From assembly GCA_035996065.1 (NCBI GenBank), contig DASYJX010000037.1:31296-95295 (forward strand): DNA of 64,000 nucleotides. The letters are read 5' to 3'. Positions within the stretch are counted from its first letter, which is position 1, and each line of letters begins with the position of its first letter. The notes beneath the pieces were generated by a model. That model was not told where the DNA came from and searched no databases. It saw only the letters and a list, made by a program, of their open reading frames with translations. Origin of the DNA: Steroidobacteraceae bacterium (GTDB lineage: Bacteria > Pseudomonadota > Gammaproteobacteria > Steroidobacterales > Steroidobacteraceae). The position numbers and the translations under genes were made by a program. Positions 1 to 64,000 of the stretch are shown one piece after another.

Positions 1-300
1 TCCGTCGGTCTCGCGGCACAGCGCCGCCCCGCGATGCCGGCAGGTGTTGTGAAATCCTTGCAGAACACGCCGATCGTCGCGCACCAAGAGGATCTTTTGA
101 TCGCCCAGTTCGAATGTGCGGAACGCCCGAGCGCGCCCCACGTCGCTGGATCGCCCGACATACACCCAGTTGCGGTACCAAACGCGCTGCAGTTCCCTTT
201 CATATTGACGAGGGTCGAAGTATGCATCCGCCGGCAAGCCTTCGGTGTGTTCGGTAAGGCCGTTGTAGCCCAATTTGTCGATTTCGGACGAACTTTGCAT
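1..300 (-). CDS. Rieske (2Fe-2S) oxygenase alpha-subunit family protein; only the N-terminal 100 codons are present because the gene runs off the left edge
   Basis: My own translation of the minus strand from ATG at 298-300 gives MQSSSEIDKLGYNGLTEHTEGLPADAYFDPRQYERELQRVWYRNWVYVGRS...LLVRDDRRVLQGFHNTCRHRGAALCRETDG. FHNTCRHRG is the first Rieske Cys-x-His box and is identical to the box in the complete paralog at 35905-37134. The plus-strand ORF 34-414 is its antisense shadow. Confidence 0.8.
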   Translation of the reverse strand, partial: MQSSSEIDKLGYNGLTEHTEGLPADAYFDPRQYERELQRVWYRNWVYVGRSSDVGRARAFRTFELGDQKILLVRDDRRVLQGFHNTCRHRGAALCRETDG

Positions 301-350
301 TGGCCTCCCCCGCGCCGCTCCGGCGGCGATTCACCGGGTTCCAATATAAC

Positions 351-2762
351 TCAAGTTCGCATCAACTTGCCGCTTGCATCGAAGGCGGCTCCCGTCAGCC
401 GATGCGCCTTGTGACGTTCGCCGATGACTTCAATTTCGAATCCGTCATCGGCTTTTGCCAACGCGGCCGGCACATAGCCGAGCGCCAGTGAATGGTCGAC
501 GCGATGACCGAATGCGCCGGAGGTCACCCACCCAACGGTCTTGCCCTCATGCCAGATCGGCTCATCGCCGATCGCGTCGGCATCGGCTGCGTCGACCTTG
601 AAAGACACGAGGCGCAACGCGCCGCCGCCCTCCCTCTCTTCAGCGGCCGCCGAACGGCCGATGAATTCGCCCTTCTTGAAGTCGACGAATCGATCGAGCC
701 CCGCTTCGAATGGCCCGTAGATGGGACGGTATTCGCGCGCCCAGCTGCCGAAGCTCTTTTCAATTCGCATGGCATTGAGTGCGCGCCCGCCGAACAGCTT
801 CAGGTCGTAGTCGCGGCCGGCCTTGACGAGCAGATCGTAGAGCGCGCGTTGATAGTCGGTGGTCACCCAAATTTCGAACCCCAGATCGCCGGTGAAGGAC
901 ACGCGCCCGACATATCCCGGCACCATGCCGATTTCCATTCGCTTGAATGACATGAAGGGAAAAGCCGCGGTGGACAGGTCGTCGCGCACCAAACTCTGCA
1001 AGAGCGCTCGGGAATTGGGGCCTGCGACCGACAATCCCACGTACTCCATTGCGCACGGACGCACCGTTACGCCGGAGGCCGGCATGTGCCGCTCGAACCA
1101 TCGCATGTAGTAGGTTTCGGCGGCATAAGTTCCGACCAGAAACACATGATCGGCGGCGATTCGGCACATGGTGAAATCGCCGATCAGTTTGCCGCGCTCA
1201 TTCAGCATCGGCGTAAGGGCGATGCGGCCGACCGCGGGCACGTGGTTCGCCATCATATGCGACAGCCAGTCAGCCGCGCCGGGCCCGCGTATGTCGAACT
1301 TGCCATAGTTCGATATCTCCAGCAGACCCACGGAGTTCTGCACGGCCTTGCATTCCGCCGCGACATGCGGGTGCGCATTGGAGCGGCGGAAGCTGATCTC
1401 GTCGAAGGCGTCTTGCGCCGCCGGTGCGAACCACAGAGCGTGCTCGAGGCCGCAGTAGTCGCCAAACACCGCGTGCTCGGCCTGAAGCTTCTCGTAGATC
1501 GGCGTGGTGCGCAAAGGACGCGCCGCCGGCAATTCTTCGTTCGGAAAACGAATGCTGAAGCGGCGGGAATAATTTTCGCGCACCTTGGCGTTGGTGTACG
1601 CAAGCGTCGTCCAGTCGCCGTAGCGCGCCACGTCCATGCCCCAGATGTCGGCGCCGGGATCGCCCTCGACCATCCATCGGGAAAGCGCCAAGCCGACGCC
1701 GCCGCCCTGACTGAAACCCGCCATCACGCCGCACGCCACCCAAAAGTTCTTGAGGCCTCGAATCGGTCCAACCAGGGGATTGCCGTCGGGCGCGAACGTA
1801 AACGGTCCGTTCACTACTTTCTTGATGCCCGCGCGCTCCAGCGCCGGGAAATGCGCGAACCCCACCTCTAGGCTCGGCGCGATGCGCTCCAAGTCGTTGG
1901 GCAACAGGTCCTGGCCGAAATCCCACGGAGTCGTCACCGGCGACCACGGGACGCCGGCGCGCTCGTAGGTTCCCATGAGCATGCCGCCGCGTTCCTGGCG
2001 AATGTAGATTTCGCCTTCGAAATCGATGGCGTGCAAACACTCCTTCTTACCGACCAGTTCCGGCATGTCGCCCGTGATGAGGTACTGATGCTCCATCGCG
2101 AGGATGGGCAGCTCGATCCCGACCATGCGCCCGACTTCGCGCGCCCACAGGCCCCCCGCGTTCACAACGTGCTCGGCATGCACATTGCCGTGATCGGTGA
2201 TCACATCCCAGGAGCCGTCGGGACGCGCTTTGAGATCCGTGACTCGAGTGTGACGCACGATGTCGGCGCCGCCGAGCTGCGCGGATTTCGCGTACGCGTG
2301 CGTCACGCCGTACGGATCGACGTGACCTTCGATGGGGTCGTACATCGCCCCCGCGAAGTGCTTCTTCTCCATCAATGGAAACAGCTTGGCCGCCTCGTCG
2401 ACGGAGATGATTTCCAGCTCCATGCCGAGATAACGGCCACGCGCCTTGGCCATTTTCAGCCAGTCGAGCCGCTCCCGGGTTCCCGCCAGCATGATGCCGC
2501 CGGTGATGTGAACGCCGCAGGACTGCCCTGAAATATGCTCGATTTCCTTGTACAGCTCGATCGTGTACTGCTGCAGCTTCGCAACGTTGGGATCGCCGTT
2601 GACGGTGTGCATGCCCCCTGCCGCATGCCATGTCGACCCCGATGTCAGTTCGGCGCGTTCGATCAATAGTACGTCCCTCCATCCAGCCTTTGTCAGATGG
2701 TATAAAACGCTGGCGCCGACCACGCCGCCGCCGATGACCACTACCTTCGCGTGGCTCTTCAT
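351..2762 (-). CDS. FAD-dependent oxidoreductase fused to a GcvT-type aminomethyltransferase domain (dimethylglycine/sarcosine dehydrogenase family)
   Basis: From ORF 351-2876. The start was moved to ATG 2762 so that the Rossmann motif sits at the N-terminus ([23 protein letters not shown]). The GSTWHAAG flavinylation-type His motif is present. The 803-aa two-domain length fits the family. A paralog lies at 49662-52121. Confidence 0.9.
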   Translation of the reverse strand: MKSHAKVVVIGGGVVGASVLYHLTKAGWRDVLLIERAELTSGSTWHAAGGMHTVNGDPNVAKLQQYTIELYKEIEHISGQSCGVHITGGIMLAGTRERLDWLKMAKARGRYLGMELEIISVDEAAKLFPLMEKKHFAGAMYDPIEGHVDPYGVTHAYAKSAQLGGADIVRHTRVTDLKARPDGSWDVITDHGNVHAEHVVNAGGLWAREVGRMVGIELPILAMEHQYLITGDMPELVGKKECLHAIDFEGEIYIRQERGGMLMGTYERAGVPWSPVTTPWDFGQDLLPNDLERIAPSLEVGFAHFPALERAGIKKVVNGPFTFAPDGNPLVGPIRGLKNFWVACGVMAGFSQGGGVGLALSRWMVEGDPGADIWGMDVARYGDWTTLAYTNAKVRENYSRRFSIRFPNEELPAARPLRTTPIYEKLQAEHAVFGDYCGLEHALWFAPAAQDAFDEISFRRSNAHPHVAAECKAVQNSVGLLEISNYGKFDIRGPGAADWLSHMMANHVPAVGRIALTPMLNERGKLIGDFTMCRIAADHVFLVGTYAAETYYMRWFERHMPASGVTVRPCAMEYVGLSVAGPNSRALLQSLVRDDLSTAAFPFMSFKRMEIGMVPGYVGRVSFTGDLGFEIWVTTDYQRALYDLLVKAGRDYDLKLFGGRALNAMRIEKSFGSWAREYRPIYGPFEAGLDRFVDFKKGEFIGRSAAAEEREGGGALRLVSFKVDAADADAIGDEPIWHEGKTVGWVTSGAFGHRVDHSLALGYVPAALAKADDGFEIEVIGERHKAHRLTGAAFDASGKLMRT

Positions 2763-2790
2763 GCTCGCTCCCGATTCATTGAATTGATTG

Positions 2791-2803
2791 ATTGTTGAAC
2801 AAT
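2791..2803. promoter_or_regulatory. Perfect dyad ATTGTT-G-AACAAT in the AT-rich spacer upstream of the DMGDH-like gene; candidate operator
   Basis: Read directly from the sequence. It is a 6+1+6 palindrome lying 29-41 nt upstream of ATG 2762, next to an (ATTG)n microrepeat and immediately downstream of the LysR gene stop. Confidence 0.3.
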
Positions 2804-2835
2804 ATTCTAGGCGCGGCGTCGCGCGTGCAATCCAG

Positions 2836-3804
2836 TCACTCGTTCGAAACCGCCAGGTGCAGGTTGGACTGAGCACCGCCGCTGCCGTTGGTGCCGAAGC
2901 GTTCGATCAGCCACGAGCGGAAAAGCGCGATGGCGGTGTCGCCTAAACCTTCAGGATGCGTATACAGATAGTAGCCAAAGCCGTCGTCCAGAGAGTTCTC
3001 GAATGGTTTGGCCAAGCGGCCCGTGCGAATGTAGTCGCCGTACAGATACGTATCCACCAGCGCTATGCCCTCCCCGCTCAGCGCGTATTGCACGGCGAGC
3101 ATCACGTTGTCGAACACCAGGCCGCGCTCGACATGCACCGAGCCCAAGTTCGCATGTCGCGCAAATTGCGTCCACAGATGATGCCGCGGCAGCTCCGAGA
3201 TGCGCACATGCAGCAGCTCGTTCGCTTCGATGAACTGCGCCAGACTCTTGTCTGCATGGCGTGCGGCGATATTCGGGTGGCACAGCACGCTCAGATGCAC
3301 CGGCCAGAGCAAGTCCGTCACCATGTCGGTCACGGCCGGCTTCGAATACAGCACCGCCACGTCGACATCGGTTGGCGGCGGGCCCACGCCGTAGTAACTC
3401 ACGAGATCGATTTCAACCTCGGCCGCCGCATGGCGGAAGTCGCGCAATATCGGCACCGCGAGATGCACGGCAAAACTCGGCGGCATCTGCACGCGAAGAG
3501 TTCGCAGCGTCGTCGAACCGTCGTTGCGGATGTCGTCGAGAGCATATTCCAGGCGGTCGAAGGACTTCATGACGGCCGGCAACAGATGCTGCCCGGCCTT
3601 GGTCAGCACCAAAGCATGCGGCTTGCGCTCGAAGAGCTGCGCGCCGATCAGTTTCTCGAGGGCAATTACGTGGCGCGACAAGGCGCTTTGCGATATCAGC
3701 AGCGCGTTGGCCGCGGCGGTGAAGCTCGAGTGCTTGGCGACGCCCTCGAAGGCGCGCAAGGCATTGAGCGGCAGCCAGCGGCGGTCGATCGTGGTCTTGC
3801 CCAT
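2836..3804 (-). CDS. LysR-family transcriptional regulator (GcvA-like)
   Basis: From ORF 2836-4071. The start was trimmed to ATG 3804 (MGKTTIDRRWLPLNALRAFEGVAKHSSFTAAANALLISQSALSRHVIALEKLIGAQLFER, a canonical LysR winged HTH). The extension would overlap the upstream MFS gene. Length is 322 aa. Confidence 0.9.
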   Translation of the reverse strand: MGKTTIDRRWLPLNALRAFEGVAKHSSFTAAANALLISQSALSRHVIALEKLIGAQLFERKPHALVLTKAGQHLLPAVMKSFDRLEYALDDIRNDGSTTLRTLRVQMPPSFAVHLAVPILRDFRHAAAEVEIDLVSYYGVGPPPTDVDVAVLYSKPAVTDMVTDLLWPVHLSVLCHPNIAARHADKSLAQFIEANELLHVRISELPRHHLWTQFARHANLGSVHVERGLVFDNVMLAVQYALSGEGIALVDTYLYGDYIRTGRLAKPFENSLDDGFGYYLYTHPEGLGDTAIALFRSWLIERFGTNGSGGAQSNLHLAVSNE

Positions 3805-3809
3805 GTGCT

Positions 3810-5183
3810 TTAAGGAGCCCAGGTGCCCGTGTAGCCGATGGCGCGCTTCTGGTCGGCGATGATGGTCTTGGACGCCACATACAAATGATACGCCGCCCAG
3901 AAGCCGGTGGGAGCGAGGCAGAGCAGCGCCAACCGCAGCGATGCCGCGTCCGTCGCGTGGCTGCCGGCGAACCAATCGCTCAACGCGCCGACGACCCAGG
4001 GGGCGACGATGAGGTTGAAGATATTCGCAACGAGGAGCGAGATCGCGATGAACATATTGCGCATGTGGCAAGGCGCAAGATTATTGAGCAGCCCGAAACA
4101 GGGTCCTATGTAAAAATAGATCGCGGGAATGAAAATGCAGAACATCAGCTTGCACACCCACAGGGAGTGCGTCCAGTAGGCGATCATGGAGGGGATCGTC
4201 GTGAGTGCAATTCCTGCGGCCAGCAGCCATACCACGCGGCGCGGGTCCGCCATAAAGGGACGCGACAGGAGCCACGCCGTGAATACGGTTGCCAAAGAGC
4301 CGCCCACCAAATGGATGTTCCCCGTGACGGCGCCGGCTTGACCCACATCCAAGTTGTAAGCGCGCTGCAGAAAAGTGGGTGTCCAGTAAATGAGACCCCA
4401 ACCCCACAGGGCGCAGAGACCGCCGCCCATGACCACGTGAAAGGCGGCTTTTTGACGCCATAGAAACCGCAACGACACCGACAGCGACGGCTTGATCTCA
4501 TCGACGCTGGCGTCCAATCGGCCGCGCTTCGGCTCGCGCACGGTCAGATAGACGATGGTGCCGACGACGAGACCCGGGATCCCCAAGGCAAGGAACGCCG
4601 CGCGCCAGTTATAGGCATGAGCGACGGCTCCTGCCATATTCGCGCCCAACCATGCGCCTATCGGTGCGCCCAGCGCCAGCACCGTCATCGCCATGGGCCG
4701 CCGGTCCGGCGGAAAATAGTCCGAGACGATGGCGGTGGACGGAGGCGTTCCACCGGCCTCGCCCGCCCCGACGCCGATCCGGCCCAGCAGGAATTCCCAA
4801 TAATTCCGCGAGATCCCGCAGAGCGCCGTGAAGGCGGACCAAACGATCAGAGATGCGGCGAGGATATTGCGCCGGTTGGAGCGGTCGGCGAACCAGGAAA
4901 TCAGAATGCCGAATGAGACATAAAATATTGCCAGCGGAGCTCCCGTGAGCCACGCAACGCCCTTGTCGGTCAACTTCAATTCCAGGCGGATCGGCTCGAG
5001 CACGGTGGACACGACATACCGGTCGGCGATGTTGATCGCGTAAATAAAGCACATCAGGATCAGAACGTACCAGCGCTCGATAGACGACGGCGCCTGGGTT
5101 CGCGGCAGATCAATGGCAGTTGTGCTCAAGCTATGCAACCTTGGGGTTGTTTGGCCCTCGCACCATACAGGGTTCGACGCCAT
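3810..5183 (-). CDS. MFS transporter
   Basis: 457 aa with multiple hydrophobic spans. An MFS motif-A-like loop is present (WFADRSNRRNIL). Its stop lies 5 nt before the LysR start. Confidence 0.85.
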   Translation of the reverse strand: MASNPVWCEGQTTPRLHSLSTTAIDLPRTQAPSSIERWYVLILMCFIYAINIADRYVVSTVLEPIRLELKLTDKGVAWLTGAPLAIFYVSFGILISWFADRSNRRNILAASLIVWSAFTALCGISRNYWEFLLGRIGVGAGEAGGTPPSTAIVSDYFPPDRRPMAMTVLALGAPIGAWLGANMAGAVAHAYNWRAAFLALGIPGLVVGTIVYLTVREPKRGRLDASVDEIKPSLSVSLRFLWRQKAAFHVVMGGGLCALWGWGLIYWTPTFLQRAYNLDVGQAGAVTGNIHLVGGSLATVFTAWLLSRPFMADPRRVVWLLAAGIALTTIPSMIAYWTHSLWVCKLMFCIFIPAIYFYIGPCFGLLNNLAPCHMRNMFIAISLLVANIFNLIVAPWVVGALSDWFAGSHATDAASLRLALLCLAPTGFWAAYHLYVASKTIIADQKRAIGYTGTWAP

Positions 5184-5271
5184 TACGCGACGGGGCCAGG
5201 GATGCGAAAAATAACATGGGCGAATCGCGAAATGGCATAGCGGGATGAGAACGAAAGACTAAGCTCGCTGC

Positions 5272-6876
5272 ATGGAATCCTTCGACTACATAATCATCGG
5301 CGCGGGCTCCGCGGGCTGCGTGCTGGCCGATCGACTATCGGCGAGCGGCCGCGATCGGATATTGGTTCTTGAGGCCGGCGGGACCGACCGACGATTTTGG
5401 ATCAAGACCCCCATCGGTTACGGACGAACATTTGCCGACGGCGCGGTCAATTGGAAGTATCAGACGCTGCCCAATCCGGGCCTCGACGGGCGCAGCATCT
5501 ATTGGCCCCGCGGCCGCGTGGTCGGCGGCTCGAGCTCCATCAACGCGCTCGTCTACTGCCGCGGGATACCCGCCGACTTCGATGACTGGCGGCAAATGGG
5601 CAATATCGGCTGGGGATGGGATGACGTGCGACCGTACTTCGAGCGCTCGGAGCGCCGGGTCGATGCGGCAGGCCGCGCCAGCGGCGATGGGCCCCTCGAC
5701 GTCAAGGACGTGACGCCTTTTCTGCACCCGATGCGCCGGAATTGGCTGGAAGCGGCCGCCGAATTAGCCCTGCCGGTAACGGACGACTTCAATGGCCCGC
5801 ACCCGGAAGGCCTGGGCTGCTACCAAGTGACGATTCGCAACGGCATTCGCCGTTCCGCTGCCGACGCCTTTTTAAGGCCGGCGCTGCGTCGCGGCAACAT
5901 TCGCCTCGAGACCGGCGCCTGGGTAAGTAAAATCCGCTTCGATCAGAGGCGAGCCGTCGGCGTGGATTATGTGCGAGGCGGTGCCGGAAAATTCGCTGCA
6001 GCCGAACGCGAAGTCATTCTATGCGGGGGGGCGGTCAATTCGCCGCAGTTGTTGCAGCTCTCGGGAATCGGTCCTGCGTCCACATTGGAGGCGTCCGGAA
6101 TCGCTACGCTGCTCGACAATCCTGCGGTCGGCGGAAATCTTCAGGATCATCTGGCCGTCGTATATTCATTCAAGGCCACGCAAGCGACGCTGAACGATGA
6201 ACTGCATTCCACAACCGGCCAAATGATCGCGGGCCTGCGCTATCTTCTGGCGCGGCGCGGGCCGTTGGCCCTGAGCGTGAATCAATTCGGCGGGTTCGCG
6301 CGCGCAAACCCCAACGGTACCCGCCCCGATGTGCAACTCTACTTCAATCCCGTGACGTATGGCGCAGGCGACGCGACCCGCACTCGGATCGAGGTGGATC
6401 CGTTTTCCGGATTTTATTTGTGCTTTCAGCCGACGCGGCCGACGAGCGTGGGGCGCATCGACATTGCAAGTCCCGACTTTCGCCGTCCGCCGAGCATCGC
6501 CCCCAACTATTTATCCACTGAAAAAGACATCGATGACGTCGCTCATGGCGGCCGATTGCTGCAGGCCATCGCCCGGACACGGGCGATCAAGGCATTGATA
6601 CGCGAGCCCATTGCGCCCGATCTCGATGCGATGGGACCTGACGGCTTGATTGCGGATTTTCGCGCGCGAGCATCCACGGTGTATCACCCCGTCAGTACCT
6701 GCCGCATGGGGGCGAGCGCCGCGGATTCCGTGGTCGATGCGTCTCTCAGGGTGCACGGCGTCGAGCGCTTGCGCGTCGTGGACGCTTCCGTGTTTCCAAC
6801 CGTCACGTCCGCAAACACCAACGCACCGACTATGATGGTGGCGCAAAAGGCCGCCGATTTAATTTTGCACGGATAA
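5272..6876 (+). CDS. GMC-family FAD oxidoreductase (choline/alcohol dehydrogenase-like)
   Basis: Contains MESFDYIIIGAGSAGCVLADRLS (ADP-binding fold), GGSSSINALVY, and C-terminal VYHPVSTCRMG (GMC signature). 534 aa. Confidence 0.9.
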   Translation: MESFDYIIIGAGSAGCVLADRLSASGRDRILVLEAGGTDRRFWIKTPIGYGRTFADGAVNWKYQTLPNPGLDGRSIYWPRGRVVGGSSSINALVYCRGIPADFDDWRQMGNIGWGWDDVRPYFERSERRVDAAGRASGDGPLDVKDVTPFLHPMRRNWLEAAAELALPVTDDFNGPHPEGLGCYQVTIRNGIRRSAADAFLRPALRRGNIRLETGAWVSKIRFDQRRAVGVDYVRGGAGKFAAAEREVILCGGAVNSPQLLQLSGIGPASTLEASGIATLLDNPAVGGNLQDHLAVVYSFKATQATLNDELHSTTGQMIAGLRYLLARRGPLALSVNQFGGFARANPNGTRPDVQLYFNPVTYGAGDATRTRIEVDPFSGFYLCFQPTRPTSVGRIDIASPDFRRPPSIAPNYLSTEKDIDDVAHGGRLLQAIARTRAIKALIREPIAPDLDAMGPDGLIADFRARASTVYHPVSTCRMGASAADSVVDASLRVHGVERLRVVDASVFPTVTSANTNAPTMMVAQKAADLILHG

Positions 6877-6898
6877 ATCCTACGGAGGGGAAAAGGAT

Positions 6899-8131
6899 AT
6901 GAAGCTCGACAGTGTCAATGTGTTTCTTGTGAGCAATCCGCCGCCGAGCTTCGGCGGCCGCTATTTCGTGTTTTTGAAATTGAGGACCGCGTGCGGAATC
7001 GAGGGGGTCGGCGAAGTGTATGCCGCCACATTCGGCCCGAAGGTTTTGGGGAAAATGATCGAAGACCTGTTTGCGCGGCGCTTTGCGGGGCGCGATCCTT
7101 TCCGGATCGAATCGCTCTGGCGCGAGAGCTATGGTTCGGGATTCAGCCAGCGTCCGGATCTCTCGCTGGTGAGCGTCATCAGCGGACTGGAAATGGCCTG
7201 CTGGGACATCATCGGCAAGGCCGTCGAGCAGCCGATTTATAACCTGATGGGCGGCAAGGTTAACGAGCGCCTGCGCAGCTACACGTATTTATATCCGGCC
7301 GCCGGCGAAGGCGACGACTTCTACAGCGATCCGGATCGATCGGCGGCGCGCGCCGCCGAGTACGTCGCACAAGGGTTCACGGGACTCAAATTCGACCCCA
7401 CCGGTGGCTTCTCGGCATACGATCCACGGCAACCCACCCAGGAAGCTCTCGAACGCACGGTGCGCTTGGTAAGACTGGTGCGCGAAGCCGTCGGACGCCG
7501 TGCGGACCTTTTGCTCGGCACCCATGGCCAATTCACGACTTCAGGCGCCATTCGATTGGGAAGGCAACTCGAGCAATATGATCCCCTCTGGTTCGAAGAG
7601 CCTGTGCCGCCCGAGATGCCGGAACAGATGGCGATCGTGGCGCGCGGTACCAGCATTCCCATCGCCACCGGCGAGCGCCTGACCACCAAGTACGAATTCG
7701 CGCGGGTCTTGGCGTGCGGCGCAGCGAATATCCTGCAAATGAACTTGGGGCGCGTCGGAGGGATGCTCGAAGCGAAGAAAGTCGCGGCCCTGGCGGAGGT
7801 CCATTATGCGCAAATCGCCCCGCATCTTTATTGCGGTCCGGTGGTCGGCGCCGCGAATATCCAGATCGCCACCTGCTCGCCCAATTTTCTGATTCTCGAA
7901 AGCATCCAGCAATGGGGTGGCATTCACGCGGAGCTTCTCAAGAAGCCGATTCGCTGGGAAGAAGGCTACGTCATTCCGCCCACGACGCCCGGCCTCGGGG
8001 TCGAACTCAACGAAGAGGTGGCGCGCACCCACGCATACGTCGAGGATAGCCCCCTGCATTTGGAGATGATCGACCGGCCGTTGGGAAATCCATCGGCTGC
8101 GATCAAACCCGAGGGCGCGATGCGCCTATGA
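6899..8131 (+). CDS. Enolase-superfamily enzyme (mandelate racemase/muconate lactonizing family, acid-sugar dehydratase-like)
   Basis: LWFEEPVPPE and PIATGERL metal-ligand motifs. 410 aa. The RBS GGAGGGG lies upstream of ATG 6899. Confidence 0.85.
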   Translation: MKLDSVNVFLVSNPPPSFGGRYFVFLKLRTACGIEGVGEVYAATFGPKVLGKMIEDLFARRFAGRDPFRIESLWRESYGSGFSQRPDLSLVSVISGLEMACWDIIGKAVEQPIYNLMGGKVNERLRSYTYLYPAAGEGDDFYSDPDRSAARAAEYVAQGFTGLKFDPTGGFSAYDPRQPTQEALERTVRLVRLVREAVGRRADLLLGTHGQFTTSGAIRLGRQLEQYDPLWFEEPVPPEMPEQMAIVARGTSIPIATGERLTTKYEFARVLACGAANILQMNLGRVGGMLEAKKVAALAEVHYAQIAPHLYCGPVVGAANIQIATCSPNFLILESIQQWGGIHAELLKKPIRWEEGYVIPPTTPGLGVELNEEVARTHAYVEDSPLHLEMIDRPLGNPSAAIKPEGAMRL

Positions 8132-9045
8132 ATTTGCGTTACGGCTTCATAGGACTTGGCAATCTTGGGCGGCATCTCGCCGTCAACTTGTGCCGCGGCG
8201 GCTTCGACGTCGGCGTGCACGACTTGCAGCGGAGCACCGCCGGCGGCGTGCTGATGGCGGGCGCGCACTGGGTGGATTCAATCGCAGATCTTGCCCGAGC
8301 CAGCGATTGCCTGATCACCTGCCTGCCTTCGCCTGCGGCCACGGCGGCGGTATTGGATCAAGCGCTGCCCAGCATGCGTGGCGGCGCCACGTGGATCGAA
8401 ATGAGCACCAATGATTTCGCCGAGGTCGAGGCCCTCGCCGCCCGAGCCGAAAGCCTCGGGATCAGCACTCTCGCCTGCCCGGTCACGGGCGGAGTGCATC
8501 GTGCGGAGGCCGGCGATATCACGGTGCTCGTCGGCGGTGCGCAATCGGTGTATGCAATGCACGAGGCGGCGCTGCAGGCCATGGGCGGGCGCGTCATCCA
8601 TTTGGGCGGGATCGAGCAGGCCGCGGTTACCAAGGTGGTGACCAATATGCTGGCGTTCATTCACCTGATTGCCGCCGGCGAAGCGCTCATGCTGTGCGCC
8701 AAAGGGGGCGTCGATCTGCGGGCCGCCTTCCACGCCATTGCCGCGAGCTCGGGCAATAGCTTCGTCCACGAGACCGAGAGCAAGGTGATCTTGAACGGCA
8801 GCTACGATATTGGATTTACGATGGATCTGGCATGCAAGGATGCCGGCTTCGCCGTCGAATTTGGGCGCCGCTTCGGAGTGCCCTTGCGCCTTGCCTCGCT
8901 GATGGAGCAAACCTTCATCGAGGGCCGCGCGAAGTATGGGGGAGATGCCTGGTCATCGATGATCGTGAAGCTGCTGGAAGATGCGGTCGGCACGCAGTTG
9001 CGTGCACCCGGTTTCCCGGCGCGCCTCAGCCCCAATGATGCCTGA
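8128..9045 (+). CDS. NAD(P)-dependent beta-hydroxyacid dehydrogenase (3-hydroxyisobutyrate dehydrogenase family)
   Basis: N-terminal YGFIGLGNLGRHLAVNL (GxGxxG). 305 aa. An ATGA overlap with the preceding gene indicates translational coupling. Confidence 0.85.
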   Translation: MNLRYGFIGLGNLGRHLAVNLCRGGFDVGVHDLQRSTAGGVLMAGAHWVDSIADLARASDCLITCLPSPAATAAVLDQALPSMRGGATWIEMSTNDFAEVEALAARAESLGISTLACPVTGGVHRAEAGDITVLVGGAQSVYAMHEAALQAMGGRVIHLGGIEQAAVTKVVTNMLAFIHLIAAGEALMLCAKGGVDLRAAFHAIAASSGNSFVHETESKVILNGSYDIGFTMDLACKDAGFAVEFGRRFGVPLRLASLMEQTFIEGRAKYGGDAWSSMIVKLLEDAVGTQLRAPGFPARLSPNDA

Positions 9046-9238
9046 AAGATGTCGCAAATTGGTAAGGAGGCATCGCTAAACGGCATAACGAGGACCCACT
9101 GATCGGCTAAGCTCAGGCCGAAGTACCAGAAGAGTGTGGATGTTTTTGCGATCGATCCGGCCGCAGGAGCGGGTCTCGGCGGGCGCGTTCGCCTGTGGTA
9201 CATGAAATTTCAGATAGCCAAAGTCAAGGGATGAAGGT

Positions 9239-11851
9239 ATGAACTGCAATTCGAAGCTGTCCTATGCGATTGCGGCGATTTTGAGCGGCGGAGCCTCCGG
9301 GTTCGTCCAGGCGGCGGCAGCGGCGGATACCGAGACAAGCGAGGGCATCCAAGAGATTACCGTCACGGCTCAGCGCCGCACGGAAAGTATTCAGAACGTG
9401 CCGATCACCATTACGGCACTCACCGGCGAGACGATCAAGGAATTGAACATCTCGACCTTGAACGACTATGTGAAGTTCCTGCCCAACGTCACGGTCGCGA
9501 ACCAAGGCCCGGGTCAAGGCCTCATTTATATGCGTGGCTTGGCGACGACCGAGGACGGCCCGCAATCCTCCGGCGCGACGGGAAGTTTTCCGAATGTCGC
9601 GGTCTACCTCGATGAACAATCCGCTCAGCTGCCGGGCCGCAATCTCGACGTCTACGCAGCCGATATCGAGCGTATCGAAGTACTCGAAGGCCCGCAGGGC
9701 ACCCTGTTCGGCGCCGGCGCCCAAGCCGGTGTGATTCGCTACATCACCAACAAGCCCAAGCTCGACAAGACCGAAGCGATAGTCAACGCCGGTTACGGCT
9801 ACACCTCGCATGGTGACCCGAGCACCAGCCTCGACGCGACGCTCAATCTACCCTTGATCGACAATACGCTGGCGGTCCGTGCGGTCATCTACAACGAGCG
9901 GCGCGGCGGCTACATCGACAACGTGCCCGGAACCTTCACTCGCAAGGACAGCGATATCGGCATCGGTGCTTACTTCGGCGGCCACGTGCCCGCGATCAAC
10001 GAGGTGGCGAACAACAATTCGGTGACCGGCAGGGCCATCAACCCCGTGACGTACCAGGGGTTTCGGTTGTCGGGCCTGTACCAGATCAACGATGACTGGA
10101 ACGTCCTTGTATCGCAGTCGTACCAGTTCATGGAAGCAGACGGCATCTTTGCCGAGATGCAGCACGGCACCGACGGCCAGAAGCTGCCTGATCTCTCGGT
10201 GAATTTGTTCACGCCGCAGTATGACAAGGACCGCTTCGAGAACACCGCGTGGACCGTGAGCGGCCGGATCGCCGCGCTCAAGGCCGTGTACACGGGAGGT
10301 TATCTGGTGCGCACGGTGGACCAGGTCGCCGATTACACAAACTACAACCGCGGCGCCTATGGCGACTACTATTCCTGCATCCTCCCGGGAACGCCGCAAG
10401 CAATTGCGAACGGGACGCCGGGAGGCGCCTGCCTCTCGCCGATCGCGACGTTCCGAGTGCAGCAACGCAACACCCATCAGAATCACGAGTTTCGCTTGAG
10501 CACGCCGGACGACTGGCGTTGGCGCGCCATCGGCGGTCTGTTCTACGAAGATTTTCTGGTTCAGGATATTTCCGACTGGCACTACCGGGCACCGGGCGCG
10601 GGCTTCATACCATTGATCGCGCCCCCCGCATCGAGTGCGAATAACCACGCGGTGCGCGACAACTCCATCGGCTTCTACGACGACATCCAGCGCGGCTACA
10701 AACAGAAGGCGGCATTCTTTTCCACGGACTTCGAAATCATTCCGAAGACCTTGACCGTGACCGCCGGCACGCGCTACTACAACATGGACACTTTCGAGAA
10801 GGGCGCGAAAGGCGGCAGCTACGACTGCCGGCCGGGCGGCTTATATCCGTTTGTCGGCCCGGACCAGATTTTGAACGGCGCCTGCAACAACGGCCTCAAT
10901 CTGGACACGTTCGCCGTCCCGGCCGGAAATGGAGCGTATTCGGACAAAAAAATCGGTCTGGAAAAAACCTACAAAGGCTTCAAGAGCCGCGCCAACATCA
11001 GCTGGAAGTTCATGGACGACGGCTTGCTGTACTACACGTGGTCGCAAGGCTTTCGTCCGGGTGGTTTCAACCGCTCATCGGGATTCGTGAGCGCCACGCA
11101 GTCACCGCTGGTCAACGTGTATCAAACTCCGATCGGTTTCGCGCCGGACGTCTTGACCAACAACGAGCTGGGTTTCAAGACCCAGTGGCTTAACCACCGG
11201 CTGCAATTCAACGGCACGGTATATCGGGAAGACTGGAAAAACGTTCAGATCGGGCTGTTCGATCCCGGGGTGCTGGGCAATTTGACATTCACGACCAACG
11301 GGCCGGACTACCGGGTCCGGGGCTTTGAGACGGAAATCATCGCGCAGCCGCTCGCCGGGCTGACGGTCACGGTGGCAGGATCGTGGAACCACTCCGAACT
11401 GGTCAATACCCCGACCCTGTTCGACAAGAACGGCGCTCCCATCAATTGGACAGCGCTCGGTCTGCACAACCCATATGGCGACACGGGTAGTCCTCTCGCG
11501 CAGTCGCCGCCATTCCAGGGAAATGTGCGCGTCCGCTACGAAGTTCCGATGGGAAGCTACAACACATTCGTGCAAGGGGCGGCTACGCGCCGCGCGCACT
11601 CGCTCGCCACGACGGACAAGCTTGCGACGGAAAACGACAAGATAACGCCCGTCGATTACGTCCTGCCGGCATTCACGACCTACGATCTTTCGGTGGGAAT
11701 CGCCAAGGATCAGTGGACGGCGCAGATCTACGGCACCAACATTACCGACACGCGAGGCGTGGACTTCTCTACCTATGCGCAAAAGGTCAAGGAGGATACG
11801 GTCATTCGGCCGCGCACGGTGATGCTGAAAATCGGGTACAAGTTCCAATAG
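9239..11851 (+). CDS. TonB-dependent receptor (copy 1 of the duplicated module)
   Basis: Signal peptide MNCNSKLSYAIAAILSGGASGFVQAAAA. Plug motifs are present (IQEITVTAQRR, ERIEVLEGPQGTLFGAGAQAG). 870 aa, with a beta-barrel C-terminus ending ...LKIGYKFQ. Confidence 0.93.
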   Translation: MNCNSKLSYAIAAILSGGASGFVQAAAAADTETSEGIQEITVTAQRRTESIQNVPITITALTGETIKELNISTLNDYVKFLPNVTVANQGPGQGLIYMRGLATTEDGPQSSGATGSFPNVAVYLDEQSAQLPGRNLDVYAADIERIEVLEGPQGTLFGAGAQAGVIRYITNKPKLDKTEAIVNAGYGYTSHGDPSTSLDATLNLPLIDNTLAVRAVIYNERRGGYIDNVPGTFTRKDSDIGIGAYFGGHVPAINEVANNNSVTGRAINPVTYQGFRLSGLYQINDDWNVLVSQSYQFMEADGIFAEMQHGTDGQKLPDLSVNLFTPQYDKDRFENTAWTVSGRIAALKAVYTGGYLVRTVDQVADYTNYNRGAYGDYYSCILPGTPQAIANGTPGGACLSPIATFRVQQRNTHQNHEFRLSTPDDWRWRAIGGLFYEDFLVQDISDWHYRAPGAGFIPLIAPPASSANNHAVRDNSIGFYDDIQRGYKQKAAFFSTDFEIIPKTLTVTAGTRYYNMDTFEKGAKGGSYDCRPGGLYPFVGPDQILNGACNNGLNLDTFAVPAGNGAYSDKKIGLEKTYKGFKSRANISWKFMDDGLLYYTWSQGFRPGGFNRSSGFVSATQSPLVNVYQTPIGFAPDVLTNNELGFKTQWLNHRLQFNGTVYREDWKNVQIGLFDPGVLGNLTFTTNGPDYRVRGFETEIIAQPLAGLTVTVAGSWNHSELVNTPTLFDKNGAPINWTALGLHNPYGDTGSPLAQSPPFQGNVRVRYEVPMGSYNTFVQGAATRRAHSLATTDKLATENDKITPVDYVLPAFTTYDLSVGIAKDQWTAQIYGTNITDTRGVDFSTYAQKVKEDTVIRPRTVMLKIGYKFQ

Positions 11852-11869
11852 AGGAAGAATCGGCTTCGT

Positions 11870-13873
11870 ATGGCCGCCCCGCTCCCCGATTCTCTTCCGT
11901 CCGGTGTCGAGGCGGAAATTGGCCACGCCCGATCGCTGCTGCAGAAACGTCAGTTTCCACAGTCGCTCGCGGTCGCGGAAATTCTGCTTGCCGATTTTCC
12001 CGAAAACCGCGACGTCCTCTATCTGATCGCCGTCAATCAGCGCTACCTGGGACGCATCTCCGAAGCGCTCGCTACGCTTGAGCGGCTCGAGGGTCTGCAT
12101 CCCGATTATGGCCGCCTGTTCCAGGAGCGTGGCCACTGCCACCGCACCATAGGCGACGCGCCGGCGGCAATCGTGGCCTACCAGACCGCTGTCGACCGCA
12201 ATGCTGCGCTGCCGGCGAGTTGGAAGGCGCTCGCCGCTTTATTGAGGTCGGCGGGCCGCACCGCTGAGGCCGACAACGCCGTCAGCGTAGCGGCAAGTCT
12301 CGAGCAGCTGCCGCCTGCGATCGTCGCTGCAAACAGCTTGTTTGCGGAAGGCGATACCCATGCGGCCGAAAAGATGGTCCGGCAGTACCTGCAGCAAGAC
12401 CCAGCACACGTCGAGGGCATGCGACTGCTCGCCAGAATCGGCATGAAGCTCGGCGTCCTGGACGATGCCGAGTTCTTGCTGGAGAGCGTCTTGGAGTTCG
12501 CACCGGACTATCACGCCGCGCGGTATGACTATGCCCAGGTGCTCGCCGACCGCCAGAAGCACGCGCGCGCGCTGGAGCTGGTCCGGCAGCTTCTGGCGAT
12601 CGAGCCCCGTAACCCGATGTTTCGCTCGCTCGAGGGAAACGTCTTGGTGGGCCTCGGCGACCATGAAGCGGCGCTCAAGCTGTTCCACGAACTCCGTGAT
12701 GATTCGCCCGCGAATCCCACGTTGCACCTCGCGATTGCGCACGCCCACAAAACCGTCGGCCGCCAGCAGGAAGCCATTGAATCCTATCGCCGCGCTGCGC
12801 AAGTCCGGCCGGACTTCGGCGACGCATACTGGAGCCTCGCAAATCTCAAGACGTACCGCTTCACCGAGAACGAAATCGCGCAAATGCGCGCCCAGGAATC
12901 CGCGCATGGCACCCCCCTCCTCGACCGTTACCACCTTTGCTTCGCCCTGGGCAAGGCGCTCGAGGATCGAGCGGAATATGCGGAATCGTTTCTCTTTTAC
13001 GAACGAGGCAATGCGCTGAAACGAGATGAACTGCGCTACGACGCGGCTGCGCTCGAACGCAATCTGCGGCGGCAGTCCACCGTCTGCACGGGCGAATTTT
13101 TTGCGGCGCGCCGGGGGTTTGGATCGGGCGATCGGTCGCCCATTTTCATCATAGGCTTGCCGCGTGCCGGCTCGACGCTGGTCGAGCAGATCCTTGCCTC
13201 GCATTCGAACGTGGAGGGCACCAAGGAACTCGCCGACATTCCGCGGCTCGTCCACCGGCTGAATGGCCGCGAATCGAACGATTCGACGCCGCGATATCCC
13301 GCCGTGCTCGGCGAGCTTAGCGCCGAACAATTGCGGCAGTTCGGCGAGCAATTCGTTTTGGATACCCGAGTGTACCGACGGGGCAAACCCTTTTTCATAG
13401 ACAAGATGCCGAACAACTTTCGCCACCTCGGCTTGATCCACTTGATTCTGCCCAATGCCAAGATCATCGATGCGAGGCGCGAGCCCATGGCTTGCTGTTT
13501 CAGTAATTTCAAGCAACTTTTCGCGAGCGGCCAAGAGTTCACTTATGGCCTGGAAGACATCGCACGTTACTACCGCAATTACCTCGAATTGATGGAACAC
13601 TGGAACGCGGTACTGCCGGGCAAGATACTCAAGGTGCAGCACGAAGACCTGGTCCAGAACCTGGAAGGGAATGTCCGCCGCCTTCTGGATTTCTGCGAGC
13701 TCGAGTTCGAATCGACGTGCGTTGAGTTCTATAAGACCGAGCGGAGTATACGCACCGCGAGTTCGGAGCAGGTTCGTAGGCCTATATTCAAGGAAGGATT
13801 GGATCAGTGGCGGAATTTTGAGCCCTGGCTCGCGCCCCTCCAAGCCGCACTTCGAGGCCCGCCGACAATATGA
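11870..13873 (+). CDS. TPR-repeat + sulfotransferase-domain protein, leaderless (copy 1)
   Basis: 667 aa. The N-terminal half consists of helical TPR-like repeats. The C-terminal half carries IFIIGLPRAGSTLVEQILASH (5'-PSB PAPS loop) and FIDKMPNNFRHLGLIHLILPNAKIIDARR...CCFSNFKQ (3'-PB region). There is no signal peptide. RBS AGGAAG is present. The gene starts 18 nt after the receptor stop. Confidence 0.88.
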   Translation: MAAPLPDSLPSGVEAEIGHARSLLQKRQFPQSLAVAEILLADFPENRDVLYLIAVNQRYLGRISEALATLERLEGLHPDYGRLFQERGHCHRTIGDAPAAIVAYQTAVDRNAALPASWKALAALLRSAGRTAEADNAVSVAASLEQLPPAIVAANSLFAEGDTHAAEKMVRQYLQQDPAHVEGMRLLARIGMKLGVLDDAEFLLESVLEFAPDYHAARYDYAQVLADRQKHARALELVRQLLAIEPRNPMFRSLEGNVLVGLGDHEAALKLFHELRDDSPANPTLHLAIAHAHKTVGRQQEAIESYRRAAQVRPDFGDAYWSLANLKTYRFTENEIAQMRAQESAHGTPLLDRYHLCFALGKALEDRAEYAESFLFYERGNALKRDELRYDAAALERNLRRQSTVCTGEFFAARRGFGSGDRSPIFIIGLPRAGSTLVEQILASHSNVEGTKELADIPRLVHRLNGRESNDSTPRYPAVLGELSAEQLRQFGEQFVLDTRVYRRGKPFFIDKMPNNFRHLGLIHLILPNAKIIDARREPMACCFSNFKQLFASGQEFTYGLEDIARYYRNYLELMEHWNAVLPGKILKVQHEDLVQNLEGNVRRLLDFCELEFESTCVEFYKTERSIRTASSEQVRRPIFKEGLDQWRNFEPWLAPLQAALRGPPTI

Positions 13874-14130
13874 CAGCCCCCGTTGTTGGTACGCAACAAC
13901 GAGTGCGGCGCGCTACCGATCAGATTCTTCTGCTCAACCACTTTCTGCGGCCGGCTCTGATTCACGGGTTGACGGTGGCCGCCCGCGATTTATCTGACTG
14001 CGCAAGGACTCGAGGATGCTGACGCTGCGAAGCTGTGCTACCTCGTTTCCGCTCGTGCCGCCTTCTCGCTGTCGGGGCCGCCGCGCGGGGAGTAAGCAAA
14101 GATCGGGCGTGTGACTTGCGATGCAACACG

Positions 14131-14173
14131 TCATATATATTATATATGTACTTGTTTAGTTTGACTAATTTCC
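14131..14173. promoter_or_regulatory. AT-rich island (TCATATATATTATATATGTACTTGTTTAGTTTGACTAATTTCC) inside a 643-bp non-coding gap; possible promoter/UP or regulator-binding region for the second receptor module
   Basis: Read directly. It contrasts strongly with the surrounding high-GC sequence and contains a TTGACT hexamer. No convincing -10 partner was identified. Confidence 0.3.
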
Positions 14174-14345
14174 CAGCGAAGGACCCGGCCGAAACCCTCC
14201 TTGAGCGGCTGCGCCACTTGTCCGCAGCAACTCCCGCGCTCAACATTTACGACCACTCTCATGGAGCAGCGGGTGCGGCAACCCTAGGTCATGCTCCGTC
14301 GCCTGGCAACGCTCACGCCGCTGCCGCCTTGAGTCCTCACGGCAA

Positions 14346-14366
14346 GCATCGAATGCCGCATCGAAT
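14346..14366. repeat. Direct repeat GCATCGAAT-GCC-GCATCGAAT (12-bp period)
   Basis: Read directly. Two perfect 9-mers lie at 14346-14354 and 14358-14366, about 150 nt upstream of ATG 14517. Confidence 0.5.
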
Positions 14367-14516
14367 TTCCGTATGGCCGAATCTAAAATCGGCATGCGGG
14401 CGATGCATGGCCACAACAAAATAGACCTTTCGCTTTGCGCCGGCGATGCTATTCTCTGAAGTAATTACAAAGCCTGATGGCGTATTGCCGGGATTTTATA
14501 AGGAAGGGATGGAAGC

Positions 14517-17159
14517 ATGAATTCAAATCAGAAGTTGTCCTATGCGATTGCAGCCATCCTGAGCGGCTCGGCCGCGGGATTCGCCCATGCGGCCACGGCG
14601 ACCGACACTGAGGCCTCCGATTCGATTCAAGAGATCACCGTCACGGCGCAGCGCCGGACGGAAAACGTTCAGAACGTGCCCATCACCATCCAGGCGTTGA
14701 CCTCCGAGACCCTGAACCAGCTCAGCGTCACCACATTCGATGACTTCGTTCGCTATCTGCCCAATGTCACGGCGCCGTCGAACGGGCCCGGACAGGGCAA
14801 CGTATTCATGCGCGGCCTCAGTACCGGTGCGGCGGGCACCCAATCGAGCGGTTCGATCGGCGGCTTTCCGAATGTCGCCATCTACCTGGACGATCAATCC
14901 GGCCAACTGCCCTCGCGCAACCTCGACATTTATGCCGCCGACCTCGAGCGCATCGAAGTCCTCGAAGGGCCCCAAGGCACCTTGTTCGGCGCGGGCGCTC
15001 AAGCAGGCGTGATCCGCTACATCACGAACAAGCCCAAGCTCAATGTGACCGAAGCCAATTTCGACGTCGGCTACGGCGTCACCGCGCACGGCGATCCCAA
15101 CACCGACCTGACTGCGGTCCTCAATCTGCCGCTGATCAACGACACTCTCGCGCTGCGCGCCGTCATCTACAACGATCGGCGCGGCGGCTACATCGATAAC
15201 GTGCCGGGCACCTTTACTCGCAAGGCTACCGACCTTGGCATTTACTATGCCAATAACCCCGGCGGAGGCGTTCCGGCCAATGCCCCGGCCATCAACAACA
15301 ACGCCATCGCCGCTCGCGCCATCAATCCGGTCACCTATCAGGGCACGCGCCTGGAAGGGCTGTATCAGATCAACGATAATTGGAACGTGCTGATTACACA
15401 GTCCTACCAGAACATCGACTCGCAGGGCGTTTTCTATCAGATGCCCCATGCCTCGGACGGCGCGGCCCTCAATCCGCTCGAAGTTACGCTGTTCAACAAT
15501 GCCTTTAACAAGGATCGGTTCGAGAATACGGCGTGGACCGTAAACGGCCAGCTCGGTGTTTTGCATGCGGTATATACCGGTGCTTATCTCGACCGTCACG
15601 TATCACAGGTCGGGGACTACACGAACTATGCCCGCGGCGTGTTTGCCGACTACTATCAGTGCTACGGTCCCGGCACCGGCTTTTATCTTGCGACTCCGAC
15701 CCCGGGCCTCACTTCGAGGTGTTACTCGCCCAGCAGCACCTGGCGCGAAACCGAACGCAACGAGCATCTCAGCAATGAATTTCGCTTGAGCACGCCGGAT
15801 GATTGGCGCGTGCGCGTCATCGCCGGCGGTTTCTTTGAGACCAATACTCTCTTCGACCAGACCGACTGGCTTTACAAGACGATCCCGAACTGCACCTCGA
15901 ACACCGCGCCGGGCACTCCGGGCAACACGGGTTGCATGTCGAACGTCGGCACGGTGCCCGGCACCACCGTCGAGAACCCCGGAGCTCAGAACGACAACGT
16001 CGCGTTCTTCGAGGACACCACGCGTCAAGTCAAACAGGCAGCGGGGTTCACATCGATCGACTTCGACCTTATTCCCAAAGTGTTGACCATCACGGGAGGC
16101 ACGCGTTACTACAATTTCGATGAGTACTTCAAGGGCAGTGTCAGCAGCAGTTTCGGCTGTTTCGAGGCCGGAGCGCCTCCCGGCGGCTGCATCGCGGGCG
16201 GCAACAACCTGGACAAGAGAAACCTCACTTCCAAGGAACACGGCTTCAAGAGCCGCGGCAATATCACTTGGCACATCACATCGGACATCATGGTGTATGC
16301 GACGTATTCCCAAGGCTTCCGTCCCGGCGGCTTCAATCGCGTGAACAACTGTCACATCCGAGGGACGGATGGGCTCAATCAATTCTGCATACCGCAGACG
16401 TATAAGTCCGACGACTTGACGAACAAGGAAATCGGCTGGAAGACGGAGTTTCTGGATCACCGATTGCAATTCAACGGTGCTCTGTACCAGGAGAACTGGG
16501 ACAATGTGCAGGTCGGGTTCTTCGATCCCGGCGAAACGGGCAATCTGACCTTCGGAACCAACGGACAAAATTACCGGATTCGCGGTGTCGAGACCTCGAT
16601 CGTGGCACGCGTGACGCAGGGCCTGACGCTGCAGGGTGGCGCAGCCTGGAATTCGAGCACACAAACCAATTCGCCGGCTTTGATCGACACCAATCCGGCG
16701 AGCAACAACTTCGGCAAGCCCATCACCGTGGCGTGCGACAAAACCGGAGCGAACTGCAAACCGCTCAACAATCTATTCGGCCCGCCCGGCGGCCCGAGCG
16801 CAAACTCGCCGCCCATCGAGTTCAACTTCCGCGCGCGCTATGACTTCACGATGAATGGCTACACTCCATTTATGCAGGTGGGGGCGACACACACCGGGCA
16901 CTCCTTCACACAGGGCGGAAGCAATCCTTCGATCTCGGCCGGCGGCATCAATACCACCTTGCTGCGCTTCGAAAACCCCGCGTATACGACTTACGATGCC
17001 TCGGCGGGTGTGGCGAAGGACGCGTGGAACGCGCATGTGTTCGTGCAGAATCTGACCAACTCGAATGCCAGTCTCTTTACCAATACGGGACAATTCACGG
17101 TGGCGCAGACCGTCCTCCGTCCCCGGGTGATCGGCGTTAAGGTCGGCTATAAATTCTAA
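14517..17159 (+). CDS. TonB-dependent receptor (copy 2 of the duplicated module)
   Basis: 880 aa and collinear with 9239-11851 from the signal peptide (MNSNQKLSYAIAAILSGSAAGFAHA) through the plug (IQEITVTAQRRTENVQNVPITIQAL) to the terminal ...VKVGYKF. Confidence 0.93.
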   Translation: MNSNQKLSYAIAAILSGSAAGFAHAATATDTEASDSIQEITVTAQRRTENVQNVPITIQALTSETLNQLSVTTFDDFVRYLPNVTAPSNGPGQGNVFMRGLSTGAAGTQSSGSIGGFPNVAIYLDDQSGQLPSRNLDIYAADLERIEVLEGPQGTLFGAGAQAGVIRYITNKPKLNVTEANFDVGYGVTAHGDPNTDLTAVLNLPLINDTLALRAVIYNDRRGGYIDNVPGTFTRKATDLGIYYANNPGGGVPANAPAINNNAIAARAINPVTYQGTRLEGLYQINDNWNVLITQSYQNIDSQGVFYQMPHASDGAALNPLEVTLFNNAFNKDRFENTAWTVNGQLGVLHAVYTGAYLDRHVSQVGDYTNYARGVFADYYQCYGPGTGFYLATPTPGLTSRCYSPSSTWRETERNEHLSNEFRLSTPDDWRVRVIAGGFFETNTLFDQTDWLYKTIPNCTSNTAPGTPGNTGCMSNVGTVPGTTVENPGAQNDNVAFFEDTTRQVKQAAGFTSIDFDLIPKVLTITGGTRYYNFDEYFKGSVSSSFGCFEAGAPPGGCIAGGNNLDKRNLTSKEHGFKSRGNITWHITSDIMVYATYSQGFRPGGFNRVNNCHIRGTDGLNQFCIPQTYKSDDLTNKEIGWKTEFLDHRLQFNGALYQENWDNVQVGFFDPGETGNLTFGTNGQNYRIRGVETSIVARVTQGLTLQGGAAWNSSTQTNSPALIDTNPASNNFGKPITVACDKTGANCKPLNNLFGPPGGPSANSPPIEFNFRARYDFTMNGYTPFMQVGATHTGHSFTQGGSNPSISAGGINTTLLRFENPAYTTYDASAGVAKDAWNAHVFVQNLTNSNASLFTNTGQFTVAQTVLRPRVIGVKVGYKF

Positions 17160-17213
17160 AGGAGCTTTGACTGATCGCGGCTACCCGCTCGAGGGTCTGA
17201 CGCAGTAGTATCG

Positions 17214-17241
17214 AAGGCGGGCATGAGCCCGCCTTTTTTTT
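17214..17241 (+). terminator. Rho-independent terminator between receptor 2 and sulfotransferase 2
   Basis: AAGGCGGGC-ATGA-GCCCGCCTT: 7 G:C pairs plus 2 A:T pairs, a tetraloop, then a run of 8 T. It lies 54 nt after the TAA at 17157-17159. Confidence 0.8.
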
Positions 17242-17249
17242 GGGAATCA

Positions 17250-19256
17250 ATGCAAGCAGCCGCCGTCACAACCCCCCTTTCTCCCGTCGCGGCGGAGGTC
17301 CTGCGCATCCGCGTCCTCATCGAGCGCCAGCAATTCGCCGCCGCGCTCAAGGCGGGCGAAGCCTTGGCGGTCCAGGTTCCGGAAAACCGCGATGTCCTCT
17401 ACATGATTGCCGTCAGCCAGCGGTATTTGAAGCAAGAAGACCAGGCGCTGGCCACCCTGGAGCGGCTGCAGAGGCATCACCCCAACTTCAGTCTTCTGTT
17501 CCAGGAACGCGGCCACTGCTATGTCGCGCAGCGCGATGCGCCGCGCGCGATCGATGCGTTCTTGGGTGCCGTGAACATCAATCCGGCCTTGCCGGCGAGC
17601 TGGCGGACCCTGCAGACGCTCTTCCGGATGACCGGCCAGGCTGAGAATGCCGAGATGGCTGCCGCACATGTCGCAACTCTCGGGAAATTGCCCCCGGAGA
17701 TCGTCACAGCGACCGCCATGTTTTCCGACGGAGATCTGGCGCCCGCAGAAGAGCTCGTGCGGGCGTTTCTGTTGAAACACGGCGACCACGTCGAAGCCAT
17801 GCGGCTGCTGGCGCGGATCGGGCTTGCGCATGACGTGCTCGACGATGCCGATATCTTGCTGGAAGCCGTGCTGGCCATGGCTCCGGACTATCGAGCCGCC
17901 CGCTACGACTATGCCATCGCGCTGCTCCGGCGCCATAAGCATGAGCAGGCCATCGCCGAACTTGAGAAGCTGCTGCAGCTCGATCCGAAGAATCGGGCTT
18001 ACAAGACCACGTACGCGACAACGAAGGTGGGTCTGGGCGATCACGAGCGGGCGCTTGGGCTTTATCAGGAACTCATCGCCGACGCTCCGCAATCGCTTCA
18101 GGCATCCGAGCTGCATCTGTCGGTGGCGCACTCGTTCAAGGCGCTCGGACGCCAGCCGGAGGCGATCGAATCCTATCGCGCCGCCGCGGCGGCTCGGCCG
18201 AGTTTCGGGGATGCCTACTGGAGCCTCGCCAACCTCAAGACTTATCGGTTCACGGTGGACGAAATTTCACGCATGCGTGCCGAAGAGGCTGCCGAGACGA
18301 CCGCGCCGGTCGACCGCTACCACCTGTGCTTCGCTCTCGGCAAGGCGCTCGAGGACCTGGCCGAATACGAGGAGTCGTTTCGCTACTATGAACGCGGCAA
18401 TGCGCTCAAGAAGTCTCAGAGCCGCTATCGGCCGGAGCCGATCGAACGCAACACGCGGCTGCAGAAGGCGACCTGCACCGCGGAATTCTTCGCCGCCCGG
18501 CGCGGCGTGGGCTGCGACAAGCCCGACCCCATCTTCATTGTGGGCTTGCCGCGATCCGGCTCCACGCTGCTCGAGCAGATCCTGGCCTCACATTCGAAAG
18601 TCGAAGGCACGATGGAACTCGCGGACATTCCCCGCTTGGTGCTGGACCTGCAAGGGCGCGAGGCGGAGAGCGACAACCCGCGCTACCCGGCTGTGCTGCA
18701 CGATCTCGATCCCGCCGACTTCCTCAGGATGGGTAAGAAATTCATCACCGACACGCGCGTATACCGTACCGGCAGACCCTACTTCATCGACAAGATGCCG
18801 AACAACTTTCGGCATCTCGGTTTGATTCATCTGATTCTGCCGAATGCCAAGATCATCGATGCACGGCGCAACGCAATGGCGTGTTGTTTCAGCAATTTCA
18901 AGCAGCTCTTTGCCTCGGGACAGGAGTTTACCTATGGTCTCGAGGACATCGGCCGGTACTACCGGACGTACGTCGAGCTGATGGCGCATTGGGATATGGT
19001 CATGCCCGGCAAGATCTTGCGCGTCGAGCATGAGGATGTCGTCGATGATCTCGAAGCGAATGTCCGCAGGATCCTCGATTTCTGCGGCCTGGAATTCGAA
19101 CCTCAGTGCATCGAGTTCTACAAGACCGAGCGCAGCGTCAGAACCGCGAGCTCGGAGCAGGTACGTCAGCCGATTTTCAAGGAGGGCGTCGATCAGTGGC
19201 GGCATTTCCACCCCTGGCTAGGCCCTCTGGAGGCAGCGCTCGGTGCAGCGTCTTGA
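17250..19256 (+). CDS. TPR-repeat + sulfotransferase-domain protein, leaderless (copy 2)
   Basis: From ORF 17223-19256. The first ATG (17223) lies in the terminator loop, so I moved the start to the in-frame ATG at 17250. This gives 668 aa, against 667 and 666 aa for the paralogs. Motifs are IFIVGLPRSGSTLLEQILASH and the identical FIDKMPNNFRHLGLIHLILPNAKIIDARR block. Confidence 0.85.
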   Translation: MQAAAVTTPLSPVAAEVLRIRVLIERQQFAAALKAGEALAVQVPENRDVLYMIAVSQRYLKQEDQALATLERLQRHHPNFSLLFQERGHCYVAQRDAPRAIDAFLGAVNINPALPASWRTLQTLFRMTGQAENAEMAAAHVATLGKLPPEIVTATAMFSDGDLAPAEELVRAFLLKHGDHVEAMRLLARIGLAHDVLDDADILLEAVLAMAPDYRAARYDYAIALLRRHKHEQAIAELEKLLQLDPKNRAYKTTYATTKVGLGDHERALGLYQELIADAPQSLQASELHLSVAHSFKALGRQPEAIESYRAAAAARPSFGDAYWSLANLKTYRFTVDEISRMRAEEAAETTAPVDRYHLCFALGKALEDLAEYEESFRYYERGNALKKSQSRYRPEPIERNTRLQKATCTAEFFAARRGVGCDKPDPIFIVGLPRSGSTLLEQILASHSKVEGTMELADIPRLVLDLQGREAESDNPRYPAVLHDLDPADFLRMGKKFITDTRVYRTGRPYFIDKMPNNFRHLGLIHLILPNAKIIDARRNAMACCFSNFKQLFASGQEFTYGLEDIGRYYRTYVELMAHWDMVMPGKILRVEHEDVVDDLEANVRRILDFCGLEFEPQCIEFYKTERSVRTASSEQVRQPIFKEGVDQWRHFHPWLGPLEAALGAAS

Positions 19257-19282
19257 GTTCCCGGCGTCGAGGATATTCAGAT

Positions 19283-21097
19283 ATGTGGTTGCGAATTGCA
19301 TTTGCCATATCCGTTGCCGTCTATTGCTTGACGGCAAATCCCCGCAGCGCACGAGCCGCTCCGGCGGAGCTTCTTCCGGTGCAAGCTTTCGAATCCGATC
19401 GGGCGCTCGAAGCGCCGGTCGCGAACGGCGCTTTCGTTCCGGGTGAGAATGCCTTGCCGGCACCCGCCTTCGCCGGCGTGCTGAAGATCCACGCGTCGTC
19501 CATGCAGACTCTGCCGGTTCTGACCCAGCCCCTGATTCAGGGGCGCGATGTCCGTATCTTTCCCGGCGTGCAGCTGGAGTTCTTCACGGTCGGCGACGTT
19601 CTGGTGCCCGTCCAGCGCGGCGAGATGGTGCGCGAAACCGGCGCCGGAGCCGCCCACAGCTACTGGCGGGTCATTCCGCAATTTGGCAAGGTGTGGCGCG
19701 AAAAAGGCGATGGTGATTGGTCGCGCGCCGCGTTTCCCATCATGCTGGTCAACGACACGGAGAACCACGCGCACCAGGGCCTGGCGACGTTTCTGTATAG
19801 ATCCGGACAGGCGAGTGCGCTCAGATTTCAGTTCGTGCAGCAAACCGGCCCGTACCTCATCAAACAGTACTTCGTCGCCTGGGGGTATGCGCCGACCGAA
19901 TTCGCGGCGGGGAACTCCCAACAGCTCGAGGCGCGCCGCGTGCAGGCGCAGGCGGAACTGGCCGACCGGCTGCCCGCGAGACCCTGGAGCGAGCTGGTCA
20001 AGACCGTACCGCCGGGAGTCCTCGAGGGCTTCGGCGGACCTATCTATCCGAAGTGGCAAGTAGCGGTGGCGCTGGTTCGCGACGGCACGCTGTACTACCA
20101 AGATCCGATCACACCCTATGGCCCCTACCCGTATCCGCTCGAGATGCGCTTCGGTGTGCGTTCCGTGACCAAGGCGGTGTTTGCGCCGCTCGCGCTCCTG
20201 CATCTCGCACAAGTGTACGGACCTTGGGTGCTCACGCTCAAGATCGGGGACTATGTGCCGGACCTCGATCCGAAGTGGCGCCGGGTCCGCTTTGTCGACG
20301 CATCGAACATGGCGACGGGTTTCGGCGGCATGGGCAGCACCAAGACCCATCCCAACGACATCTTCGACGGCTACTTGGGAGGTGACTACGATGCCTGGTA
20401 CATGGCTCCGTCGCACGCCGACAAGATTCGGCAGATGGCCGCAACGCTGCATCCTTATCCCTGGGAGCCTGGCACCGTCATGCGATACCGTGACCAGGAT
20501 TACTATGTCTTGGGCGCCGCCATCCAGAGCTTTCTCAAGTCGGTCAGAGGGCCTCAGGCAGACCTCGGGGAGATGGTACAGAACGAGGTGTTCGGTCCGA
20601 TCGGCATTCACCAGGCGCCGGTCGTCAGGACACGCGAGGCGGGCGGTCGCGACGGTCTGGTGTGGTGCAACGCCGGCTATTATCCGACGCTCGATGATCT
20701 CGCAAAGATCGCTTTGCTGTACGAGTCGCGCGGCGCCCATGGAGGGATGCAGATACTGAACCGCGAATTAACGGCGGATCTCCTGGCCGCGCGCGACGCC
20801 ATCGTCAAGAACGCCGATGCCGCGCTGGGACCCGTTGCGGCGCCGTTGGCCGACTCCAAGGAGGATGGGCTCTATAAAATGGGCTTTCACTTCCTGCGCT
20901 ACGTGGACACGAGCGGCACGGTGGAGTACCTGCCGAGCATGCACGGCTCGGGCGACAACGAAGTGATCCTGTACCCGAACCGCATGGTGTCCATCGTCAT
21001 GGCAAAGGCGTCGGAAGAGATCCTGGGTTCGGAGAAAACCAGGTCCGACGAGGGGCCGGCGACCATTCGAGCCGTCGAGCGTCTGGCGCCCTTCTAG
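19283..21097 (+). CDS. Secreted serine hydrolase, beta-lactamase/PBP (SxxK) fold
   Basis: From ORF 19106-21097, trimmed to ATG 19283. MWLRIAFAISVAVYCLTANPRSARA is a signal peptide, and RBS GAGGA lies upstream. The motif RSVTKAVFAPLAL contains Ser-x-x-Lys. 604 aa. Confidence 0.7.
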   Translation: MWLRIAFAISVAVYCLTANPRSARAAPAELLPVQAFESDRALEAPVANGAFVPGENALPAPAFAGVLKIHASSMQTLPVLTQPLIQGRDVRIFPGVQLEFFTVGDVLVPVQRGEMVRETGAGAAHSYWRVIPQFGKVWREKGDGDWSRAAFPIMLVNDTENHAHQGLATFLYRSGQASALRFQFVQQTGPYLIKQYFVAWGYAPTEFAAGNSQQLEARRVQAQAELADRLPARPWSELVKTVPPGVLEGFGGPIYPKWQVAVALVRDGTLYYQDPITPYGPYPYPLEMRFGVRSVTKAVFAPLALLHLAQVYGPWVLTLKIGDYVPDLDPKWRRVRFVDASNMATGFGGMGSTKTHPNDIFDGYLGGDYDAWYMAPSHADKIRQMAATLHPYPWEPGTVMRYRDQDYYVLGAAIQSFLKSVRGPQADLGEMVQNEVFGPIGIHQAPVVRTREAGGRDGLVWCNAGYYPTLDDLAKIALLYESRGAHGGMQILNRELTADLLAARDAIVKNADAALGPVAAPLADSKEDGLYKMGFHFLRYVDTSGTVEYLPSMHGSGDNEVILYPNRMVSIVMAKASEEILGSEKTRSDEGPATIRAVERLAPF

Positions 21098-21110
21098 TCA
21101 CGCGGTCTGT

Positions 21111-22646
21111 CTAGGGTTCACCGCTGCCGATTTCGGCCCGACGCTGCGCGACGTAGGCATCCAGTGATTCGCGAATCGCCGGATCCATCGCGGGCTCTTC
21201 GTACTCCTTGAGCGCCTGTTTCCAAATGATCGTGGCGCGCTGCGTCGCATCTTTACCGCCGCCGAGTTGCCAGTTCTCGTAGTTCTGCCAATTGGAAACG
21301 AGCGGCTGGTAGAAGGCGTGCTCGTAGCGAGCCATCGTGTGCGGCTCGCCGAAAAAGTGGCCGCCCGTCGGAACGCCCTTGATGGCGTCGAATCCAAGTT
21401 CTTGCTCATCGACGACGATCGGCTTGAGGAACTCGATCATCATCTGCAGCATCTCGACGTCGAGGACCAGCTTCTCGAAAGACGCAGTCAATCCCCCTTC
21501 TTGCCAACCGGCCGCGTGGTACACGAGATTGCCGTGTCCCAGAATCGCACCCCACAGGGACATCTCGGTCTCGTACGCTCCTTGGGCGTCAGCCGCATTG
21601 GACGCGCTGGCATTGGAAGTGCGGTACGGAAGCCGATAGCGGCGGGCCAATTGGCCGCCCGCGATGTTGGCCTTGGCATTTTCCGGGGTCCCAAACGCCG
21701 GCGCTCCCGAACGCATGTCCACATTCGAGGTGAAGGCGCCATACATCACGGGGGCGCCGCGCCGAACCGACTGCGCCAGCACCACGCCGAACAACGCCTC
21801 GGCGTTCTGCTGCGCAAGCGCCGCAGCGAGCGACACCGGCGCCATGGCGCCCATCAAGGTGAAGGGCGTGATGACCACCGCCTGGCCGTGTTCGGCCATG
21901 GCGATGAGTCCCTCGCTCATGGCTTCATCGAACCGGCGCGGGCTGTTCACCGAAATGATGGTAATGACGCCGGGACTATGGGCCATTTCCTCCAGCTCGA
22001 TGCCTCGCGCGATCGCCATCATCCGGATGCCGTCGAGCGCCCGCCCGGCACCGATGGCGGTGCAGTGATACACCTGATCCGAATACAGAAGATTCGCCCG
22101 ATAGGTGTCCAAGTGCCGGGAACTCGCAGGCAGCTCGACCGGCGCGCACACTTGGTTGCCGATCAGATGGATGGCGTTGAAGTGCTGCGCGAGCCGGGTG
22201 AGGTCGCAGTAGTCCTGGTAATTTCCCGACCGGCGCCCCCGCTCGCAGTCATGAACGTTGGGCGGCCCCGCCACCAGGCCGAAGTTGACATGGTTTCCGC
22301 CCATGATCACCCGTTTGTCGGGGTTGCGCGGAGTGAGGACAAATTCCGACGGTGCGCTCGCCAAGGCGCTCTCGACGATGCCGCGGTCGAGATAGACGGT
22401 CCGTGTCCCGGAGTCGACCTTTGCGCCCGCCGCTTTGAGAACGGCCAGTGCCCGCGCCGACATCACTTCCATGCCGAGCTCTTCGAGGATGCGCAGCGAA
22501 GTCAGGTGGATCGCCTCGAGCTGATCCGCCGACAGCACCTCCATGGGCAGGTAGGGGTTGCGAACTTCGGTCCAGGGCAACTGAGGGACGCGCGTTCCGT
22601 CAAGACGTCTGCCGCGGCCTCCCTGACGTCGCCGATTTGCATTCAT
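21111..22646 (-). CDS. MttB-superfamily (trimethylamine methyltransferase family) protein, non-pyrrolysine type
   Basis: From ORF 21111-22721, trimmed to ATG 22646. MNANRRRQGGRGRR... is a basic N-terminus shared in character with the paralog at 57431-58999. The 511-aa frame is uninterrupted, with no in-frame TAG. Conserved blocks include GPPNVHD, ITPFTLMGAMAPV and VYHAAGWQEGGL. Confidence 0.85.
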   Translation of the reverse strand: MNANRRRQGGRGRRLDGTRVPQLPWTEVRNPYLPMEVLSADQLEAIHLTSLRILEELGMEVMSARALAVLKAAGAKVDSGTRTVYLDRGIVESALASAPSEFVLTPRNPDKRVIMGGNHVNFGLVAGPPNVHDCERGRRSGNYQDYCDLTRLAQHFNAIHLIGNQVCAPVELPASSRHLDTYRANLLYSDQVYHCTAIGAGRALDGIRMMAIARGIELEEMAHSPGVITIISVNSPRRFDEAMSEGLIAMAEHGQAVVITPFTLMGAMAPVSLAAALAQQNAEALFGVVLAQSVRRGAPVMYGAFTSNVDMRSGAPAFGTPENAKANIAGGQLARRYRLPYRTSNASASNAADAQGAYETEMSLWGAILGHGNLVYHAAGWQEGGLTASFEKLVLDVEMLQMMIEFLKPIVVDEQELGFDAIKGVPTGGHFFGEPHTMARYEHAFYQPLVSNWQNYENWQLGGGKDATQRATIIWKQALKEYEEPAMDPAIRESLDAYVAQRRAEIGSGEP

Positions 22647-22662
22647 AAGTTCTAGTATAGTC

Positions 22663-22722
22663 CGACATCGCTGAGCCCGGATCGTGCGCGAACACGACAT
22701 CGCGATGATCCATCGCGACATC
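22663..22722. promoter_or_regulatory. Repeated CGACATC boxes plus the palindrome CATCGCGATG in the divergent MttB / GlxA-type regulator promoter region
   Basis: CGACATC occurs at 22663, 22695 and 22716. A perfect 10-bp palindrome lies at 22698-22707, and CATCGCGA recurs at 22711. All of these fall within the 105-bp divergent spacer 22647-22751. Confidence 0.4.
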
Positions 22723-22751
22723 CGATTCGATGCGCATACACGAGACTTGCA

Positions 22752-23768
22752 ATGTCCATGCGATTTGAAGCCAGTAGTTCCGGCGCGCCGATCCGAATCG
22801 CGTTTTTGCTCATTCCTCAGTTTTCAATGATGGCATTCTCGGCCTCGATCGAGCCGCTGCGCTCGGCCAACCGCATGAGCGAGCGCCAACTGTTCGAATG
22901 GCAGCTGGTCTCGGCCGACGGCAAGCAAGTCGCCGCGAGCAATGGAATCGACATCGCGGCAACCCAGTCGCTCGACCAAGTGCACAGGGTCGATATGCTG
23001 GTTGTCTGCGCGGGGCTCGAGCCGGTGCAGTTTTCACCTCGCCATAAAATCCATCACCATTTGCGCCGGCTCGCCCGCCATGGCTCGATGGTCGGCGCGA
23101 TCAGCACCGGTTCGTTCATACTGGCGGATGCGGGGCTGCTGGCCAATCGTCGATGCACGGTGCATTGGGAATATGCCGATCTGTTTCGGTCGCGTTATCC
23201 GGCGCTCGAGGTCAGCCGGGACCTCTATGTGGTGGACCGAGATGTGTTCACCTGCTCCGGCGGCACTGCGGCGCTCGACATGATGCTGCATTTCGTCAGC
23301 CGGGCGTCGACGCCGGGAATCGCGATCGCCGTCGCCGAGCAGTTCATCCACCCGCAGATTCGAAACCAAGAGGACCAGCAGCGGCTCGAGACGCACGCGC
23401 GCTATGGGATCGACAGCCCCAAACTGGCCGAGATCCTAAGGATCATGGAAGGCGCGCTCGAAAATCCGCTTGATATCCGGCAAATATCGGATCGCATCGG
23501 CATCTCGGCGAGGCACGTCGAGCGTCTGTTCCGCGAGCAGATCGGTGCTTCTCCCAAGTCCTTTTACATGCGCCTTCGTCTGGCGCGCGCGCGGACCTTG
23601 CTGCGCCAGACCATCAATCCCATCTTGGCCGTGGCAGTCGAATGCGGCTTCCGCTCAACGTCGCACTTCAGTCATGCGTATAAACGAGTGTTCGGCAAAG
23701 CGCCGACCGACGAGCGTTCCGAGCGGCCCCGGCGCAATGCGCCGACTGGGTCGCAGATTGCTCGATAA
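22752..23768 (+). CDS. GlxA-family AraC-type transcriptional regulator (DJ-1/PfpI-like N-domain + HTH; GbdR/CdhR-like)
   Basis: 338 aa. N-terminal IRIAFLLIPQFSMMAFSASIEPLRSAN is the amidotransferase-like domain. C-terminal LDIRQISDRIGISARHVERLFRE...GFRSTSHFSHAYKRVFG is the AraC HTH. Confidence 0.9.
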   Translation: MSMRFEASSSGAPIRIAFLLIPQFSMMAFSASIEPLRSANRMSERQLFEWQLVSADGKQVAASNGIDIAATQSLDQVHRVDMLVVCAGLEPVQFSPRHKIHHHLRRLARHGSMVGAISTGSFILADAGLLANRRCTVHWEYADLFRSRYPALEVSRDLYVVDRDVFTCSGGTAALDMMLHFVSRASTPGIAIAVAEQFIHPQIRNQEDQQRLETHARYGIDSPKLAEILRIMEGALENPLDIRQISDRIGISARHVERLFREQIGASPKSFYMRLRLARARTLLRQTINPILAVAVECGFRSTSHFSHAYKRVFGKAPTDERSERPRRNAPTGSQIAR

Positions 23769-23838
23769 CCATGCCTTCGATCGAATCCTCGGTTATCGTA
23801 TTGACCGGGAAACCTTCAGAGGAAACTGGGCCGCCATA

Positions 23839-25650
23839 ATGCAATTTTACTCACGAGCCGCGTCGTTCGGCTGCCTTGGCGCAATATCAGCGCTGGTACT
23901 TTCCGCCCTCAACGCAGCCGCGGCATCCCCCGCTCCCTACCGCCCCATTGCGCCCAGGCTGACGGACAACACCATCGTGTTGACCGGCAAGGACCTCACC
24001 ATCGAGCAAGTCGTGCAAGTGGCGCGGTACGGCGCGAAGGTCGAGTTGAGTCCGGAAGCCAGGCAGCGCTCCGCCGACGCGCATGCCCTGCTCCTTGAAG
24101 CGGGCGCCGAGGGTGTATCGGTCTATTGGTTCAATCGCGGTTCGGGATCCGGCCGCGAGAGATTCATATTCACGGGTGATCCATTATCGCCGGCGAACAA
24201 GAAACTCTTGGAAGCCCGCCAGCTCGCGATATTCCAACGCGGCGCTCTCGCGGGCCTTGGCCCGGAGATCAGCGATGAAGAAATCGTTCGCGCCATGCTG
24301 GTGGTACGCGCCAATACCATGAGCTTCGAGGCTGCTAGTCCGCAGCTCACGCAACGCCTGCTCGACTTGCTCAATGAGCGCATTACGCCGGTGGTGCAAT
24401 CCCGGAGCACGGTCGGCGAAGGGGATTTAGGACCGTTCACGAACGTCGGAGCGACGATGGTGGGCGCGGGCAACTGCTACTACCGCGGCGTACGCATGCG
24501 GGCAGACGCGGCGCTCAAGCAAGCGGGGCTCGAGCCGCTTGCACCCTTTGGAGCCGACGACAGCGAACTAGAAAGCACCAATTCCTACTCTACCGGCCAG
24601 GCGGCGCTGCTGCTTTACGATGCGCGAGAGGCGCTGTCGTGGGCGGATCTCATCTATGCCATTGATCTCAACGGCATGAACAGCAGCGTCTCCCCGCTGT
24701 CGCAGCCCGTGCAGGCCAATCGGCCGTTCAAATGGCTCAACTGGGACGCCGCACGCGTGCTCGCCATGCTCAAGGGAAGCTATCTGTTCGAATTGGACGA
24801 CAAACGGATCATTCAGGATCCTGAAAGCTTGCGTGCTTCATCGATTCGCCAGGGCTCGGCGTGGCAAGCGTGGGCGCAACTGCGGGATGTCGTGCTCGTT
24901 CAAATGAACTCGTCCGACCACAATCCCGCGGTCCGCGTAGGCGCTTCTCCGTCGGATTCCTGGGAGCTCAGCACGCCCCAGCTCGCGCAATTCTATGTCA
25001 AGGGCAGCCCGCGCAATCATGGCCAGCACGGTTTCATATTTTCGAACGCCAACTGGGATCCCTATCCCATGGCCAACGAAATTGAAGCCTTTACGATCGC
25101 ACTCGCCAACATGGACGCTGCCGTCGTGCAGAGGATGCTGCGCTTCACGAACACGTTCTTCACCGTGATCGCACCCTCGGACGAGTCGCCGGGGGAACCC
25201 GGACGCTTCCATCTGACTCAAGGCAGCGAGATTGCGGCAGTAGCCCTCATGCAGGAAATCCAAGGTCTGATCAATCCCGTGCCGCCGGAAGGCAACGCGC
25301 TCATTCAGAATGTGGAAGACATGCAGACGCAAACGCGGCTCAAGGTCACCCGGGCGCGGGCTGCGGTCGACGATACTTTCGATCTCTTGGCCGAAGATCT
25401 GTTGACCGGGACTTATTGGCTGGATCTGCGCAAATCGCAGAATCACTCCCGAACCTTCGGCGCCTCGCCCACGGCAGTATGGACTGCCTTTCGCGGCGCG
25501 CTTCCCTTCAACGGCGCAGGGCCAAGCCCGCCCACCCAGCCGATCCACGACATTGCGGCGGCGTTCATACGCAGCAATGCAGCCGCGAATTTCTACCGGG
25601 ACAATGCACGGGAGCCAGATGCGCTCGCTCGCCGGCATATCACCGAATGA
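23839..25650 (+). CDS. Aromatic amino-acid/histidine ammonia-lyase family homolog with a signal peptide and without the MIO Ala-Ser-Gly triad
   Basis: From ORF 23470-25650, trimmed to ATG 23839 because the extension overlaps the regulator gene. MQFYSRAASFGCLGAISALVLSALNAAAASP is Sec-type. Family blocks are LTGKDLTIEQVVQVARYGAKVELSPEARQR, QDPESLR and NSSDHNPAV. The position that is GSVGASGDLAPL in HAL/PAL reads STVGEGDLGPF here. Confidence 0.75.
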   Translation: MQFYSRAASFGCLGAISALVLSALNAAAASPAPYRPIAPRLTDNTIVLTGKDLTIEQVVQVARYGAKVELSPEARQRSADAHALLLEAGAEGVSVYWFNRGSGSGRERFIFTGDPLSPANKKLLEARQLAIFQRGALAGLGPEISDEEIVRAMLVVRANTMSFEAASPQLTQRLLDLLNERITPVVQSRSTVGEGDLGPFTNVGATMVGAGNCYYRGVRMRADAALKQAGLEPLAPFGADDSELESTNSYSTGQAALLLYDAREALSWADLIYAIDLNGMNSSVSPLSQPVQANRPFKWLNWDAARVLAMLKGSYLFELDDKRIIQDPESLRASSIRQGSAWQAWAQLRDVVLVQMNSSDHNPAVRVGASPSDSWELSTPQLAQFYVKGSPRNHGQHGFIFSNANWDPYPMANEIEAFTIALANMDAAVVQRMLRFTNTFFTVIAPSDESPGEPGRFHLTQGSEIAAVALMQEIQGLINPVPPEGNALIQNVEDMQTQTRLKVTRARAAVDDTFDLLAEDLLTGTYWLDLRKSQNHSRTFGASPTAVWTAFRGALPFNGAGPSPPTQPIHDIAAAFIRSNAAANFYRDNAREPDALARRHITE

Positions 25651-26510
25651 TCGCCAACGCTCGTATGTACTCGGTGAGCCCGCAGGCTGCCGAGCTTTGG
25701 CGCAGGCTCCTCGCCGCTGTAATCGTGCACGCCGGATTGGACATCGAGCTGCTCGAACACGCCGAGCCGGCGCCGATCAACGAGTTGTGGCAGCGCTCCG
25801 ATAAAGCCGCCGTGTTCATGTGCGGCCTGCCTTTTTCTCTTTCGCATCCTCGGCCGGAACTCATTGCGGCGCCGGTCCCCTCGCCGCCCGATTTTCACGG
25901 CATGCCGCAATACTGGAGCGAAATGGTGGTGCGAAACGACAGCGCCTTCCATGCCGTTGAAGACACCTTCGGCGCGCGGATTGCTCTGACGGTGCCGGAC
26001 TCTCAATCCGGATGCCTTGCCGCGCTCTATTATCTGATGACATCCGCGAATCAATTCCCGGTCTATCGCGAAGTCATCACGCCGCAGGTGACGCCGCAAG
26101 GTGCGATGTCGGCGGTCATCGCCGGTGCGGCGGATGTGGCGCCCATCGATTCCTATGCTTTTTGCCTATTACGAAAGTATCGCCCGGACTTGACGTCCCA
26201 ACTCCGCACCATCGGCCGAACCGAGCGAACGCCCATTCCGGCGCTGGTGGCGTCGCGGACGGGCCTCGGCGGGCTGCAGGACGCGTTCCTGGAAGCGCAT
26301 CGAATTGAGTCCGTTGCCCCCCTGATGGCGGCTTTGCTGCTGCAACGGTTCGTTCGCCCGGATCCCGAATCCTATGATGCGTTGCGGTTGAATTTCGAGG
26401 CCGCAAGCCGCTTCTGGAGCGAGCATCCCCTCGCCTCCACGGTCCATCCGGCCTTCGCGGCCGGGCCTTTTGCGACCCCCGGCCTTCGCGAGGAATCGGG
26501 AAACCGTTAA
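25647..26510 (+). CDS. PhnD/SsuA-fold substrate-binding-like protein without a signal peptide
   Basis: From ORF 25416-26510, trimmed to ATG 25647, which overlaps the upstream TGA (ATGA). 287 aa, beginning MIANARMYSVSPQAAELWRRLL... This matches the ANARMY-type start typical of the leaderless PhnD-like family. No ABC permease or ATPase is nearby. Confidence 0.6.
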   Translation: MIANARMYSVSPQAAELWRRLLAAVIVHAGLDIELLEHAEPAPINELWQRSDKAAVFMCGLPFSLSHPRPELIAAPVPSPPDFHGMPQYWSEMVVRNDSAFHAVEDTFGARIALTVPDSQSGCLAALYYLMTSANQFPVYREVITPQVTPQGAMSAVIAGAADVAPIDSYAFCLLRKYRPDLTSQLRTIGRTERTPIPALVASRTGLGGLQDAFLEAHRIESVAPLMAALLLQRFVRPDPESYDALRLNFEAASRFWSEHPLASTVHPAFAAGPFATPGLREESGNR

Positions 26511-26533
26511 ACTGAGGGCCTTAGAGCCAAACC

Positions 26534-27436
26534 ATGCAATCCGTGAAAAAAGCATTCTTCCGAGTCGATGGGCCCACCTGGCTGGTCGCCCTGGTTCTGT
26601 ATGGCGCGTGGGTGCTTTTGGTGTGGTTCAATGCCGTCTTGCCCTGGTGGATCATCATGCCGGTGGGCGCCTATCTGATCGCTTGGCACTTTTCGTTGCA
26701 GCATGAAGCCATTCATTCGTTTCGGGGAGTGCCCGCGTGGCTACGTTTCGCGGTGGTGTTTCCGCCGTTGGGTTTATGGTTTCCGTATCCGCTCTATCGA
26801 AAGAGTCATAGCACCCATCATCGCGACGTGAATTTAACCATCCCGGAAGTCGATACCGAGTCTTATTATGTGCTTCAGGCGGACTGGGAGCGCATGGGGA
26901 GATTCAAGCGGCATGTGCTGCTGTTCAATCAGACCTTGACCGGCCGTTTGCTGATCGGCCCCGTCCTGCGCCTGTGGACTCTCATCGCCAAGGAGACGCG
27001 CCGAGTACGGCAACGCGACTACAGCCATTTGCCCCATTGGGCCCTGCACGTTGTCGCGGTGGGAATTCTTTTCTGGTTCATCTCCCGAGTCTGCCGCTTT
27101 CCGTGGTGGCAGTACTGTCTGCTCGTTGCATACCCGGGCCTGAGTTTAGGATTGCTGCGCGCATTTACCGAGCATCGCGCGGCACAAGACTCTCAGGAGA
27201 GAACCGCATCCGTCGAGTCGAATGCATTATTCGGGATGCTGTACCTCTTTAACAACCTGCACGTGGCGCATCACTTGAAGCCCACCATGCCGTGGTACCA
27301 AATCCCGCGCTTTTATCGGGAAAATAAGCATGAGCTCTTGGCGAGCAACGGAAACTTCGTATATTCAGGATATACCGTGATTGCCCGGCGGTATTTTCTG
27401 ACCCCCGTATTCAGTCCCGTTCACCCGACGCTGTAG
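26534..27436 (+). CDS. Membrane fatty-acid desaturase/hydroxylase family protein (di-iron, three His boxes)
   Basis: His boxes HEAIH, HSTHH and HVAHH, with hydrophobic spans between them. 300 aa. Confidence 0.8.
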   Translation: MQSVKKAFFRVDGPTWLVALVLYGAWVLLVWFNAVLPWWIIMPVGAYLIAWHFSLQHEAIHSFRGVPAWLRFAVVFPPLGLWFPYPLYRKSHSTHHRDVNLTIPEVDTESYYVLQADWERMGRFKRHVLLFNQTLTGRLLIGPVLRLWTLIAKETRRVRQRDYSHLPHWALHVVAVGILFWFISRVCRFPWWQYCLLVAYPGLSLGLLRAFTEHRAAQDSQERTASVESNALFGMLYLFNNLHVAHHLKPTMPWYQIPRFYRENKHELLASNGNFVYSGYTVIARRYFLTPVFSPVHPTL

Positions 27437-27445
27437 GCCATCGCG

Positions 27446-28747
27446 TTGCCCGGCAAAACCCGCGCGATCGTCGCGACCTCGATCGGCAATATGCTCGAGT
27501 GGTACGACTTCACGGTCTACGCATTGTTTGCGGGCTACATCGCCGGAAACTTCTTTCCCGGCGATGATCCGAATACGCGGCTGCTGAAAACCTTTCTCGT
27601 CTTCGGCTTGGGCTTTGTCGTCCGCCCGATGGGCGCGGTGCTCATCGGAAACTTCGGCGATCGGGCCGGGCGCAAAGCCGCGCTGACCTTGACGATTCTG
27701 TTGATGGCCGCCGGCACGGGCATCATTGCATTTTCCCCGACCTATTCATCCATCGGAATCGGAGCTCCGCTCCTTCTGTTGCTTGGGCGTGTGCTGCAAG
27801 GATTTTCGGCTGGCGGCGAAGTCGGCGGCGCTACGGCCTACCTATTGGAAAGTGCGGATCCTGCGCAGCGCGGGCGAGTCGCCTCGTGGCTCGAGGCCAG
27901 CATGGGAATGGCCAATATACTGGGTGCATTGGCGGCGTTCTCGGTTACTGCCGTATTGAGCACCGCCGAAGTGCAAGCCTGGGGCTGGCGGATTCCCTTT
28001 GTCTTTGGACTGGCGATTGCCCCGGTGGGTCTGTATCTCAGGCGCACGCTGGATGAAACCGAAGCATTCCAAGCCGAAACCCGGCTCCGGGCGCGCGACG
28101 GCGGTCACGGCAAGGCGCCGTTGTTCGAGATATTTCGCGATCATGGCCGCACCCTTTTTGTCGGCCTTTGCGTCGCGGTACTCTGGGCTGTCGCAGTGTA
28201 TGTCTTGATGATATTCCTGCCGACGTATGTGCAGCATCCCGACACTTTCAATTTCAGCGCGCGTCAGGCATTCGGCGCCTCGCTGCTCGGGAACATACCG
28301 TTCGTCATCGGATGCGTATGGTTCGGTTCCCTGTCCGATCGCATCGGCAGGCGGAGAAGCCTGTTCATCAGCGCGGCTCTTCTCCTCGTTCTGATATTGC
28401 CGTTGTTCCTTTGGCTGAAGGCCGATCCGACCCCCTCGACTCTGATCATCGTGCAATCGATCGTTTGCCTCTTGGTGGCAAGCTTCGTCGGGGTCGCTCC
28501 GGCGGCGTTGTCGGAGATTTTTCCGACCGGCGTCCGTTCGACGGGAATGTCGCTCGTTTACAACGGAGCATTTACGCTGTTCGGCGGCTTCGCACCCATG
28601 ATCCTCACCTGGCTCACGCAGCGATCGGGCGGCTCGATATACTCGCCGGCCTGGTACGTGATGCTGGCCGCGGCGGTCGCGTTGATCGCGATTCCCTTCC
28701 TGGGGCAGAGACATAAGGCCCCCATCGCAGTCCCAGAATACGTTTGA
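27446..28747 (+). CDS. MFS transporter, metabolite:H+ symporter (MHS; ProP/KgtP-like) family
   Basis: TTG start. Contains GNMLEWYDFTVYALFAGYI (MHS N-terminal signature) and GDRAGRK (MFS motif A). 433 aa. Confidence 0.85.
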   Translation: MPGKTRAIVATSIGNMLEWYDFTVYALFAGYIAGNFFPGDDPNTRLLKTFLVFGLGFVVRPMGAVLIGNFGDRAGRKAALTLTILLMAAGTGIIAFSPTYSSIGIGAPLLLLLGRVLQGFSAGGEVGGATAYLLESADPAQRGRVASWLEASMGMANILGALAAFSVTAVLSTAEVQAWGWRIPFVFGLAIAPVGLYLRRTLDETEAFQAETRLRARDGGHGKAPLFEIFRDHGRTLFVGLCVAVLWAVAVYVLMIFLPTYVQHPDTFNFSARQAFGASLLGNIPFVIGCVWFGSLSDRIGRRRSLFISAALLLVLILPLFLWLKADPTPSTLIIVQSIVCLLVASFVGVAPAALSEIFPTGVRSTGMSLVYNGAFTLFGGFAPMILTWLTQRSGGSIYSPAWYVMLAAAVALIAIPFLGQRHKAPIAVPEYV

Positions 28748-30279
28748 TCTTGCGGGAGAATCCCTTGTCGGATCGTCCGAACTTTTTAATTTTGATGGCG
28801 GATCAGCTGACCGCGCGCGCGTTGCCCGCCTACGGGAACAAAGTGGCCAAGACTCCTCACATCGATGCGCTGGCCGGCGCCGGAGTCGTTTTCGATTCGT
28901 TCTATTGCAATAGTCCGCTGTGTGCGCCGTCCCGGTTTTCCTTTCTGTCCGGCCGCCAGGTATCCGCCATCGGCGCGTACGACAACGCGGCGGAGTTTCC
29001 CGCTCAAGTGCCGACTTTCGCGCATTATTTGCGGCGCGCCGGATACCAGACCGTGCTGAGCGGCAAGATGCATTTTTGCGGCGCGGATCAGTTGCATGGA
29101 TTCGAAGAACGGCTCACGACCGATATCTATCCGGCCGACTTCGGCTGGACACCTGATTGGACTCGTTTCGAACACCGGCCGGCTTGGTATCACTCAATGG
29201 ACTCCGTCACCCAGGCGGGCCCCTGTACGCGCACCAACCAGATCGACTTCGATGACGACGTCGTCTTCAATGCGCGTCAGAAACTCTTCGACATGGCGAG
29301 GTCGAAAGATCCGCGGCCGTTCTGCATGGTCGCTTCGATGACCCATCCGCATGATCCGTACGTGATTCCGCAGCGCTATTGGGACCGCTACGAAGATATC
29401 GACATCGACATGCCGCGCGTGCGCCTCGCTCCCGGCGAGCTCGACCCGCATTCGCGGCGGCTGCGCCATGTGTGTGGGCTCGATCAGCAGCCGGTGACCG
29501 AGGCGCAAATGCGTGCCGCCCGCCGCGCTTACTATGGCGCGGTTTCATATGTCGACGATCAAATCGGCGTGCTCCTGGCGGCCCTCGCGGATGCGCGCTT
29601 CGCCGCAAACACCGTCGTGATGTTGCTCGCCGATCACGGCGACATGCTGGGCGAACGCGGCCTCTGGTACAAAATGAATTTCTTCGAACCGGCCTGCCGG
29701 ATTCCGCTGATCGTGCATTCACCGCGGCGCTTCGCCGCGCGGCGAGTGCCGCATTCCGCTTCGCTCGTCGACATCCTCCCCACCTTGTGCGATCTCGCCG
29801 GCGTCGAGCCTGATTACGCAACGCCGCTCGACGGCACGAGTTTGGCGGGGCAGCTCGAGGGAAGCCCCGGCAAGGACGAGGTCATCGGCGAGTATCTTGC
29901 CGAGGGCGCAATCGCCCCCCTCGTGATGATCAAACGCGGAGGCTACAAATTCGTGCATTCGCCCGCCGATCCGGATCAGCTGTACGATTTGCAGGTCGAT
30001 CCCGATGAGCTGCGAAATCTTGTCGCCACTCCGCGACATGCCGCGCGCGTTCAAGAATTTCTCGCGGAAGTGAAGATACGCTGGGACCTGCGAGCCCTGC
30101 ATGCCGAGGTGATGGCGAGTCAGCGGCGCCGACATCTCGTGTACGCGGCGTTGCGCAAGGGCCGGTACACGCCGTGGGATTTTCAACCGATTCGCGACGC
30201 CAGTCGGCTTTATGTCCGCAACGACCAGGAGCTCGGCGATTTTGAGGCCATGGCGAGGTTTCCTCCCTTCCGCGCCTGA
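28744..30279 (+). CDS. betC: Choline-sulfatase-like type I sulfatase
   Basis: Contains PNFLILMADQL, CNSPLCAPSRFSFLSGR (the C-x-P-x-R formylglycine motif) and DHGDMLGERG. 511 aa from TTG 28744. An alternative TTG at 28765 is preceded by GGGAG. Confidence 0.8.
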   Translation: MILRENPLSDRPNFLILMADQLTARALPAYGNKVAKTPHIDALAGAGVVFDSFYCNSPLCAPSRFSFLSGRQVSAIGAYDNAAEFPAQVPTFAHYLRRAGYQTVLSGKMHFCGADQLHGFEERLTTDIYPADFGWTPDWTRFEHRPAWYHSMDSVTQAGPCTRTNQIDFDDDVVFNARQKLFDMARSKDPRPFCMVASMTHPHDPYVIPQRYWDRYEDIDIDMPRVRLAPGELDPHSRRLRHVCGLDQQPVTEAQMRAARRAYYGAVSYVDDQIGVLLAALADARFAANTVVMLLADHGDMLGERGLWYKMNFFEPACRIPLIVHSPRRFAARRVPHSASLVDILPTLCDLAGVEPDYATPLDGTSLAGQLEGSPGKDEVIGEYLAEGAIAPLVMIKRGGYKFVHSPADPDQLYDLQVDPDELRNLVATPRHAARVQEFLAEVKIRWDLRALHAEVMASQRRRHLVYAALRKGRYTPWDFQPIRDASRLYVRNDQELGDFEAMARFPPFRA

Positions 30280-30465
30280 CTACAGGGATTCCCCCATGGG
30301 ACTGTAGGCCCGTACTTACAAGGACCGAATCGGCCTCGAAAAAACTGCCGCAAATCGCCAAGAATTGCTCTGCAGCACAAAGCAATTGGTGGCATGATAC
30401 GAGCGATGTCCGCCCAGCGGACACTTAGCCGCTTTACGACCGGGTGCGCTTTGCATAGCAAGAAC

Positions 30466-30879
30466 ATGACGCCTACTTGGGAAGGACACGAGCCCGACAC
30501 CAGCGCGCGCCTGCTCGATGTTCTCGTGACCGCCACCACCGGATCAGCGAAAGTCTCACGCTCCGATCGAATCCTCTTCGTCGCGTGCGAGTTTTGGGCT
30601 GCCGCGCGCAATCGTTCACTCCTGGAACAACTCAGCGCCGATCCGATTGCGCAGCTGCGAGCTGCCGAGGAAGCGTTCCACGTCATCGGGCTTCCCAAGG
30701 TGGCCGGGTGCTTGCGCCTCGGGCGCTTGGCTCTGACGGATTTCAACCCGCCGATCCAGCTGAAGAATGTCGCCGAGAATATCGAAAGCTGGCTCGAGGA
30801 TGTGGACGAACCTGTCGATCAAGTGATTGCCGAGTTCGCCAAAAAACAGGCATCCGAACGCCAAAGTAGCGCCAACTGA
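30466..30879 (+). CDS. Hypothetical protein (about 137 aa)
   Basis: From ORF 30394-30879. Composition and third-position GC look coding from ATG 30466 onward. I recognise no motif. The competing minus-strand ORFs are Arg/Ser-rich shadows. Confidence 0.4.
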   Translation: MTPTWEGHEPDTSARLLDVLVTATTGSAKVSRSDRILFVACEFWAAARNRSLLEQLSADPIAQLRAAEEAFHVIGLPKVAGCLRLGRLALTDFNPPIQLKNVAENIESWLEDVDEPVDQVIAEFAKKQASERQSSAN

Positions 30880-30908
30880 GCGATTGAGTTCGTTGTCCGA
30901 TAAACGGC

Positions 30909-31457
30909 TTAATTGAAGTCCTCGGCGGTCGAGCGCATCCATCCCATCAGATGTTCGGCGTACACGCGCTCGACGATCAATAGAAATTCTTCCGCCTGAA
31001 CGCACACTGTCAGCACGTGCAGTTCGGCCAATCGGCCGGCGCGCGCTTCGCTTAAATCCGGGACCGCGGTCGTCGCCCCCATTCGCTGCAAAAAGTCCCG
31101 CGCGCGCCGTCCTTGCGCTCGAATTACGCATACGCCTCCCGTCTGCTCCACCATGCAACCGTCCGTTGCGCTGAGAAGCCGCCGTTCGAGGTCGGCTAGC
31201 ATCGCCCGGTCGGTGCAGAGAAGCAGCGTCTCGGTGGGACCGCGCCACGCCAGAACCCCGCGCGCATGAAAGCCTCCGGTATCGAATGCCGCCGCATGCA
31301 ATGGCTGCGGGATCGGGTGCCCAATCGTATCGCACACCGTCTCAGCAAAGCGGCCCGCGCGATCGAAATAGCGCAATGAGGCCGCGCAAAAGTCCAAACC
31401 ATCGACGCGCAGGCCCGTGGCTTCGATAGCGAATGGCGCGTTCCTCAATTCATCCAC
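30909..31457 (-). CDS. soxG: Sarcosine oxidase gamma subunit (operon 1)
   Basis: From ORF 30909-31508. I prefer GTG 31457, which gives the same 8-nt overlap with the soxA stop as seen in operon 2. ATG 31508 remains possible. The gene's position after soxA and its size fit SoxG. Confidence 0.75.
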   Translation of the reverse strand: MDELRNAPFAIEATGLRVDGLDFCAASLRYFDRAGRFAETVCDTIGHPIPQPLHAAAFDTGGFHARGVLAWRGPTETLLLCTDRAMLADLERRLLSATDGCMVEQTGGVCVIRAQGRRARDFLQRMGATTAVPDLSEARAGRLAELHVLTVCVQAEEFLLIVERVYAEHLMGWMRSTAEDFN

Positions 31458-34398
31458 GGAGACGATCGCCCTGCGGATCGATGAACGGCGACGAAACGAC
31501 CACGGCATCGATGACGGACCCTAGGTGATGGATTCGAATCTTCTCACCCACCCTCTGCGTTCCCCGCGCCAACATGCCGAGTGCCACGGGGCGCTTCAGT
31601 TCCGGACTCCAATAGCTCGACGTCACATGCCCTTCAGTCCGGGTCGGCGGCGCGCCGGGCGCGATTTGCGCACCGACGGGCAATCGCGTTCGCCCATCGG
31701 CGGGCGCCAGCCCCACCAATTGAAAACGGCCGGGATCACGCGCCGCGGGACGAAGCAGCGAGCGACGGCCCACGAAGTTGGCAGCCTTGCGTTCGATGGC
31801 ACGCGCAAAGCCGACATCTTGCGGCAGCGTCGTGCCGTCGGTATCGGTGCCGATGTGGATGTAGCCCTTTTCGGTGCGCATGATCTCCAACGCTTCGATA
31901 CCGTAGGGCACGGCCTGGAAATCAGCGGCGCGCTGCCACAGACGCTCCAGTAGTTCCTTGACATGATCGGCGGGGATATTGAGTTCGTATCCGAGCTCGC
32001 CGCTGAAGCTCGCCCGCAATACCCGCAACGGCGCACCTTCCCAAGCGCTCTCGCGCAGAGTCATGTGCTTCATCGATTGCGGAGCCAAGCCGGGGTCCAT
32101 CCCCACGGATGCCAGCCAATCCCAGGCGCGAGGACCGGCCACGGTCACGTTGCCCCACCGCGAGGTCACCGGAGTCACCAGCACCCGCAGATGTGTGTAT
32201 TCGCACTGCAGCCATTCCTCGAACGCGGCCGCCGTGCGTTCAACCCCTGCACTCGTGGTGTTCACCCAGTATTGTTGAGGCCCCAGCCGGGCGACGATGC
32301 CGTCGTCAACGACCGTGCCATTCTCGTTCAACAACAATCCATAGCGCGCTTGCCCCGGACTCAAGTTCGACATCGTCCCCACATACATGAGATCCAGAAA
32401 GTGCGCGGCGTCGGGGCCATAAATCTCCAGCTTGCCGAGCGGTGAACCGTCGAGCACGCCGGCATGCCGGCGGACGGCACCGGCCTCGCGCTGAGCAGCC
32501 GACTCCAAAGACTCATGAGCCTGCGGATAGGCCGCCGGTCGCAACCAGTTGCCGAATTGTTCGAACAGCGCGCCGCGCGCTTCGTGCCATCCGTGTGCAG
32601 GCAATCTCTTCAGCGGCCGATATAAGGCGCCCACCCGCCGGCCGGCGAGCAGTCCGAGCGTCACCGGCGCAAACGGCGGCCGGAATTTCGTCGTTCCCAC
32701 CCCGGCAGGCTCACGGCCCGTGAACTCGCCCATCAGCACCAGCGCATTGATGTTGCTGGTTTTGCCTTGATCCGTGCCCATACCGGTGGTCGTATAGCGC
32801 TTCAAGTGCTCGACCGAGCGATAATTCTCTTGCGCGGCCAGACCGATATCGCCGACGGCCACATCATTTTGCAGATCGACGAACTGCTTGCCGATCACGC
32901 CCGGGGCATGAGTGGCGGCCAGCGATCTGCCGGCGCCGCCGATCGGCGCCGCCGGCGCGGCGCCGCGGCGCGCAACCGCTCGCCCAAGTTCTGCGGCGTG
33001 ATTCACCGCCGCATCGCGGGCAAATATCCCGGCACAGGCGCCGGCGCTCAGGAGTCCTGGTGCCGCGCCATCCGGAACGAACATCGCCGATTCTTCCACC
33101 CAGCGCAATTTACCTCCCGCCTGCGAATGCAGGTGCACCGCCGGCGCAAAGCCGCCCGCGCTCAAGATGAGGTCGCAATCCAGCTTCTCGGGGCGCGCAC
33201 CGTCCATCTCCGTCGAAATCACCGTGCAATTGCGCACAGCCTTCGTGCCGCCGACCCTGGCGATAGCGGCGCTGACGAAGGTCCGCACATGCCCGGCATC
33301 GGTACTGATATCCGCGGGCGGACGACGATCCACCAGCGCGACTACATTCACGCCGGCAGCGCGCAAAGAGGCGGCAACTCGATAGGCGGAATCGCTGTTG
33401 GCTGCAATGACCACTCGCTGACCGCAGGCAACGCCGAACGCGTGCGCATACTTGTCGGCAGCGCCCGCCAACATCACTCCGGGACGATCGTTGTCGGGAA
33501 AAATCATGGGACGTTCGATTGCCCCGGTGGCGGCGATGACGGCGCGCGCGCGAATTTTCCACAGCCGCTCGCGAAGCACTCCGCCCGAACTGCCCGTGGC
33601 GATACTGCCCGTGGCGATACTGCCCGTGGCGATTCGGGTGGGCGCCGGGGACCGGGATTCGCGGGCGCACACGAGGTTATGATCGTACACGCCGAATGCC
33701 AGGGTACGGGTCATCTGACGTACGCCGCAACGCTCGGCGCGCACGATCAGTGCGGCTATTTGCGAATCGTCGCGCCACGCCAGCGCACCGCCGAGCGCCG
33801 AGCCGCTCGCGAGCAACAGCGTGTCTGCGCCCGCTTCGGCGGCGGCCACCGCAGCGCTCAAGCCCGCGAGGCCGCCCCCGATGACCAATACGTCCGCCTG
33901 CGCCGCCGCTTCTTCGTAGCGATCGGGATCGGGTTCTCCGGAGGCCCGGCCGAGACCCGCCATGCGGCGTATCGAGGGTTCGTATAAATGCCAGTCGGGC
34001 CACTTGAACGTCTTGTAGTAAAAGCCTGCCGGCAGCAGCGCGGCCATTCTGTTGTTGACAGCTCCCAGGTCGAAGCGAACGCTGGGCCAGCAATTGACGC
34101 TTGCGGCAACGAGACCTTCGTGAAGATCGACCAGCGTCGAGCGCATATTGGGCGTACGCGTGGCGCCCTCGCTCAAATCGACAAGTCCGGTAGGTTCCTC
34201 GACCCCGCACGAAAATATGCCGCGCGGCCGATGCAGTTTGAAGCTGCGCCCGACGAGCTGCACGCCGTTCGCCAATAGTGCCGAAGCGAGGGTGTCGCCG
34301 GGATGGCCGATCAAGCGCCGGCCGTTGAATTCAAAAGATAGGCGCTGAGATCTATCGATTCGGCTCCCGCAAGGGACAGCAAGTCGGGACGATGTCAT
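31450..34398 (-). CDS. soxA: Sarcosine oxidase alpha subunit (operon 1)
   Basis: 982 aa. Contains FEFNGRRLIGHPGDTLASALLANGVQLVGRSFKLHRPRGI, FAD/NAD Rossmann blocks, and a C-terminal GcvT-like folate domain. ATGA overlap with soxD. Confidence 0.93.
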   Translation of the reverse strand: MTSSRLAVPCGSRIDRSQRLSFEFNGRRLIGHPGDTLASALLANGVQLVGRSFKLHRPRGIFSCGVEEPTGLVDLSEGATRTPNMRSTLVDLHEGLVAASVNCWPSVRFDLGAVNNRMAALLPAGFYYKTFKWPDWHLYEPSIRRMAGLGRASGEPDPDRYEEAAAQADVLVIGGGLAGLSAAVAAAEAGADTLLLASGSALGGALAWRDDSQIAALIVRAERCGVRQMTRTLAFGVYDHNLVCARESRSPAPTRIATGSIATGSIATGSSGGVLRERLWKIRARAVIAATGAIERPMIFPDNDRPGVMLAGAADKYAHAFGVACGQRVVIAANSDSAYRVAASLRAAGVNVVALVDRRPPADISTDAGHVRTFVSAAIARVGGTKAVRNCTVISTEMDGARPEKLDCDLILSAGGFAPAVHLHSQAGGKLRWVEESAMFVPDGAAPGLLSAGACAGIFARDAAVNHAAELGRAVARRGAAPAAPIGGAGRSLAATHAPGVIGKQFVDLQNDVAVGDIGLAAQENYRSVEHLKRYTTTGMGTDQGKTSNINALVLMGEFTGREPAGVGTTKFRPPFAPVTLGLLAGRRVGALYRPLKRLPAHGWHEARGALFEQFGNWLRPAAYPQAHESLESAAQREAGAVRRHAGVLDGSPLGKLEIYGPDAAHFLDLMYVGTMSNLSPGQARYGLLLNENGTVVDDGIVARLGPQQYWVNTTSAGVERTAAAFEEWLQCEYTHLRVLVTPVTSRWGNVTVAGPRAWDWLASVGMDPGLAPQSMKHMTLRESAWEGAPLRVLRASFSGELGYELNIPADHVKELLERLWQRAADFQAVPYGIEALEIMRTEKGYIHIGTDTDGTTLPQDVGFARAIERKAANFVGRRSLLRPAARDPGRFQLVGLAPADGRTRLPVGAQIAPGAPPTRTEGHVTSSYWSPELKRPVALGMLARGTQRVGEKIRIHHLGSVIDAVVVSSPFIDPQGDRLRG
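33589..33633 (-). repeat. Perfect 15-bp x3 in-frame tandem repeat inside soxA (encodes IATGS-IATGS-IATGS)
   Basis: The plus strand reads ACTGCCCGTGGCGAT three times, at 33589-33603, 33604-33618 and 33619-33633. Confidence 0.95.
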
Positions 34399-34661
34399 GG
34401 CGGCGGCGGATCGGTCATGCTGTAGACCGAGAGTATTTCATGGGTGACGGTGTTGCGTGCGAGATTGAACCACCGGCCGCAGCCTTGGCTGTGGCGCCAG
34501 CGTTCCAGATGCACACCCTTCGGATTGTCGCGAAAGAATAAATATTCGCCCCAGACTTGGTCGCTTTGCTCCAGTCCCGGCCGCGCGATATGCGACGTGC
34601 CGCCGCAAGTGAACTCGTTTTCGTCGCGTAAACCGCAATGAATACAGGGAATCTGCATCAT
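34395..34661 (-). CDS. soxD: Sarcosine oxidase delta subunit (operon 1)
   Basis: 88 aa. MMQIPCIHCGLRDENEFTCGG... is the Cys-rich SoxD N-terminus, and ERWRHSQGCGRWFN is also present. Confidence 0.9.
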   Translation of the reverse strand: MMQIPCIHCGLRDENEFTCGGTSHIARPGLEQSDQVWGEYLFFRDNPKGVHLERWRHSQGCGRWFNLARNTVTHEILSVYSMTDPPPP

Positions 34662-35908
34662 CAGTGCGCAATCCCCGATGCGGCGGCTTCGTCGATCAAT
34701 CGGCCGGTGATGAATCGCTCCAGCTGAAAGGGCTCAGCGATGGGGTGATTGCGGCCGGTCGCCAATACATGTGCGAACGTCCATCCGCCCGCGGGGATGG
34801 CCTTGAAGCCGCCGGTACCCCAGCCGCAATTGATGTAAAGGTTCGGAATGGGGGTCGGGCCGATGATCGGACTGGAGTCGTGCACCACATCGACGATACC
34901 TGCCCACTGGCGCATCAGGTTCAGCCGGCTGAAGGACGGGAACAGCTCGAGCGTCGCCGCAATGATCGCCTGTTTGACCGCAAAACTGCCGCGCTGCGCA
35001 TAGGAGGGAAACAGATCGAGCATGGCGCCCATGACGATCTCGCCCTTGTCCGACTGGCTTATGTACGCGCCTGTGCCGGGCGACAGAATAACCGTATCGA
35101 GCAACGGTTTGATGGGTTCGCTGACCATGGCCTGCAATGCGTAGCTGGTCACCGGCAAGCGGAAACCGGCCAGCTTCGCAAGCACCGAGCTGTGTCCCGC
35201 CGCCGCGATGCCGACCCGTTCCGCGTGGATGCGCCCGCGAGTAGTATTCACGCCGACGGCGCGGCCGTTCTCCTTGATGAATTCGACGACTTCGCAATTC
35301 TGGATGATGTCGACGCCCAAAGCGGAGGCGGCCCGTGCATAACCCCAAGCCACCGCATCATGCCGAGCCGTGCCGGCGCGCCGCTGCGTGAAGCCGCCGA
35401 GTACCGGCAATCGCGCCCGCGGCGACAGGTCGAGCGCTGGCGCGAGCGCCCCGACTTGCTCCCGCGTCAGCAGCTCCGCTGCGATGCCGTTCATGCGCAT
35501 GGCGTTCGCCCAACGCGACATGGCATCGAGATCATGACGGCTGTGCGCAAGCATTATCAAGCCGCGCTGGCTCAGCATGATGTTGAAATTCAATGCCTGC
35601 GAGAGACCCTCGTACAATTGCAGTGAGAAGTCATACAGGCGTGCGCTTTCGGGATACAGATAATTCGAGCGCACGATGGTGGTATTGCGCCCCGTGTTGC
35701 CGCCTCCGATCCAGCCGCGCTCGATCACGGCGACATTGGTGACGCGGTGATTTTTCGCGAGATAATAAGCGGCCGCGAGCCCATGACCGCCGCCGCCGAC
35801 GATGATGACGTCGTACTTCGGCTTGGGGGTGGCTTCGCGCCACGCAGCGGGCCAATGCCGTTGACCGGAAAACGCGCCCCGCAGCAGCGACCAAGCCGAA
35901 TACTTCAA
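34661..35908 (-). CDS. soxB: Sarcosine oxidase beta subunit (operon 1)
   Basis: 415 aa. Contains [23 protein letters not shown]...[16 protein letters not shown]. The TTG start overlaps the TGA of the upstream Rieske gene (TTGA). Confidence 0.92.
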   Translation of the reverse strand: MKYSAWSLLRGAFSGQRHWPAAWREATPKPKYDVIIVGGGGHGLAAAYYLAKNHRVTNVAVIERGWIGGGNTGRNTTIVRSNYLYPESARLYDFSLQLYEGLSQALNFNIMLSQRGLIMLAHSRHDLDAMSRWANAMRMNGIAAELLTREQVGALAPALDLSPRARLPVLGGFTQRRAGTARHDAVAWGYARAASALGVDIIQNCEVVEFIKENGRAVGVNTTRGRIHAERVGIAAAGHSSVLAKLAGFRLPVTSYALQAMVSEPIKPLLDTVILSPGTGAYISQSDKGEIVMGAMLDLFPSYAQRGSFAVKQAIIAATLELFPSFSRLNLMRQWAGIVDVVHDSSPIIGPTPIPNLYINCGWGTGGFKAIPAGGWTFAHVLATGRNHPIAEPFQLERFITGRLIDEAAASGIAH

Positions 35909-37134
35909 GCTTTCGAATCTTCGGTCAGTCTGCCCTCGAGATGCGAGCAGTACCAGTGCACGAATTGCGTCACGCCGGCCTCATGCACCGGAGAATACGG
36001 CGCCGGATCGTAGGCGGGCGAATTCACGCCGATCTGATTTTCCTGACAGTTGCGAGTATCGGCGGCGTTGGTCGCCATCCATACGCCGGTCAGCTCCCTG
36101 AGGTCGTAATCCACGCCTTCCACCGCATCGCGGTGGACCAGCCATTTGGTGGTCAATTGCGTCTGGGTGGGACTCACCGGCAGCACGCGGAAAGAAATGG
36201 CATGGTCGGCGAGTACGTGGTTCCAGGTGGTCGGGAAGTGAAACATCAGCAGCGTGCCGATGTCCGGCTCGGTGACGGAATCCGAGAGGGGGCGGTGCAC
36301 GGCGGCATTGCCGGACATGGTGAAGCTGACCGCTCCTTCGAGCAGCGGCGTGCGCACGGTGCGGTACTGGCTGTTGGCGGAGATATGAAATTTGCTGGGC
36401 AGTCCGATGGACTCCCAATGAGCCCATTTCGCGGCCGTTTTCGGGTTCGAGGCGGCGTCCTCGCCGTCCGTTGCGGTCGGGTCCTCGGGAAAGGTTCTGA
36501 TGAGTTCCGGATGGTTGGCCGCGCAGTGATAGCACTCGCGGTTATTCTCCCAGACCAGCTTCCAATTCGCCTGCTCGATGATGGTCGACTGGAATGCGAT
36601 CTTGGTCTGATGCAGCTTATGCGGCAGAAAGTACGGTTCGATGTGCCGCCGAATGGGCTCGAAATCGGGCGCGATTTTGCCTAAGCAAATCCAGATATAG
36701 CCGCCGGCGCTCGCGCAGTGAATCGGTTTCAATGCGTGTTGCGATTTGTCAAAGTCACTGCCCATGTCCCGCGCCGCGATCAGCCGTCCGTCCAGGGCAT
36801 AGGTCCATTGGTGGTAAGGGCACACGAGCCGCGGCGATGAGCCATGCTCCGCGGAGCAAATCCTCGATCCGCGATGCCGGCAGGTGTTGTGGAAGGCGCG
36901 CAGACCGCCGTCGCGATCGCGCAAGACTACGACCGGGTACTCGCCGATCTGCACGGTCACGTAGCTGCCGGGATTCAACACTTCGCAATCATGACCGACG
37001 AACAGCCAATCGCGGTACCAGATCATGTCCAGATCGATCTGGTAATCCTCCTGGCTACAATAGAAATCCCGCTCGAGAGCGGTCTCCAGATTGCGTCCCC
37101 GCAGTCGGTCCAGCATGAAATCACGCGCGCTCAT
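35905..37134 (-). CDS. Rieske (2Fe-2S) non-heme-iron oxygenase alpha subunit (GbcA/CntA-like candidate N-demethylating monooxygenase)
   Basis: From ORF 35905-37275, trimmed to ATG 37134. The Rieske motif is CRHRG...CPYHQW. The mononuclear iron motif is NRECYHCAANHPE. 409 aa. Confidence 0.88.
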   Translation of the reverse strand: MSARDFMLDRLRGRNLETALERDFYCSQEDYQIDLDMIWYRDWLFVGHDCEVLNPGSYVTVQIGEYPVVVLRDRDGGLRAFHNTCRHRGSRICSAEHGSSPRLVCPYHQWTYALDGRLIAARDMGSDFDKSQHALKPIHCASAGGYIWICLGKIAPDFEPIRRHIEPYFLPHKLHQTKIAFQSTIIEQANWKLVWENNRECYHCAANHPELIRTFPEDPTATDGEDAASNPKTAAKWAHWESIGLPSKFHISANSQYRTVRTPLLEGAVSFTMSGNAAVHRPLSDSVTEPDIGTLLMFHFPTTWNHVLADHAISFRVLPVSPTQTQLTTKWLVHRDAVEGVDYDLRELTGVWMATNAADTRNCQENQIGVNSPAYDPAPYSPVHEAGVTQFVHWYCSHLEGRLTEDSKA

Positions 37135-37273
37135 GAGACAGTCCTGGTTTTCAAGAGTTCTTCCTACGATACCAATATTCGAGCGCAACCCGGTGCCCCG
37201 AAGCGACGTTTTCCAAGAAATATACGACGAAGCGATTTGCGCCGGCATTAGGATTGCGTAAACTCTCGCTGCC

Positions 37274-39295
37274 ATGGCGGGTCAGCAACGTGATGCCTTT
37301 TTTCGCTGCCCCTCCGCGCCGACGGCATACCTGGCGCTGTGCGGGGTTTTCGCCCTGTTGGGTTTAGATTCGGCAGCCGCGAGTGGGGACGCCGCGCCGC
37401 CTAACACCCGGCGGCCCCTTCTCGTGGGATCGATCGATCTCACGCCGTGCCCGGACATCGCCGCCTACTGCGGCAAGCTAGATCGGCCTTTGGATCCCAC
37501 CGGCGCGATCCCCGGACGCATCTCTATCCACTTCGAATATTATCGTCATTCGGGGCGCGGCGATGCGGCGGGCACCCTGGTCGCCACCGAGGGCGGACCG
37601 GGCTATCCCGCCACCCTGTCTCGCGATGACTATCTGGCCTTGTTCGAACCGCTGCGCCGGCAGCGCGATGTCCTGCTGATGGACAATCGCGGCACCGGCC
37701 AATCCGGCGCGATCGACTGCCACGAATTGCAGAGCGCCGAAAGAGTGACCGTGCAACGCGTCGGCGCCTGCGGCACGTCCCTCGGAGATGGCGCACCGCT
37801 CTACAGCACCGCGTATGCGGCGGACGATCTGGCCGCAATTCTCGATGCGCTCAACATCCACCGCATCGATCTGTACGGCGATTCATACGGGACCTACTTC
37901 GAACAAGTGTTCGCCGTGCGGCACCCGAATTCCCTGCGTTCCATCGTACTCGACGGCGCCTATCCGCTGAACGGCCCCGACTACGCCTGGTACCCAAGCT
38001 ACGCGCCCGCCATGCGCTACAAATTCGACATTGCTTGCCGGCGTTTCGAGCCCTGCGCAAAGCTTCCCGGCAGTTCGATCGAACACATGCTGCCGGCATT
38101 GCAGGAACTGCGCTCGCGGCCCTTTACCGCCCGGGCCCCGGACAGCGACGGCACCCAGCGCGAATTTACGGCGGACGCCTCGCAACTCGCCATCGTGATG
38201 TACGGCAGCGCACCTGCATTCGCCACGGTTCGTGAACTCGACGCCGCGGCGCGAGCTTTTTCGACGGGCGACCGGGCGCCGCTGTTGAGGCTCATGGCGG
38301 AGACCATCAGCGCCGTGGATTCCCGCGATCCGGCCGCGGACCCCACGAAGTGGAGCGCCGGCCTTGCTGCGGCCGTGATGTGTCAGGACCCGCCGCAGAT
38401 TTTCGATATGCGCCTCGACCCCTCCTTGCGTACCGCGGATCGCGATCGCGCCGTCGCAGATCGGCGGCTCACGTCTCCGAATACCTATGCGCCCTTCACC
38501 ATCGACGAATACCGCGGCATGCCGCTCGACTACAGCTTCATCGATCAATGCGTCGAGTGGCCGGTCGCCCCAACAAGTCACCCGGCGTCGCGCGTGGTGG
38601 CCGCGGATGCGCTCTATCCGGACGTCCCTGCTCTCATCATTTCCGGCGAGTTCGACAACCTCACCACCCCGGCCGACGGAGCAGCGGTGGCCGCCGCCTT
38701 CCGGCACGGCACGCAAATCCGCATCGCCAACAGCTTCCACGTCAACGCGTTGCCTCGAGCCCGCAGCGCCTGCGCCGCGAAGATCGTGCGCAGATTCATC
38801 GAAGCTCTGGAACCCGGCGAAGCGGCGTGTGCACCGAAAGTCCCGCCGCTGCGGCTGGTGCCGCGGTTCGCCGTCCATGCCGTCGAGCTCGAGCCCGCCT
38901 CCTCGCTTGCCGGCAATCGGGCGAGCCCGGCGCAGCTGAAATGGATCAGCGCGGCAGTGATGACCGCGGGCGATGTGCTGGCCCGGTTGGGCGGCAACTC
39001 GACCGGACGAGGGGTGGGTCTGCGCGGCGGCACCTTTCGCGTCGCGAATGAGGGGCCGCTCATTCATATTGCATTGACCGAGGTACGATGGACCGAGGAT
39101 TTGGCGGTCAGCGGAAAGATCGAGAAACCTCGTGGCAGAACCGGCGAGGTGCGCGCGCCGCTGCATCTGGCGGCGGCGGACGGGCTTACCGGCGATATCA
39201 TGGTTGAGTGGCCGGAGGGCATCGCCGGCTCCGGCGCCACCATTCGCGGCATCCTCGGCGGCGCCGCCGTGAATGCACGCACATCTGCGCCCTGA
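37274..39295 (+). CDS. Secreted alpha/beta hydrolase (S33 / tripeptidyl-aminopeptidase-like)
   Basis: Signal-like N-terminus AYLALCGVFALLGLDSAAASG. Contains EGGPGYPAT and the nucleophile elbow LYGDSYGTY. 673 aa. Confidence 0.75.
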   Translation: MAGQQRDAFFRCPSAPTAYLALCGVFALLGLDSAAASGDAAPPNTRRPLLVGSIDLTPCPDIAAYCGKLDRPLDPTGAIPGRISIHFEYYRHSGRGDAAGTLVATEGGPGYPATLSRDDYLALFEPLRRQRDVLLMDNRGTGQSGAIDCHELQSAERVTVQRVGACGTSLGDGAPLYSTAYAADDLAAILDALNIHRIDLYGDSYGTYFEQVFAVRHPNSLRSIVLDGAYPLNGPDYAWYPSYAPAMRYKFDIACRRFEPCAKLPGSSIEHMLPALQELRSRPFTARAPDSDGTQREFTADASQLAIVMYGSAPAFATVRELDAAARAFSTGDRAPLLRLMAETISAVDSRDPAADPTKWSAGLAAAVMCQDPPQIFDMRLDPSLRTADRDRAVADRRLTSPNTYAPFTIDEYRGMPLDYSFIDQCVEWPVAPTSHPASRVVAADALYPDVPALIISGEFDNLTTPADGAAVAAAFRHGTQIRIANSFHVNALPRARSACAAKIVRRFIEALEPGEAACAPKVPPLRLVPRFAVHAVELEPASSLAGNRASPAQLKWISAAVMTAGDVLARLGGNSTGRGVGLRGGTFRVANEGPLIHIALTEVRWTEDLAVSGKIEKPRGRTGEVRAPLHLAAADGLTGDIMVEWPEGIAGSGATIRGILGGAAVNARTSAP

Positions 39296-39315
39296 GAGGG
39301 GCGCTTCCGCCGATA

Positions 39316-41325
39316 TCAGCGCGTCGGTTGCACGTAGCGGTCCAACCACGCAGACATGCGCTCTGCGAGATCCTTGACGAAGCTGGGGCGCGTGAACACG
39401 TGATGTTGACCCGGGTAGATGACGAGCTGCGCGGGTACGCCCAAGGTCCGTAGTGCCTGGTACATCTGCTCACTGCCCATGACGGGGACGTTGAAGTCCT
39501 TCTCGCCGCCCAGGAACAAAGTCGGCGTGTGAATCCGATCGGCATGAAAGAACGGATAGGATACCTTGAGCCATAGTGCCGTGTTGCGCCACGGCGGGCC
39601 GAGCTCGTTGTTGTATTGAAGGACGTATTGATCGGTGCCGTACGTCGAGATTTGATTGCCGCTGCCCGCTCCGCTGATGGCGGCCTTGAAGCGGCCATCG
39701 CTCGCAATGGTGTAATCGGTCAGTATCCCGCCGTAGCTCCAGCCGCCGATCGCGAGCCGGTTCGGATCGGCGATTCCGCTGGCGACCAAATGATCGACAC
39801 CGGCCAGCAAATCTTCCACCTCCTTATGGCCCCAGTCCGCGAATATGGTTTTGGCGAAAGCGACGCCACGCCCGCTGCCGCCGCGATAATTGACGCGCAG
39901 AACGACGAATCCCTTGGCCGCAAACATCTGCGGCTCGAATTGGTAGCCATCGAGAACCAGCGAGTGCTCGTCCCCGCCGTTCGGTCCGCCGTGAATCCAC
40001 AATACCATGGGGTACTTGTGACCGGGCACAAAAGACGGCGGTTTGACGAGCAGCCCATGAATCTCGGTGCCGTCCTTATTCTTGAATCGAATGTCCTCGA
40101 CGGCGCCGAGCTGCAACTGGGCGAGAAACGCGTCGTTGTGCGAAGTGAGCTTGCGCAGTTGCCCCGCCTCGAGTGCATGCACTTCGGCCAGCGCGCCGTC
40201 GTTGGACTCGAGCAACGCAGTATGACCGGCCGCCGAGGACAGTGCGGAGACCAGGAATGGTCCCGCAGCGGTCTCTCGCGTGATGGCGCCGCCCGCCAAG
40301 TCCACTTGAGCCGCATAGCCGGTTGCGTCGTCCTCCACCGTGATCCTGATCGACGCCGAATCCGCTGCGAACGCGAAGGAAGTCACCGCCCGATCGAGCT
40401 TGTCGGCGAGCGGCCGGGATGCACCCCCGGCAGCCGGCACCACGGCAAGATGGTCCTGCATGTAGGCGTTGAACTTGGGCTCGAGTCCCTGCAGATACGC
40501 GATCAGCACACCGTCGGGACTCCACGCGAGCCTCTGCGTGTTCGGCGCAAAGGGACGCACGAGGCTGCGCGGCGTCGCGCCGGCCTTCGGTTCGATGACG
40601 TCGATCTCTTCCCGTCCGTCTCGATCAGCGCCTTGCTCGTGCGTCCGGATGAAGGCGATCCGCGCGCCGTCGGGAGACCATGCCGGCAGATCCTCGTTGA
40701 AGGCCTGATCGGTGGTTAGCTGTTCGATATGCTTGCTCTCGACATCCAACAAGTACAAATGTTGCCCGTGACCCGCGCCGATATATCCTTCTTCGTCCTG
40801 TTTGAAGTGCAGAGCGTCGATTACGATCGGCTTTGGTGCGGGGTTCGTATCGCCCGGCTGCATCGCGAAGGCGAAGCGCTTGCCGTCCGGAGCCCACGCG
40901 TATTCGCCGATGTCGCCGCTGACGCTGGTCAGCTGACGAGCGTTGCCGCCGCGCCGGTCCAACACCAGTATCTGGCTTTTCTCCGACCCTGCCGGTTTGG
41001 CGATGAACGCGAGATAGCCGCCGTCCGGGCTCCACTTCGGCTTGCCGGTGCCGTCCGCCGCAGCCGTCAGCGCCAGCCGCTGGCTGCCGTCCCAGCTCGC
41101 CATCCAGATCGCGCTGCGTGCCTCGTCGTCCTCGCGGACGTTCGTCGTCATCACGTAGGCCACCCATAGACCATCGGGCGAGACTTGGGGGTCGCTCACA
41201 TCCTGGACGTTGTAGAAATCGTCGGGTGTCAGCGTTCGGCGAGCGGTTGGCGCATCGGCGGCAATGCCGTCGGTCGCACAAAGGATCAGCAATGCATTGG
41301 CGGCAAGCGCATGCATTCGTTTCAT
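39316..41325 (-). CDS. S9-family serine peptidase (prolyl oligopeptidase/acylaminoacyl peptidase-like) with N-terminal beta-propeller
   Basis: Signal peptide MKRMHALAANALLILCATDGIAADA. Repeated SPDG propeller blades. Catalytic GGWSYGG, GEKDFNVP and YPGQHH. 669 aa. Confidence 0.88.
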   Translation of the reverse strand: MKRMHALAANALLILCATDGIAADAPTARRTLTPDDFYNVQDVSDPQVSPDGLWVAYVMTTNVREDDEARSAIWMASWDGSQRLALTAAADGTGKPKWSPDGGYLAFIAKPAGSEKSQILVLDRRGGNARQLTSVSGDIGEYAWAPDGKRFAFAMQPGDTNPAPKPIVIDALHFKQDEEGYIGAGHGQHLYLLDVESKHIEQLTTDQAFNEDLPAWSPDGARIAFIRTHEQGADRDGREEIDVIEPKAGATPRSLVRPFAPNTQRLAWSPDGVLIAYLQGLEPKFNAYMQDHLAVVPAAGGASRPLADKLDRAVTSFAFAADSASIRITVEDDATGYAAQVDLAGGAITRETAAGPFLVSALSSAAGHTALLESNDGALAEVHALEAGQLRKLTSHNDAFLAQLQLGAVEDIRFKNKDGTEIHGLLVKPPSFVPGHKYPMVLWIHGGPNGGDEHSLVLDGYQFEPQMFAAKGFVVLRVNYRGGSGRGVAFAKTIFADWGHKEVEDLLAGVDHLVASGIADPNRLAIGGWSYGGILTDYTIASDGRFKAAISGAGSGNQISTYGTDQYVLQYNNELGPPWRNTALWLKVSYPFFHADRIHTPTLFLGGEKDFNVPVMGSEQMYQALRTLGVPAQLVIYPGQHHVFTRPSFVKDLAERMSAWLDRYVQPTR

Positions 41326-41341
41326 TCGTGATGTCCGCTCA

Positions 41342-43777
41342 TTATTCGTGTTTGCCCCATCGGTAACTGAGCCGCAGTCCGATCACCCGCGGCTCGTTGG
41401 TCGTCTCGCGGTGATCGTAGTTGGCGGTGTTGGTATAGATCACCGCATTCTTATCGAACAGATTGCTGACGTAAGCTTCGGCGCTCCAGCGATCACTCGG
41501 CGCCTGTACCCCCACGCGCAAGGTTGAAATGGCATAGGCCGGCTGCAGCGAGCGCCCGAAGCCGTGCCGGTCAACCACGCGCAGGTCGCTCCACATATCG
41601 CCCTTGTGCGCGATATCGTATTGCACGAAACCCTTGAGCGCCGGGCCTACCGGCCTTTCGTAACGCGCATTTGCGCTGAAACTGAAGTAGGGCACGAACG
41701 GGAGCCTCTCGCCCGGGACGACGATGAAATCGGCGTTCTGGAACGTGTTCGTAATGAGGTGAGAGTCGTTGTAGCTCCCGGAAATCTGTACGCTCAAGCC
41801 TTCGATGATCTGGTAGTCGATGTTCGACTCGGCGCCATAAATACGCGCGTTGCCCAGGTTTGCATTGAAGCCGCTCGGGCATATGGCGAGATCGAAGACC
41901 GGCGCTTGGTAGCCCTTCCAATTCATCAGATAAAAGGCTCCGTTCCACGTCATGCGTCCGTCCAAAAGCGCCGACTTCCAGCCGACTTCGAAGTTGTTCA
42001 ATGTGTCGGGCGCATAGCTCGCCGGCGCCCCTTTGCCATAACAGGTTGCGCCCAGACCGGAGTTGGCTCCGCCATCGCGGAAGCCTTGACTGAAAATCCC
42101 GTAGAGAAGCAGGTTCTTGCCGGCCTTGAAGTTGACGCCCGCCTTGGCGTTCACTTTATGAGAACCCCCCGAGTCGAAACTCGGCACTTTGGGATTCCAA
42201 AAATAGCCGGCGTATAGACTGCCGCTGGTGAAGCTCGACTTGTAATGTTGGACGCCTCCTTCGATGCTCCATCGATCCGTCAGATTCAAGGTGAGATCGG
42301 CGAATTCCGTGGTGTCCAAGTAGTCGAATCGCGACTTGTAGCTGTACCACTCGCTGGGCAGCGGCGACGCGCCGACGGTGTAATAACTGTTGTAACGTGC
42401 GAGGACGGATTGATAAGCAGCGCCCTGCGGCTGAAGACCCGGCATCGCGTAGAACAGCGAATAGGTATCCTTGGTCTTCTCCCAGTACAGACCGCTCAGC
42501 CACTGCAGCCGGCCGCCCGGTTTCGATTGCAAACGCAGCTCGTTCGACCAGCGCTGCGTATTGTTGTCGTAGACGTAGTACTGAGCCGGCACGTTGCACC
42601 CGCTGAATACGCCGCTGGACGAGTTCATGGGATCGGTCAAGCAAGCGTATGCCTGGATGTTCTCCGGCAAGAAACCGGCCACAGGCGAGTACTGGACATA
42701 CTCCGAGTATTCATTGACCTGGTGTATGGTCTGCTGCTGATAGGTGCTGGTGAAAACCAAGTCGGCGATGCCGACGTCGCCGTCAATGTGCAGGTCCAGC
42801 GACTTCACGTAGTCGCTGCCGTCCTCCGGTGCGAAGCGCGACACCTTGCGTTTGCCGTATTTGGGATCCTGGTCCCAGGCGCCGGCATGCCTTTGACTCT
42901 GGTAGCCCGCGGTCAGCACCGCGTTCCATTGGTCGTTGAAAATCTGTTTGACCGCCGCTCGCCCGCCGTCGATGTTTTGGGTGTTGTAATTGTTGCGGGC
43001 AAACTGCGCATTCGTCGACACCACGCCATTGACCCAGTCGCGCGTGGTGAGCAAGTTATCGATGAAGCCGCCGTCATGATTCGCGTACACGGATAGGCGA
43101 ACGGCCGACTTTCCTTCTACGATCGGCAGGTTCACGAAACCTTCGTAGGTGCTGTTGATTCCGCCGGAATGGATTTTGCCGGCGTCCGCATCGACGCCGG
43201 CGCTGAACTCATTCGGGTCCGGTTTATTCGTGATGATGCGAATGGCGCCCGACATCGAGCCGGCGCCGAACAGCGTCCCTTGCGGCCCGTTCAAAATCTC
43301 GATGCGTTCGATGTCGTACTCGTGCAAATCGGGAATACTGCCGAAAAAACTCATCGACATATCGTCGACGAAGAACCCCGTCGAGGACGTATTCACGACG
43401 TTCGGGTTGCTGCCGTCGGACACGCCTCGCATGAAGAACATCTGCGTGGCGGGGCCGGTGCTGATGAAGGAGACCGAGGGAGTCTTGGTCGCGTAGTCCT
43501 CAAACCGCGTAATCGCCAGGTTTTGCAGGTCCTTGGCCGTGAACACGTCGATGCTCTGCGGCACGTCCTGCAGATTTTCGGTGCGCTTGCGCGCGGTGAC
43601 GGTGATCTCTGCCAGGGAATCCGAAGCAGCGCCGGGGGCCGTGCTCGGCGCGGGCATCCCGTGCGCCGCACCGGCACCGTACACGACGGCGGCGACGGCG
43701 AGATTCAGCCTGGAACGCATGATCGCGGGACGGTGCGCTGCACGGGCGGGATACGACGCTGCCGCAGGATGCTTCAC
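41342..43777 (-). CDS. TonB-dependent receptor (module 3, distal copy)
   Basis: Up to 811 aa from GTG 43777; an alternative ATG lies at 43720. Plug motifs are LAEITVTARKRTENLQDVPQSIDVF and ERIEILNGPQGTLFGAGSMSG. The C-terminus reads ...LRLSYRWGKHE. Confidence 0.9.
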   Translation of the reverse strand: MKHPAAASYPARAAHRPAIMRSRLNLAVAAVVYGAGAAHGMPAPSTAPGAASDSLAEITVTARKRTENLQDVPQSIDVFTAKDLQNLAITRFEDYATKTPSVSFISTGPATQMFFMRGVSDGSNPNVVNTSSTGFFVDDMSMSFFGSIPDLHEYDIERIEILNGPQGTLFGAGSMSGAIRIITNKPDPNEFSAGVDADAGKIHSGGINSTYEGFVNLPIVEGKSAVRLSVYANHDGGFIDNLLTTRDWVNGVVSTNAQFARNNYNTQNIDGGRAAVKQIFNDQWNAVLTAGYQSQRHAGAWDQDPKYGKRKVSRFAPEDGSDYVKSLDLHIDGDVGIADLVFTSTYQQQTIHQVNEYSEYVQYSPVAGFLPENIQAYACLTDPMNSSSGVFSGCNVPAQYYVYDNNTQRWSNELRLQSKPGGRLQWLSGLYWEKTKDTYSLFYAMPGLQPQGAAYQSVLARYNSYYTVGASPLPSEWYSYKSRFDYLDTTEFADLTLNLTDRWSIEGGVQHYKSSFTSGSLYAGYFWNPKVPSFDSGGSHKVNAKAGVNFKAGKNLLLYGIFSQGFRDGGANSGLGATCYGKGAPASYAPDTLNNFEVGWKSALLDGRMTWNGAFYLMNWKGYQAPVFDLAICPSGFNANLGNARIYGAESNIDYQIIEGLSVQISGSYNDSHLITNTFQNADFIVVPGERLPFVPYFSFSANARYERPVGPALKGFVQYDIAHKGDMWSDLRVVDRHGFGRSLQPAYAISTLRVGVQAPSDRWSAEAYVSNLFDKNAVIYTNTANYDHRETTNEPRVIGLRLSYRWGKHE

Positions 43778-43786
43778 GATGCCGAG

Positions 43787-46261
43787 CTAGCCTCCGTTAC
43801 CCCATCGGTAGCTCATGCGCAGGCCGAACACGCGCGGTTCGTTGCGTGTCTGGCGCAGGTCGAAGTTGCCCTCGTTAGTGTAAATAATCGCATTCTTATT
43901 GGTGAGATTGGTGATGTAGAACTCGGATAGCCAGTGAGATTCAGCCTGATTGAGGCCAAGCCGCAGGTTCATGACCGAGTAACCCGGCTGCAGCACGCGG
44001 GGCAAGCCGTTGGAACCGTTCGATTGCAGGGAATTCCACATGTTGCCCTTGTGGGCGATGTCGAATTGAACGTATCCGTGCAGGCTCTCCTTGAGCGGCG
44101 CTTCGTAACGCGTGTCCCCGCTAAAACTCACGTACGGCACGTAGGGCAGGCGTTCCCCCGGGGTGACCTGAAAACTGGCATTTTCGAAGGTGTTGGTCAC
44201 CATGTGCGAATCGTTGTAGCTTGCCGAGAATTCCATGCTCAGAAATGAGGTCGCCTGATACTTGACGTAAGATTCCACCCCATAGACTCTGGCATCGCCA
44301 ATGTTGGCGTTGAAACTCGACGACAGGCAAATGCCTGGGTCGAATAACAGCGTCTGAAAATTCTTCCAGGGCATGTAGTAAACGGCGCCATTCCATATCA
44401 GATGACTGTCGAGCATCGTGGACTTCCAGCCGATCTCGTAGTTGGTCAAGGTGTCGGGCACGAACGTCGCCGGGGCGCCGTTCTTGGTGCAGTCGGCGGG
44501 CAGACCGCCGTTGACTCCGCCATCCCTGAATCCCTGCGCCGCGTCGGCATACACCAGCAGGCCGTCCAAGACCTTGTAACTGACGCCTACCTTGCTGTTC
44601 CACTTGTTGGACGAACCTCCATAGACGGCCGGCGTCTGCGGCTGGTACCAAAATCCCCCGAACACGGAGCTGGAGAAATTGGAGTGGAAGTGCACGGTGC
44701 CCGCCTCGACATGGAGCCTTGGCGTGATGTCGAAGGTGAAGTTGGCAAACTCCGTCGTTTGCAGGTAGTCGTTGCGAGCCACGTAGCTGTACCAATCATC
44801 GGGCTTCGGCGGCAGCGCCCCTTGGTTGTAATAATAGGCGGTAGTCGCTTGCCACGCCTGGCCGGCAGTCTGCAATCCGGGCATGTGAAAGTAGTCGCTG
44901 TAGGGGTCGCGGGTCTTTTCCCAGTAGACGCCGGCCAGCCAGTGAAAGCGTCCGCCTTCCTTCGATTGCAGTCGCAGCTCGTTGGACCAGCGCTCGGTGT
45001 GGTTGATGTAGTCGTAATACTGAATCGGCGGATTGCAGCCGCTGAAGCCCGTGCCGTTGATCGGATCCGTCAGGCAGGTATATGCCTGCTGTGATGTCGC
45101 GTTGGTCGAGCTGGGCGGGACCTTGTATTGGTTTATGTACTGCATGTACTCCGAATACTCGTTGACCCATCGGGTATCCTGGGCCCAATAGGTACCGGCG
45201 TAGACCAGATCGCCGATACCTACGTCGCCGTCGAGGTGAAAATCCAGCGTCTTTGTGTAGTACTGCTTGAACTCCGGCCCGAAGCGCACCACGTTGTTCC
45301 GCGGGAGCGTGCGCACGGGACCGTCAACGCCGCCGACGGTTGGATCCTCATCCCATGCGCCGTGCGTGAGCTGGCGCTGATAACTGTACGTCAGCGATGC
45401 CTTCCAACCGTCCGAGATCGTCTGTCCGAGCGCGATGCGGGCGCCGGTGACCTTCTCCACGTTGTAGTTCTTGCCGGCCCAAGCTGAATTGTCGGACACC
45501 GACCCGTTCACCCAGTGGCGGGTGGTCAAGAGATTGTTGATGAAGCCGCCGTGGTAGTCGCTGTAGGCGGAGATCCGCAACGCAGTCCAGTCGGCGATGA
45601 GGGGCAGGTTTACGAAACCTTCGATGGTGCCATTGTGAGTACCGCCGTCGATCTTGCCGACGTCGGCATCGACCCCGGCGCTGAATGCTTTCGGATCGGG
45701 CTTGTTCGTGATGAAGCGCAGGGCGCCCGCCATGGCGCCGGCACCGAACGTCGTTCCCTGCGGGCCGTTCAATACCTCGATGCGCTCGATGTCATAGAGA
45801 TGCAGATCCGGCGACGTGCCGAAATAATTCATCGACATGTCATCGAGCAGGAACAGTGTTGCGGCAGCGTTCGCGTAGTTCGGGTTGCTGCCGTCCGAGA
45901 CGCCGCGCATGACGAAAGTCTGCGTGCCGGGACCGGCACTGACGAACGAAATCGAAGGCGTCTTGGTGGCGTAGTCTTCGAATTGCGATATGCCCAGATT
46001 CTGCATGTCTTTGGCGGTGTAGACATCGATGCTCAGCGGCACGTCCTGCAGATTCTCGGTGCGCTTGCGCGCAGTGACGACGACCTCCTCGAGCGTCGTA
46101 TCGGCGGATGCACCCGCCGCTGCCGCTGCCGGCGCCGCATGCATCGCCGCCCCCGACAGCGCGGCGGCGATGGCTAGAGCCAGCGTGGAACTCGATCCGT
46201 GCGCAATCGCGCTCGGTCCGCCGCGCGGCATTTTCGCAGAACGCGCTGCAGTCGTGCGCAT
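43787..46261 (-). CDS. TonB-dependent receptor (module 3, proximal copy)
   Basis: From ORF 43787-46294 (GTG). I prefer ATG 46261, which is preceded by AAGGGGG. Plug motifs are LEEVVVTARKRTENLQDVPLSIDVY and ERIEVLNGPQGTTFGAGAMAG. It is collinear with 41342-43777. The C-terminus reads ...LRMSYRWGNGG. Confidence 0.9.
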   Translation of the reverse strand: MRTTAARSAKMPRGGPSAIAHGSSSTLALAIAAALSGAAMHAAPAAAAAGASADTTLEEVVVTARKRTENLQDVPLSIDVYTAKDMQNLGISQFEDYATKTPSISFVSAGPGTQTFVMRGVSDGSNPNYANAAATLFLLDDMSMNYFGTSPDLHLYDIERIEVLNGPQGTTFGAGAMAGALRFITNKPDPKAFSAGVDADVGKIDGGTHNGTIEGFVNLPLIADWTALRISAYSDYHGGFINNLLTTRHWVNGSVSDNSAWAGKNYNVEKVTGARIALGQTISDGWKASLTYSYQRQLTHGAWDEDPTVGGVDGPVRTLPRNNVVRFGPEFKQYYTKTLDFHLDGDVGIGDLVYAGTYWAQDTRWVNEYSEYMQYINQYKVPPSSTNATSQQAYTCLTDPINGTGFSGCNPPIQYYDYINHTERWSNELRLQSKEGGRFHWLAGVYWEKTRDPYSDYFHMPGLQTAGQAWQATTAYYYNQGALPPKPDDWYSYVARNDYLQTTEFANFTFDITPRLHVEAGTVHFHSNFSSSVFGGFWYQPQTPAVYGGSSNKWNSKVGVSYKVLDGLLVYADAAQGFRDGGVNGGLPADCTKNGAPATFVPDTLTNYEIGWKSTMLDSHLIWNGAVYYMPWKNFQTLLFDPGICLSSSFNANIGDARVYGVESYVKYQATSFLSMEFSASYNDSHMVTNTFENASFQVTPGERLPYVPYVSFSGDTRYEAPLKESLHGYVQFDIAHKGNMWNSLQSNGSNGLPRVLQPGYSVMNLRLGLNQAESHWLSEFYITNLTNKNAIIYTNEGNFDLRQTRNEPRVFGLRMSYRWGNGG

Positions 46262-46390
46262 CGCATCGCCCCCTTGTACCACTCCCGATGGCACGCGGAC
46301 GCATGCCGGTTCGGATCATGTCTTGCGAAGGCGATGCCTGTCAATGACCAACGCCCCACACGCTGATCGATCGTTCAATAGGCGAACGGG

Positions 46391-48391
46391 CTAGCTCGCC
46401 TCCCCGAAGCGCTCAATGCAACGTCCCAGGGCGCGCCGCAGGGGCTCGAGTTGCGGCTCGAAATGTTTCCAATAGCCGACGCCGGACGAGTACAAGGGTT
46501 GACGCACCTGCTCGGCGCTCGCGGTACGCACCGGCCGCTTGGTTTCATGAAATGCGAGGCATGCAGGTTCGAATTCGAGGCCGCAATGAGTCAACAGGCG
46601 ACGGATGTTCGTCTCCGGATCGCGTACCAGTTCTTCGTAATGCAAATGCAGCACCGTGCCGGGCAGCACGGCATCCCAATGATCCATCAGGCTTAGGTAA
46701 CACCGATAGTACCGGCCCAGGTCCTCGAGATCGTAACTGAAAGACTGACCTTCGGCGAAGTATTGCTTGAAGGTGCTGAAGCAGGCATCCATCGGGTGGC
46801 GGCGCACGTCAATGATGGTTGCGTTCGGCAGAATCGCGTAAATGAGGCCTACGTGACTGAAGTTATTCGGCATCTTGTCGATGAAGCGCGGCCGCCCGCT
46901 GCGGATCGGTGCTGTCTCCTCGATGTAGCGGCGGCCGAGAATCGCAAATTGCTCCAACGGAAGACCGCGGACGCTCTCGGGATACGCGTCGTGCTGCGGG
47001 TTTGCGTGATCGAACTCGCGCACGATGGTCAGCACATTCGGCAACTCGAAGGTCCCTTCGATGCTCGAGTGGCTGGCTAGGATCTGCTCCACCAGAGTCG
47101 AACCTGATCTCGGCAGTCCCACGACGAATATCGGCGATGGATCCGGAATCCCAGTACCCGCCCGTTGCGAAAAAAAGCCGACATCGAAGCAGTCGCGCAC
47201 CCGTCCAGTCTTGTTCTCGAACATCTCTATGTCAAAAGGCACGGTCTTGCGGCGCCGCCGATTGCCGCTTGCGTAGTGCTCGAACGCCGCGGCATAGTTC
47301 TTCCGGTGCTCGAACGCGCGCCCGAGGGCGAAATGCAGTTGCGCTTGGTCGGCATCCTCGCCGCCCTCGCCCTTCAAGAGCGCCTGCATTGCTGCAATCT
47401 CCGCATCGCTGAAGAAGTAGTTCTTGAGATCGGCCAGACTCCAGTACGCCTCGCCGAAACTCGGGTCGAGGAGCAGGCATGCCTTATAGGCGTCCTCACT
47501 CTCGCGACGATGGCCCAGCGTTTTGTGCACGTGGCCGATGGAGAGAGGCAAACGCACTTCGCGGGGATTGAGGCGCGCCGCCTCCTCGAAAGCCGGCAGC
47601 GCATCCGCCTGGCGCATTAGCCGGGCGCACACGCTTCCGAGCAACACCCAGTTCTGCGGGTTCTCCGACTCGATTTTTAGAAGGTGGCGAACCGCCGCCT
47701 CAGCTTCGGGGAGCCGCCCGAGGTCGACCATCGCCTGGCACAGGCCGCGCCAGGCAAGGGGAAGGTGGGCCGACTGCTTGAGAGCATGGCGCAGCAGCCG
47801 TAGGGCGTCATCTGCGCGACCGGCGGTAAGCGAAACCGCCGCAAGGCCGCACACCGCGGCCACATGGCTCGCGTCCTCCTGGAGGATCTCGCGAAAGATG
47901 AGTTCGGCTGCCTTGCGGTCCTCGGCCACGAGAGCGGCGGTCGCTTCGTCGATCCGGCGAGCGTGGGGATCGCACAGGCGCGCGCGCTCGTAGGCCACCC
48001 TGGCATCAGGGTATTTTTCGAGGTCGACGAGCACGTCGCCATAGGCAAGCCATGCTGCTTGGAGTGCAGGGACGGCCGCAACCACTCTCTGCAGTTCCCC
48101 TCGTGCGATCTCCAGCTGACCGGCACGGCGCCGGGCGCGCGCCAAGTCGGTGCGCGCTTGCCAGAACTGCGGTGCCGCGGCTACCGCCCGTTCCAGCGTC
48201 TCCATGGCAGCGGCTACCTTGTCTTGATCGAGGAGCGCAATCCCGAGCAGGCGCAGGCTGTTGACCTCGCCCGGCGCCGCCGCCTGAATCGCTCGCAGCT
48301 GCCGCTCAGCGGTTGCGGCACGCCCCATGCGGAGCGCGGCGAGTGCCTGTCCGTACGCGGCTCGAAGTTCATCTTGTGGCCGATTCTCCAC
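46391..48391 (-). CDS. TPR-repeat + sulfotransferase-domain protein, leaderless (copy 3)
   Basis: From ORF 46391-48616, whose first 75 codons overlap the upstream regulator gene. GTG 48391 gives 666 aa, matching the paralog lengths; ATG 48328 is an alternative. Contains IFVVGLPRSGSTLVEQILASH and FIDKMPNNFSHVGLIYAILPNATIIDVRR. Confidence 0.82.
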   Translation of the reverse strand: MENRPQDELRAAYGQALAALRMGRAATAERQLRAIQAAAPGEVNSLRLLGIALLDQDKVAAAMETLERAVAAAPQFWQARTDLARARRRAGQLEIARGELQRVVAAVPALQAAWLAYGDVLVDLEKYPDARVAYERARLCDPHARRIDEATAALVAEDRKAAELIFREILQEDASHVAAVCGLAAVSLTAGRADDALRLLRHALKQSAHLPLAWRGLCQAMVDLGRLPEAEAAVRHLLKIESENPQNWVLLGSVCARLMRQADALPAFEEAARLNPREVRLPLSIGHVHKTLGHRRESEDAYKACLLLDPSFGEAYWSLADLKNYFFSDAEIAAMQALLKGEGGEDADQAQLHFALGRAFEHRKNYAAAFEHYASGNRRRRKTVPFDIEMFENKTGRVRDCFDVGFFSQRAGTGIPDPSPIFVVGLPRSGSTLVEQILASHSSIEGTFELPNVLTIVREFDHANPQHDAYPESVRGLPLEQFAILGRRYIEETAPIRSGRPRFIDKMPNNFSHVGLIYAILPNATIIDVRRHPMDACFSTFKQYFAEGQSFSYDLEDLGRYYRCYLSLMDHWDAVLPGTVLHLHYEELVRDPETNIRRLLTHCGLEFEPACLAFHETKRPVRTASAEQVRQPLYSSGVGYWKHFEPQLEPLRRALGRCIERFGEAS

Positions 48392-48404
48392 CGATGGGTC
48401 ACGC

Positions 48405-49418
48405 TTACGGGGCGATCGACGGCACGTCGAGCATTTCGCGCAGCGGTGCGCGCTTATCCCCGATCTTGCGCTCGGCGCTCGGCGGATGCCCGAATTGCAT
48501 CCGGTAGCACTTTGAGAAATGCGGTGGCGACTGAAATCCGCATGCCGTCGTGATGTCCATGATGGGCATTGCGGTCTGCAGCAAGAGCTCGCGCGCGCGG
48601 CGCAGGCGCATCTCAAGATAGTAGTGCTTCGGCACGCAGTTCAAATCGCGCTTGAAGAGGCGCTCGATTTGACGGCGCGACAAGCCCGTGGCCTTGGCGA
48701 TTTTTTCCAGCGACAGCGGCTTCTCGATATTTTCTTCCATGAGTTGCGCCACCCGGATCAACCCGCGATGCGAAACGCCGACCTGTGCCCGCAGCGGAAC
48801 GTATTGGCGATCGGTGTCCTTGCGAACCCGATCGACGATGAACTGCTCGGAAACCAACTGCGAGATTCGGGGGCCCAGCTTCACCTGTATGAGATTCAGC
48901 ATGAGGTCGAGGGGCGCCGTGCCGCCGGAGCACGTAAAGCGATCGCGGTCGATGGTGAACAATTGATCGCTGATGCGAACCCTGGGAAACTCTTCACGCA
49001 GCGCCGAGAGATTCTCCCAGTGAATGGTGGCGCTGAAATTATCGAGCAAGCCGGCGCGCGCGAGTGCGTAGCCTCCGGTGCACAGGCCGCCCAGCGGCAC
49101 ACGCCGGTCCGCAAGCCGGCGAAGTGCGGTCAACAGCGCGGCCGATACCGCTTCGCGAACATTGATCCCGCCGCAGACAAACAGGATGTCGACCGCTCCT
49201 ACCTTGTCGAGAGCGCCGGTCGGCGACAGATTGAGTCCGCTGCTGGCGTCGGCCGCGCGGCCGTCCAAGCTGATGACGGACCACTCATAGACCTCTTTGC
49301 CCACCAGGCGATTCGCCATTCGCAGCGGTTCAAGCGCATTCGCAACGGCGATCAAGGAGTAGTTCGGCAGGGTCAGAAAGGCATACCTGCACTTGCGCAA
49401 CACGGCGGGCGATTCCAA
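48405..49418 (-). CDS. GlxA-family AraC-type transcriptional regulator (second GbdR/CdhR-like paralog)
   Basis: The maximal ORF 48405-49478 starts at a GTG. TTG 49418 is preceded by GGAGG and gives 337 aa, against 338 aa for the paralog. Contains YAFLTLPNYSLIAVANALEPLRMAN and a C-terminal AraC HTH (EKIAKATGLSRRQIERLFKR...GFQSPPHFSKCYR). Confidence 0.85.
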   Translation of the reverse strand: MESPAVLRKCRYAFLTLPNYSLIAVANALEPLRMANRLVGKEVYEWSVISLDGRAADASSGLNLSPTGALDKVGAVDILFVCGGINVREAVSAALLTALRRLADRRVPLGGLCTGGYALARAGLLDNFSATIHWENLSALREEFPRVRISDQLFTIDRDRFTCSGGTAPLDLMLNLIQVKLGPRISQLVSEQFIVDRVRKDTDRQYVPLRAQVGVSHRGLIRVAQLMEENIEKPLSLEKIAKATGLSRRQIERLFKRDLNCVPKHYYLEMRLRRARELLLQTAMPIMDITTACGFQSPPHFSKCYRMQFGHPPSAERKIGDKRAPLREMLDVPSIAP

Positions 49419-49661
49419 GGTGCCTCCGCAGGACGAAGAGCGTGAAGGTCGGACGCGGCCATTATGCCACCGACGCACGTCTCTTGTCTGTTTCCGACAT
49501 TTTTTTGTCGTTTTCTAAATGGTAACGAGGCCTGTCCCAGCCCCTCGTCCGCGTATTTGGGGATTCCCTGGCGCATTTCAATCAGGGACTGTCGCAATTG
49601 GCGTCTTGTTTGGCGGCCCGCTGGTTACACTGCGTCACGCATTTGCGTTGGGAGATTGAAC

Positions 49662-52121
49662 ATGAAAACTCATGCCCGCGTCGTCGTGATCGGCGGCGGC
49701 GTGGTAGGCGTCAGCACGCTTTATCACTTGGCCTTGAAAGGTTGGACCGATGCAGTCCTGCTCGAGCGCGCTGAGCTCACCGCCGGGTCGACGTGGCATG
49801 CCGCGGGGTTGCTGCCCCTTTTCAATATGAGCTATACGGTCGGCCAGCTGCACAAATATTCCGTGGATCTTTATAAGCGCTTACCCGCCGAAACCGGTCA
49901 AGACGTGAGCTTTCACGTCACCGGCAATTTGCGGCTCGCGACCTGCCGCGATCGCATGGACGAATACCAGAAGTACTGCGGCACGGCGAACACCATCGGC
50001 GTCCCCTTCCAAGTGATCGGTCCCAAGCAAGTCCGCGACCTATGGCCGCTGGTCGAACTCGGCGATGGCGCAGCCACCTCTAAGATCGTCGGAGCGCTTT
50101 ACCATCCAGATGACGGCCATATCGCGCCGGCGGATTTGACCATGGCGCTGCGCAAGGGTGCACGCAGCCGCGGCGCGGAAATCCGGGAGCAGACCGAGGT
50201 CACCGCGGTGACGCGCACTGCCTCGGGCGAGTGGCATCTGACGACGAACAAAGGACATATCGTGGCCGAGCACGTCGTTTGTGCCACCGGCAATTATGCG
50301 CGCCAGACGGGGCGCATGTTCGGCCTCAACGTGCCCTCCATTCCGGTCGAACACCAATACATCGTGTACGACGAGTCGCCTGAACTCAAAGCCTATCGTC
50401 AAGGCGGCGGCCGCGAGCTCGCGGTCCTGCGTGAATCGGATCAGTCCTATTATCTGCGCGAAGAGCGCATGGGATGGATATTGGGTCCCTATGAGGCGGG
50501 CGCCCCGGCCCGTTTCGCGGACGGCGTGCCCGAGTGGTTCGGCAAGAGCCTCTTCGAAGGCGACCTGGAGCGCTTGCTGCCGCACGTCGAGGCCGCGCAG
50601 CGGCGCGTGCCGTCGCTCGCCAACTGCGGCATCAAGGACATCGTGAACGGGCCTATCGCCTACACGCCGGACGGCAGTCCGCTGATTGGTCCGGCCTGGG
50701 GCGCACGGAATTTATGGCTCAACGAGGGACACAGCTTCGGCATCACCGCGGCGGGCGGCTCCGGCTGGCAGCTTGCCGAGTGGATAGTCGAAGGCGAGCC
50801 CGGCATCGACATGATGGCGGTCGATCCGCGCCGTTATGGACCCTACACCGGCAAGCGGTACGTGGTGCAAAAAAACGAGGAAACGTATCGCAACGTATTC
50901 GTCATCCATTATCCGGATGAAGAGCGTCCGGATGCACGTCCTGCCAAAACCAGCCCGGTGTACGACAAGCTCGCCCGCCTGGGGGCGGTGTTCGGACAAC
51001 GCTACGGCTGGGAGCGCGCCAATTGGTTTGCTCCGCCGGGAGTTCCGGCCAAGGACCAGTGGAGCTTCCGCCGTTCGAATTACTTCGAACATGTGGGCAA
51101 TGAAGCGCTGCGCTTGCGCCGGCATGTCGGAGTCATCGATCTTACGCCCTTCACCAAGCACGAAGTGACGGGACCGGGCGCGGAGAGCTGGCTCGATGGC
51201 CTCGTGGCCAACAAGGTGCCGACGAAGATCGGCCGGATCGCCCTCTGCCACGCCCTCACCCGCCGCGGCGGCATCCGCTCCGAGTTCACCATCACCAAGA
51301 TCGCCGATCAGCACTTCTACGTGGTGAGCGCGGGCGCCGCCGAGCGCTACGACAGCGACTACCTGCGCCAGGCGCTGCCGCAGGACGGCAGCGTCGCCTT
51401 GACAAATATCACCATGAGCCGCGGCTGCTACGTCCTCGCCGGACCGCGCTCGCGGGATGTGCTTGCAAAACTCGTCGATGCGCGCCTGGACAACGAAGCA
51501 TTTCCTTGGCTCACGGGCCAGGTCACCGAGGTTGGACTCGCCACCGAGGTATATTTATTGCGGGTGAACTTCGTCGGAGCGCTCGGCTGGGAGCTGCATT
51601 TCCCAATCGAATACGCGCATCACTTGTTCGACTCCTTGTTCGCTGCGGGCGCCGATTTCAACATCGGCATGGCGGGCATGCGCGCGATGGAGTCGCTGCG
51701 GCTCGAGAAGTCTTATCGCATGTGGGGCAGCGATCTGACCCCCGACTACACGCCCTACGAGGCGGGTCTTGACCGCTTCGTGCGCTTGAACAAGGGACCG
51801 TTCATCGGCAAGGAAGCCCTCGAAAAGCAGATCAAAGCGGGCGTTCCGCACCGCTTCATCACGTTCGAGGTTCACGGCGTTACGGATGCCGATCCGCTCG
51901 GCAACGAGCCGCTGTTCGATCTCAAAGGCAACATCGTCGGCCGCGCCACGGCGGGCTACTACGGGCACGCCTTGCGCAAGAGCCTGGGGTTGGGATACGT
52001 CAAGCCGGAATATGCGGCGGTCGGCTCTGACATGGAAATCGAGATCTTGGGGGAGCGCAAGCGTGCGACGGTGCTCGTCGATTCACCGTATGATCCTGAG
52101 AACAAGGAATTAAGGGCCTAA
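49662..52121 (+). CDS. FAD-dependent oxidoreductase fused to a GcvT-type domain (dimethylglycine/sarcosine dehydrogenase family), paralog 2
   Basis: From ORF 49464-52121, trimmed to ATG 49662 (RBS GGAGA). Contains [23 protein letters not shown] and GSTWHAAG. 819 aa. Confidence 0.9.
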
Positions 52122-52131
52122 CCGAAGCGCC

Positions 52132-53391
52132 ATGAGCAGGCAATCATTTTCGGGACTGTCGCTGATCTGGCACAGCCTCGCGCAGCACCGCGGATGGCAG
52201 AATCAATGGCGGAAGCCCGAGCCCAAAGCCAGCTACGATGCCGTCATCGTGGGCGGCGGCGGGCATGGTCTCGGATGCGCGTACTATCTTGCCAAGGAAC
52301 ACGGATTGACCAACATCGCCGTGCTCGAAAAGGGCTGGATCGGCGGCGGCAACACCGGCCGCAACACGACGATCATCCGCTCGAACTATTTATTCAACGA
52401 GAGCGCGGCGCTCTACGATCATGCGGTGAAGCTATGGGAGGACCTCTCGCAGGTTCTCAATTACAACGTGATGTTCTCGCCCCGCGGCGTCATGATGCTC
52501 GCGCATACGGTTCACGACATACAGGTGTTCAAGCGGCACGTGCACGCGAACCGCTGCAACGGGGTCGATAATGAATGGCTGGAGCCTGCCCAGGCCAAGA
52601 AGTTCTGCCCGCCGCTCAACATAGCGGACAATATCCGCTACCCGGTGCTGGGCGCGGCCCTGCAGAGGCGCGGCGGGACGGCTCGGCACGATGCGGTTGC
52701 ATGGGGCTACGCGCGAGCCGCCGACGCGCTCGGCGTCGACATCATCGAAAATTGCGAGGTTACGGGTATTCGGCGCGCCGCGAGCGGTGCGGTCGAGGCG
52801 CTGGAAACCACGCGCGGCGTGATCCGGTCGCCCAAGGTGGGAGTCTCCGCGGCCGGGCACACCAGCGTGATCATGCGCATGGCGGGCGTGAAGGTGCCTC
52901 TGGAGAGCTATCCGCTGCAGGCGTTGGTCTCCGAGCCGATCAAGCCTATTTTCCCGTGCGTCGTCATGTCCAACACCATTCACGCCTATATCAGCCAGTC
53001 GGATAAGGGGGAACTCGTCATCGGCGCAGGCACCGATGCCTACACCTCGTACACCCAGCGCGGCGCGTTGCACATCAATACGCATACCTTGGATGCGATC
53101 TGCGAACTGTTCCCGAACTTTCGCCGCTTGCGGATGCTGCGCAACTGGGGCGGCATCGTCGATGTGACGCCGGATCGCTCGCCCATCATTGCCAAGACGC
53201 AGGTCCCAGGGCTGTACGTCAATTGCGGTTGGGGGACCGGCGGATTCAAAGCCACGCCGGGCTCCGCGCACGTATTTGCATGGACCATTGCGCGCGACGA
53301 GCCGCATCCCATCAATGCGCCGTTCACCCTCGAGCGTTTCCGCGACGGCTACTTGATCGACGAGGCCGCGGCAGCAGCCGTCGCCCACTGA
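52132..53391 (+). CDS. soxB: Sarcosine oxidase beta subunit (operon 2)
   Basis: 419 aa. Contains [23 protein letters not shown]...[16 protein letters not shown]. Collinear with 34661-35908. Confidence 0.93.
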
Positions 53392-53403
53392 ACGGGACAC
53401 CCG

Positions 53404-53712
53404 ATGCTCCTCATTGTGTGCCCCTACTGCGGCAAACGCCCCGAAATCGAATTCAGCTACGGCGGCCAAGCCCATCTCAAGCGTCCGACTCAACCCTCGC
53501 AGCTTGACGATCAAGCGTGGGCGGATTTTTTGTACATGCGCACCAACACCAAGGGCGTGTATGCCGAACGCTGGCGCCATGCCCGCGGCTGCGGGCGGTT
53601 TTTCAATGCGCTGCGCGACACGACGACCGACCACTTCCTGGCCTTCTACAAGACGGGCGAAGCGCAACCTGCGCTGCCCGCAGAGCCCGCGCGCGGGCTC
53701 GCACATGAATAA
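53404..53712 (+). CDS. soxD: Sarcosine oxidase delta subunit (operon 2)
   Basis: 102 aa. Contains MLLIVCPYCGKRPEIEFSYGG and ERWRHARGCGRFFN. Confidence 0.9.
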   Translation: MLLIVCPYCGKRPEIEFSYGGQAHLKRPTQPSQLDDQAWADFLYMRTNTKGVYAERWRHARGCGRFFNALRDTTTDHFLAFYKTGEAQPALPAEPARGLAHE

Positions 53713-56707
53713 TTCGGGCGGCAGCTTGCGTATACCCGGCGGCGGCCGAATCGATCGCGCACAACCGCTAAGATTTACGTTCGACGGCAAGTCCTATCAA
53801 GGGGTCGCGGGCGACACCCTCGCCTCCGCCCTGCTCGCCAACGGCGTGCACCTGACCGGCCGCTCGTTCAAGTACCATCGGCCGCGTGGCATTCTCGCCG
53901 CCGGGTCCGAAGAGCCGAATGCGCTGGTCACGGTGCACCGGGATGCCGAGCGCGTAACTCCCAATCTGCGGGCGACCCAGGTCGAACTCTACGAGGGCCT
54001 GATCGCCGAGAGCCAAAATCGCTGGCCCAGCTTGCAGCGCGACTTCGGCCGTATCAACGACATGTTGTCGGCGTTTTTCCCCGCCGGTTTTTACTACAAG
54101 ACCTTCATGTGGCCGCGCAAGGCTTGGAAGTCGCTGTACGAACCGGTGATCCGCCGCGCTGCCGGGTTGGGCCGCGCTCCCACTCATGCCGACCCGGACC
54201 GTTATGCACATCGATATGCGCACTGCGATGTGCTGGTGGTCGGCGCCGGACCCGCCGGCATTGCGGCTGCATTGAGCGCTGCGGACAGCGGCGCTCGAGT
54301 CATCGTATGCGATGAAACCGCCGAGATGGGCGGCAGCCTGTTGACGGAGACCAGCGCGCTGATCGACGGCCGCACCGCGCTCGAGTGGGTGCAGCAGTCG
54401 CTCGCATCCCTGGCGCAAAACAACCGCGTGAGCTTGCTTGCGCGCACCACCGCGTTCGGCTACTTCCCGCACAATCTCATCGGTCTCAATCAACGGCTCA
54501 GCGATCATCTCGCGAGTCCGCCCGCACGTCGGCCCCGCGAGCGGCTCTGGCAGGTTCGCGCACGCTCCGTGGTGCTCGCCACCGGCGCGATCGAACGCCC
54601 CTTGGTATTTCCCGGCAATGATCGGCCGGGCATCCTGCTCGCGGCCGCTGCGCATACGTACTTGAACCGCTATGGGGTCCGCGTCGGCACACGAGCCGTT
54701 GTCGTCACGTCGGGCGACGACGCCTATCAGGCTGCCCTCGACCTCAAGAATGCAGGCAGCGATGTCGCCGCCATCGCGGATCTGCGCTCCGAGGCTTTGG
54801 GCGCCCTCCCCGACGCTGCGCGCCGCGCCGGGATCGAGGTACTGCCGGGAGCCACCGTGCTCGGGACGGAGGGCGATCTGCGCGTCAGCGCCATCACGCT
54901 CGGCCGCGTACAGGGCGGCACCGTGCACCCTGCGCAACGCATTCCTTGCGACACGATCTTGATGTCCGGCGGCTGCACGCCGAGCGTGCACTTGTTTTCT
55001 CAATCGCGCGGCAAGCTCAATTGGAACGCAAGCCTCAAAGCCTTCGTGCCGGGGGCATCCGCGGAGTGCGAGCGTTCGGCGGGCGCCTGCCGCGGAGTCT
55101 ATGATCTTGCGGAAGTGCTGGCGGATGGTGCGGCGGCCGGGACCGCAGCGGCCTGCGAGCCACATCACGCCCGGCGCAGCTTCACGGTCGACGCGGTCCC
55201 GCGGAGCGGCGAGGCGTATCTCGGCGAGTTACCGCAAGGGAGTTCACCGAGCCGCGAGAAGGCCTTTGTCGACTGGCAGCATGATGTGACGACGCTCGAT
55301 CTCAAGCTCGCTACCCGCGAAGGCTTCCAATCGATAGAACACGTCAAGCGCTACACGACCACGGGTATGGCCACCGATCAGGGCAAGACCTCGAACCTCA
55401 ATGCCATGGCGATCGTCGCCAAGAACCTCGATCTGGCAATTCCTCAAGTCGGCCTGACGACGTTTCGGATGCCGTACACGCCTGTCACCTTCGGCAGCAT
55501 GGCAGGCATCTCGCGCGGAGATCTATTCGATCCGGTGCGCGTGACACCCACGCACGAGTGGGCAGAGGCCCGAGGCGCAGTGTTCGAGAACGTGGGCTTG
55601 TGGAAGCGCGCTCGCTACTTTCCGCGCGCGGGCGAAGACATGCATGGCGCGGTCGCGCGCGAATGCCGGGCGGTACGCGGCGGCTGCGGCATTTTCGACG
55701 CCTCGACTTTGGGAAAAATCGAAGTTGTCGGCCCGGATGCGGCCGAATTCATGAACCGGATGTATGTGAACAACTGGACCAACCTTGGCGTAGGCCGGTC
55801 CCGATACGGAATACTGCTGCGCGAAGACGGCTTCGTCTTTGACGATGGCGTGGTGGCGCGCTTGGGGCTGGATCGATTCCATGTGACCACGACGACCGGC
55901 GGCGCTCCGCGCGTCCTTGCCCTGATGGAGGATTATCGTCAGACGGAATGGCCTGACCTCAATGTATGGCTCACATCGACGACCGAGCAATGGGCGGTCA
56001 TTGCGGTACAAGGCCCGAATGCGCGGCAAGTGCTTGAGCCCCTGATTGAAGGACTCGACATCGGCGCCGACGCGTGGCCGCACATGAGCGTCGCTCGGGG
56101 ACGAATCTGCGGTGTGCCCATGCTGCTGTTTCGGGTGAGCTTCACGGGGGAATTGGGTTTCGAAATCAACGTGCCGGCGGATTTCGGTCGCAGTGTCTGG
56201 GAGGGGGTGCATGCCGCGGGCCAGGTCCACGGCGTCACCGAGTATGGGACCGAGACCATGCATGTGCTGCGAGCCGAAAAGGGCTACATCATCGTCGGCC
56301 AAGATACCGACGGTACCGTCACGCCCGACGATGCAGGCCTCTCATGGGCCATCGGTAAGAACAAAGCGGATTTCGTCGGCAAACGCTCCCTGGACCGGGC
56401 ATCGATGAAATCTGCCCATCGGAAACAGCTGGTGGGCCTGCGCACGAAGGACGATGGGCTGGTGCTCGAGGAAGGCGCTCAAGTGGCGGCAAGACCCGGC
56501 CAGAAGCCTCCCATGCAACTGATTGGCCATGTCACCTCGTCCTACGCAAGCAGCGTGCTCGGGCATTCGATCGCCTTGGGCATGATCGAAGGCGGCCGAG
56601 CCCGTCTCGGACAGACTTTGTATGTCCCTATGCCGGGCGGGGATCTCGAAGTCGTGGTCACATCGCCGGTTTTCTACGATCCCGCCGGAGCACGCATCAA
56701 TGCCTGA
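53705..56707 (+). CDS. soxA: Sarcosine oxidase alpha subunit (operon 2)
   Basis: From ORF 53414-56707, trimmed to ATG 53705, which overlaps soxD by 8 nt. Contains FTFDGKSYQGVAGDTLASALLANGVHLTGRSFKYHRPRGI. 1000 aa. Confidence 0.93.
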   Translation: MNNSGGSLRIPGGGRIDRAQPLRFTFDGKSYQGVAGDTLASALLANGVHLTGRSFKYHRPRGILAAGSEEPNALVTVHRDAERVTPNLRATQVELYEGLIAESQNRWPSLQRDFGRINDMLSAFFPAGFYYKTFMWPRKAWKSLYEPVIRRAAGLGRAPTHADPDRYAHRYAHCDVLVVGAGPAGIAAALSAADSGARVIVCDETAEMGGSLLTETSALIDGRTALEWVQQSLASLAQNNRVSLLARTTAFGYFPHNLIGLNQRLSDHLASPPARRPRERLWQVRARSVVLATGAIERPLVFPGNDRPGILLAAAAHTYLNRYGVRVGTRAVVVTSGDDAYQAALDLKNAGSDVAAIADLRSEALGALPDAARRAGIEVLPGATVLGTEGDLRVSAITLGRVQGGTVHPAQRIPCDTILMSGGCTPSVHLFSQSRGKLNWNASLKAFVPGASAECERSAGACRGVYDLAEVLADGAAAGTAAACEPHHARRSFTVDAVPRSGEAYLGELPQGSSPSREKAFVDWQHDVTTLDLKLATREGFQSIEHVKRYTTTGMATDQGKTSNLNAMAIVAKNLDLAIPQVGLTTFRMPYTPVTFGSMAGISRGDLFDPVRVTPTHEWAEARGAVFENVGLWKRARYFPRAGEDMHGAVARECRAVRGGCGIFDASTLGKIEVVGPDAAEFMNRMYVNNWTNLGVGRSRYGILLREDGFVFDDGVVARLGLDRFHVTTTTGGAPRVLALMEDYRQTEWPDLNVWLTSTTEQWAVIAVQGPNARQVLEPLIEGLDIGADAWPHMSVARGRICGVPMLLFRVSFTGELGFEINVPADFGRSVWEGVHAAGQVHGVTEYGTETMHVLRAEKGYIIVGQDTDGTVTPDDAGLSWAIGKNKADFVGKRSLDRASMKSAHRKQLVGLRTKDDGLVLEEGAQVAARPGQKPPMQLIGHVTSSYASSVLGHSIALGMIEGGRARLGQTLYVPMPGGDLEVVVTSPVFYDPAGARINA

Positions 56708-57311
56708 AGCCGCGACGCGGAGCCTGCCGCCGGTGCCGGCAACGGAATGGATGAGGCCTCTGCCGGCCGCGATGCGCTTCATTCTGCAGGGCGATGCCCG
56801 TGTACGCGCCATTGCCGCCCCGCTCTGGGGGGCAGCTTTTGCCGAGGAAGCGTGCCGCGCAGTGGCGGAAGATGCCCGCGCGACTCTTTGGCTCGGCCCC
56901 GATGAATACCTGCTCCTGGGCACCCTGCCGGGCGGCGACGATGCATCGTCGGACACCGCTGCCGCAGATGCGCTCGAGCGCGCCCTGGGGGCTCTACCCC
57001 ATGCGCTGGTCAATATCAGTCACCGGCAATTTGCACTTGAGGTGAGCGGCCCTTATGCGGCCGCCATTTTGAGCGGCGCCTGTCCGCTCGACTTGGATAT
57101 CGGCGAATTTCCCGTGGGCATGTGCACGAGAACGGCGCTGGCGAAGGCCGATATCGTGCTATGGCGCAAACGCGAGGATGTGTTTCACCTTGAAATATGG
57201 CGCTCTTTCAGTGGCTACGTCACGGGTTTGCTCGGCGAAATCGCACTGGAGTTCACGGGCGAAGGATCACCGCTACGAACCCCATCGGGCGCGGAGAATG
57301 GCGCTTCATGA
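56700..57311 (+). CDS. soxG: Sarcosine oxidase gamma subunit (operon 2)
   Basis: From ORF 56622-57311, trimmed to ATG 56700, which overlaps the soxA stop by 8 nt. 203 aa. Position and size fit SoxG. Confidence 0.8.
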   Translation: MPEAATRSLPPVPATEWMRPLPAAMRFILQGDARVRAIAAPLWGAAFAEEACRAVAEDARATLWLGPDEYLLLGTLPGGDDASSDTAAADALERALGALPHALVNISHRQFALEVSGPYAAAILSGACPLDLDIGEFPVGMCTRTALAKADIVLWRKREDVFHLEIWRSFSGYVTGLLGEIALEFTGEGSPLRTPSGAENGAS

Positions 57312-57430
57312 CAAGTCCATGACGCAAACTGATCAGCCGCTGCCCTCCACAGTGACCATACTCAAAGCTTCGATCGGATAATCCGTTACGGCGCGGCCAG
57401 TCCCAGCCTACCAACAGATCGGGAGAGACG

Positions 57431-58999
57431 ATGGACGAACAGAACACGCAAACCAGCCACGCGCGCCGTCCCAGCGGCCGCGACGCAAAGCGCGCTGCAC
57501 GGGCCGCGCGGGCCGGTGCGTCGATCCCCTACATCACGCGAAAGATTCCGTTCTACGAAGTGCTGAGCGAGGAAGGCCTTGCGCTGATGGAACACAACGC
57601 CGATACGATACTCGAGGAGATCGGGATCGATTTTCGCGACGACCCGGAGGCGATCGAGATCTGGAAGTCTGCCGGAGCCGATGTGAAAGGCGAACGAGTG
57701 CATTTCGCGCGCGGCATGTGCCGTTCGCTCGTACAGCGCACGGCGCCGCGCGAGTTTACTCAGCACGCGCGCAACCCGGCGCGCAGCATCGTCATCGGCG
57801 GAAAGAACACGGTGTTCGCTCCGGCTTACGGCTCCCCTTTCGTGCGAAATCTCGACGAAGGCCGCCGCTACGCGCGAATCGAGGACTTTCGCAATTTCGT
57901 CAAGCTCGCGTATATGGCGAATTCGCTGCACCATTCCGGCGGGACTATCTGCGAGCCCGTCGATCTGCCGGTCAATAAGCGGCACCTCGACATGGTTTAC
58001 AGCCATCTCAAGTACAGCGACAAGGCGTTCATGGGCTCGGTGACCGCGCCCGAGCGCGCCGCGGATTCCGTGGCGATGGCGAACATCGTGTTCGGCGACC
58101 AGCTGAACGATCCGGCGACCGGCCGGCCGAAGACGACGATCATCAATCTGATCAATGTCAATTCTCCCATGACCTACGACTCGACCATGCTCGGCGCGGC
58201 CAAGGTCTACGCCCGCGCCAATCAGGCGTTGATCATCACGCCCTTCATTCTCGCGGGAGCGATGTCGCCGGTCACCGTCGCAGGTACCGTCGCCCAAACT
58301 CTGGCCGAAGCGCTGGCGGGACTTGCATTCGTGCAGCTGGTCAATCCCGGGTCGCCGGTGGTGCTCGGGAGTTTCGCTTCGTCCATTTCGATGCAGTCGG
58401 GAGCTCCGACGTTCGGCACGCCCGAGCCGGCGCTGGTCCTGTACTCCATGGCCGCGCTCGCGCGGCGCCTCGGAATACCGTTTCGCTCGGGCGGCAGCTT
58501 GTGCGCCTCGAAGATTCCGGATGCACAAGCAGCTTACGAATCGGCAAACACCTTGCTGCCGACCTGCCTCGCGGGCGTGAACTTCGTGCTGCACACGGCC
58601 GGCTGGCTCGAGGGCGGGCTCGCCATGGGCTACGAGAAATTCGTCATGGATGCGGACCAGGCCGGCATGATGCACACACTGCTCGCGGGCGTGGATCTGT
58701 CGGAGAACGGCCAAGCGCTCGACGCAATGCACGAAGTCGGACCCGGAAAGCATTTCTTGGGCTGCGCTCACACCCAGGCGAATTTCGAGAATGCGTTCTA
58801 CCGCTCGCCGCTTGCCGACAATAACAGTTACGAACAGTGGGAGGCCGAGGGTTCCCCCGACATGACGAAGCGCGCCAATGCGCTGTGGAAAAAGCAGCTC
58901 GCGGAGTATGTGGCGCCGCCGATGGACCCCGCGATCGATGAGGCGCTGCTCGAGTACATGTCGAAACGCAAGGCGGCTTCGCCTGACTCGAACGTCTGA
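57431..58999 (+). CDS. MttB-superfamily methyltransferase, non-pyrrolysine type (paralog 2)
   Basis: 522 aa with no in-frame TAG. RBS GGGAGAG. Blocks are shared with 21111-22646 (ITPFILAGAMSPV, VLHTAGWLEGGL, GPGKHFLG). Confidence 0.88.
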   Translation: MDEQNTQTSHARRPSGRDAKRAARAARAGASIPYITRKIPFYEVLSEEGLALMEHNADTILEEIGIDFRDDPEAIEIWKSAGADVKGERVHFARGMCRSLVQRTAPREFTQHARNPARSIVIGGKNTVFAPAYGSPFVRNLDEGRRYARIEDFRNFVKLAYMANSLHHSGGTICEPVDLPVNKRHLDMVYSHLKYSDKAFMGSVTAPERAADSVAMANIVFGDQLNDPATGRPKTTIINLINVNSPMTYDSTMLGAAKVYARANQALIITPFILAGAMSPVTVAGTVAQTLAEALAGLAFVQLVNPGSPVVLGSFASSISMQSGAPTFGTPEPALVLYSMAALARRLGIPFRSGGSLCASKIPDAQAAYESANTLLPTCLAGVNFVLHTAGWLEGGLAMGYEKFVMDADQAGMMHTLLAGVDLSENGQALDAMHEVGPGKHFLGCAHTQANFENAFYRSPLADNNSYEQWEAEGSPDMTKRANALWKKQLAEYVAPPMDPAIDEALLEYMSKRKAASPDSNV

Positions 59000-59042
59000 T
59001 CGGCGCAAACGATGGAGCGGCTGCGCGGAGCGTTCGCCGAAG

Positions 59043-59819
59043 TCAGCGGGCCACGAAGGCACGTTCCGTCACGTAGTCGCCCGGATCGCCGACGTGCGAG
59101 GACTGAATGAACCCGCGCGCATCCAGCAACGCCGACAACTCCGCCAGCATTGCAGGACTTCCGCAAAGCATTGCGCGATCGACCGCCGGATCCAGCGGCG
59201 GAACTCCGATGGTCCCGAACAACTTCCCAGTTTCGATGAGGGTGGTGACGCGCCCTTCGTGGCGGAAACGTTGCCGCGTCACGGTCGGCACGTACACCAG
59301 CTGATTGCGCACTTGCGCGCCGAGATACTCATGGTTCGTGAGTTCCCATTCGATATAGTCGCGGTAGGCAAGCTCGCTTCGGTAGCGCACGGAGTGCACC
59401 AAGATCACCTGCTCGAAGCGCTCATAGAGATCCGGATCCTTGATCAGACTCATGAACGGTGCGAGTCCGGTGCCGGAACTCAAAAGATACAAGCGCTTGC
59501 CGGGCTTCAAATCGCGCAACAACAAGGTGCCGGTCGGCTTGCGGCTCACGCAGATCTCGTCGCCCACCTTGATATTCTGCAGCCGCGACGTCAGCGGTCC
59601 GTCGGGCACCTTGATGCTGAGGAACTCGAGAGCGTCTTCGTGATTCGCGCTGGCAATGCTGTACGCTCTCAGGAGCGGTTTGTCGTCGACACGCACGCCG
59701 AGCATGACGAAGTGCCCGTTCTCGAAACGGAACGAGGGATCGCGGGTGGTCTTAAAGCTGAAAACCGATTCGTTCCAATGATGTACGGCCAATACCCGTT
59801 CGGTGCCGATCGAAGCCAT
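59043..59819 (-). CDS. fpr: Ferredoxin-NADP(+) reductase, bacterial Fpr type
   Basis: From ORF 59043-59891, trimmed to ATG 59819, giving 258 aa. Contains RAYSIAS (FAD RxYS), SGTGLAPFMS (NADP GTGxAP) and the C-terminal ...YVTERAFVAR. Confidence 0.88.
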   Translation of the reverse strand: MASIGTERVLAVHHWNESVFSFKTTRDPSFRFENGHFVMLGVRVDDKPLLRAYSIASANHEDALEFLSIKVPDGPLTSRLQNIKVGDEICVSRKPTGTLLLRDLKPGKRLYLLSSGTGLAPFMSLIKDPDLYERFEQVILVHSVRYRSELAYRDYIEWELTNHEYLGAQVRNQLVYVPTVTRQRFRHEGRVTTLIETGKLFGTIGVPPLDPAVDRAMLCGSPAMLAELSALLDARGFIQSSHVGDPGDYVTERAFVAR

Positions 59820-59907
59820 GAAGTGACATACCAATAATTGCAACGCGGACGTCGCGCGTCCGGATTCTCGCATAGGTAAGTTGGCAGGCACTAATATCGA
59901 TTAGTTC

Positions 59908-59927
59908 GATGTACATACAGATGTACA
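59908..59927. repeat. Direct repeat GATGTACA-TACA-GATGTACA (each unit contains the palindrome TGTACA) in the AT-rich fpr upstream region
   Basis: Read directly. The 8-mers lie at 59908-59915 and 59920-59927, about 90-110 nt upstream of the fpr ATG on the minus strand. Confidence 0.5.
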
Positions 59928-60000
59928 CATAAGGGAATGTGAGCCCCCCCGTGCGCGCGGATTTTTCTAACGTATATTATTGCGCCGATGTCTTGAGGAC

Positions 60001-60034
60001 GATGGCCCTAGGTTCGTTCGGACCTAGGGCCATC
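60001..60034 (-). terminator. Long perfect stem-loop 16 nt downstream of the large TonB receptor gene; putative terminator lacking a U-tract
   Basis: GATGGCCCTAGGT (60001-60013) pairs perfectly with ACCTAGGGCCATC (60022-60034). Two further pairs close a GTTC tetraloop. No T/A run follows on either strand. Confidence 0.5.
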
Positions 60035-60050
60035 TCCTCCCGGTCCACCG

Positions 60051-63000
60051 TCAATATTTCGCGGTCAGCCCGACGAACAGATAACGCCCGTAGGTATCGT
60101 ACATCGGTGCGAGCATGTTGCCGTTGACCAGCAGCGGATTCAGATTGAAGCCGACCACGGGAGGCTGTTTGTCCAGCAGATTGTTGACACCCAGCCGGAG
60201 GTTGACGTGCTGGCCGATATCGAATCCCACGTCGAGATCGAAGTAGTCGTAGGCCGGAACCTTCGAGTCGATCGGATAGGCCGTCCCCGTGGCCAGTTGG
60301 GGATTCCCGCTGAGCTGTTCGGATTTTAGATGGCCGATATGGCGCCAGTTCAACGATGCCTCGAAGCCATTCGGCGACTGCCACGTGGTGCGCAGCTTGT
60401 GCCGCCACCGCGGAATCGGCGATGTCGGGCCCTCGCCGGTGCAGGTGGGCCCGTAGTAACCCGTGCAATCGGCAGCCGGCAGTCCCGGAACGGTCGTGAT
60501 CACATTGTCCAGCGCGACGGTGCCGGCAAATGAAAAGGAGACGGAGCCGGCCTTTGCCAAATTCAGACTCTCGAGATTCAGGACGTAGCGGCCGTCGATA
60601 TCGGTACCGCTCTCCTCATAAGAGCCGGTGTTCAGCCCCGTGGCGATGATGCGTCCCGCTGCGGGACCGGTACCTATGGACAGCGAGCCGGTGGCGTCGC
60701 GGACTATCAGGGAACAATAGATGGGGTCGCCGTTATCGAGGCAGTTATTCAACGTCGCATTGGCGGGCAGGGAGCCGATGTACTTGTTGATCTTGATTCG
60801 CCAGTAGTCCACGCTGACGAACAAAGTGCGCGCCAGGCTGCGGGGCGTCAGCACGACTCCGCCCGTCAGCGTGTCGGCAATCTGCGGCTTGAGATTCGGA
60901 TTGCCGCCGGTCAACACATTGGTCGTTGTTGCGGGGGCGATCTTGCCGTACTGCGCTGCCGATACGCCGGCGCGCGCGCACTGCGCCTGTGTTGCGGACG
61001 GAACGCCGGTGGTCGGATCGTTGGCGCAGGGATCGCTGAAGCCGAATTGCTGCACGATCTGCGAGAGGAACAACTCGTGTCCGTTCGGCGCCCTCACCGC
61101 TCGGCTCAGGGTGCCCCGAAAACGGATCGCCTCGTCCGGCGAATACTCGACACCGAAATTGTACGCATTGGCCGAACCCTGCGGCGAGTACTGCGCGAGC
61201 CGATCGCTCAAATCCAAGGTCAGCGACTTCACGAACGGACGGTCCTCGACCAATGGTATTCGTGTTTCCACAAATACCTCGCCGACATGGTAGGTACCGA
61301 AGGTCGGCCGCGCTCCTCCGGTTACCAGCAAGTCACCGGTCAGATAAGCCGCGTTCGGTTGGTTGCTGATGGACTGCGAGCGGAATTCCGCGCCGCCCGA
61401 CAAGCCGATTCCATCATCGCTGAGCGGACTTTTGATCCCATATTTGCCGAGGTCGCCGACGACTTGGCCTCCCACATCGTACTGGCGTGCATAGCCGTCT
61501 TGCGCTCCGGTTGCACCGATGTAATCGAGGGCGGCGGGCGTCACCGCACCGGCCGAAAAGATGTTGTACGGCACGCAGCTCGGATCCGACCCGTTGACGA
61601 CGGATTGGCAGGTCGGCTTGCCGTTGACATTGACCACGTCGAGCGCGTTCGCCAGACGAGTATTCGAGAAATCGTTGGACAAGCGCTCGTGCGAGTCGGT
61701 ATTTCCCCACTGAGCGTTGATATCGTAAGTCCATGCGCTCCCCAGCGCCCCTTTCAAGCCGACCAGCAGCCGATAGCTGCGATGGCGGAACTCATCCTGG
61801 CGGTAGCCGCCCTCTGCGTTGCGTCTGCCGATTTGCACCTGCGCGGTGTCGGCCGCGCCAAGTCCATACTGCGTGCACAGCGAGGCAAGTTCGGACGCCG
61901 ACAGCAGAGGGTTGTTGCAGTTGATTCCATAGGTGTTCAAGCCGGCGCCGGTCGCGGTCGTTCCCGATGGCTCATACAGCACGCTGGTCCGGTCTTCGGA
62001 AAACGTCGTTTCGACGTACGCATCGGCGGCCGAACTGAACTTGTAATGCCCGAACAATCCCGCGTTATAACGCGTGTCTGGGCGCGTCAGTGTCTGGTAA
62101 GGCGCCGGATTGTAACCGTCCTGCGCGAGATTGAATGGACGGAAGCTGTTGCCGGTCGCCGAGTCGATCGTCAAAGGGTTTCCGGCACCGCCGTTCGGCA
62201 CGAATTGTCCCGCCGGCGTCGTTCCGTCCAAGAGACATCGGTATGAGGTTGCTGTTTCGGTCAGGGTACAGCCGCCGAAATCGCGGCTCGACCCGAAGAT
62301 CGCCGCGGTGCGGCGGTATCCGGCATAGGCGACCGCATGGCCGTCGCCGCCGAACAGCTCCTTGCCGACGACGCCGGTCAGATCGATGTTGCGGCCATCG
62401 TACACGGTGTCGCCGCGCGGCTGGACTGCGCCGGCACGCTCGACGTCTTGAATGAATCGATTGCCGTTGCTCGCACGGTTAATGCCGTATTCGGTCTCCA
62501 GCTTGGCGCCGCTATAGTCGGTGTCGATGACGAAATTGACGACGCCGGAGATCGCGTCCGAGCCGTAGATGGACGAGGCCCCGCCGGTCAACACTTCGAC
62601 GCGCTTCACCAATGCAGTCGGAATCGCGTTCAGATCGGGCGACGGATTGATCGAGTCGCCTGGCTGCAGGCGGCGGCCGTTCATCAGAACTAGCGTGTTG
62701 AACGAGCCGATGCCGCGCAAGTCGGCCGTGGCTGTGCCGGTGACGGGTGCGACGCCGGCACCGTTCGCGGAATTCGTGAGGCCTGCGTTGAGCTGCGGGA
62801 AGTTGTTCAGAAGGTCCTCGGCGCGGGCCGTGCCCTGATGGCTCAACTCCGCGGCGTCCACGGTGACCACCGGACTGATGGTGGCGGTGGTCGACGTTGC
62901 AAAACGCGAACCGACGACGACGAGCTCTTCCAGCTCGCGGTCGCTATCCGCGGCAGCGGTTGCAGCAGGAGGCGGCGGATCGCCCAGAGCTGCGCTCGAG

Positions 63001-63086
63001 CATACCGCGGATAACGCGATTGCCCCGCACAGCGCAGAGAAGGTCGCACGCACGTTTGATGTCGTTCCGTCAATCCAAATGCCCAT
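60051..63086 (-). CDS. TonB-dependent receptor, large (about 1011 aa) class
   Basis: From ORF 60051-63155 (TTG). I prefer ATG 63086, which is preceded by GGGGAG. Signal peptide ...FSALCGAIALSAVCSSAALG. Plug motifs are LEELVVVGSR and VKRVEVLTGGASSIYGSDAISGVVNFV. The terminal sequence is ...FVGLTAKY. Confidence 0.9.
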   Translation of the reverse strand: MGIWIDGTTSNVRATFSALCGAIALSAVCSSAALGDPPPPAATAAADSDRELEELVVVGSRFATSTTATISPVVTVDAAELSHQGTARAEDLLNNFPQLNAGLTNSANGAGVAPVTGTATADLRGIGSFNTLVLMNGRRLQPGDSINPSPDLNAIPTALVKRVEVLTGGASSIYGSDAISGVVNFVIDTDYSGAKLETEYGINRASNGNRFIQDVERAGAVQPRGDTVYDGRNIDLTGVVGKELFGGDGHAVAYAGYRRTAAIFGSSRDFGGCTLTETATSYRCLLDGTTPAGQFVPNGGAGNPLTIDSATGNSFRPFNLAQDGYNPAPYQTLTRPDTRYNAGLFGHYKFSSAADAYVETTFSEDRTSVLYEPSGTTATGAGLNTYGINCNNPLLSASELASLCTQYGLGAADTAQVQIGRRNAEGGYRQDEFRHRSYRLLVGLKGALGSAWTYDINAQWGNTDSHERLSNDFSNTRLANALDVVNVNGKPTCQSVVNGSDPSCVPYNIFSAGAVTPAALDYIGATGAQDGYARQYDVGGQVVGDLGKYGIKSPLSDDGIGLSGGAEFRSQSISNQPNAAYLTGDLLVTGGARPTFGTYHVGEVFVETRIPLVEDRPFVKSLTLDLSDRLAQYSPQGSANAYNFGVEYSPDEAIRFRGTLSRAVRAPNGHELFLSQIVQQFGFSDPCANDPTTGVPSATQAQCARAGVSAAQYGKIAPATTTNVLTGGNPNLKPQIADTLTGGVVLTPRSLARTLFVSVDYWRIKINKYIGSLPANATLNNCLDNGDPIYCSLIVRDATGSLSIGTGPAAGRIIATGLNTGSYEESGTDIDGRYVLNLESLNLAKAGSVSFSFAGTVALDNVITTVPGLPAADCTGYYGPTCTGEGPTSPIPRWRHKLRTTWQSPNGFEASLNWRHIGHLKSEQLSGNPQLATGTAYPIDSKVPAYDYFDLDVGFDIGQHVNLRLGVNNLLDKQPPVVGFNLNPLLVNGNMLAPMYDTYGRYLFVGLTAKY

Positions 63087-63180
63087 ATCGCCACTCCCCG
63101 TTGTCCATGTGTCTGTTCTTGGAATCGACTCAAATCCAACGCTACGGGCCGGCAACGCCGGGCTTCGTAGCAGCGCCGCC

Positions 63181-64000
63181 TTAGCCGCGCAGCAGCGGCG
63201 TAAATTCCTTTACGTCCGTCACGTTCTCCAGCGAGGCAACGAGCGCGATCAGCGCTTCCGTCTTCGTTTTCGGCCAATTGGCGTACTCGGCGCAGCCTCG
63301 AAACTTCGTGGCCGCCTCCGCGTAGGTCATCGGATCGGCTGGGCTGCCCTTGCCGTAAATCGCCTCGCCGGTTATCACCTTGCCGTCGTTCAGCGTAATT
63401 CTTATCAACGAGGTCATCTTGTCGAAGCCCGCCGCCTCGGCCTGCGGATCGACGTAGTACTTGATTTTGCCGATCATTGTCTGCACGTCCGGCCGCCGCA
63501 CCACCGCATCGGTGAATTGCGGCAGTCCGCCCTTACGTTCCAGGAGCAGGATGGCCATGCAAAATTCCATGCTGAATTTCCCTTCCAGTCCGTTCTTCGG
63601 ATCGTGACGCAGCAACGCCTGATACATGGCGTGATTGGCGCCGACTTCGACCTTCTTGACCTGTCCCGGCCGAATGTCATGCCGCTCGATCAGGCGCATC
63701 ATTTCAGTCATGGCCGGATGACTGAGAGATCCCGACGGATACGGTTTGAGCGAGATCCCCGGCGAGGCAAACGTCCACGGGGCACCGAGTTTGTTCATGA
63801 TCGCCGCGGGATCGTAGGTGCCGCCCGCCGCTCGGAAGAACCCGCGTTGTGCTTCCAGAATGTTCTGCGCCGCCGTCCAACCGAGATCGGTTAGCTGCGC
63901 CGCGATCAGGCCGCTTTCCGCGGCGTGTCCCGCCTGGAAGGGCTTGGTCATGGTGCCAAAATTTTCGCGCAATCCTGCCGCTTCGCTCGCTGCGATTCCA
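63181..64000 (-). CDS. MmgE/PrpD-family protein (2-methylcitrate dehydratase-like); only the C-terminal part is present because the gene continues beyond the right edge
   Basis: The frame is open to the window end. Contains FGTMTKPFQAGHAAESGLIAAQL, LKPYPSGSLSHPAM and GKFSMEFCMAILL, which are typical of the PrpD fold. Confidence 0.8.
   Translation of the reverse strand, partial: GIAASEAAGLRENFGTMTKPFQAGHAAESGLIAAQLTDLGWTAAQNILEAQRGFFRAAGGTYDPAAIMNKLGAPWTFASPGISLKPYPSGSLSHPAMTEMMRLIERHDIRPGQVKKVEVGANHAMYQALLRHDPKNGLEGKFSMEFCMAILLLERKGGLPQFTDAVVRRPDVQTMIGKIKYYVDPQAEAAGFDKMTSLIRITLNDGKVITGEAIYGKGSPADPMTYAEAATKFRGCAEYANWPKTKTEALIALVASLENVTDVKEFTPLLRG

Follow-up and report, generated by a model that had tools for sequence, protein, structure and literature searches.

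In animals, the sulfation of protein tyrosines is among the major extracellular modifications; in bacteria it rests, to our knowledge, essentially on one system, RaxST. The partner genes of RaxST encode a small precursor peptide and a type I secretion system, and we know of no TPR domain in the enzyme. The autotransporter heptosyltransferases AAH and TibC are cytoplasmic enzymes that are encoded beside their outer-membrane-destined substrates and modify them prior to Sec export. Both lack TPRs and transfer glycosyl groups, to the passenger domains of autotransporters. RaxST itself is a cytoplasmic tyrosine sulfotransferase for which the secreted peptide RaxX and the outer-membrane protein Omp1X are reported as substrates (PMC4892823). 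FlmG binds its exported substrate in the cytoplasm through a TPR domain (PMC7591256).

Here we analysed a 64,000-nucleotide stretch of DNA from a Steroidobacteraceae bacterium (the window). It carries two diverged tandem copies of a module, at 9239-13873 and 14517-19256, in which the gene of a TonB-dependent receptor (TBDR) is followed by that of a leaderless TPR-sulfotransferase (ST). This duplicated two-gene module, claimed in a first-pass annotation, is present (Table 1). The conserved pair has never been characterised before: the literature searched held neither a functional assignment for it nor a report of sulfated TonB-dependent receptors. Our best explanation, which we offer tentatively and rate below even, is that the ST acts in the cytoplasm as a protein sulfotransferase, guided by its TPRs, and modifies the adjoining exported protein before export.

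Table 1. Features of the window, in order of position.
Feature	Coordinates	Strand	Remarks
LysR-family regulator	2836..4071	-	HTH_1 + LysR_substrate (Pfam); beside TBDR-ST pairs in 18 related loci
MFS inner-membrane transporter	3810..5183	-	D-galactonate-transporter-like (MFS_1; NCBIfam TIGR00893-like)
GMC oxidoreductase	5272..6876	+	choline-dehydrogenase-like, below equivalog cutoff; conserved in 25 loci
Acid-sugar-dehydratase-like enzyme	6899..8131	+	enolase superfamily; conserved in 25 loci
Beta-hydroxyacid dehydrogenase	8128..9045	+	HIBADH / L-threonate-dehydrogenase-like; conserved in 15 loci
RBS-like AAGGGATGAAGG	9227..9238	+	ahead of TBDR1; similarity to module 2 starts at 9226
TBDR1	9239..11851	+	870 aa; TonB-dependent receptor with Sec signal peptide, plug and 22-strand barrel (Pfam, predicted model)
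TBDR1 subfamily signature loop	10331..10441	+	residues 365-401, D-Y-x-N-Y...Y-Y-x-C...C-x-x-P; alignment of 60 ST-linked TBDRs
ST1	11870..13873	+	667 aa; leaderless TPR-sulfotransferase
5'-phosphosulfate-binding loop GLPRAGSTL of ST1	13154..13180	+	G429-L437; Arg432 aligns to TPST loop arginine
Promoter-like hexamers	14116..14147	+	overlapping AT-rich palindrome CATATATATTATATATG (14131-14147); upstream of TBDR2
TBDR2	14517..17159	+	880 aa; TBDR1 paralogue
Intrinsic-terminator hairpin GAAGGCGGGC-ATGA-GCCCGCCTTT + T-run	17213..17244	+	between TBDR2 and ST2
ST2	17250..19256	+	ST1 paralogue
S9 prolyl-oligopeptidase-family peptidase	39316..41325	-	last gene of ST3 operon
TBDR4	41342..43777	-	56% identical to TBDR3
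TBDR3	43787..46294	-	directly downstream of ST3
ST3	46391..48391	-	TPR-sulfotransferase, 39% identical to ST1; GTG start at 48391
GbdR-like regulator	48405..49478	-	GlxA/AraC, DJ-1 domain; immediately upstream of ST3

The receptors of both modules contain Plug and TonB_dep_Rec_b-barrel domains (Pfam) and bear all hallmarks of TonB-dependent receptors: a signal peptide, a plug, a barrel of 22 strands after the plug and a C-terminal aromatic residue (...GYKFQ in TBDR1, ...GYKF in TBDR2). The strand count derives from a low-confidence TBDR1 model (four-sequence alignment, pLDDT 40) that served for strand periodicity only. TBDR1 and TBDR2 share about 51-54% identity (51% full-length). ST1 and ST2 are 63% identical, with 53% in the TPR part and 74% in the catalytic part, and both peptide strings quoted earlier as common to the copies are the same in the protein comparison. 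At the nucleotide level a similarity of ~70% begins 13 nt 5' of each TBDR start codon (9226/14504), in line with the claim that it runs from the ribosome binding site onward, and it picks up again over the ST genes (68%). This module-wide similarity of nucleotides and proteins bears out a diverged segmental duplication. The duplication is ancient and not recent, since other genomes hold TBDR2/ST2 orthologous pairs (75-80% identity) and one TBDR1/ST1 pair (70-72%). An ORF in the gap between the modules (14035-14424) was rejected as a gene, having no Pfam match and not being kept in tandem modules elsewhere. Searching 8900-19500 with Rfam gave no riboswitch or known RNA, and NCBIfam held no specific model for the ST or for the TBDR1-type receptor subfamily. 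The TPR-sulfotransferase family carries a generic name only.

A third ST with two TBDRs, overlooked in the first-pass annotation, lies on the minus strand at 41342-48391. The type of GbdR-like regulator found ahead of it is also located upstream of TBDR-ST pairs in 5 other loci.

For ST2 the mechanical ORF start is 17223. The earlier start at 17250 is the credible one, because the ATG at 17223 sits in the loop of a strong hairpin (17213-17236) that is followed by T8. Intrinsic terminators between receptor and ST were found elsewhere in 39 of 71 gaps (~55%, compared to 0.1 in shuffles), counted over the surveyed TBDR-ST pairs whose genes lie 30 nt or more apart; within the window, module 2 has such a terminator and module 1 has none. 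A terminator at this position would be consistent with an enzyme of low abundance that serves an abundant structural product.

ST1 and ST2 match multiple TPR families as well as Sulfotransfer_3 (Pfam; E 4e-49 and 1e-50). Together with ST3 they reach 168-174 bits against the Sulfotransfer_3 model (PF13469), the cutoff of which is 27. The best sequence matches among solved structures are protein-tyrosine sulfotransferases (8w5z, 5e-12; TPST1, 8e-10; TPST2, 1e-6), which are the only ones that match ST1 strongly, the CurM sulfotransferase being weaker; this closeness to TPSTs may partly reflect sampling, as the PDB contains few bacterial sulfotransferases. In a 26-sequence alignment with ST3 (39% identity to ST1) among its members, the 3'-phosphate-binding pair consists of an invariant R537 and an S545 that is conserved in at least 90%. 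E453, K512 and S631 are invariant in the ST family and align to the catalytic Glu base, Lys and Ser of the TPSTs (HMMER, 8w5z and TPST1). Arg432, Glu453, Lys512, Arg537/Ser545 and Ser631, which we take to be the equivalents of TPST2 R78, E99, K158, R183/S191 and S285, are all invariant or nearly so across the family. As to R101 and R105 of TPST2, presumably the arginines that bind the substrate peptide after the catalytic Glu, an R105 equivalent (IPRL) exists in ST1 and ST2 and not in ST3, and the R101 equivalent is Ala. Degeneracy of the PAPS-binding residues, raised as an objection at first pass, is thus not seen on a proper alignment, where PAPS-binding and catalytic residues are invariant, and by this measure the PAPS-binding and catalytic machinery is intact.

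A faint match to NoeE over the PAPS loop would fit another possible role of the ST, that of an enzyme which, like NoeE and other rhizobial carbohydrate sulfotransferases, acts on an LPS, capsule or lipid precursor on the cytoplasmic side; outer-membrane protein genes would be neighbours only through shared envelope biogenesis. Bacterial members of the Asp/Asn beta-hydroxylase family include lipid hydroxylases such as LpxO, and an Asticcacaulis TPR-ST is clustered with a homologue of this family and a second sulfotransferase family; relatives in Komagataeibacter and Lelliottia have glycosyltransferase neighbours. We nevertheless consider sulfation of an envelope glycan or lipid very improbable: the modules and most of the 160 surveyed loci are devoid of glycan or lipid biosynthesis genes, and the TPR arm together with the TPST-like catalytic residues points to a polypeptide acceptor.

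The TPR superhelix of ST1 spans residues ~12-410 and the catalytic domain ~416-662. Structure prediction for ST1 gave an AF2 model (pLDDT 85.7, pTM 0.81) in which ~19 TPR-type helices (residues 12 to 413) run straight into a Rossmann-like alpha/beta catalytic domain. SPINDLY and OGT are the nearest folds (Foldseek), in a search with the full model that TPR proteins dominate and that is therefore uninformative on the catalytic domain. At ~400 residues the arm makes up ~60% of the ST; its architecture is conserved, and its sequence is the less conserved half.

How far the gene pairing extends was surveyed for 92 full-length STs from 80 other genomes. A co-directional TBDR is located immediately upstream of 62 of them (median gap 82 nt) and immediately downstream of 9. 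Adjacency is therefore not confined to the source genome, and is strongly conserved across Gamma- and Alphaproteobacteria. Over 83 pairs, the identity matrices of TBDR and ST correlate with r = 0.88 (permutation maximum 0.19), a co-divergence that also follows from mere co-inheritance. The receptor is tracked slightly better by the TPR part (0.876) than by the catalytic part (0.761). Taken from the receptor side, only 36 of 77 evaluable TBDR1-like receptors (48-92% identity, metagenomes) have an adjacent ST, and the receptor subfamily thus needs no cis-encoded ST. The ST family is very large, with 11,480 clusters at 50% identity (E 1e-30 or better), and species-representative genomes contain more than 588 stretches that match it. 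Distant full-length relatives (23-31% identity) have other exported or surface proteins as their neighbours. In Lelliottia, Pacificitalea, Thalassospira and Azospirillum these are autotransporters; Comamonas and Sulfitobacter have substrates and machinery of type I secretion, Paroceanicella has flagellin, and Pseudoalteromonas once more has TBDRs. Members of the ST1 clade that lack a TBDR lie next to Tat-signal phospholipase C genes. What these neighbourhoods have in common is an exported protein; they share no metabolite pathway.

The enzyme features listed above would equally suit a protein or peptide substrate other than the neighbouring receptor, that is, a secreted peptide or protein encoded in trans, or imported peptides. 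The receptor would then be tied to the ST only by uptake or co-regulation, e.g. by re-import of the sulfated product. That about half of the related receptors have no ST in cis agrees with such a scheme, as does the precedent of RaxST, which acts on a small secreted peptide, and the S9 peptidase that ends the ST3 operon hints at peptide traffic. However, within 700 nt of TBDR-ST pairs there is no conserved small ORF of the kind of a RaxX-like precursor, and the receptor-ST gaps are too short to hide a precursor gene. The modules contain no ABC, type I secretion or peptide exporter genes. The locus thus departs from RaxX-like or RiPP sulfated-peptide systems, with no adjacent precursor gene and no dedicated peptide exporter. 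Moreover, receptor and TPR arm would not be expected to co-diverge so tightly 1:1 if the receptor were irrelevant to recognition. We regard a substrate of this kind as unlikely.

If the neighbouring receptor is the acceptor, its surface loops are the places to consider. The signature loop of the TBDR1 subfamily is predicted, from strand periodicity in the low-confidence model, to be long and of extracellular type, and its residues Tyr366, Tyr369, Tyr378, Cys380 and Cys398 are conserved in 100% of the 60 ST-linked TBDRs. As a mark of ST-linked receptors the DYxNY...YYxC...C loop was rejected, being present in 29 of 44 ST-less relatives. No alignment column, whether tyrosine, acidic or other, cleanly splits ST-linked from ST-less receptors, and the residue differences between the two groups look like clade signal. 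A search of the ST-adjacent phospholipases C for motifs of the receptor loop revealed none that is shared.

Module 1 is embedded in a wider locus. Together with 2836-9045 it has the composition of a TonB-dependent nutrient utilisation locus, i.e. receptor, transporter, catabolic enzymes and regulator. Neither two-gene module contains an inner-membrane transporter, as had been stated, yet the MFS gene at 3810-5183 belongs to this conserved wider locus; it is present in 21 related loci, where it often directly adjoins the TBDR-ST pair. The LysR ORF as listed overlaps the MFS gene, and its true start is probably near 3770. In Steroidobacteraceae the beta-hydroxyacid dehydrogenase gene lies immediately upstream of the TBDR; Sphingomonadales have the same cassette gene set in another gene order.

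This setting raises the possibility that receptor and MFS transporter bring in a nutrient or xenobiotic and that the ST sulfates the small molecule in the cytoplasm. Conceivable products are choline-O-sulfate, a sulfated sugar acid and a detoxified phenolic, and the TPR arm would serve oligomerisation or scaffolding. Consistent with this are the conserved cassette of LysR regulator, MFS transporter, GMC oxidoreductase, acid-sugar dehydratase, beta-hydroxyacid dehydrogenase and aldehyde dehydrogenase in both taxa, and the recurrence of GbdR-like regulators, choline-dehydrogenase-like and aldehyde-dehydrogenase genes and PlcH-type phospholipases near the pair. The window also encodes a choline sulfatase of BetC type and has many genes for the catabolism of betaine, dimethylglycine and sarcosine, and Sulfotransfer_3 also takes in enzymes with non-protein acceptors. 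Nonetheless, the cassette is found in only ~1/3 of the loci while the TBDR-ST core persists, and the autotransporter, type I secretion substrate and flagellin neighbours of full-length relatives are left unexplained. Spending PAPS on a compound that is soon catabolised has no obvious logic, and an arm of such size and conserved architecture, which follows the divergence of the receptor slightly more closely than the catalytic half, is difficult to accommodate. We think sulfation of an imported compound unlikely.

The first-pass annotation had left the choice between an import-then-sulfate system and receptor-linked sulfation of a protein or peptide. The latter is better supported, since the domain is closest to TPSTs, the TPR arm is divergent and varies together with the receptor, and relatives sit beside exported proteins; the former is weaker and still live, given the conserved uptake cassette with its MFS transporter. 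For sulfation of the exported neighbour we infer the following course. Each ST would be a cytoplasmic, PAPS-dependent sulfotransferase of TPST/RaxST type with its N-terminal TPR superhelix as substrate-recruiting arm, as in OGT or FlmG. It would be transcribed from the promoter of the receptor and, in over half of the pairs with a real gap, be reached only via terminator read-through, such that less ST than receptor would be made. The arm would capture the still-unfolded precursor of the adjoining exported protein, here the TonB-dependent receptor, and the catalytic domain would O-sulfate at least one residue, most likely tyrosines in loops that end up at the cell surface. Sec export and outer-membrane assembly would follow, and the fixed negative charges gained in this way would adjust how the receptor captures its ligand.

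A protein acceptor is favoured by the precedent of RaxST as a bacterial cytoplasmic tyrosine sulfotransferase; against it, the frequent position of the pair within an uptake and catabolic cassette would suit an enzyme acting on an imported compound equally. Against the receptor as acceptor speak the 41 of 77 related receptors without adjacent ST, the loop motif in ST-less receptors and the lack of an ST-specific column. Taken more broadly, it is possible, though in our view doubtful, that bacteria O-sulfate their own TonB-dependent receptors before export, and perhaps autotransporters, type I adhesins, flagellin and phospholipase C too. The enzymes, a very large and uncharacterised TPR-guided TPST-like family in which each member would evolve together with the gene of its substrate, would then stand for a widespread, unnoticed surface modification in Gram-negatives.

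If neighbouring receptors and adhesins are modified, the sulfation of surface proteins would be a common but so far overlooked part of the biology of the Gram-negative envelope, with a bearing on nutrient capture by soil and aquatic oligotrophs, on receptor recognition by phages and bacteriocins, and on host interaction. If imported compounds are the acceptors, the STs would constitute a step new to TonB-dependent utilisation loci. In either case the two-gene unit provides a testable handle in cultured carriers, among them Novosphingobium, Pseudoalteromonas, Asticcacaulis, Rhodanobacter and Glaciecola.

Compared to known systems, the ST appears to resemble RaxST of the RaxST/RaxX/RaxABC system (Xanthomonas oryzae) as a cytoplasmic, PAPS-dependent, TPST-like enzyme of a Gram-negative with a product destined for export. 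It differs in its TPR arm and in its partner, which is a TonB-dependent receptor instead of a conserved precursor peptide. With human TPST1 and TPST2 and the tick TPST (8w5z) the ST shares the 5'-PSB and 3'-PB motifs and the aligned Glu, Lys and Ser. The TPSTs, however, are Golgi-lumenal type II membrane proteins without TPRs, and their identity to the ST is low and limited to the catalytic domain. OGT, SPINDLY and the Caulobacter flagellin glycosyltransferase FlmG have the same layout of an N-terminal TPR superhelix fused to a C-terminal transferase, but transfer glycosyl groups (GT41 or GT-B fold), whereas the ST would transfer a sulfuryl group. Finally, TonB-dependent nutrient utilisation loci, such as the Xanthomonas CUT loci, likewise bring together receptor, MFS transporter, catabolic enzymes and regulator in an arrangement that is syntenic across taxa. 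We know of no sulfotransferase in such loci, whereas here no other gene is as tightly linked to the receptor as the ST.

The four open reading frames of the two tandem modules, each module comprising a TonB-dependent receptor (TBDR) and a leaderless TPR-sulfotransferase (ST), were recovered at the positions that the first-pass annotation had assigned to them. Pfam detected plug and barrel domains in TBDR1 and TBDR2, and many TPR families together with Sulfotransfer_3 (E-values of 4e-49 and 1e-50) in ST1 and ST2. The receptors share 51% and the sulfotransferases 63% identity, and both peptide strings previously quoted as common to the two STs are the same in each. ST1 matches an NCBI protein of the Steroidobacteraceae metagenome-assembled genome from which the window derives at 100% identity. 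The proposed similarity from ribosome binding site to C-terminus was borne out at the DNA level: it amounts to ~70% from 13 nt 5' of each TBDR start codon, such that the RBS-like strings are included, and to 68% across the ST genes. In other genomes TBDR2-like/ST2-like pairs show 75-80% identity and a TBDR1-like/ST1-like pair 70-72%. These cross-genome values (70-80%) exceed the 54-63% between the two module copies in the window; the duplication is old. In the 644-nt gap 5' of TBDR2, promoter-like hexamers of both strands are overlapped by a perfect AT-rich palindrome, CATATATATTATATATG (14131-14147), a possible operator; Rfam gave no match for the region around it. Directly 3' of ST2 lies an ORF resembling a beta-lactamase-fold serine hydrolase (19106-21097). 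Since its listed GTG start runs into the end of ST2 and its Pfam match is limited to residues 319-551, the true start is probably later.

Coordinates of the receptor, sulfotransferase and accompanying features in the window
Feature	Position	Strand	Remarks
LysR	2836-4071		with MFS, divergently oriented
MFS	3810-5183		with LysR, divergently oriented
GMC oxidoreductase	5272-6876
Acid-sugar-dehydratase-like enolase-superfamily enzyme	6899-8131
Beta-hydroxyacid dehydrogenase	8128-9045
TBDR1	9239-11851		870 aa
ST1	11870-13873		667 aa
TBDR2	14517-17159		880 aa
Predicted intrinsic-terminator hairpin	17213-17244		between TBDR2 and ST2; 10 bp, GC-rich, then eight T
ST2	17250-19256		credible start 17250; mechanical ORF start 17223
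Second GbdR-like regulator	22752-23768
Aromatic-amino-acid-lyase-like protein	23470-25650
Periplasmic binding protein	25416-26510
Fatty-acid-desaturase-like protein	26534-27436
MFS transporter (choline-O-sulfate-type cluster)	27446-28747
BetC-type choline sulfatase	28744-30279
S9 prolyl-oligopeptidase-family peptidase	39316-41325	minus	last in third module's order
TBDR4	41342-43777	minus	56% identity to TBDR3
TBDR3	43787-46294	minus
ST3	46391-48391	minus	GTG start; 39% identity to ST1
GbdR-like regulator	48405-49478	minus	first in third module's order
Fifth receptor	60051-63155		unrelated (17-21% identity); without ST

A third ST module, absent from the earlier annotation, occupies the minus strand (39316-49478) with internal gaps of 9-96 nt. 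Here the ST lies ahead of its receptors and not second as in modules 1 and 2. Five other loci carry a GbdR-like regulator 5' of the TBDR-ST pair, as is found 5' of ST3.

The pairing extends well beyond the source genome. When one genome per species was scanned, at least 588 relatives were recovered, and the neighbourhoods of the best 80 loci, with 92 full-length STs, were surveyed. These loci belong to Gammaproteobacteria (Steroidobacteraceae, Rhodanobacter, Dyella, Glaciecola, Cellvibrionaceae, Arenicella, Pseudomonadales) and Alphaproteobacteria (Sphingomonadales, Rhizomicrobium, a Rhodobacterales bin). A co-directional TBDR stands immediately upstream of 62 of the 92 STs, and for 9 a TBDR lies immediately downstream; several further STs stand within TBDR-ST'-ST or TBDR-ST-ST chains, and about a dozen have no neighbouring TBDR. 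The median gap from TBDR to ST is 82 nt. On annotated replicons of cultured strains the order is TBDR>ST>TBDR in Novosphingobium pentaromativorans and TBDR>ST-family-2>Asp/Asn beta-hydroxylase>TPR-ST in Asticcacaulis. Three Pseudoalteromonas strains have TBDR>ST, with STs that are no more than 23-28% identical to ST1. The Asticcacaulis locus (L081, Asticcacaulis sp. DW145 plasmid, 4774-12642) holds one further sulfotransferase after the TPR-sulfotransferase, and gives the impression of several modifying enzymes clustered behind a single TonB receptor. At eight surveyed loci (L009, L017, L019, L027, L028, L037, L058, L073) the main ST has another TPR-sulfotransferase paralogue directly before or after it. 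This second copy is far more divergent (profile score ~300-370 versus ~1000 for the ST) and gives TBDR-ST-ST' or TBDR-ST'-ST chains; the 64-kb window contains none. No mention of the TBDR-ST pairing was found in the literature searched.

Receptor and ST co-diverge. Their pairwise identity matrices correlate with r = 0.88 over 83 pairs (permutation maximum 0.19), and for 72 of the 83 the nearest receptor's partner ranks within the three nearest STs. The correlation with the receptor is slightly higher for the TPR half (0.876) than for the catalytic half (0.761).

The two halves of the enzyme point to different relatives. In sequence comparisons with the PDB the TPR half matches the TPRs of OGT, and strong matches of the catalytic half are only to protein-tyrosine sulfotransferases (8w5z, 5e-12; TPST1, 8e-10; TPST2, 1e-6); the CurM sulfotransferase scores 4e-5. 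In the alignment GLPRAGSTL coincides with the 5'-PSB loop of TPST, and Glu453 with the second glutamate of the TPST motif CGEET. Lys512, part of FIDKMPNNF, pairs with the NKDP lysine, Arg537/Ser545 with the Arg and Ser of the 3'-PB motif, and Ser631 with the serine of ERSTDQV. We take the corresponding TPST2 positions to be R78 (loop Arg), E99 (catalytic base), K158, R183/S191 and S285; in the TPST1 paper no residue labels corresponding to this numbering turned up. Across a 26-sequence alignment including ST3 the PAPS-site and catalytic residues show complete or at least 90% conservation, so the PAPS site is not degenerate. ST1 lacks a signal peptide, as had been proposed. In its AF2 model (pLDDT 85.7, pTM 0.81) paired TPR-type helices occupy residues 12 to ~413 and lead straight into an alpha/beta catalytic domain, with SPINDLY and OGT as nearest folds. 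Conservation between paralogues is much higher in the catalytic than in the TPR half (ST1-ST2, 74% versus 53%; ST1-ST3, 56% versus 29%). A family search with residues 330-667 at an E-value of 1e-30 or better returned 11,480 clusters at 50% identity. Some members are of giant size and comprise 2-6 sulfotransferase domains; P0121, P0126, P0127 and P0158 from this search have 1,650-2,820 residues and 3-6 domain copies.

Between TBDR2 and ST2 we found what is, by sequence, a textbook intrinsic terminator. The ATG of the mechanically called ST2 ORF sits in its loop, and the downstream start chosen in the first-pass annotation is the credible one. Among 71 TBDR-ST pairs with gaps of at least 30 nt (loci L001-L166), 39 carry a strong hairpin and T-run between receptor stop and ST start, compared to a mean of 0.1 for shuffled gaps; the consensus is about AAGGCGGGC-loop-GCCCGCCTT plus T-run. 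Since such gaps often span just 55-100 nt, leaving little promoter room past the hairpin, the ST of those pairs is apparently expressed mainly via read-through from the receptor promoter. This suggests ST production by read-through in hairpin-bearing pairs, which would leave the ST sub-stoichiometric to the receptor. Module 2 has the hairpin, module 1 an 18-nt gap without one.

Module 1 closes a conserved cassette, which comprises the LysR and MFS genes, the GMC oxidoreductase, the dehydratase-like enzyme, the beta-hydroxyacid dehydrogenase and then TBDR1 and ST1. The gene set recurs in Steroidobacteraceae and, with an added aldehyde dehydrogenase and reordered, in Sphingomonadales (TBDR>ST>MFS>ALDH>dehydratase>GMC>LysR). 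Roughly one third of the surveyed loci have it, and the TBDR-ST core is kept without it. In the remainder of the window the genes form a quaternary-amine catabolic island. Four stretches (351-2876, 21111-22721, 31450-37275 and 49464-58999) are dense in such paralogues: dimethylglycine-dehydrogenase-like proteins, sarcosine-oxidase-alpha-like proteins, DAO-family oxidases and MttB-family methyltransferases are present in two copies each, together with one GbcA-like Rieske oxygenase. A choline-O-sulfate-type cluster lies at 22752-30279; with its BetC-type sulfatase, one 64-kb island holds a sulfatase and three sulfotransferases.

Nearly every ST of the ST1 clade has a receptor, whereas the receptor subfamily can do without a cis-encoded ST: among 77 evaluable TBDR1-like receptors from metagenomes (48-92% identity), 36 adjoin an ST and 41 lack one, and no alternative partner takes its place in these 41. 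The receptors carry the signature D365-Y-x-N-Y...Y-Y-x-C380...C398-x-x-P, in which three of the tyrosines and the two cysteines show 100% conservation in the subfamily alignment; strand periodicity of a poor TBDR1 model would place it in a long, extracellular-type loop. Receptors without ST share the motif, and no alignment column divides ST-linked from ST-less receptors beyond the clade signal. That the reciprocal test came out weak, and that no tyrosine proved specific to ST-linked receptors, argues against the receptor as obligatory substrate. That the substrate is instead another protein or peptide we consider unlikely.

The contexts of relatives away from receptors are the most informative evidence between the hypotheses. 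Four receptor-less ST1-clade STs (L033, L039, L040, L046) stand divergently beside PlcH-type phospholipase C genes with Tat signals. Among distant full-length relatives (~26-31% identity), those of Lelliottia, Pacificitalea, Thalassospira and Azospirillum adjoin autotransporters; relatives in Enterobacter sp. 638 and on a Kluyvera plasmid have match statistics near-identical to Lelliottia's. Others lie beside a giant cadherin-domain protein and its TolC/ABC/HlyD exporter (Comamonas), a type I secretion system and calcium-binding protein (Sulfitobacter), or flagellin within a flagellar cluster (Paroceanicella). An exported or surface protein gene is adjacent or at most two genes away in about 14 of the 20 annotated contexts inspected; 6 of the 20 have none nearby. 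What these contexts share is an exported protein and not a pathway for a metabolite. Sulfation of an imported small molecule by the ST, a rival reading, we consider unlikely. Sulfation of an envelope glycan or lipid we regard as improbable.

We tentatively favour the reading of the ST as a cytoplasmic, TPST-like enzyme that sulfates protein under the guidance of its TPRs, with the neighbouring exported protein, here the TBDR, as putative acceptor. The ST would sulfate the adjoining protein in the cytoplasm, and export of the modified protein would come afterwards. The system matters through its very large family, its tightly conserved gene pair and a directly testable hypothesis. Autotransporter heptosyltransferases provide a precedent for cytoplasmic modification before export. 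Modification in the cytoplasm before export also applies to RaxST, for which RaxX and, reportedly, Omp1X are substrates (PMC4892823), and to FlmG, in which flagellins are bound by the TPR domain (PMC7591256). The new element here would be the joining of bacterial protein sulfation with TPR-guided modification.

Follow-up and report, generated by a model that had tools for sequence, protein, structure and literature searches.

A probable exported, MIO-independent trimethylammonia-lyase of a Steroidobacteraceae bacterium that lacks two substrate-recognition residues of its characterised relatives

Described lyases with and without MIO

The lyases and aminomutases HutH (HAL), PAL, TAL and SgTAM share a common fold (Pfam PF00221), a loop carrying the Tyr base, and the QDPxSxR and DxNP motifs, and their MIO is formed from an Ala/Thr/Cys-Ser-Gly triad. 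Several homologues without MIO have been characterised as well. All of these eliminate trimethylamine, and the trimethylammonium group of the substrate is required (Bertsova et al., bioRxiv 10.1101/2025.08.13.670108; 10.64898/2026.04.22.720169). Since trimethylamine is a good leaving group, which departs without an electrophilic cofactor, these ergothionase-type trimethylammonia-lyases need no MIO (same preprints). The ergothionase of Treponema denticola (Td; PDB 6S7J) is cytoplasmic and has no leader. Its residue Lys384 binds the thiolate and is reported to be essential for activity (same preprints). The Shewanella members characterised in 2025-26 are Swoo_3913, which acts on histidine betaine, SO_3057, which acts on ergothioneine, and SO_3299, which acts on N-pi-methyl histidine betaine; all three are predicted from their leader peptides to be periplasmic, and their specificity is tuned by the residue that takes the place of Lys384 (Asn, Gln) (bioRxiv 10.1101/2025.08.13.670108; 10.64898/2026.04.22.720169). 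They keep the imidazole-binding His and are coupled to flavocytochrome enoate reductases in anaerobic respiration.

The protein discussed here is encoded within a 64-kb stretch of DNA from a Steroidobacteraceae bacterium, which was analysed as a whole and is called the window below. A first-pass annotation had treated the MIO-less state of this exported lyase-scaffold protein as unexplained. With Swoo_3913, SO_3057 and SO_3299, exported, MIO-less, trimethylamine-releasing lyases are already known as a kind. What is new is a separate clade of putative members without two recognition residues. The fold, the motifs and residue pattern, the conservation of the leader and the gene neighbourhoods were read directly, whereas the reaction, the localisation and the substrate class are inferred. 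On this basis, the window protein is probably a Sec-exported, MIO-independent trimethylammonia-lyase of the ergothionase/histidine-betaine-lyase group.

The gene product and its family

23839-25650, forward strand: coding sequence of a 603-residue MIO-less aromatic-lyase-fold protein, a putative exported betaine trimethylammonia-lyase (open reading frame and translation)

The gene starts with an ATG at 23839 and its reading frame ends at 25650, giving 603 residues. Residues 53-551 match positions 1-464 of the 466 in the Pfam profile PF00221 (Lyase_aromatic; E 2e-93), i.e., over its full length, and the family blocks LTIEQVVQVARYGAKVELSPEARQR, QDPESLR and NSSDHNPAV that the annotation had quoted are all present in the translation. 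The AF2 model (pLDDT 89.7, pTM 0.90) retrieved HAL, TAM, TAL and PAL structures with Foldseek, all with probability 1.00, which places the protein in the PF00221 superfamily. The best PDB match by sequence is Td ergothionase 6S7J (E 6e-41), which is also the best match by fold (Foldseek E 2e-30, TM 0.90 on the target). A canonical HutH, PAL, TAL or TAM identity was rejected: the NCBIfam HutH model scored 154 against a cutoff of 539, the TAM, PAL and TAL models all stayed far under their cutoffs, and the MIO triad is lacking. Most of the close homologues listed carry the database label 'histidine ammonia-lyase', which the present finding corrects.

The likeness to 6S7J comprises the PF00221 fold, an identical G-E-G-D loop, the Tyr base, the Gln/Arg/Asn carboxylate site and an equivalent of Glu412. 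Identity is approximately 24-26% overall, and a level of 37% is reached only in the N-terminal half. The window lyase also has two insertions relative to ergothionase, of approximately 9 residues before position 136 and of 33 residues (368-400), as well as a C-terminal extension and, in contrast to ergothionase, a leader.

The MIO site and the catalytic residues

Residue equivalences were derived from sequence alignment and the AF2 model, and the roles of the residues were taken from the two preprints of Bertsova et al. cited above. The positions that bear on catalysis are as follows:

24124-24126, forward strand: Tyr96, counterpart of the catalytic bases Tyr54 of Td ergothionase and Tyr53 of HAL, from alignments
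24415-24426, forward strand: G-E-G-D loop in place of the MIO-forming G-A-S-G-D of HAL/PAL/TAL, the same as the ergothionase loop, from alignments
24814-24834, forward strand: QDPESLR with the carboxylate-binding Gln326 and Arg332 (HAL Gln277/Arg283), from alignments
24922-24924, forward strand: Asn362, third carboxylate ligand (HAL Asn313), invariant in the alignments
25315-25317, forward strand: Glu493, equivalent of Td Glu412 and HAL Glu414 (ring-nitrogen contact, substrate activation), from the multiple alignment

The loop at the MIO site reads RSTVGEGDLGPFTNVG, with the core V-G-E-G-D-L. It is one residue shorter than G-A-S-G-D, because HMMER aligns the MIO of SgTAM (2OHY), a single residue 'X', with the E-G of G-E-G-D; the one-residue deletion that the annotation had proposed to check by alignment is thus confirmed. 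A regex search of the whole protein found no ASG, TSG, CSG or SSG. The sole triad of this general type is a GSG at 101/103, within the Tyr loop. Thus, unlike HutH, PAL, TAL and SgTAM, the protein has no Ala/Thr/Cys-Ser-Gly, as the annotation had claimed, and it was also right not to expect canonical ammonia elimination. Replacement of the triad by a G-E/x-G/A-D loop, here GEGD as in 6S7J, is what defines the known ergothionase-type trimethylammonia-lyases.

The remaining catalytic apparatus is retained. Among 56 family members, down to 24% identity, Tyr96, Arg332 and Asn362 are invariant and Gln326 and Glu493 nearly so; Tyr96 is also invariant in 92 lyases of the clade described below, and both sets conserve the Tyr, the Glu and the residues of the carboxylate triad. 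This conservation makes a pure binding role, the alternative offered by the annotation, unlikely. That the protein has lost the cofactor-forming triad as well as two residues that contact the ligand (see below) might by itself suggest a non-catalytic periplasmic binding protein or a pseudo-enzyme. However, the MIO-less state is normal in active enzymes of the ergothionase-type group, the catalytic Tyr, Arg and Asn do not vary across the family, and the whole mature domain is under very strong purifying selection (>90% identity), so that we give such a protein hardly any credence.

If the protein is a trimethylammonia-lyase, it would bind an alpha-N,N,N-trimethyl amino acid, i.e., a betaine, in the periplasm, with the carboxylate held by Gln326, Arg332 and Asn362. 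Tyr96 would remove the beta-proton, and trimethylamine would leave directly, yielding a trans-alpha,beta-unsaturated acid. As a quaternary ammonium already leaves readily, the reaction would require no electrophilic cofactor. The side-chain ring would probably be polarised by Glu493, as it is by Glu412 in ergothionase.

The substrate pocket

24241-24249, forward strand: Gly135-Ala136-Leu137, with Ala136 where Td ergothionase (His84), Swoo_3913 (His117) and HAL (His83) have the His that binds imidazole N-tau, from the multiple alignment
24940-25038, forward strand: clade-specific insertion of approximately 33 residues (368-400) that follows the DxNP motif and precedes the SNANW strand, seen as an alignment gap in ergothionase
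25228-25233, forward strand: Glu464-Ile465, with Ile465 where ergothionase has its thiolate-binding Lys384, from the multiple alignment and spacing

As judged from these alignments, two substrate-recognition residues of all characterised members are missing. His84 and Lys384 of ergothionase correspond to Ala136 and Ile465, respectively, and the window lyase differs from the Shewanella enzymes, too, in not keeping the imidazole-binding His. With the G-x-G-P motif six residues downstream as anchor, Ala136 aligns without gaps, and Ile465, adjacent to Glu464, lies 28 residues before the conserved Glu, the same spacing as in Td ergothionase and Swoo_3913. In the multiple alignment of the clade, no member has a His at the first position, which is occupied by A/G/P/V/E/W and other residues, and none has a Lys at the second. 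The insertion at 368-400 is 94% identical among close homologues and is predicted to be structured, with high pLDDT.

Because Ala136 and Ile465 replace the N-tau His and the thiolate Lys, the natural substrate is probably neither ergothioneine nor plain hercynine and may be another betaine, bulkier or differently substituted. A plain ergothionase or histidine-betaine (hercynine) lyase that binds the ring of the same substrates by different residues would agree with ergothionase being the best match by both sequence and structure, with the retention of Glu493, the imidazole N-pi contact, and with ergothioneine and hercynine being common in soils rich in fungi and actinobacteria. We nevertheless consider it unlikely. 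The His that is Ala136 here contacts N-tau in HAL, Td ergothionase, Swoo_3913, SO_3057 and SO_3299 alike, the Lys reported essential in ergothionase is an Ile, the lyase clade is separate from the His-containing enzymes in a neighbour-joining (NJ) tree, and paralog arrays of two to four copies with differing pocket signatures argue for several substrates.

Leader peptide and export

23839-23925, forward strand: Sec-type signal peptide, residues 1-29 (MQFYSR, hydrophobic core, NAAAA/SP), read from the sequence

At the N terminus, MQFYSR-AASFGCLGAISALVLSAL-NAAAA/SP, an n-region is followed by a hydrophobic core of 18 residues and an A-x-A site. In a set of 118 homologues with identities of 85% or more, identity is only 49% over residues 1-30, as compared to >90% for the mature domain, and yet the hydrophobic core is kept in 111 of them. 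This is the pattern expected of a translated, functional signal peptide. A comparable leader is found in 86 of 88 clade lyases, including those of Alphaproteobacteria and Actinomycetota. AF2 confidence is low for residues 1-30, except for one helix (12-24), and high from residue 31 onward. Given these sequence features and their evolutionary behaviour, the lyase is very probably exported, as the annotation had claimed, and it would thus resemble the MIO-less Shewanella enzymes in being directed to the periplasm by a predicted leader.

A true start downstream of the leader, which the annotation had named as evidence that would overturn export, was not found: after residue 1, no in-frame Met occurs until the domain begins at residue 45. 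A few homologues (P0100, P0105, P0112) are called from a Met just ahead of the domain, and the putative Shine-Dalgarno sequence AGGA lies approximately 15 nt from the ATG, which is somewhat far. These observations would suit a cytoplasmic protein with a misassigned start codon or with an N-terminal extension other than a cleaved signal peptide. The window protein, however, reads LTDNT where those homologues have their Met, with no Met, GTG or TTG start evident at the domain boundary, and neither the retention of the core and the A-x-A site in a variable leader nor the recurrence of the same architecture in clade members from Alphaproteobacteria and Actinomycetota would be expected of such a protein, which we regard as very improbable. 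Two other assignments were discarded. An upstream TTG start at 23470 and the 630/637-residue gene calls P0002 and P0003 would run into the regulator gene, and the homologues begin at the position that corresponds to 23839. A lipoprotein signal (SFGC) would place its Cys at residue 12, too near the N terminus, and this Cys is not conserved.

The locus and related loci

The lyase gene heads a tight operon with gaps of -4, 23, 9 and -4 bp. Its surroundings are as follows:

14517-19256, forward strand: TonB-dependent receptor (14517-17159) and cytoplasmic TPR-sulfotransferase (17223-19256), from Pfam
21111-22721, reverse strand: non-pyrrolysine MttB-family methyltransferase, upstream of the regulator (PF06253, E 6e-197)
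22752-23768, forward strand: GbdR-like regulator of the AraC type that carries a DJ-1/PfpI domain and lies 70 bp upstream of the lyase (Pfam; NCBIfam GbdR 331 bits, under the cutoff of 480)
25647-26510, forward strand: PhnD/AioX-like binding-fold protein without signal peptide, its start overlapping the lyase stop (ATGA) (Pfam; profile and PDB searches)
26534-27436, forward strand: membrane protein of the FA_desaturase family (di-iron), in the lyase operon (Pfam; 19 loci)
27446-28747, forward strand: MFS metabolite/H+ symporter (TcuC/ProP-like), in the lyase operon (Pfam, NCBIfam; 17-18 loci)
28744-30279, forward strand: choline sulfatase BetC, last gene of the lyase operon, overlapping the MFS gene by 4 bp (TIGR03417, 803 bits, cutoff 433; 7 loci)

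The window as a whole is a methylated-amine island with betaine, dimethylglycine and sarcosine genes. The MttB-family reading frame is intact, without internal stop, and is present in 7-8 loci, and the PhnD/AioX-like gene co-occurs with orthologous lyases in 17. Near clade lyases, the TonB receptor and the TPR-sulfotransferase recur as a pair, in 20 and 17-18 of 80 loci, respectively. The substrate might enter via the TonB-dependent receptor, and the MFS symporter of the operon could import the acid product or other betaines.

A search for orthologues and neighbouring genes, as the annotation had suggested, revealed a large clade, in which TonB receptors are common neighbours. This clade is monophyletic and almost uniformly signal-peptide-bearing, has lost the His and the Lys throughout, and comprises proteins from Steroidobacteraceae, sphingomonads, Mesorhizobium and Thermoleophilia. 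Among the strains in culture, Mesorhizobium montanum MSK 1335, Sphingomonas oleivorans FW-11, S. formosensis CC-Nfb-2, S. zeicaulis DSM 100587 and Novosphingobium sp. FSW06-99 were identified as carriers. Phylogenetically, the window lyase thus lies in a large soil-bacterial branch apart from the characterised members. The clade lyases often occur in tandem paralog arrays beside TonB receptors. In 12 of the 80 related loci, the lyase is adjoined by a 730-residue TMADH-type gene; the one tested (L047:6403-8595) is a full-length match to the trimethylamine dehydrogenase 1DJN in the PDB (1411 bits) and, by this homology, a bona fide trimethylamine dehydrogenase. ETF-alpha adjoins TMADH in locus L018, and related loci repeatedly carry genes for GcvT-like proteins, FolD, aldehyde dehydrogenase, MttB and sarcosine oxidase. 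The proximity of TMADH, ETF-alpha, GcvT-like, FolD, MttB and sarcosine oxidase genes to clade lyases supports trimethylamine as the product, which would then feed C1/methylamine metabolism. Beside the paralog arrays in L047, L065 and L018, a search for product-catabolism genes returned only efflux, Na/H exchanger, peptidase and ETF genes, which give no hint of the substrate, and no aromatic-enoate catabolism gene was recognised next to the window lyase.

The setting differs from that in Shewanella. The clade hosts are apparently soil bacteria, and their loci contain oxygen-dependent amine-catabolic genes; the neighbours are TonB receptors, MFS, MttB, Sox and BetC, with TMADH in related loci. 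No flavocytochrome c or FMN_bind-FAD_binding_2 enoate reductase was found in the 64-kb window or among the recurrent neighbours in the 80 loci.

Some features of the orthologue group fit less well. The PhnD-like and desaturase-like partners do not obviously belong in a betaine-lyase pathway, and PDB searches with them returned only AioX/PtxB-type binders; furthermore, TMADH, Tmm and Tdm are all absent from the 64-kb window. Together with the lack of a trimethylamine-oxidising enzyme in the window and the conserved 33-residue insertion near the active-site region, these operon partners, which the trimethylamine-lyase model leaves unexplained, could point to another leaving group or chemistry, e.g., elimination of dimethylamine, a sulfonium or a sulfate-linked group, or a hydratase or isomerase reaction on an unsaturated acid, which might link to the choline sulfatase and the PhnD/AioX-like and desaturase-like proteins of the operon. 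We think this improbable, as the Tyr base and the carboxylate triad are intact and TMADH, ETF, GcvT and FolD genes adjoin clade members elsewhere.

Implications

Trimethylamine formation has been studied mostly in the gut, where it starts from choline, carnitine and ergothioneine and concerns health, and in the sea, in relation to climate-active gases. To our knowledge, the MIO-less lyases described to date have ergothioneine or histidine betaines as their substrates. Literature searches on hypaphorine or amino-acid-betaine lyases and on links to TMADH returned nothing on the present lyase clade. A widespread, separate soil clade that lacks the residues binding imidazole and thiolate implies that further substrates, and new reactions, exist; candidate substrates are the betaines of tryptophan, tyrosine and phenylalanine, or substituted hercynines. 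It is conceivable, though we stop somewhat short of calling it probable, that this large clade of exported lyases strips trimethylamine from various non-imidazole or modified betaines, with up to four genes of differing pockets per array connected to TonB receptors and TMADH/ETF, and so constitutes an unrecognised aerobic 'betaine-harvesting' route. If true, this would represent a soil source of trimethylamine and new enzyme reactions. As the clade lyases are often duplicated and adjoin trimethylamine dehydrogenase, fungal and plant betaines may be mined in soils for C1 units and nitrogen.

A probable exported lyase without the MIO triad

The window lyase is encoded on the forward strand from an ATG at 23839 to 25650, and its 603-aa product contains every sequence block quoted in the first-pass annotation. 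The Pfam family PF00221 (Lyase_aromatic) matches residues 53-551, nearly the full profile (E = 2e-93), and the protein scores far below the cutoff of every NCBIfam equivalog model for ammonia-lyases and aminomutases (for HutH, 154 vs. a cutoff of 539). At the MIO position of HAL, PAL and TAL, it reads R-S-T-V-G-E-G-D-L-G-P-F. The 'X' that represents MIO in SgTAM faces E-G in a HMMER alignment, which makes the loop shorter than G-A-S-G-D by one residue. ASG, TSG, CSG and SSG are absent from the entire sequence. Both the missing triad and the one-residue deletion proposed earlier were borne out.

The N-terminus is built like a Sec signal peptide, with MQFYSR, a hydrophobic core of 18 residues, and NAAAA followed by SP as its three regions. 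A search of 5.8 billion proteins yielded more than 120 matches of at least 85% identity. Those with an organism name are labelled as Steroidobacteraceae MAGs, and many among the matches listed are annotated as 'histidine ammonia-lyase'. All homologues in this set with a complete N-terminus have a similar leader ahead of a conserved P-Y-R-P-I motif. Mean identity among close homologues is 49% in residues 1-30 vs. 90-94% in the mature domain, and a hydrophobic 12-mer in the leader is kept in 111 of 118. Thus, the leader evolves like a translated signal peptide. Such a leader is also present in 86 of 88 lyases of the wider clade described below, from genomes of several phyla. These features make the export suggested in the first-pass annotation very probable. 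In the AlphaFold model (mean pLDDT 89.7, pTM 0.90), confidence is low in residues 1-30, save for one helix, and high from there on.

Relationship to ergothionases

The closest solved relative by sequence is the ergothionase of Treponema denticola (PDB entry 6S7J; E = 6e-41), whose loop, R-S-S-I-G-E-G-D-I-T-T-L, contains the identical G-E-G-D. Foldseek with the AF2 model also ranked 6S7J first (E = 2e-30; TM 0.90 on target), with HAL, TAM, TAL and PAL lower. Ergothionase eliminates trimethylamine from ergothioneine and does not require MIO, since a quaternary ammonium group leaves readily (Bertsova et al., bioRxiv 10.1101/2025.08.13.670108 and 10.64898/2026.04.22.720169). The same preprints describe three Shewanella lyases with leader peptides, Swoo_3913, SO_3057 and SO_3299, which are predicted to be periplasmic, act on histidine betaine, ergothioneine and N-pi-methyl histidine betaine, respectively, and are each coupled to a flavocytochrome enoate reductase in anaerobic respiration. 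As a MIO-less scaffold and export are both known in this class, the window lyase does not represent a new use of the scaffold. The different chemistry and the export anticipated earlier stand, but this known, ergothionase-type solution had been overlooked. The gene is best filed as that of an exported trimethylammonia-lyase from a diversified soil clade not yet characterised; no characterised member was found in the literature searched.

Active-site residues

The 6S7J sequence was rebuilt from the alignment, and its chain numbering is the published one minus one (Y53, K383 and E411 are Tyr54, Lys384 and Glu412). A search of 1.84 billion proteins supplied 53 full-length cluster representatives, with which it was aligned. 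The window lyase retains the base Tyr96, Glu194 of GEGD, the carboxylate-site residues Gln326, Arg332 and Asn362, and Glu493, equivalent to Glu412. Among 56 family members with identities down to 24%, variation is absent at Y96, R332 and N362 and rare at Q326 and E493. In contrast, the His contacting the imidazole N-tau (His84 in T. denticola, His117 in Swoo_3913) is replaced by Ala136, and the thiolate-binding Lys384 of ergothionase by Ile465. Between Ala136 and the G-x-G-P motif, which follows six residues later, the alignment has no gap, and the spacing of 40 from the Tyr to the His position equals that in Swoo_3913; Ile465 lies 28 residues ahead of the conserved Glu, as in T. denticola and Swoo_3913. 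The remaining representatives mostly carry the ergothionase signature Y-H-E-Q-R-N-K-E or variants of it with N, D, R or H in place of the Lys. Because both residues are lost, ergothioneine or hercynine would be an improbable substrate of the window lyase.

A separate clade

His and Lys are both missing as well in the homologues P0121, P0122, P0123, P0126, P0128, P0130, P0137 and P0147 (35-55% identity to the window lyase). In a midpoint-rooted NJ tree, the representatives lacking them form a single group, separate from the His-containing enzymes. When genomes were scanned, one for each species, this clade was located in Steroidobacteraceae and other Gammaproteobacteria, in Mesorhizobium, Sphingomonas, Novosphingobium, Sphingobium and Phenylobacterium, in Caulobacteraceae and Parvibaculaceae, and in Thermoleophilia, Solirubrobacterales and Gaiellaceae. 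All 92 clade lyases from related loci keep Y, Q, R and N, and none has His at 136 or Lys at 464/465. Their pockets show several distinct signatures, including E-I...Q-N-V-E, to which the window lyase belongs, G-Y-V...G-T-V-E, G-F-H...S-G-V-E, Y-F-M...F-G-V-A, and a GEAD-F group. Many genomes contain two to four copies, often in tandem, as in four related loci:

L065, 3150-13588: four copies
L047, 8899-14351: three copies
L033, 2-5239: three copies
L018, 6037-11710: three copies

The paralogues in these arrays are MIO-less, predicted exported proteins with pocket residues that differ among the copies. The arrays adjoin genes for a TonB receptor, trimethylamine dehydrogenase (TMADH), a GcvT-like protein and MFS proteins.

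Gene context

The window lyase gene is the first of a tight operon (intergenic gaps of -4, 23, 9 and -4 bp). The operon and its upstream neighbours are:

21111-22721, minus strand: MttB-family gene, non-pyrrolysine, upstream of the regulator and on the opposite strand
22752-23768: GbdR-like regulator, ending 70 bp upstream of the lyase gene
25647-26510: operon, PhnD-like protein (PhnD/AioX/PtxB-like binding fold), no signal peptide
26534-27436, plus strand: operon, FA_desaturase-family membrane protein, 300 aa, kept in 19 loci
Operon: TcuC/ProP-like MFS symporter
Operon: choline sulfatase BetC

The PhnD-like gene is translationally coupled to the lyase gene via an ATGA overlap, and a family member in the related locus L035 (363-2920) is coupled likewise to an MttB-family methyltransferase. 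This coupling and the lack of a signal peptide suggest a cytoplasmic role in quaternary-amine metabolism, not ABC transport. For the desaturase-like protein, no solved relative was found, and NCBIfam gave just a weak CrtR-like match. The MttB gene is considered non-pyrrolysine because its reading frame is uninterrupted, without amber codon, and because the pyrrolysine trimethylamine methyltransferase model gives it 302 bits, below the cutoff of 525. No corrinoid-protein gene was recognised near it, and it sits in an island otherwise carrying oxygen-dependent amine-catabolic genes.

The lyase, PhnD-like, desaturase-like and MFS genes are kept together in most loci with orthologues of at least 65% identity (17-19 loci). 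Among 80 related loci, a TonB receptor recurs in 20 and a TPR-sulfotransferase in 17-18. A 730-aa gene adjoins the lyase gene in 12 of the 80, mostly next to more distant paralogues; in L047 (6403-8595), it matches TMADH (PDB 1DJN) over its full length with 1411 bits. The ETF family supplies the natural electron acceptor of TMADH, and L018 contains an ETF-alpha gene (13427-14392). Genes for GcvT-like, FolD and aldehyde dehydrogenase proteins are also recurrent. The TMADH, ETF-alpha, GcvT-like and FolD neighbours thus provide independent contextual support for trimethylamine release by clade members.

The whole window (1-64000) is a methylated-amine catabolic island, which further contains:

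351-2876, minus strand: dimethylglycine dehydrogenase (DMGDH)-type gene
5272-6876: BetA-like GMC oxidoreductase
6899-8131: MR_MLE enolase-superfamily gene
8128-9045: 3-hydroxyisobutyrate-DH-like gene
9239-13873: TonB receptor/TPR-sulfotransferase pair
14517-19256: second such pair, upstream of the MttB gene
31450-35908, minus strand: sarcosine oxidase set
35905-37275, minus strand: GbcA-like Rieske oxygenase
41342-48616: third TonB receptor/TPR-sulfotransferase pair
48405-49478, minus strand: second GbdR-type regulator
49464-52121, plus strand: second DMGDH-type gene
52132-57311, plus strand: second sarcosine oxidase set

In each of the three pairs, a TonB-dependent receptor accompanies a cytoplasmic TPR-plus-sulfotransferase protein of ~670-740 aa. 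TMADH, Tmm and Tdm genes are absent from the 64 kb. Two reading frames on the minus strand, 57386-59062 (558 aa) and 30616-31335 (239 aa), matched no Pfam family at the thresholds applied; they may represent either genuine orphan genes or spurious ORFs of this high-GC DNA.

Proposed function

The window lyase would be exported by Sec and bind a betaine in the periplasm, possibly after import of the substrate across the outer membrane by a TonB receptor. Gln326, Arg332 and Asn362 would hold the betaine carboxylate, while Tyr96 would take the beta-proton, with departure of trimethylamine and formation of a trans-enoate; Glu493 would probably assist through ring polarisation. The MFS symporter possibly imports the acid product or other betaines, and the trimethylamine would be passed on to TMADH in organisms that have it. 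The clade may act on new betaine substrates and feed trimethylamine dehydrogenase in soils.

Follow-up and report, generated by a model that had tools for sequence, protein, structure and literature searches.

A TPR-sulfotransferase and a TonB-dependent receptor form an ancient gene pair, with one copy beside a sarcosine catabolic cluster in Steroidobacteraceae

In a 64,000-nucleotide stretch of DNA from a Steroidobacteraceae bacterium (the window), the gene for a TPR-sulfotransferase (ST3) is followed by the gene for a TonB-dependent receptor (R3). Such a pair is an ancient, widespread and co-evolving two-gene unit, and targeted literature searches turned up no account of it. On balance, we think it probable that ST3 and R3 are one copy of this cassette, that their transcription is split, and that the enzyme sulfates a polypeptide tied to the receptor. 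In brief, two genes, encoding a sulfotransferase (ST) and a TonB-dependent receptor of one class, appear to be inherited and to diverge as a unit, and here the unit would have lodged at the edge of a regulator/dimethylglycine/sarcosine catabolic cluster.

Results and discussion

Organization of the window

The first-pass annotation gave the minus-strand order as regulator, 13 nt, ST3, 129 nt, R3, 9 nt, R4, 16 nt and S9 peptidase, and both order and spacers are exact (Table 1). This cassette is inside an island for methylated-amine breakdown. Modules 1 and 2 represent another cassette subtype than ST3/R3. The modules have short internal spacers (18-129 nt), and each of the three modules is adjoined by an exported hydrolase (of S9, TAP-like or beta-lactamase-like kind). 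The window contains five TonB receptors, one of which (60051-63155) is of another class.

Table 1. Positions of the genes and predicted control elements in the window
Feature	Position	Strand	Basis or remark
GbdR-like regulator	48405-49418	-	Pfam HTH_18 + DJ-1_PfpI
ST3, TPR-sulfotransferase, 666 aa	46391-48391	-	Pfam, AF2, PDB sequence match
Palindromic operator (predicted), TTGAACGATCGATCAGC	46362-46378	-	aligned intergenic regions
Sigma-70-like promoter (predicted) of receptor operon, TTGACA, 18 nt, CATGAT	46315-46344	-	scan
R3, core ST-proximal TonB-dependent receptor	43787-46261	-	Plug + barrel domains
R4, accessory tandem paralogue of R3	41342-43777	-	56% identity to R3
S9 peptidase, exported, PD40 propeller, final gene of receptor operon	39316-41325	-	Pfam, signal peptide
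Module 1: R1 9239-11851, then ST1 11870-13873	9239-13873	+	order receptor, ST
Module 2: R2 14517-17159, then ST2 17223-19256	14517-19256	+	order receptor, ST
Exported beta-lactamase-like hydrolase, after module 2	~19283-21097		
Dimethylglycine-dehydrogenase-like (DMGDH) gene and sarcosine oxidase soxB, soxD, soxA	49464-56707	+	

Conservation and co-divergence of the pair

The ST family is large: 5019 homologues were found at E<=1e-20, and the C-terminal 367 residues of ST3 match 12,854 clusters (50% identity) at E<=1e-30. We compared 80 genome loci from Steroidobacteraceae, Woeseiaceae, Lysobacterales, Caulobacter, Kordiimonas, Colwellia and SAR86. Two gene families alone recur throughout, the ST (in 83 loci) and the receptor (in 78 loci). 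Proximity was counted in the 66 related loci with full flanks; a receptor of the same class lies within 500 bp of the ST in 45 of these and within 3 kb in 62, leaving ~6% with no receptor within 3 kb. Within 3 kb of an ST, genes of the receptor class have a density of 1.19 per 10 kb, against 0.09 per 10 kb in the remainder of those loci, a 13-fold difference that holds for this class and not for all TonB receptors, because the receptor HMM detects only this class (it misses the gene at 60051-63155). Across the loci, the pair has no conserved companion among small ORFs, exporters or inner-membrane transporters, and no conserved precursor peptide, NRPS or maturation protease was found beside it.

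The adjacency of ST and receptor is thus far above chance, and a functional link is strongly supported. The first-pass annotation had proposed that the linkage is functional rather than accidental, and this view is borne out by its maintenance across Gamma- and Alphaproteobacteria, by co-divergence and by purifying selection. Synteny in relatives places a receptor near the ST in most loci, and evolutionary distances between STs correlate with those between partner receptors (Mantel r = 0.94; maximum 0.15 in 999 permutations). The sample for this correlation includes close orthologues, and co-divergence would also be expected of any gene pair that stays together in a single operon.

Gene order tracks the ST clade. 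The ST precedes the receptor in 13 of 14 loci of the ST3 type, and the receptor precedes the ST in all five loci of the ST1/2 type, including those of Colwellia and Cellvibrionaceae. Because Steroidobacteraceae fall in several ST clades, these clades represent paralogous subtypes, not taxa. Co-divergence and clade-specific order together indicate that the three modules are old paralogous subtypes of the whole pair.

Sequence identities follow the same division. ST1 and ST2 are 62.5% identical, and ST3 is 39-40% identical to either. To call ST3 the more diverged copy, as had been done, is nevertheless misleading, given more than 100 clusters of orthologues at 77-93% identity. Its dN/dS (0.09-0.12) argues that ST3 is no decaying copy; that of R3 is 0.12-0.22. 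As previously annotated, R3 and R4 are paralogs (56% identity) of a different subtype from R1 and R2 (51% identical to each other; 27-28% across subtypes). In orthologous loci, the ST-adjacent receptor is 69-77% identical to R3, and R3-type receptors always accompany ST3-type enzymes.

The enzyme, the receptors and the putative client

ST3 comprises TPRs and a Sulfotransfer_3 domain (Pfam, E 7.6e-50). About nine TPR pairs (residues 4-310) are followed by a helical linker containing AYWSLADLK and by a PAPS sulfotransferase domain similar to those of tyrosylprotein sulfotransferases (TPSTs; residues 420-661). The motifs quoted in the earlier annotation, IFVVGLPRSGSTLVEQILASH and YWSLADLK, are both present; the PAPS loop reads GLPRSGST, and DKMPNNF aligns with NKDP of TPST. 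At the position that we take to be the catalytic base of TPST, the aligned ST3 residue is Gly, not Glu, and an invariant Glu occurs one residue earlier. The GTG start of ST3 is supported by conservation of the N-terminal 21 residues among orthologues. An AF2 model was obtained with a pLDDT of 88.8. When the catalytic domain alone was modeled, the top 13 Foldseek matches were all TPST1/2 (TM 0.62-0.73), with the 'activating' sulfotransferases CurM/OLS as the next-best fold matches, and the PDB sequence match was likewise to TPST (E 1.3e-6). In a full-length structure search, SPINDLY (SPY) and OGT were at the top. A hydrophobic N-terminal segment is absent from ST3, as is a signal peptide from 86 of 88 members of the TPR-sulfotransferase family. 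By sequence and model, ST3 is therefore predicted to be a cytoplasmic enzyme whose catalytic domain, nearest to those of tyrosylprotein sulfotransferases, lies behind an OGT-like TPR superhelix.

R3 carries Plug and TonB barrel domains (Pfam) and the N-terminal motif LEEVVVTARKRTENLQDVP, and starts at an ATG with an AAGGGGG Shine-Dalgarno-like site. For R4, only the Plug model passed in Pfam, yet the protein aligns with R3 over 787 residues. Among relatives, R4 has an orthologue only in loci L002 and L004. The S9 peptidase (prolyl-oligopeptidase family, 153 bits) follows the receptor again in L001, L003, L004 and L009. R4 and this exported peptidase are additions to the cassette in this genome. 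The ST-linked receptors, the only ones sampled, all have an acidic Tyr motif, D-x-[ST]-x-Y, that is invariant among them and precedes a Tyr-rich stretch; this motif is in line with a role of the enzyme centered on the receptor, but could be purely structural.

We suggest that cytoplasmic ST3 would use PAPS to O-sulfate tyrosine or another hydroxyl of an extended polypeptide held in the TPR groove. Because no gene other than that of the receptor accompanies the ST constantly, and metabolic neighbors vary, the task of the enzyme is presumably tied to the receptor and not to a local pathway. We therefore favor as putative client a polypeptide tied to the receptor. The likeliest single candidate, which we advance tentatively, is the receptor precursor while still unfolded and not yet exported; an imported peptide cargo comes next. 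To our knowledge, neither sulfation of a bacterial outer-membrane protein nor Sec-dependent export of a sulfated chain has a precedent.

It is possible, though we consider it rather unlikely, that the cassette instead processes cargo, in keeping with the usual logic of TonB-receptor loci. The receptor would import a nitrogen-rich or peptidic nutrient, the exported hydrolases adjoining all three modules would trim it in the periplasm, and the ST would act on the product, for example by activating a hydroxyl as a leaving group or by detoxifying or trapping the compound. Amidohydrolases and S9/S15 peptidases are indeed the commonest flanking families, genes for amine or betaine catabolism lie within 8 kb in 38 of the 80 loci, and the fold matches to CurM/OLS are in line with an activating role. 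In one clade, a small Asp/Asn beta-hydroxylase joins the pair, which fits a hydroxylate-then-sulfate idea in PMC2938197. However, the absence of a conserved inner-membrane transporter is difficult to accommodate, PAPS would be spent on a nutrient without obvious catabolic logic, and a small molecule would not need a TPR superhelix of ~300 residues. Moreover, the neighbors are highly variable (122 flanking proteins match 134 different Pfam families), in contrast to the enzyme, which is conserved from one ST subtype to another, polar residues of the TPRs included.

Transcription and the GbdR-like regulator

The regulator has a DJ-1/PfpI-type domain and an AraC HTH. With 404 bits on the NCBIfam GbdR model, it misses the equivalog cutoff of 480 and is thus classed as GbdR-like, not as a GbdR equivalog. 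It is the divergent partner of a DMGDH-soxBDAG operon (~49.5-57 kb), an arrangement also present in L001-L004, L006 and L011. Nine of 10 close relatives have an ST3-type cassette next to this regulator/DMGDH/soxBDAG cluster, and the arrangement takes at least three forms.

Transcription of the cassette is probably split. The 13-nt gap leaves no space for an ST3 promoter, and ST3 would thus depend on readthrough from the regulator gene upstream of it, a role that soxG would take in relatives. R3, R4 and the S9 peptidase would be driven by their own promoter, controlled via the palindromic operator by some regulator. The promoter scan gave 10 of 12 matches, and both hexamers are conserved in L001, L002, L003, L004 and L006. 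The operator, with core TGAACGATCGATCA (46364-46377), precedes the predicted transcription start by ~62 bp. The window has no second copy, and each orthologous locus likewise has a single one, invariably located between ST and receptor. The operator does not resemble conserved blocks of the regulator/DMGDH intergenic region. GbdR/CdhR-type sites are direct repeats (PMC5806209), and none of the GGTCGC/GCCGC type were recognized at the receptor promoter.

These observations bear on the reading offered by the first-pass annotation, in which one ST lineage was re-partnered by local rearrangement and receptor replacement, and module 3 was placed directly under a quaternary-amine-type (GbdR-like) regulator. 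The three modules do differ in gene order and receptor subtype. However, co-divergence, an order that is clade-specific across distant taxa, and the constant company of R3-type receptors and ST3-type enzymes do not fit local re-partnering of one enzyme. Regarding regulation, the persistence of the cassette by the regulator/sox cluster and the short gap before ST3 stand in favor; against it, the regulator diverges toward DMGDH-sox, and the receptor operon has a conserved promoter and operator of its own, unlike GbdR sites. Control of the cassette by the GbdR-like regulator is putative and unproven, and the combined reading is improbable.

Related systems

Animal TPST1/2, the best sequence and fold matches of ST3, and RaxST of Xanthomonas oryzae (likened by description) share with ST3 the PF13469 family and a PAPS loop of the form GxPRSG(S/T)T, but lack its TPR domain. 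TPSTs are Golgi-lumenal, unlike ST3. RaxST, like ST3, is cytoplasmic, and the polypeptide that it modifies is exported afterwards (PMC4646787); its gene is grouped with raxX, which encodes the substrate, and with a peptidase-exporter gene (raxSTAB), and no such genes were found at ST3-family loci. OGT and SPY share the architecture of ST3, in that an N-terminal TPR superhelix feeds a C-terminal transferase acting on protein side-chain hydroxyls. Their catalytic domain is an unrelated glycosyltransferase, however, and the resemblance is architectural and TPR-driven. The regulator has the two-domain architecture of GbdR/CdhR/SouR of Pseudomonas aeruginosa, and, as in that family, its gene is divergent to a catabolic operon for methylated amines.

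Methanobactin loci combine a TonB-dependent transporter, MbnT, with a sulfotransferase, MbnS. This pairing, the sulfation of the secreted RaxX peptide by RaxST (PMC4646787), and predictions of receptor-linked peptide-modifying neighborhoods by Iyer et al. 2010 (PMC2938197) could suggest that the product is a secreted sulfated ligand. A peptide or amino-acid-derived compound would be exported, bind a target outside and be retaken by the paired receptor, as a siderophore-, chalkophore- or signal-like molecule. We regard this as quite improbable. At Mbn loci, a precursor peptide is accompanied by maturation enzymes and an exporter, but the pair described here has no conserved precursor peptide, NRPS, maturation protease or exporter beside it; the short module spacers also argue against such a ligand. 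Iyer et al. place a TonB-type receptor gene beside cytoplasmic homologues of protein-modifying enzymes and note beta-hydroxylase and sulfotransferase combinations, to which the clade with an Asp/Asn beta-hydroxylase beside the pair corresponds. Their neighborhoods center on JmjC/2OG dioxygenases, tryptophan halogenases and SapC, unlike those reported here, and the text retrieved from that paper describes no TPR-sulfotransferase/receptor pair.

Accidental adjacency or hitch-hiking of a neighbor, which might be imagined in taxa that carry many TonB receptors (five in the window), is refuted by the local enrichment, by conservation across two proteobacterial classes, by the co-divergence of the pair and by dN/dS values of about 0.1-0.2.

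The sulfotransferase and receptor genes of module 3

The TPR-sulfotransferase and TonB-dependent receptor genes of the window's third module constitute a conserved, co-evolving enzyme-receptor pair built from known kinds of parts. Module 3 occupies the minus strand, and the first-pass annotation had given its gene order and spacers exactly to the base (see the table). Its sulfotransferase (ST3) and receptors (R3 and R4) have plus-strand counterparts in modules 1 and 2, which consist of R1-ST1 and R2-ST2. ST1 and ST2 share 62.5% identity, and ST3 is 39-40% identical to either; among the receptors, R1/R2 are 51% identical, R3/R4 are 56% identical (over 787 residues), and identities across subtypes are 27-28%. 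These values agree with the earlier impression that ST3 is the more diverged enzyme and that R3 and R4 are paralogues belonging to a separate receptor subtype.

In Pfam searches, ST3 matches TPRs and Sulfotransfer_3 (170.6 bits, cutoff 27). Its GTG start is supported by the 21 residues ahead of the first Met, which are kept in orthologues. R3 matches Plug (63 bits) and barrel (86 bits) models, and R4 passes the threshold for Plug only (59 bits); signal peptides and an N-terminal LEEVVVTARKR motif are also present, and both proteins are assigned to the TonB-dependent receptors. No specific NCBIfam model exists for the sulfotransferases or the receptors, and comparison of R3 with the PDB gave plug-level matches only. 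The regulator adjoining ST3 has DJ-1/PfpI and AraC HTH domains, and is classified as GbdR-like because its score on the GbdR equivalog model NF052371 (404.2 bits) lies under the cutoff of 480.

The last gene of the module encodes a protein with a signal peptide, an N-terminal PD40 propeller (65.6 bits) and a Peptidase_S9 domain (153 bits), and these matches assign it to the S9 prolyl-oligopeptidase family. More specific assignments were rejected on NCBIfam scores, both for the lasso-peptide isopeptidase Atxe2 (182.9 bits, cutoff 400) and for Dpp5 (237.8 bits, equivalog cutoff 900). A Pfam scan detected no lasso-peptide families among the genes of the window.

Features of the window discussed in the text
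Feature	Position	Strand	Remarks
GbdR-like regulator	48405-49418	-	13-nt spacer, then ST3
TPR-sulfotransferase ST3	46391-48391	-	129-nt spacer, then R3
Receptor R3	43787-46261	-	9-nt spacer, then R4
Receptor R4	41342-43777	-	16-nt spacer, then S9 peptidase
S9 peptidase	39316-41325	-	last gene in module 3 order
Sigma-70-like promoter, TTGACA, 18 nt, CATGAT	46344-46315	-	in the ST3-R3 spacer
Palindrome TTGAACGnTCGATCAGC	46362-46378	-	about 20 bp upstream of the -35 hexamer of the receptor-operon promoter
Acidic Tyr motif NEYSEYMQYINQY	R3, about residues 368-380; window, about 45120-45160	-	from alignment
Acidic Tyr motif GDYTNYARGVFADYYQCY	R2, about residues 383-400		from alignment of 65 receptors
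Inverted repeat CGACA-N6-TGTCG	49495-49510	+	in the regulator/DMGDH intergenic region
Unrelated receptor	60051-63155		overlooked by the receptor HMM
Choline-O-sulfate utilisation cluster	25416-30279	+	includes choline sulfatase
Rfam PYLIS_3 match	58502-58598	+	39.1 bits, gathering score 38
MttB-family ORF	57431-58999		uninterrupted; contains the PYLIS_3 match
Second GbdR-like regulator	22752-23768		divergent to an MttB-family gene
Region around the second regulator	21111-25650		aromatic-amino-acid-lyase-family ORF called from 23470

Distribution and co-divergence of the pair

A genome scan that used one genome per species yielded 590 confirmed relatives, and the best 80 of these 590 loci were analyzed. 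They derive from Steroidobacteraceae, Woeseiaceae, Lysobacterales, Caulobacter, Hellea, Kordiimonas, Emcibacter, Colwellia, SAR86, Haliea, Porticoccaceae and Cellvibrionaceae, and cultured carriers of the pair are found in Caulobacter, Colwellia and Kordiimonas. Gene calling and all-against-all clustering revealed only two pervasive families: sulfotransferase genes occur in 83 loci and receptor genes in 78, against 17 for the next family. For the 66 sulfotransferases flanked by 3 kb or more of sequence on both sides, a receptor is present within 500 bp in 45 cases, within 1.5 kb in 51 and within 3 kb in 62. Near the enzyme there are 1.19 receptors per 10 kb, versus 0.09 per 10 kb further out, and these counts concern only the class that our receptor HMM detects, to which the unrelated receptor of the window does not belong. 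With a threshold of E<=1e-30, the C-terminal 367 residues of ST3 retrieve 12,854 clusters (50% identity); most are proteins of about 665 residues with the same layout.

Distance matrices of sulfotransferases and receptors from 65 pairs correlate with r = 0.94 (maximum of 0.15 in 999 permutations), a value that is partly expected for any genes kept together and is inflated by close orthologues. Sulfotransferase clades correspond one-to-one with receptor clades and with gene order: the enzyme gene precedes the receptor gene in 13 of 14 loci of the ST3 type, and follows it in all five loci of the ST1/ST2 type, which the window shares with Colwellia, a Cellvibrionaceae MAG and another gammaproteobacterial MAG. 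Because Steroidobacteraceae fall in several clades, the clades represent paralogous subtypes and not the species phylogeny. Judged by clade and gene order, the seemingly inverted module 3 represents another subtype of this cassette, and an old one. The first-pass annotation had proposed that the association survived independent rearrangements and receptor replacement. That history is wrong, since enzyme and receptor co-diverge and gene order follows clade. Its broader claim, that the linkage is functional and not accidental, is borne out by the conserved, co-evolving pair.

ST3 belongs to a conserved orthologue group, with more than 100 clusters (90% identity clustering) at 77-93% identity. 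Long contigs carrying orthologues preserve the order sulfotransferase, one or two receptors and, often, S9 peptidase. R3 is the constant, enzyme-proximal receptor (69-77% identity with its counterparts in orthologous loci), and R4 is an accessory paralogue present in some loci only. In comparisons with three orthologues, ST3 has a dN/dS of 0.09-0.12 and R3 one of 0.12-0.22. The ST3-type cassette also keeps its association with the regulator, dimethylglycine dehydrogenase (DMGDH) and sarcosine oxidase (sox) genes, in varying arrangements: it directly follows soxG on the same strand in loci L001 and L002, directly follows the regulator in the window and in L004, L005 and L006, and follows the regulator with opposite-strand genes between in L003 and L011. 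Linkage to sox genes is kept in 9 of 10 close relatives.

Several variants of the cassette were also encountered. Fused gene calls that join sulfotransferase and receptor (TPR-Sulfotransfer_3-Plug-barrel; proteins P0131 and P0132, and positions 7833-11756 of L015) probably reflect read-through or sequencing error, because the receptor needs an N-terminal signal peptide. Other family proteins, including P0121-P0130, are 1,000-2,800 amino acids long and contain two to six tandem TPR-sulfotransferase units. In one sulfotransferase clade only, an Asp/Asn beta-hydroxylase of about 190 amino acids (PF05118) and a 308-amino-acid protein lie between or beside enzyme and receptor (for example, in L026, L029, L035, L037, L040, L046, L059, L065 and L073, from Woeseiaceae, Azophilus and others); the 308-amino-acid protein has no match in Pfam, NCBIfam or the PDB.

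A TPST-like enzyme with TPRs

An AlphaFold2 model of ST3 (pLDDT 88.8) predicts about nine TPR pairs (residues 4-310), a helical linker bearing the invariant AYWSLA(D/N)LK block, and an alpha/beta sulfotransferase domain (residues 420-661). The full-length fold search was led by SPINDLY and O-GlcNAc transferase, which are TPR-plus-transferase enzymes that modify proteins. This search was swamped by TPR proteins, and the catalytic domain was therefore modelled alone (pLDDT 86.6). The top 13 Foldseek matches of the domain are then TPST1/2 and a tick TPST (TM 0.62-0.73, E about 3e-10), with CurM/OLS sulfotransferases next; the match of ST3 to TPST in sequence has E 1.3e-6. The PAPS loop GLPRSGST, invariant in ST1, ST2, ST3 and 43 orthologues, aligns with GMPRSGTT of TPST, and invariant K506 (DKMPNNF) aligns with NKDP. 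The EET site of TPST aligns with E-G-T, and the invariant E445 is offset from it by one residue, beside a three-residue gap. The catalytic residues of TPST2 are Lys K158 and the Glu base E99, and the place of the catalytic Glu in ST3 is ambiguous by one residue. By domain, motif and predicted fold, the enzyme is a TPST-like PAPS-dependent sulfotransferase (PF13469).

Because an N-terminal hydrophobic segment is missing in 86 of 88 family members, these enzymes should act in the cytoplasm, the site of PAPS synthesis. Polar residues of the TPRs do not vary even between subtypes of only 40% identity, which suggests that a conserved partner is bound there.

Possible clients of the sulfotransferase

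The genes that flank the pair are heterogeneous, with 122 flanking proteins distributed over 134 Pfam families. Among the recurring families are amidohydrolases, S9/S15 peptidases, Asp/Asn beta-hydroxylase, DAO/sarcosine-oxidase-type enzymes, MttB and BCCT. At least one amine/betaine catabolic family lies within 8 kb in 38 of the 80 best loci, a count taken without a genome-wide baseline. Since the receptor is the only constant partner, we infer that the role of the enzyme is tied to it.

An acidic Tyr motif, D-[YAT]-[ST]-x-Y followed by a Tyr-rich stretch, is present in the 65 sulfotransferase-linked receptors, and looks like a TPST acceptor site for tyrosine sulfation. Its Asp is conserved in 100% and its second Tyr in 98% of these receptors, and the sampled receptors that are not nearest a sulfotransferase are only second receptors of the same modules. 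We tentatively consider that the client could be the receptor precursor. A more specific proposal, which we regard as rather unlikely as it stands, is that each enzyme sulfates its own partner receptor post-translationally, on Tyr of the acidic motif, before Sec export. In the cytoplasm, the unfolded precursor would lie in the TPR groove, the tyrosines of D-Y-[ST]-x-Y and the Tyr-rich stretch would be sulfated there, and the exported receptor would carry a permanently anionic, aromatic binding site. Betaines, choline derivatives, polyamines, basic peptides and N-methylated peptides are examples of the organic cations that such a site would suit. Sulfation of the receptor would explain both the recurrence of the pair in amine/betaine catabolic islands and why no further gene is constant. 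If true, the receptor would be the first bacterial outer-membrane transporter with sulfotyrosine, matured by a dedicated one-enzyme, one-receptor system.

The client may instead be a peptide or amine cargo imported through the receptor, a reading to which we give slightly less credence than to a receptor precursor. An exported hydrolase adjoins each of the three modules of the window. A role in producing a secreted sulfated ligand appears improbable. The 85 loci and the window contain no conserved exporter, inner-membrane transporter, small ORF or precursor peptide. The remaining probability belongs to some other client or role.

Promoters and regulation

The spacers between regulator and ST3 (13 nt) and between soxG and the sulfotransferase in relatives (60-70 nt) are too short for a separate sulfotransferase promoter, and the enzyme is presumably co-transcribed with the upstream gene. 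The receptor operon has a predicted sigma-70-like promoter of its own. This promoter and the palindrome TTGAACGnTCGATCAGC upstream of it are both kept in L001-L004 and L006, and L008 has the palindrome alone. Each orthologous locus has a single copy of the palindrome, at the same site just past the sulfotransferase stop codon. Within the window the palindrome is found only at 46364-46377, and three-mismatch matches are at chance level.

CdhR/GbdR sites are described as GGTCGC/GCCGC direct repeats (PMC5806209), and the R3 promoter palindrome differs from these half-sites in a comparison made without a position matrix. An orthologue alignment, in which the window was represented by L004 (whose ST3 protein is identical), revealed no recognizable motif common to the R3 promoter and the regulator/DMGDH intergenic region. 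The first-pass annotation had placed module 3 under the GbdR-like regulator. The adjoining position is real, but the receptors have their own promoter and a palindrome unlike GbdR-type sites, and their control by this regulator is unproven.

In the regulator/DMGDH intergenic region itself, the inverted repeat CGACA-N6-TGTCG, which is kept in L001-L004 and was also flagged as terminator-like by a scan, and a TGTCGCAATTGGCGTC block are candidate binding sites for the regulator. The more distant ST3-type loci L007, L008, L011 and L012 have a different, AT-rich palindrome, roughly TATAYGGCCRTATAA, between enzyme and receptor and just upstream of a TTGAC box. This difference suggests a swap of the regulator with retention of the cassette.

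Relation to known systems

In soil and marine Proteobacteria, scarce nutrients are taken up with high affinity mainly through TonB-dependent receptors, and the ligands of most are, to our knowledge, unknown. Methanobactin loci also combine a transporter with a sulfotransferase, but include a full biosynthetic set that the present cassette lacks. OGT and SPY resemble the sulfotransferase in architecture only. A sulfated-peptide system of the RaxST/RaxX type is ruled out, because the adjacent precursor peptide gene and the peptidase-containing ABC exporter of that system are not conserved in the 85 loci and the window. Passages of Iyer et al. 2010 (PMC2938197) predict receptor-linked peptide-modifying neighbourhoods as well as combinations of beta-hydroxylase and sulfotransferase, and the TPR-sulfotransferase/receptor pair is absent from those passages. 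We found no description of the cassette in NCBIfam or in the literature covered, which included few papers from subscription journals.

The family comprises at least about 12,800 clusters (50% identity) of TPST-like TPR-sulfotransferases, predicted to be cytoplasmic and almost always encoded beside one co-diverging receptor class. Whatever the client, bacterial protein or peptide sulfation would gain a role well beyond the single RaxST/RaxX case; were it the receptor, the pair would represent a new kind of outer-membrane protein maturation.

The surrounding catabolic island

The whole window forms an island for the catabolism of methylated amines, and the names of homologues point to Steroidobacteraceae as its origin. 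Besides two GbdR-like regulators and two MttB-family methyltransferases, it carries two sarcosine oxidase sets, two dimethylglycine-dehydrogenase-like genes and a choline sulfatase cluster; a GbcA-like Rieske oxygenase, an enolase-superfamily gene and a GMC oxidoreductase are also present. The DMGDH-soxBDAG operon diverges from the regulator adjoining ST3, and relatives show the same divergent pair.

In the choline-O-sulfate utilisation cluster, a choline sulfatase (Sulfatase and Choline_sulf_C domains) is accompanied by an MFS transporter, a fatty-acid-desaturase-like protein and a periplasmic binding protein (Phosphonate-bd), so that a sulfate-ester hydrolase gene lies 10-17 kb from three sulfotransferase genes. 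The choline sulfatase gene could point to choline sulfotransferase activity; the TPST-like fold, the TPR domain and the many family loci unrelated to choline led us to reject this as the principal reading.

PYLIS_3 is the pyrrolysine insertion element of mttB. Its match in the window barely exceeds the gathering score and falls inside an uninterrupted ORF, and probably reflects coding-sequence homology in a non-pyrrolysine MttB.

The second GbdR-like regulator is 40% identical to the first. It is followed by an aromatic-amino-acid-lyase-family gene whose called ORF overlaps the 3' end of the regulator gene, and whose true start is probably further downstream. Our guess from these gene assignments is that the region could be a betaine (perhaps histidine-betaine) catabolic unit.
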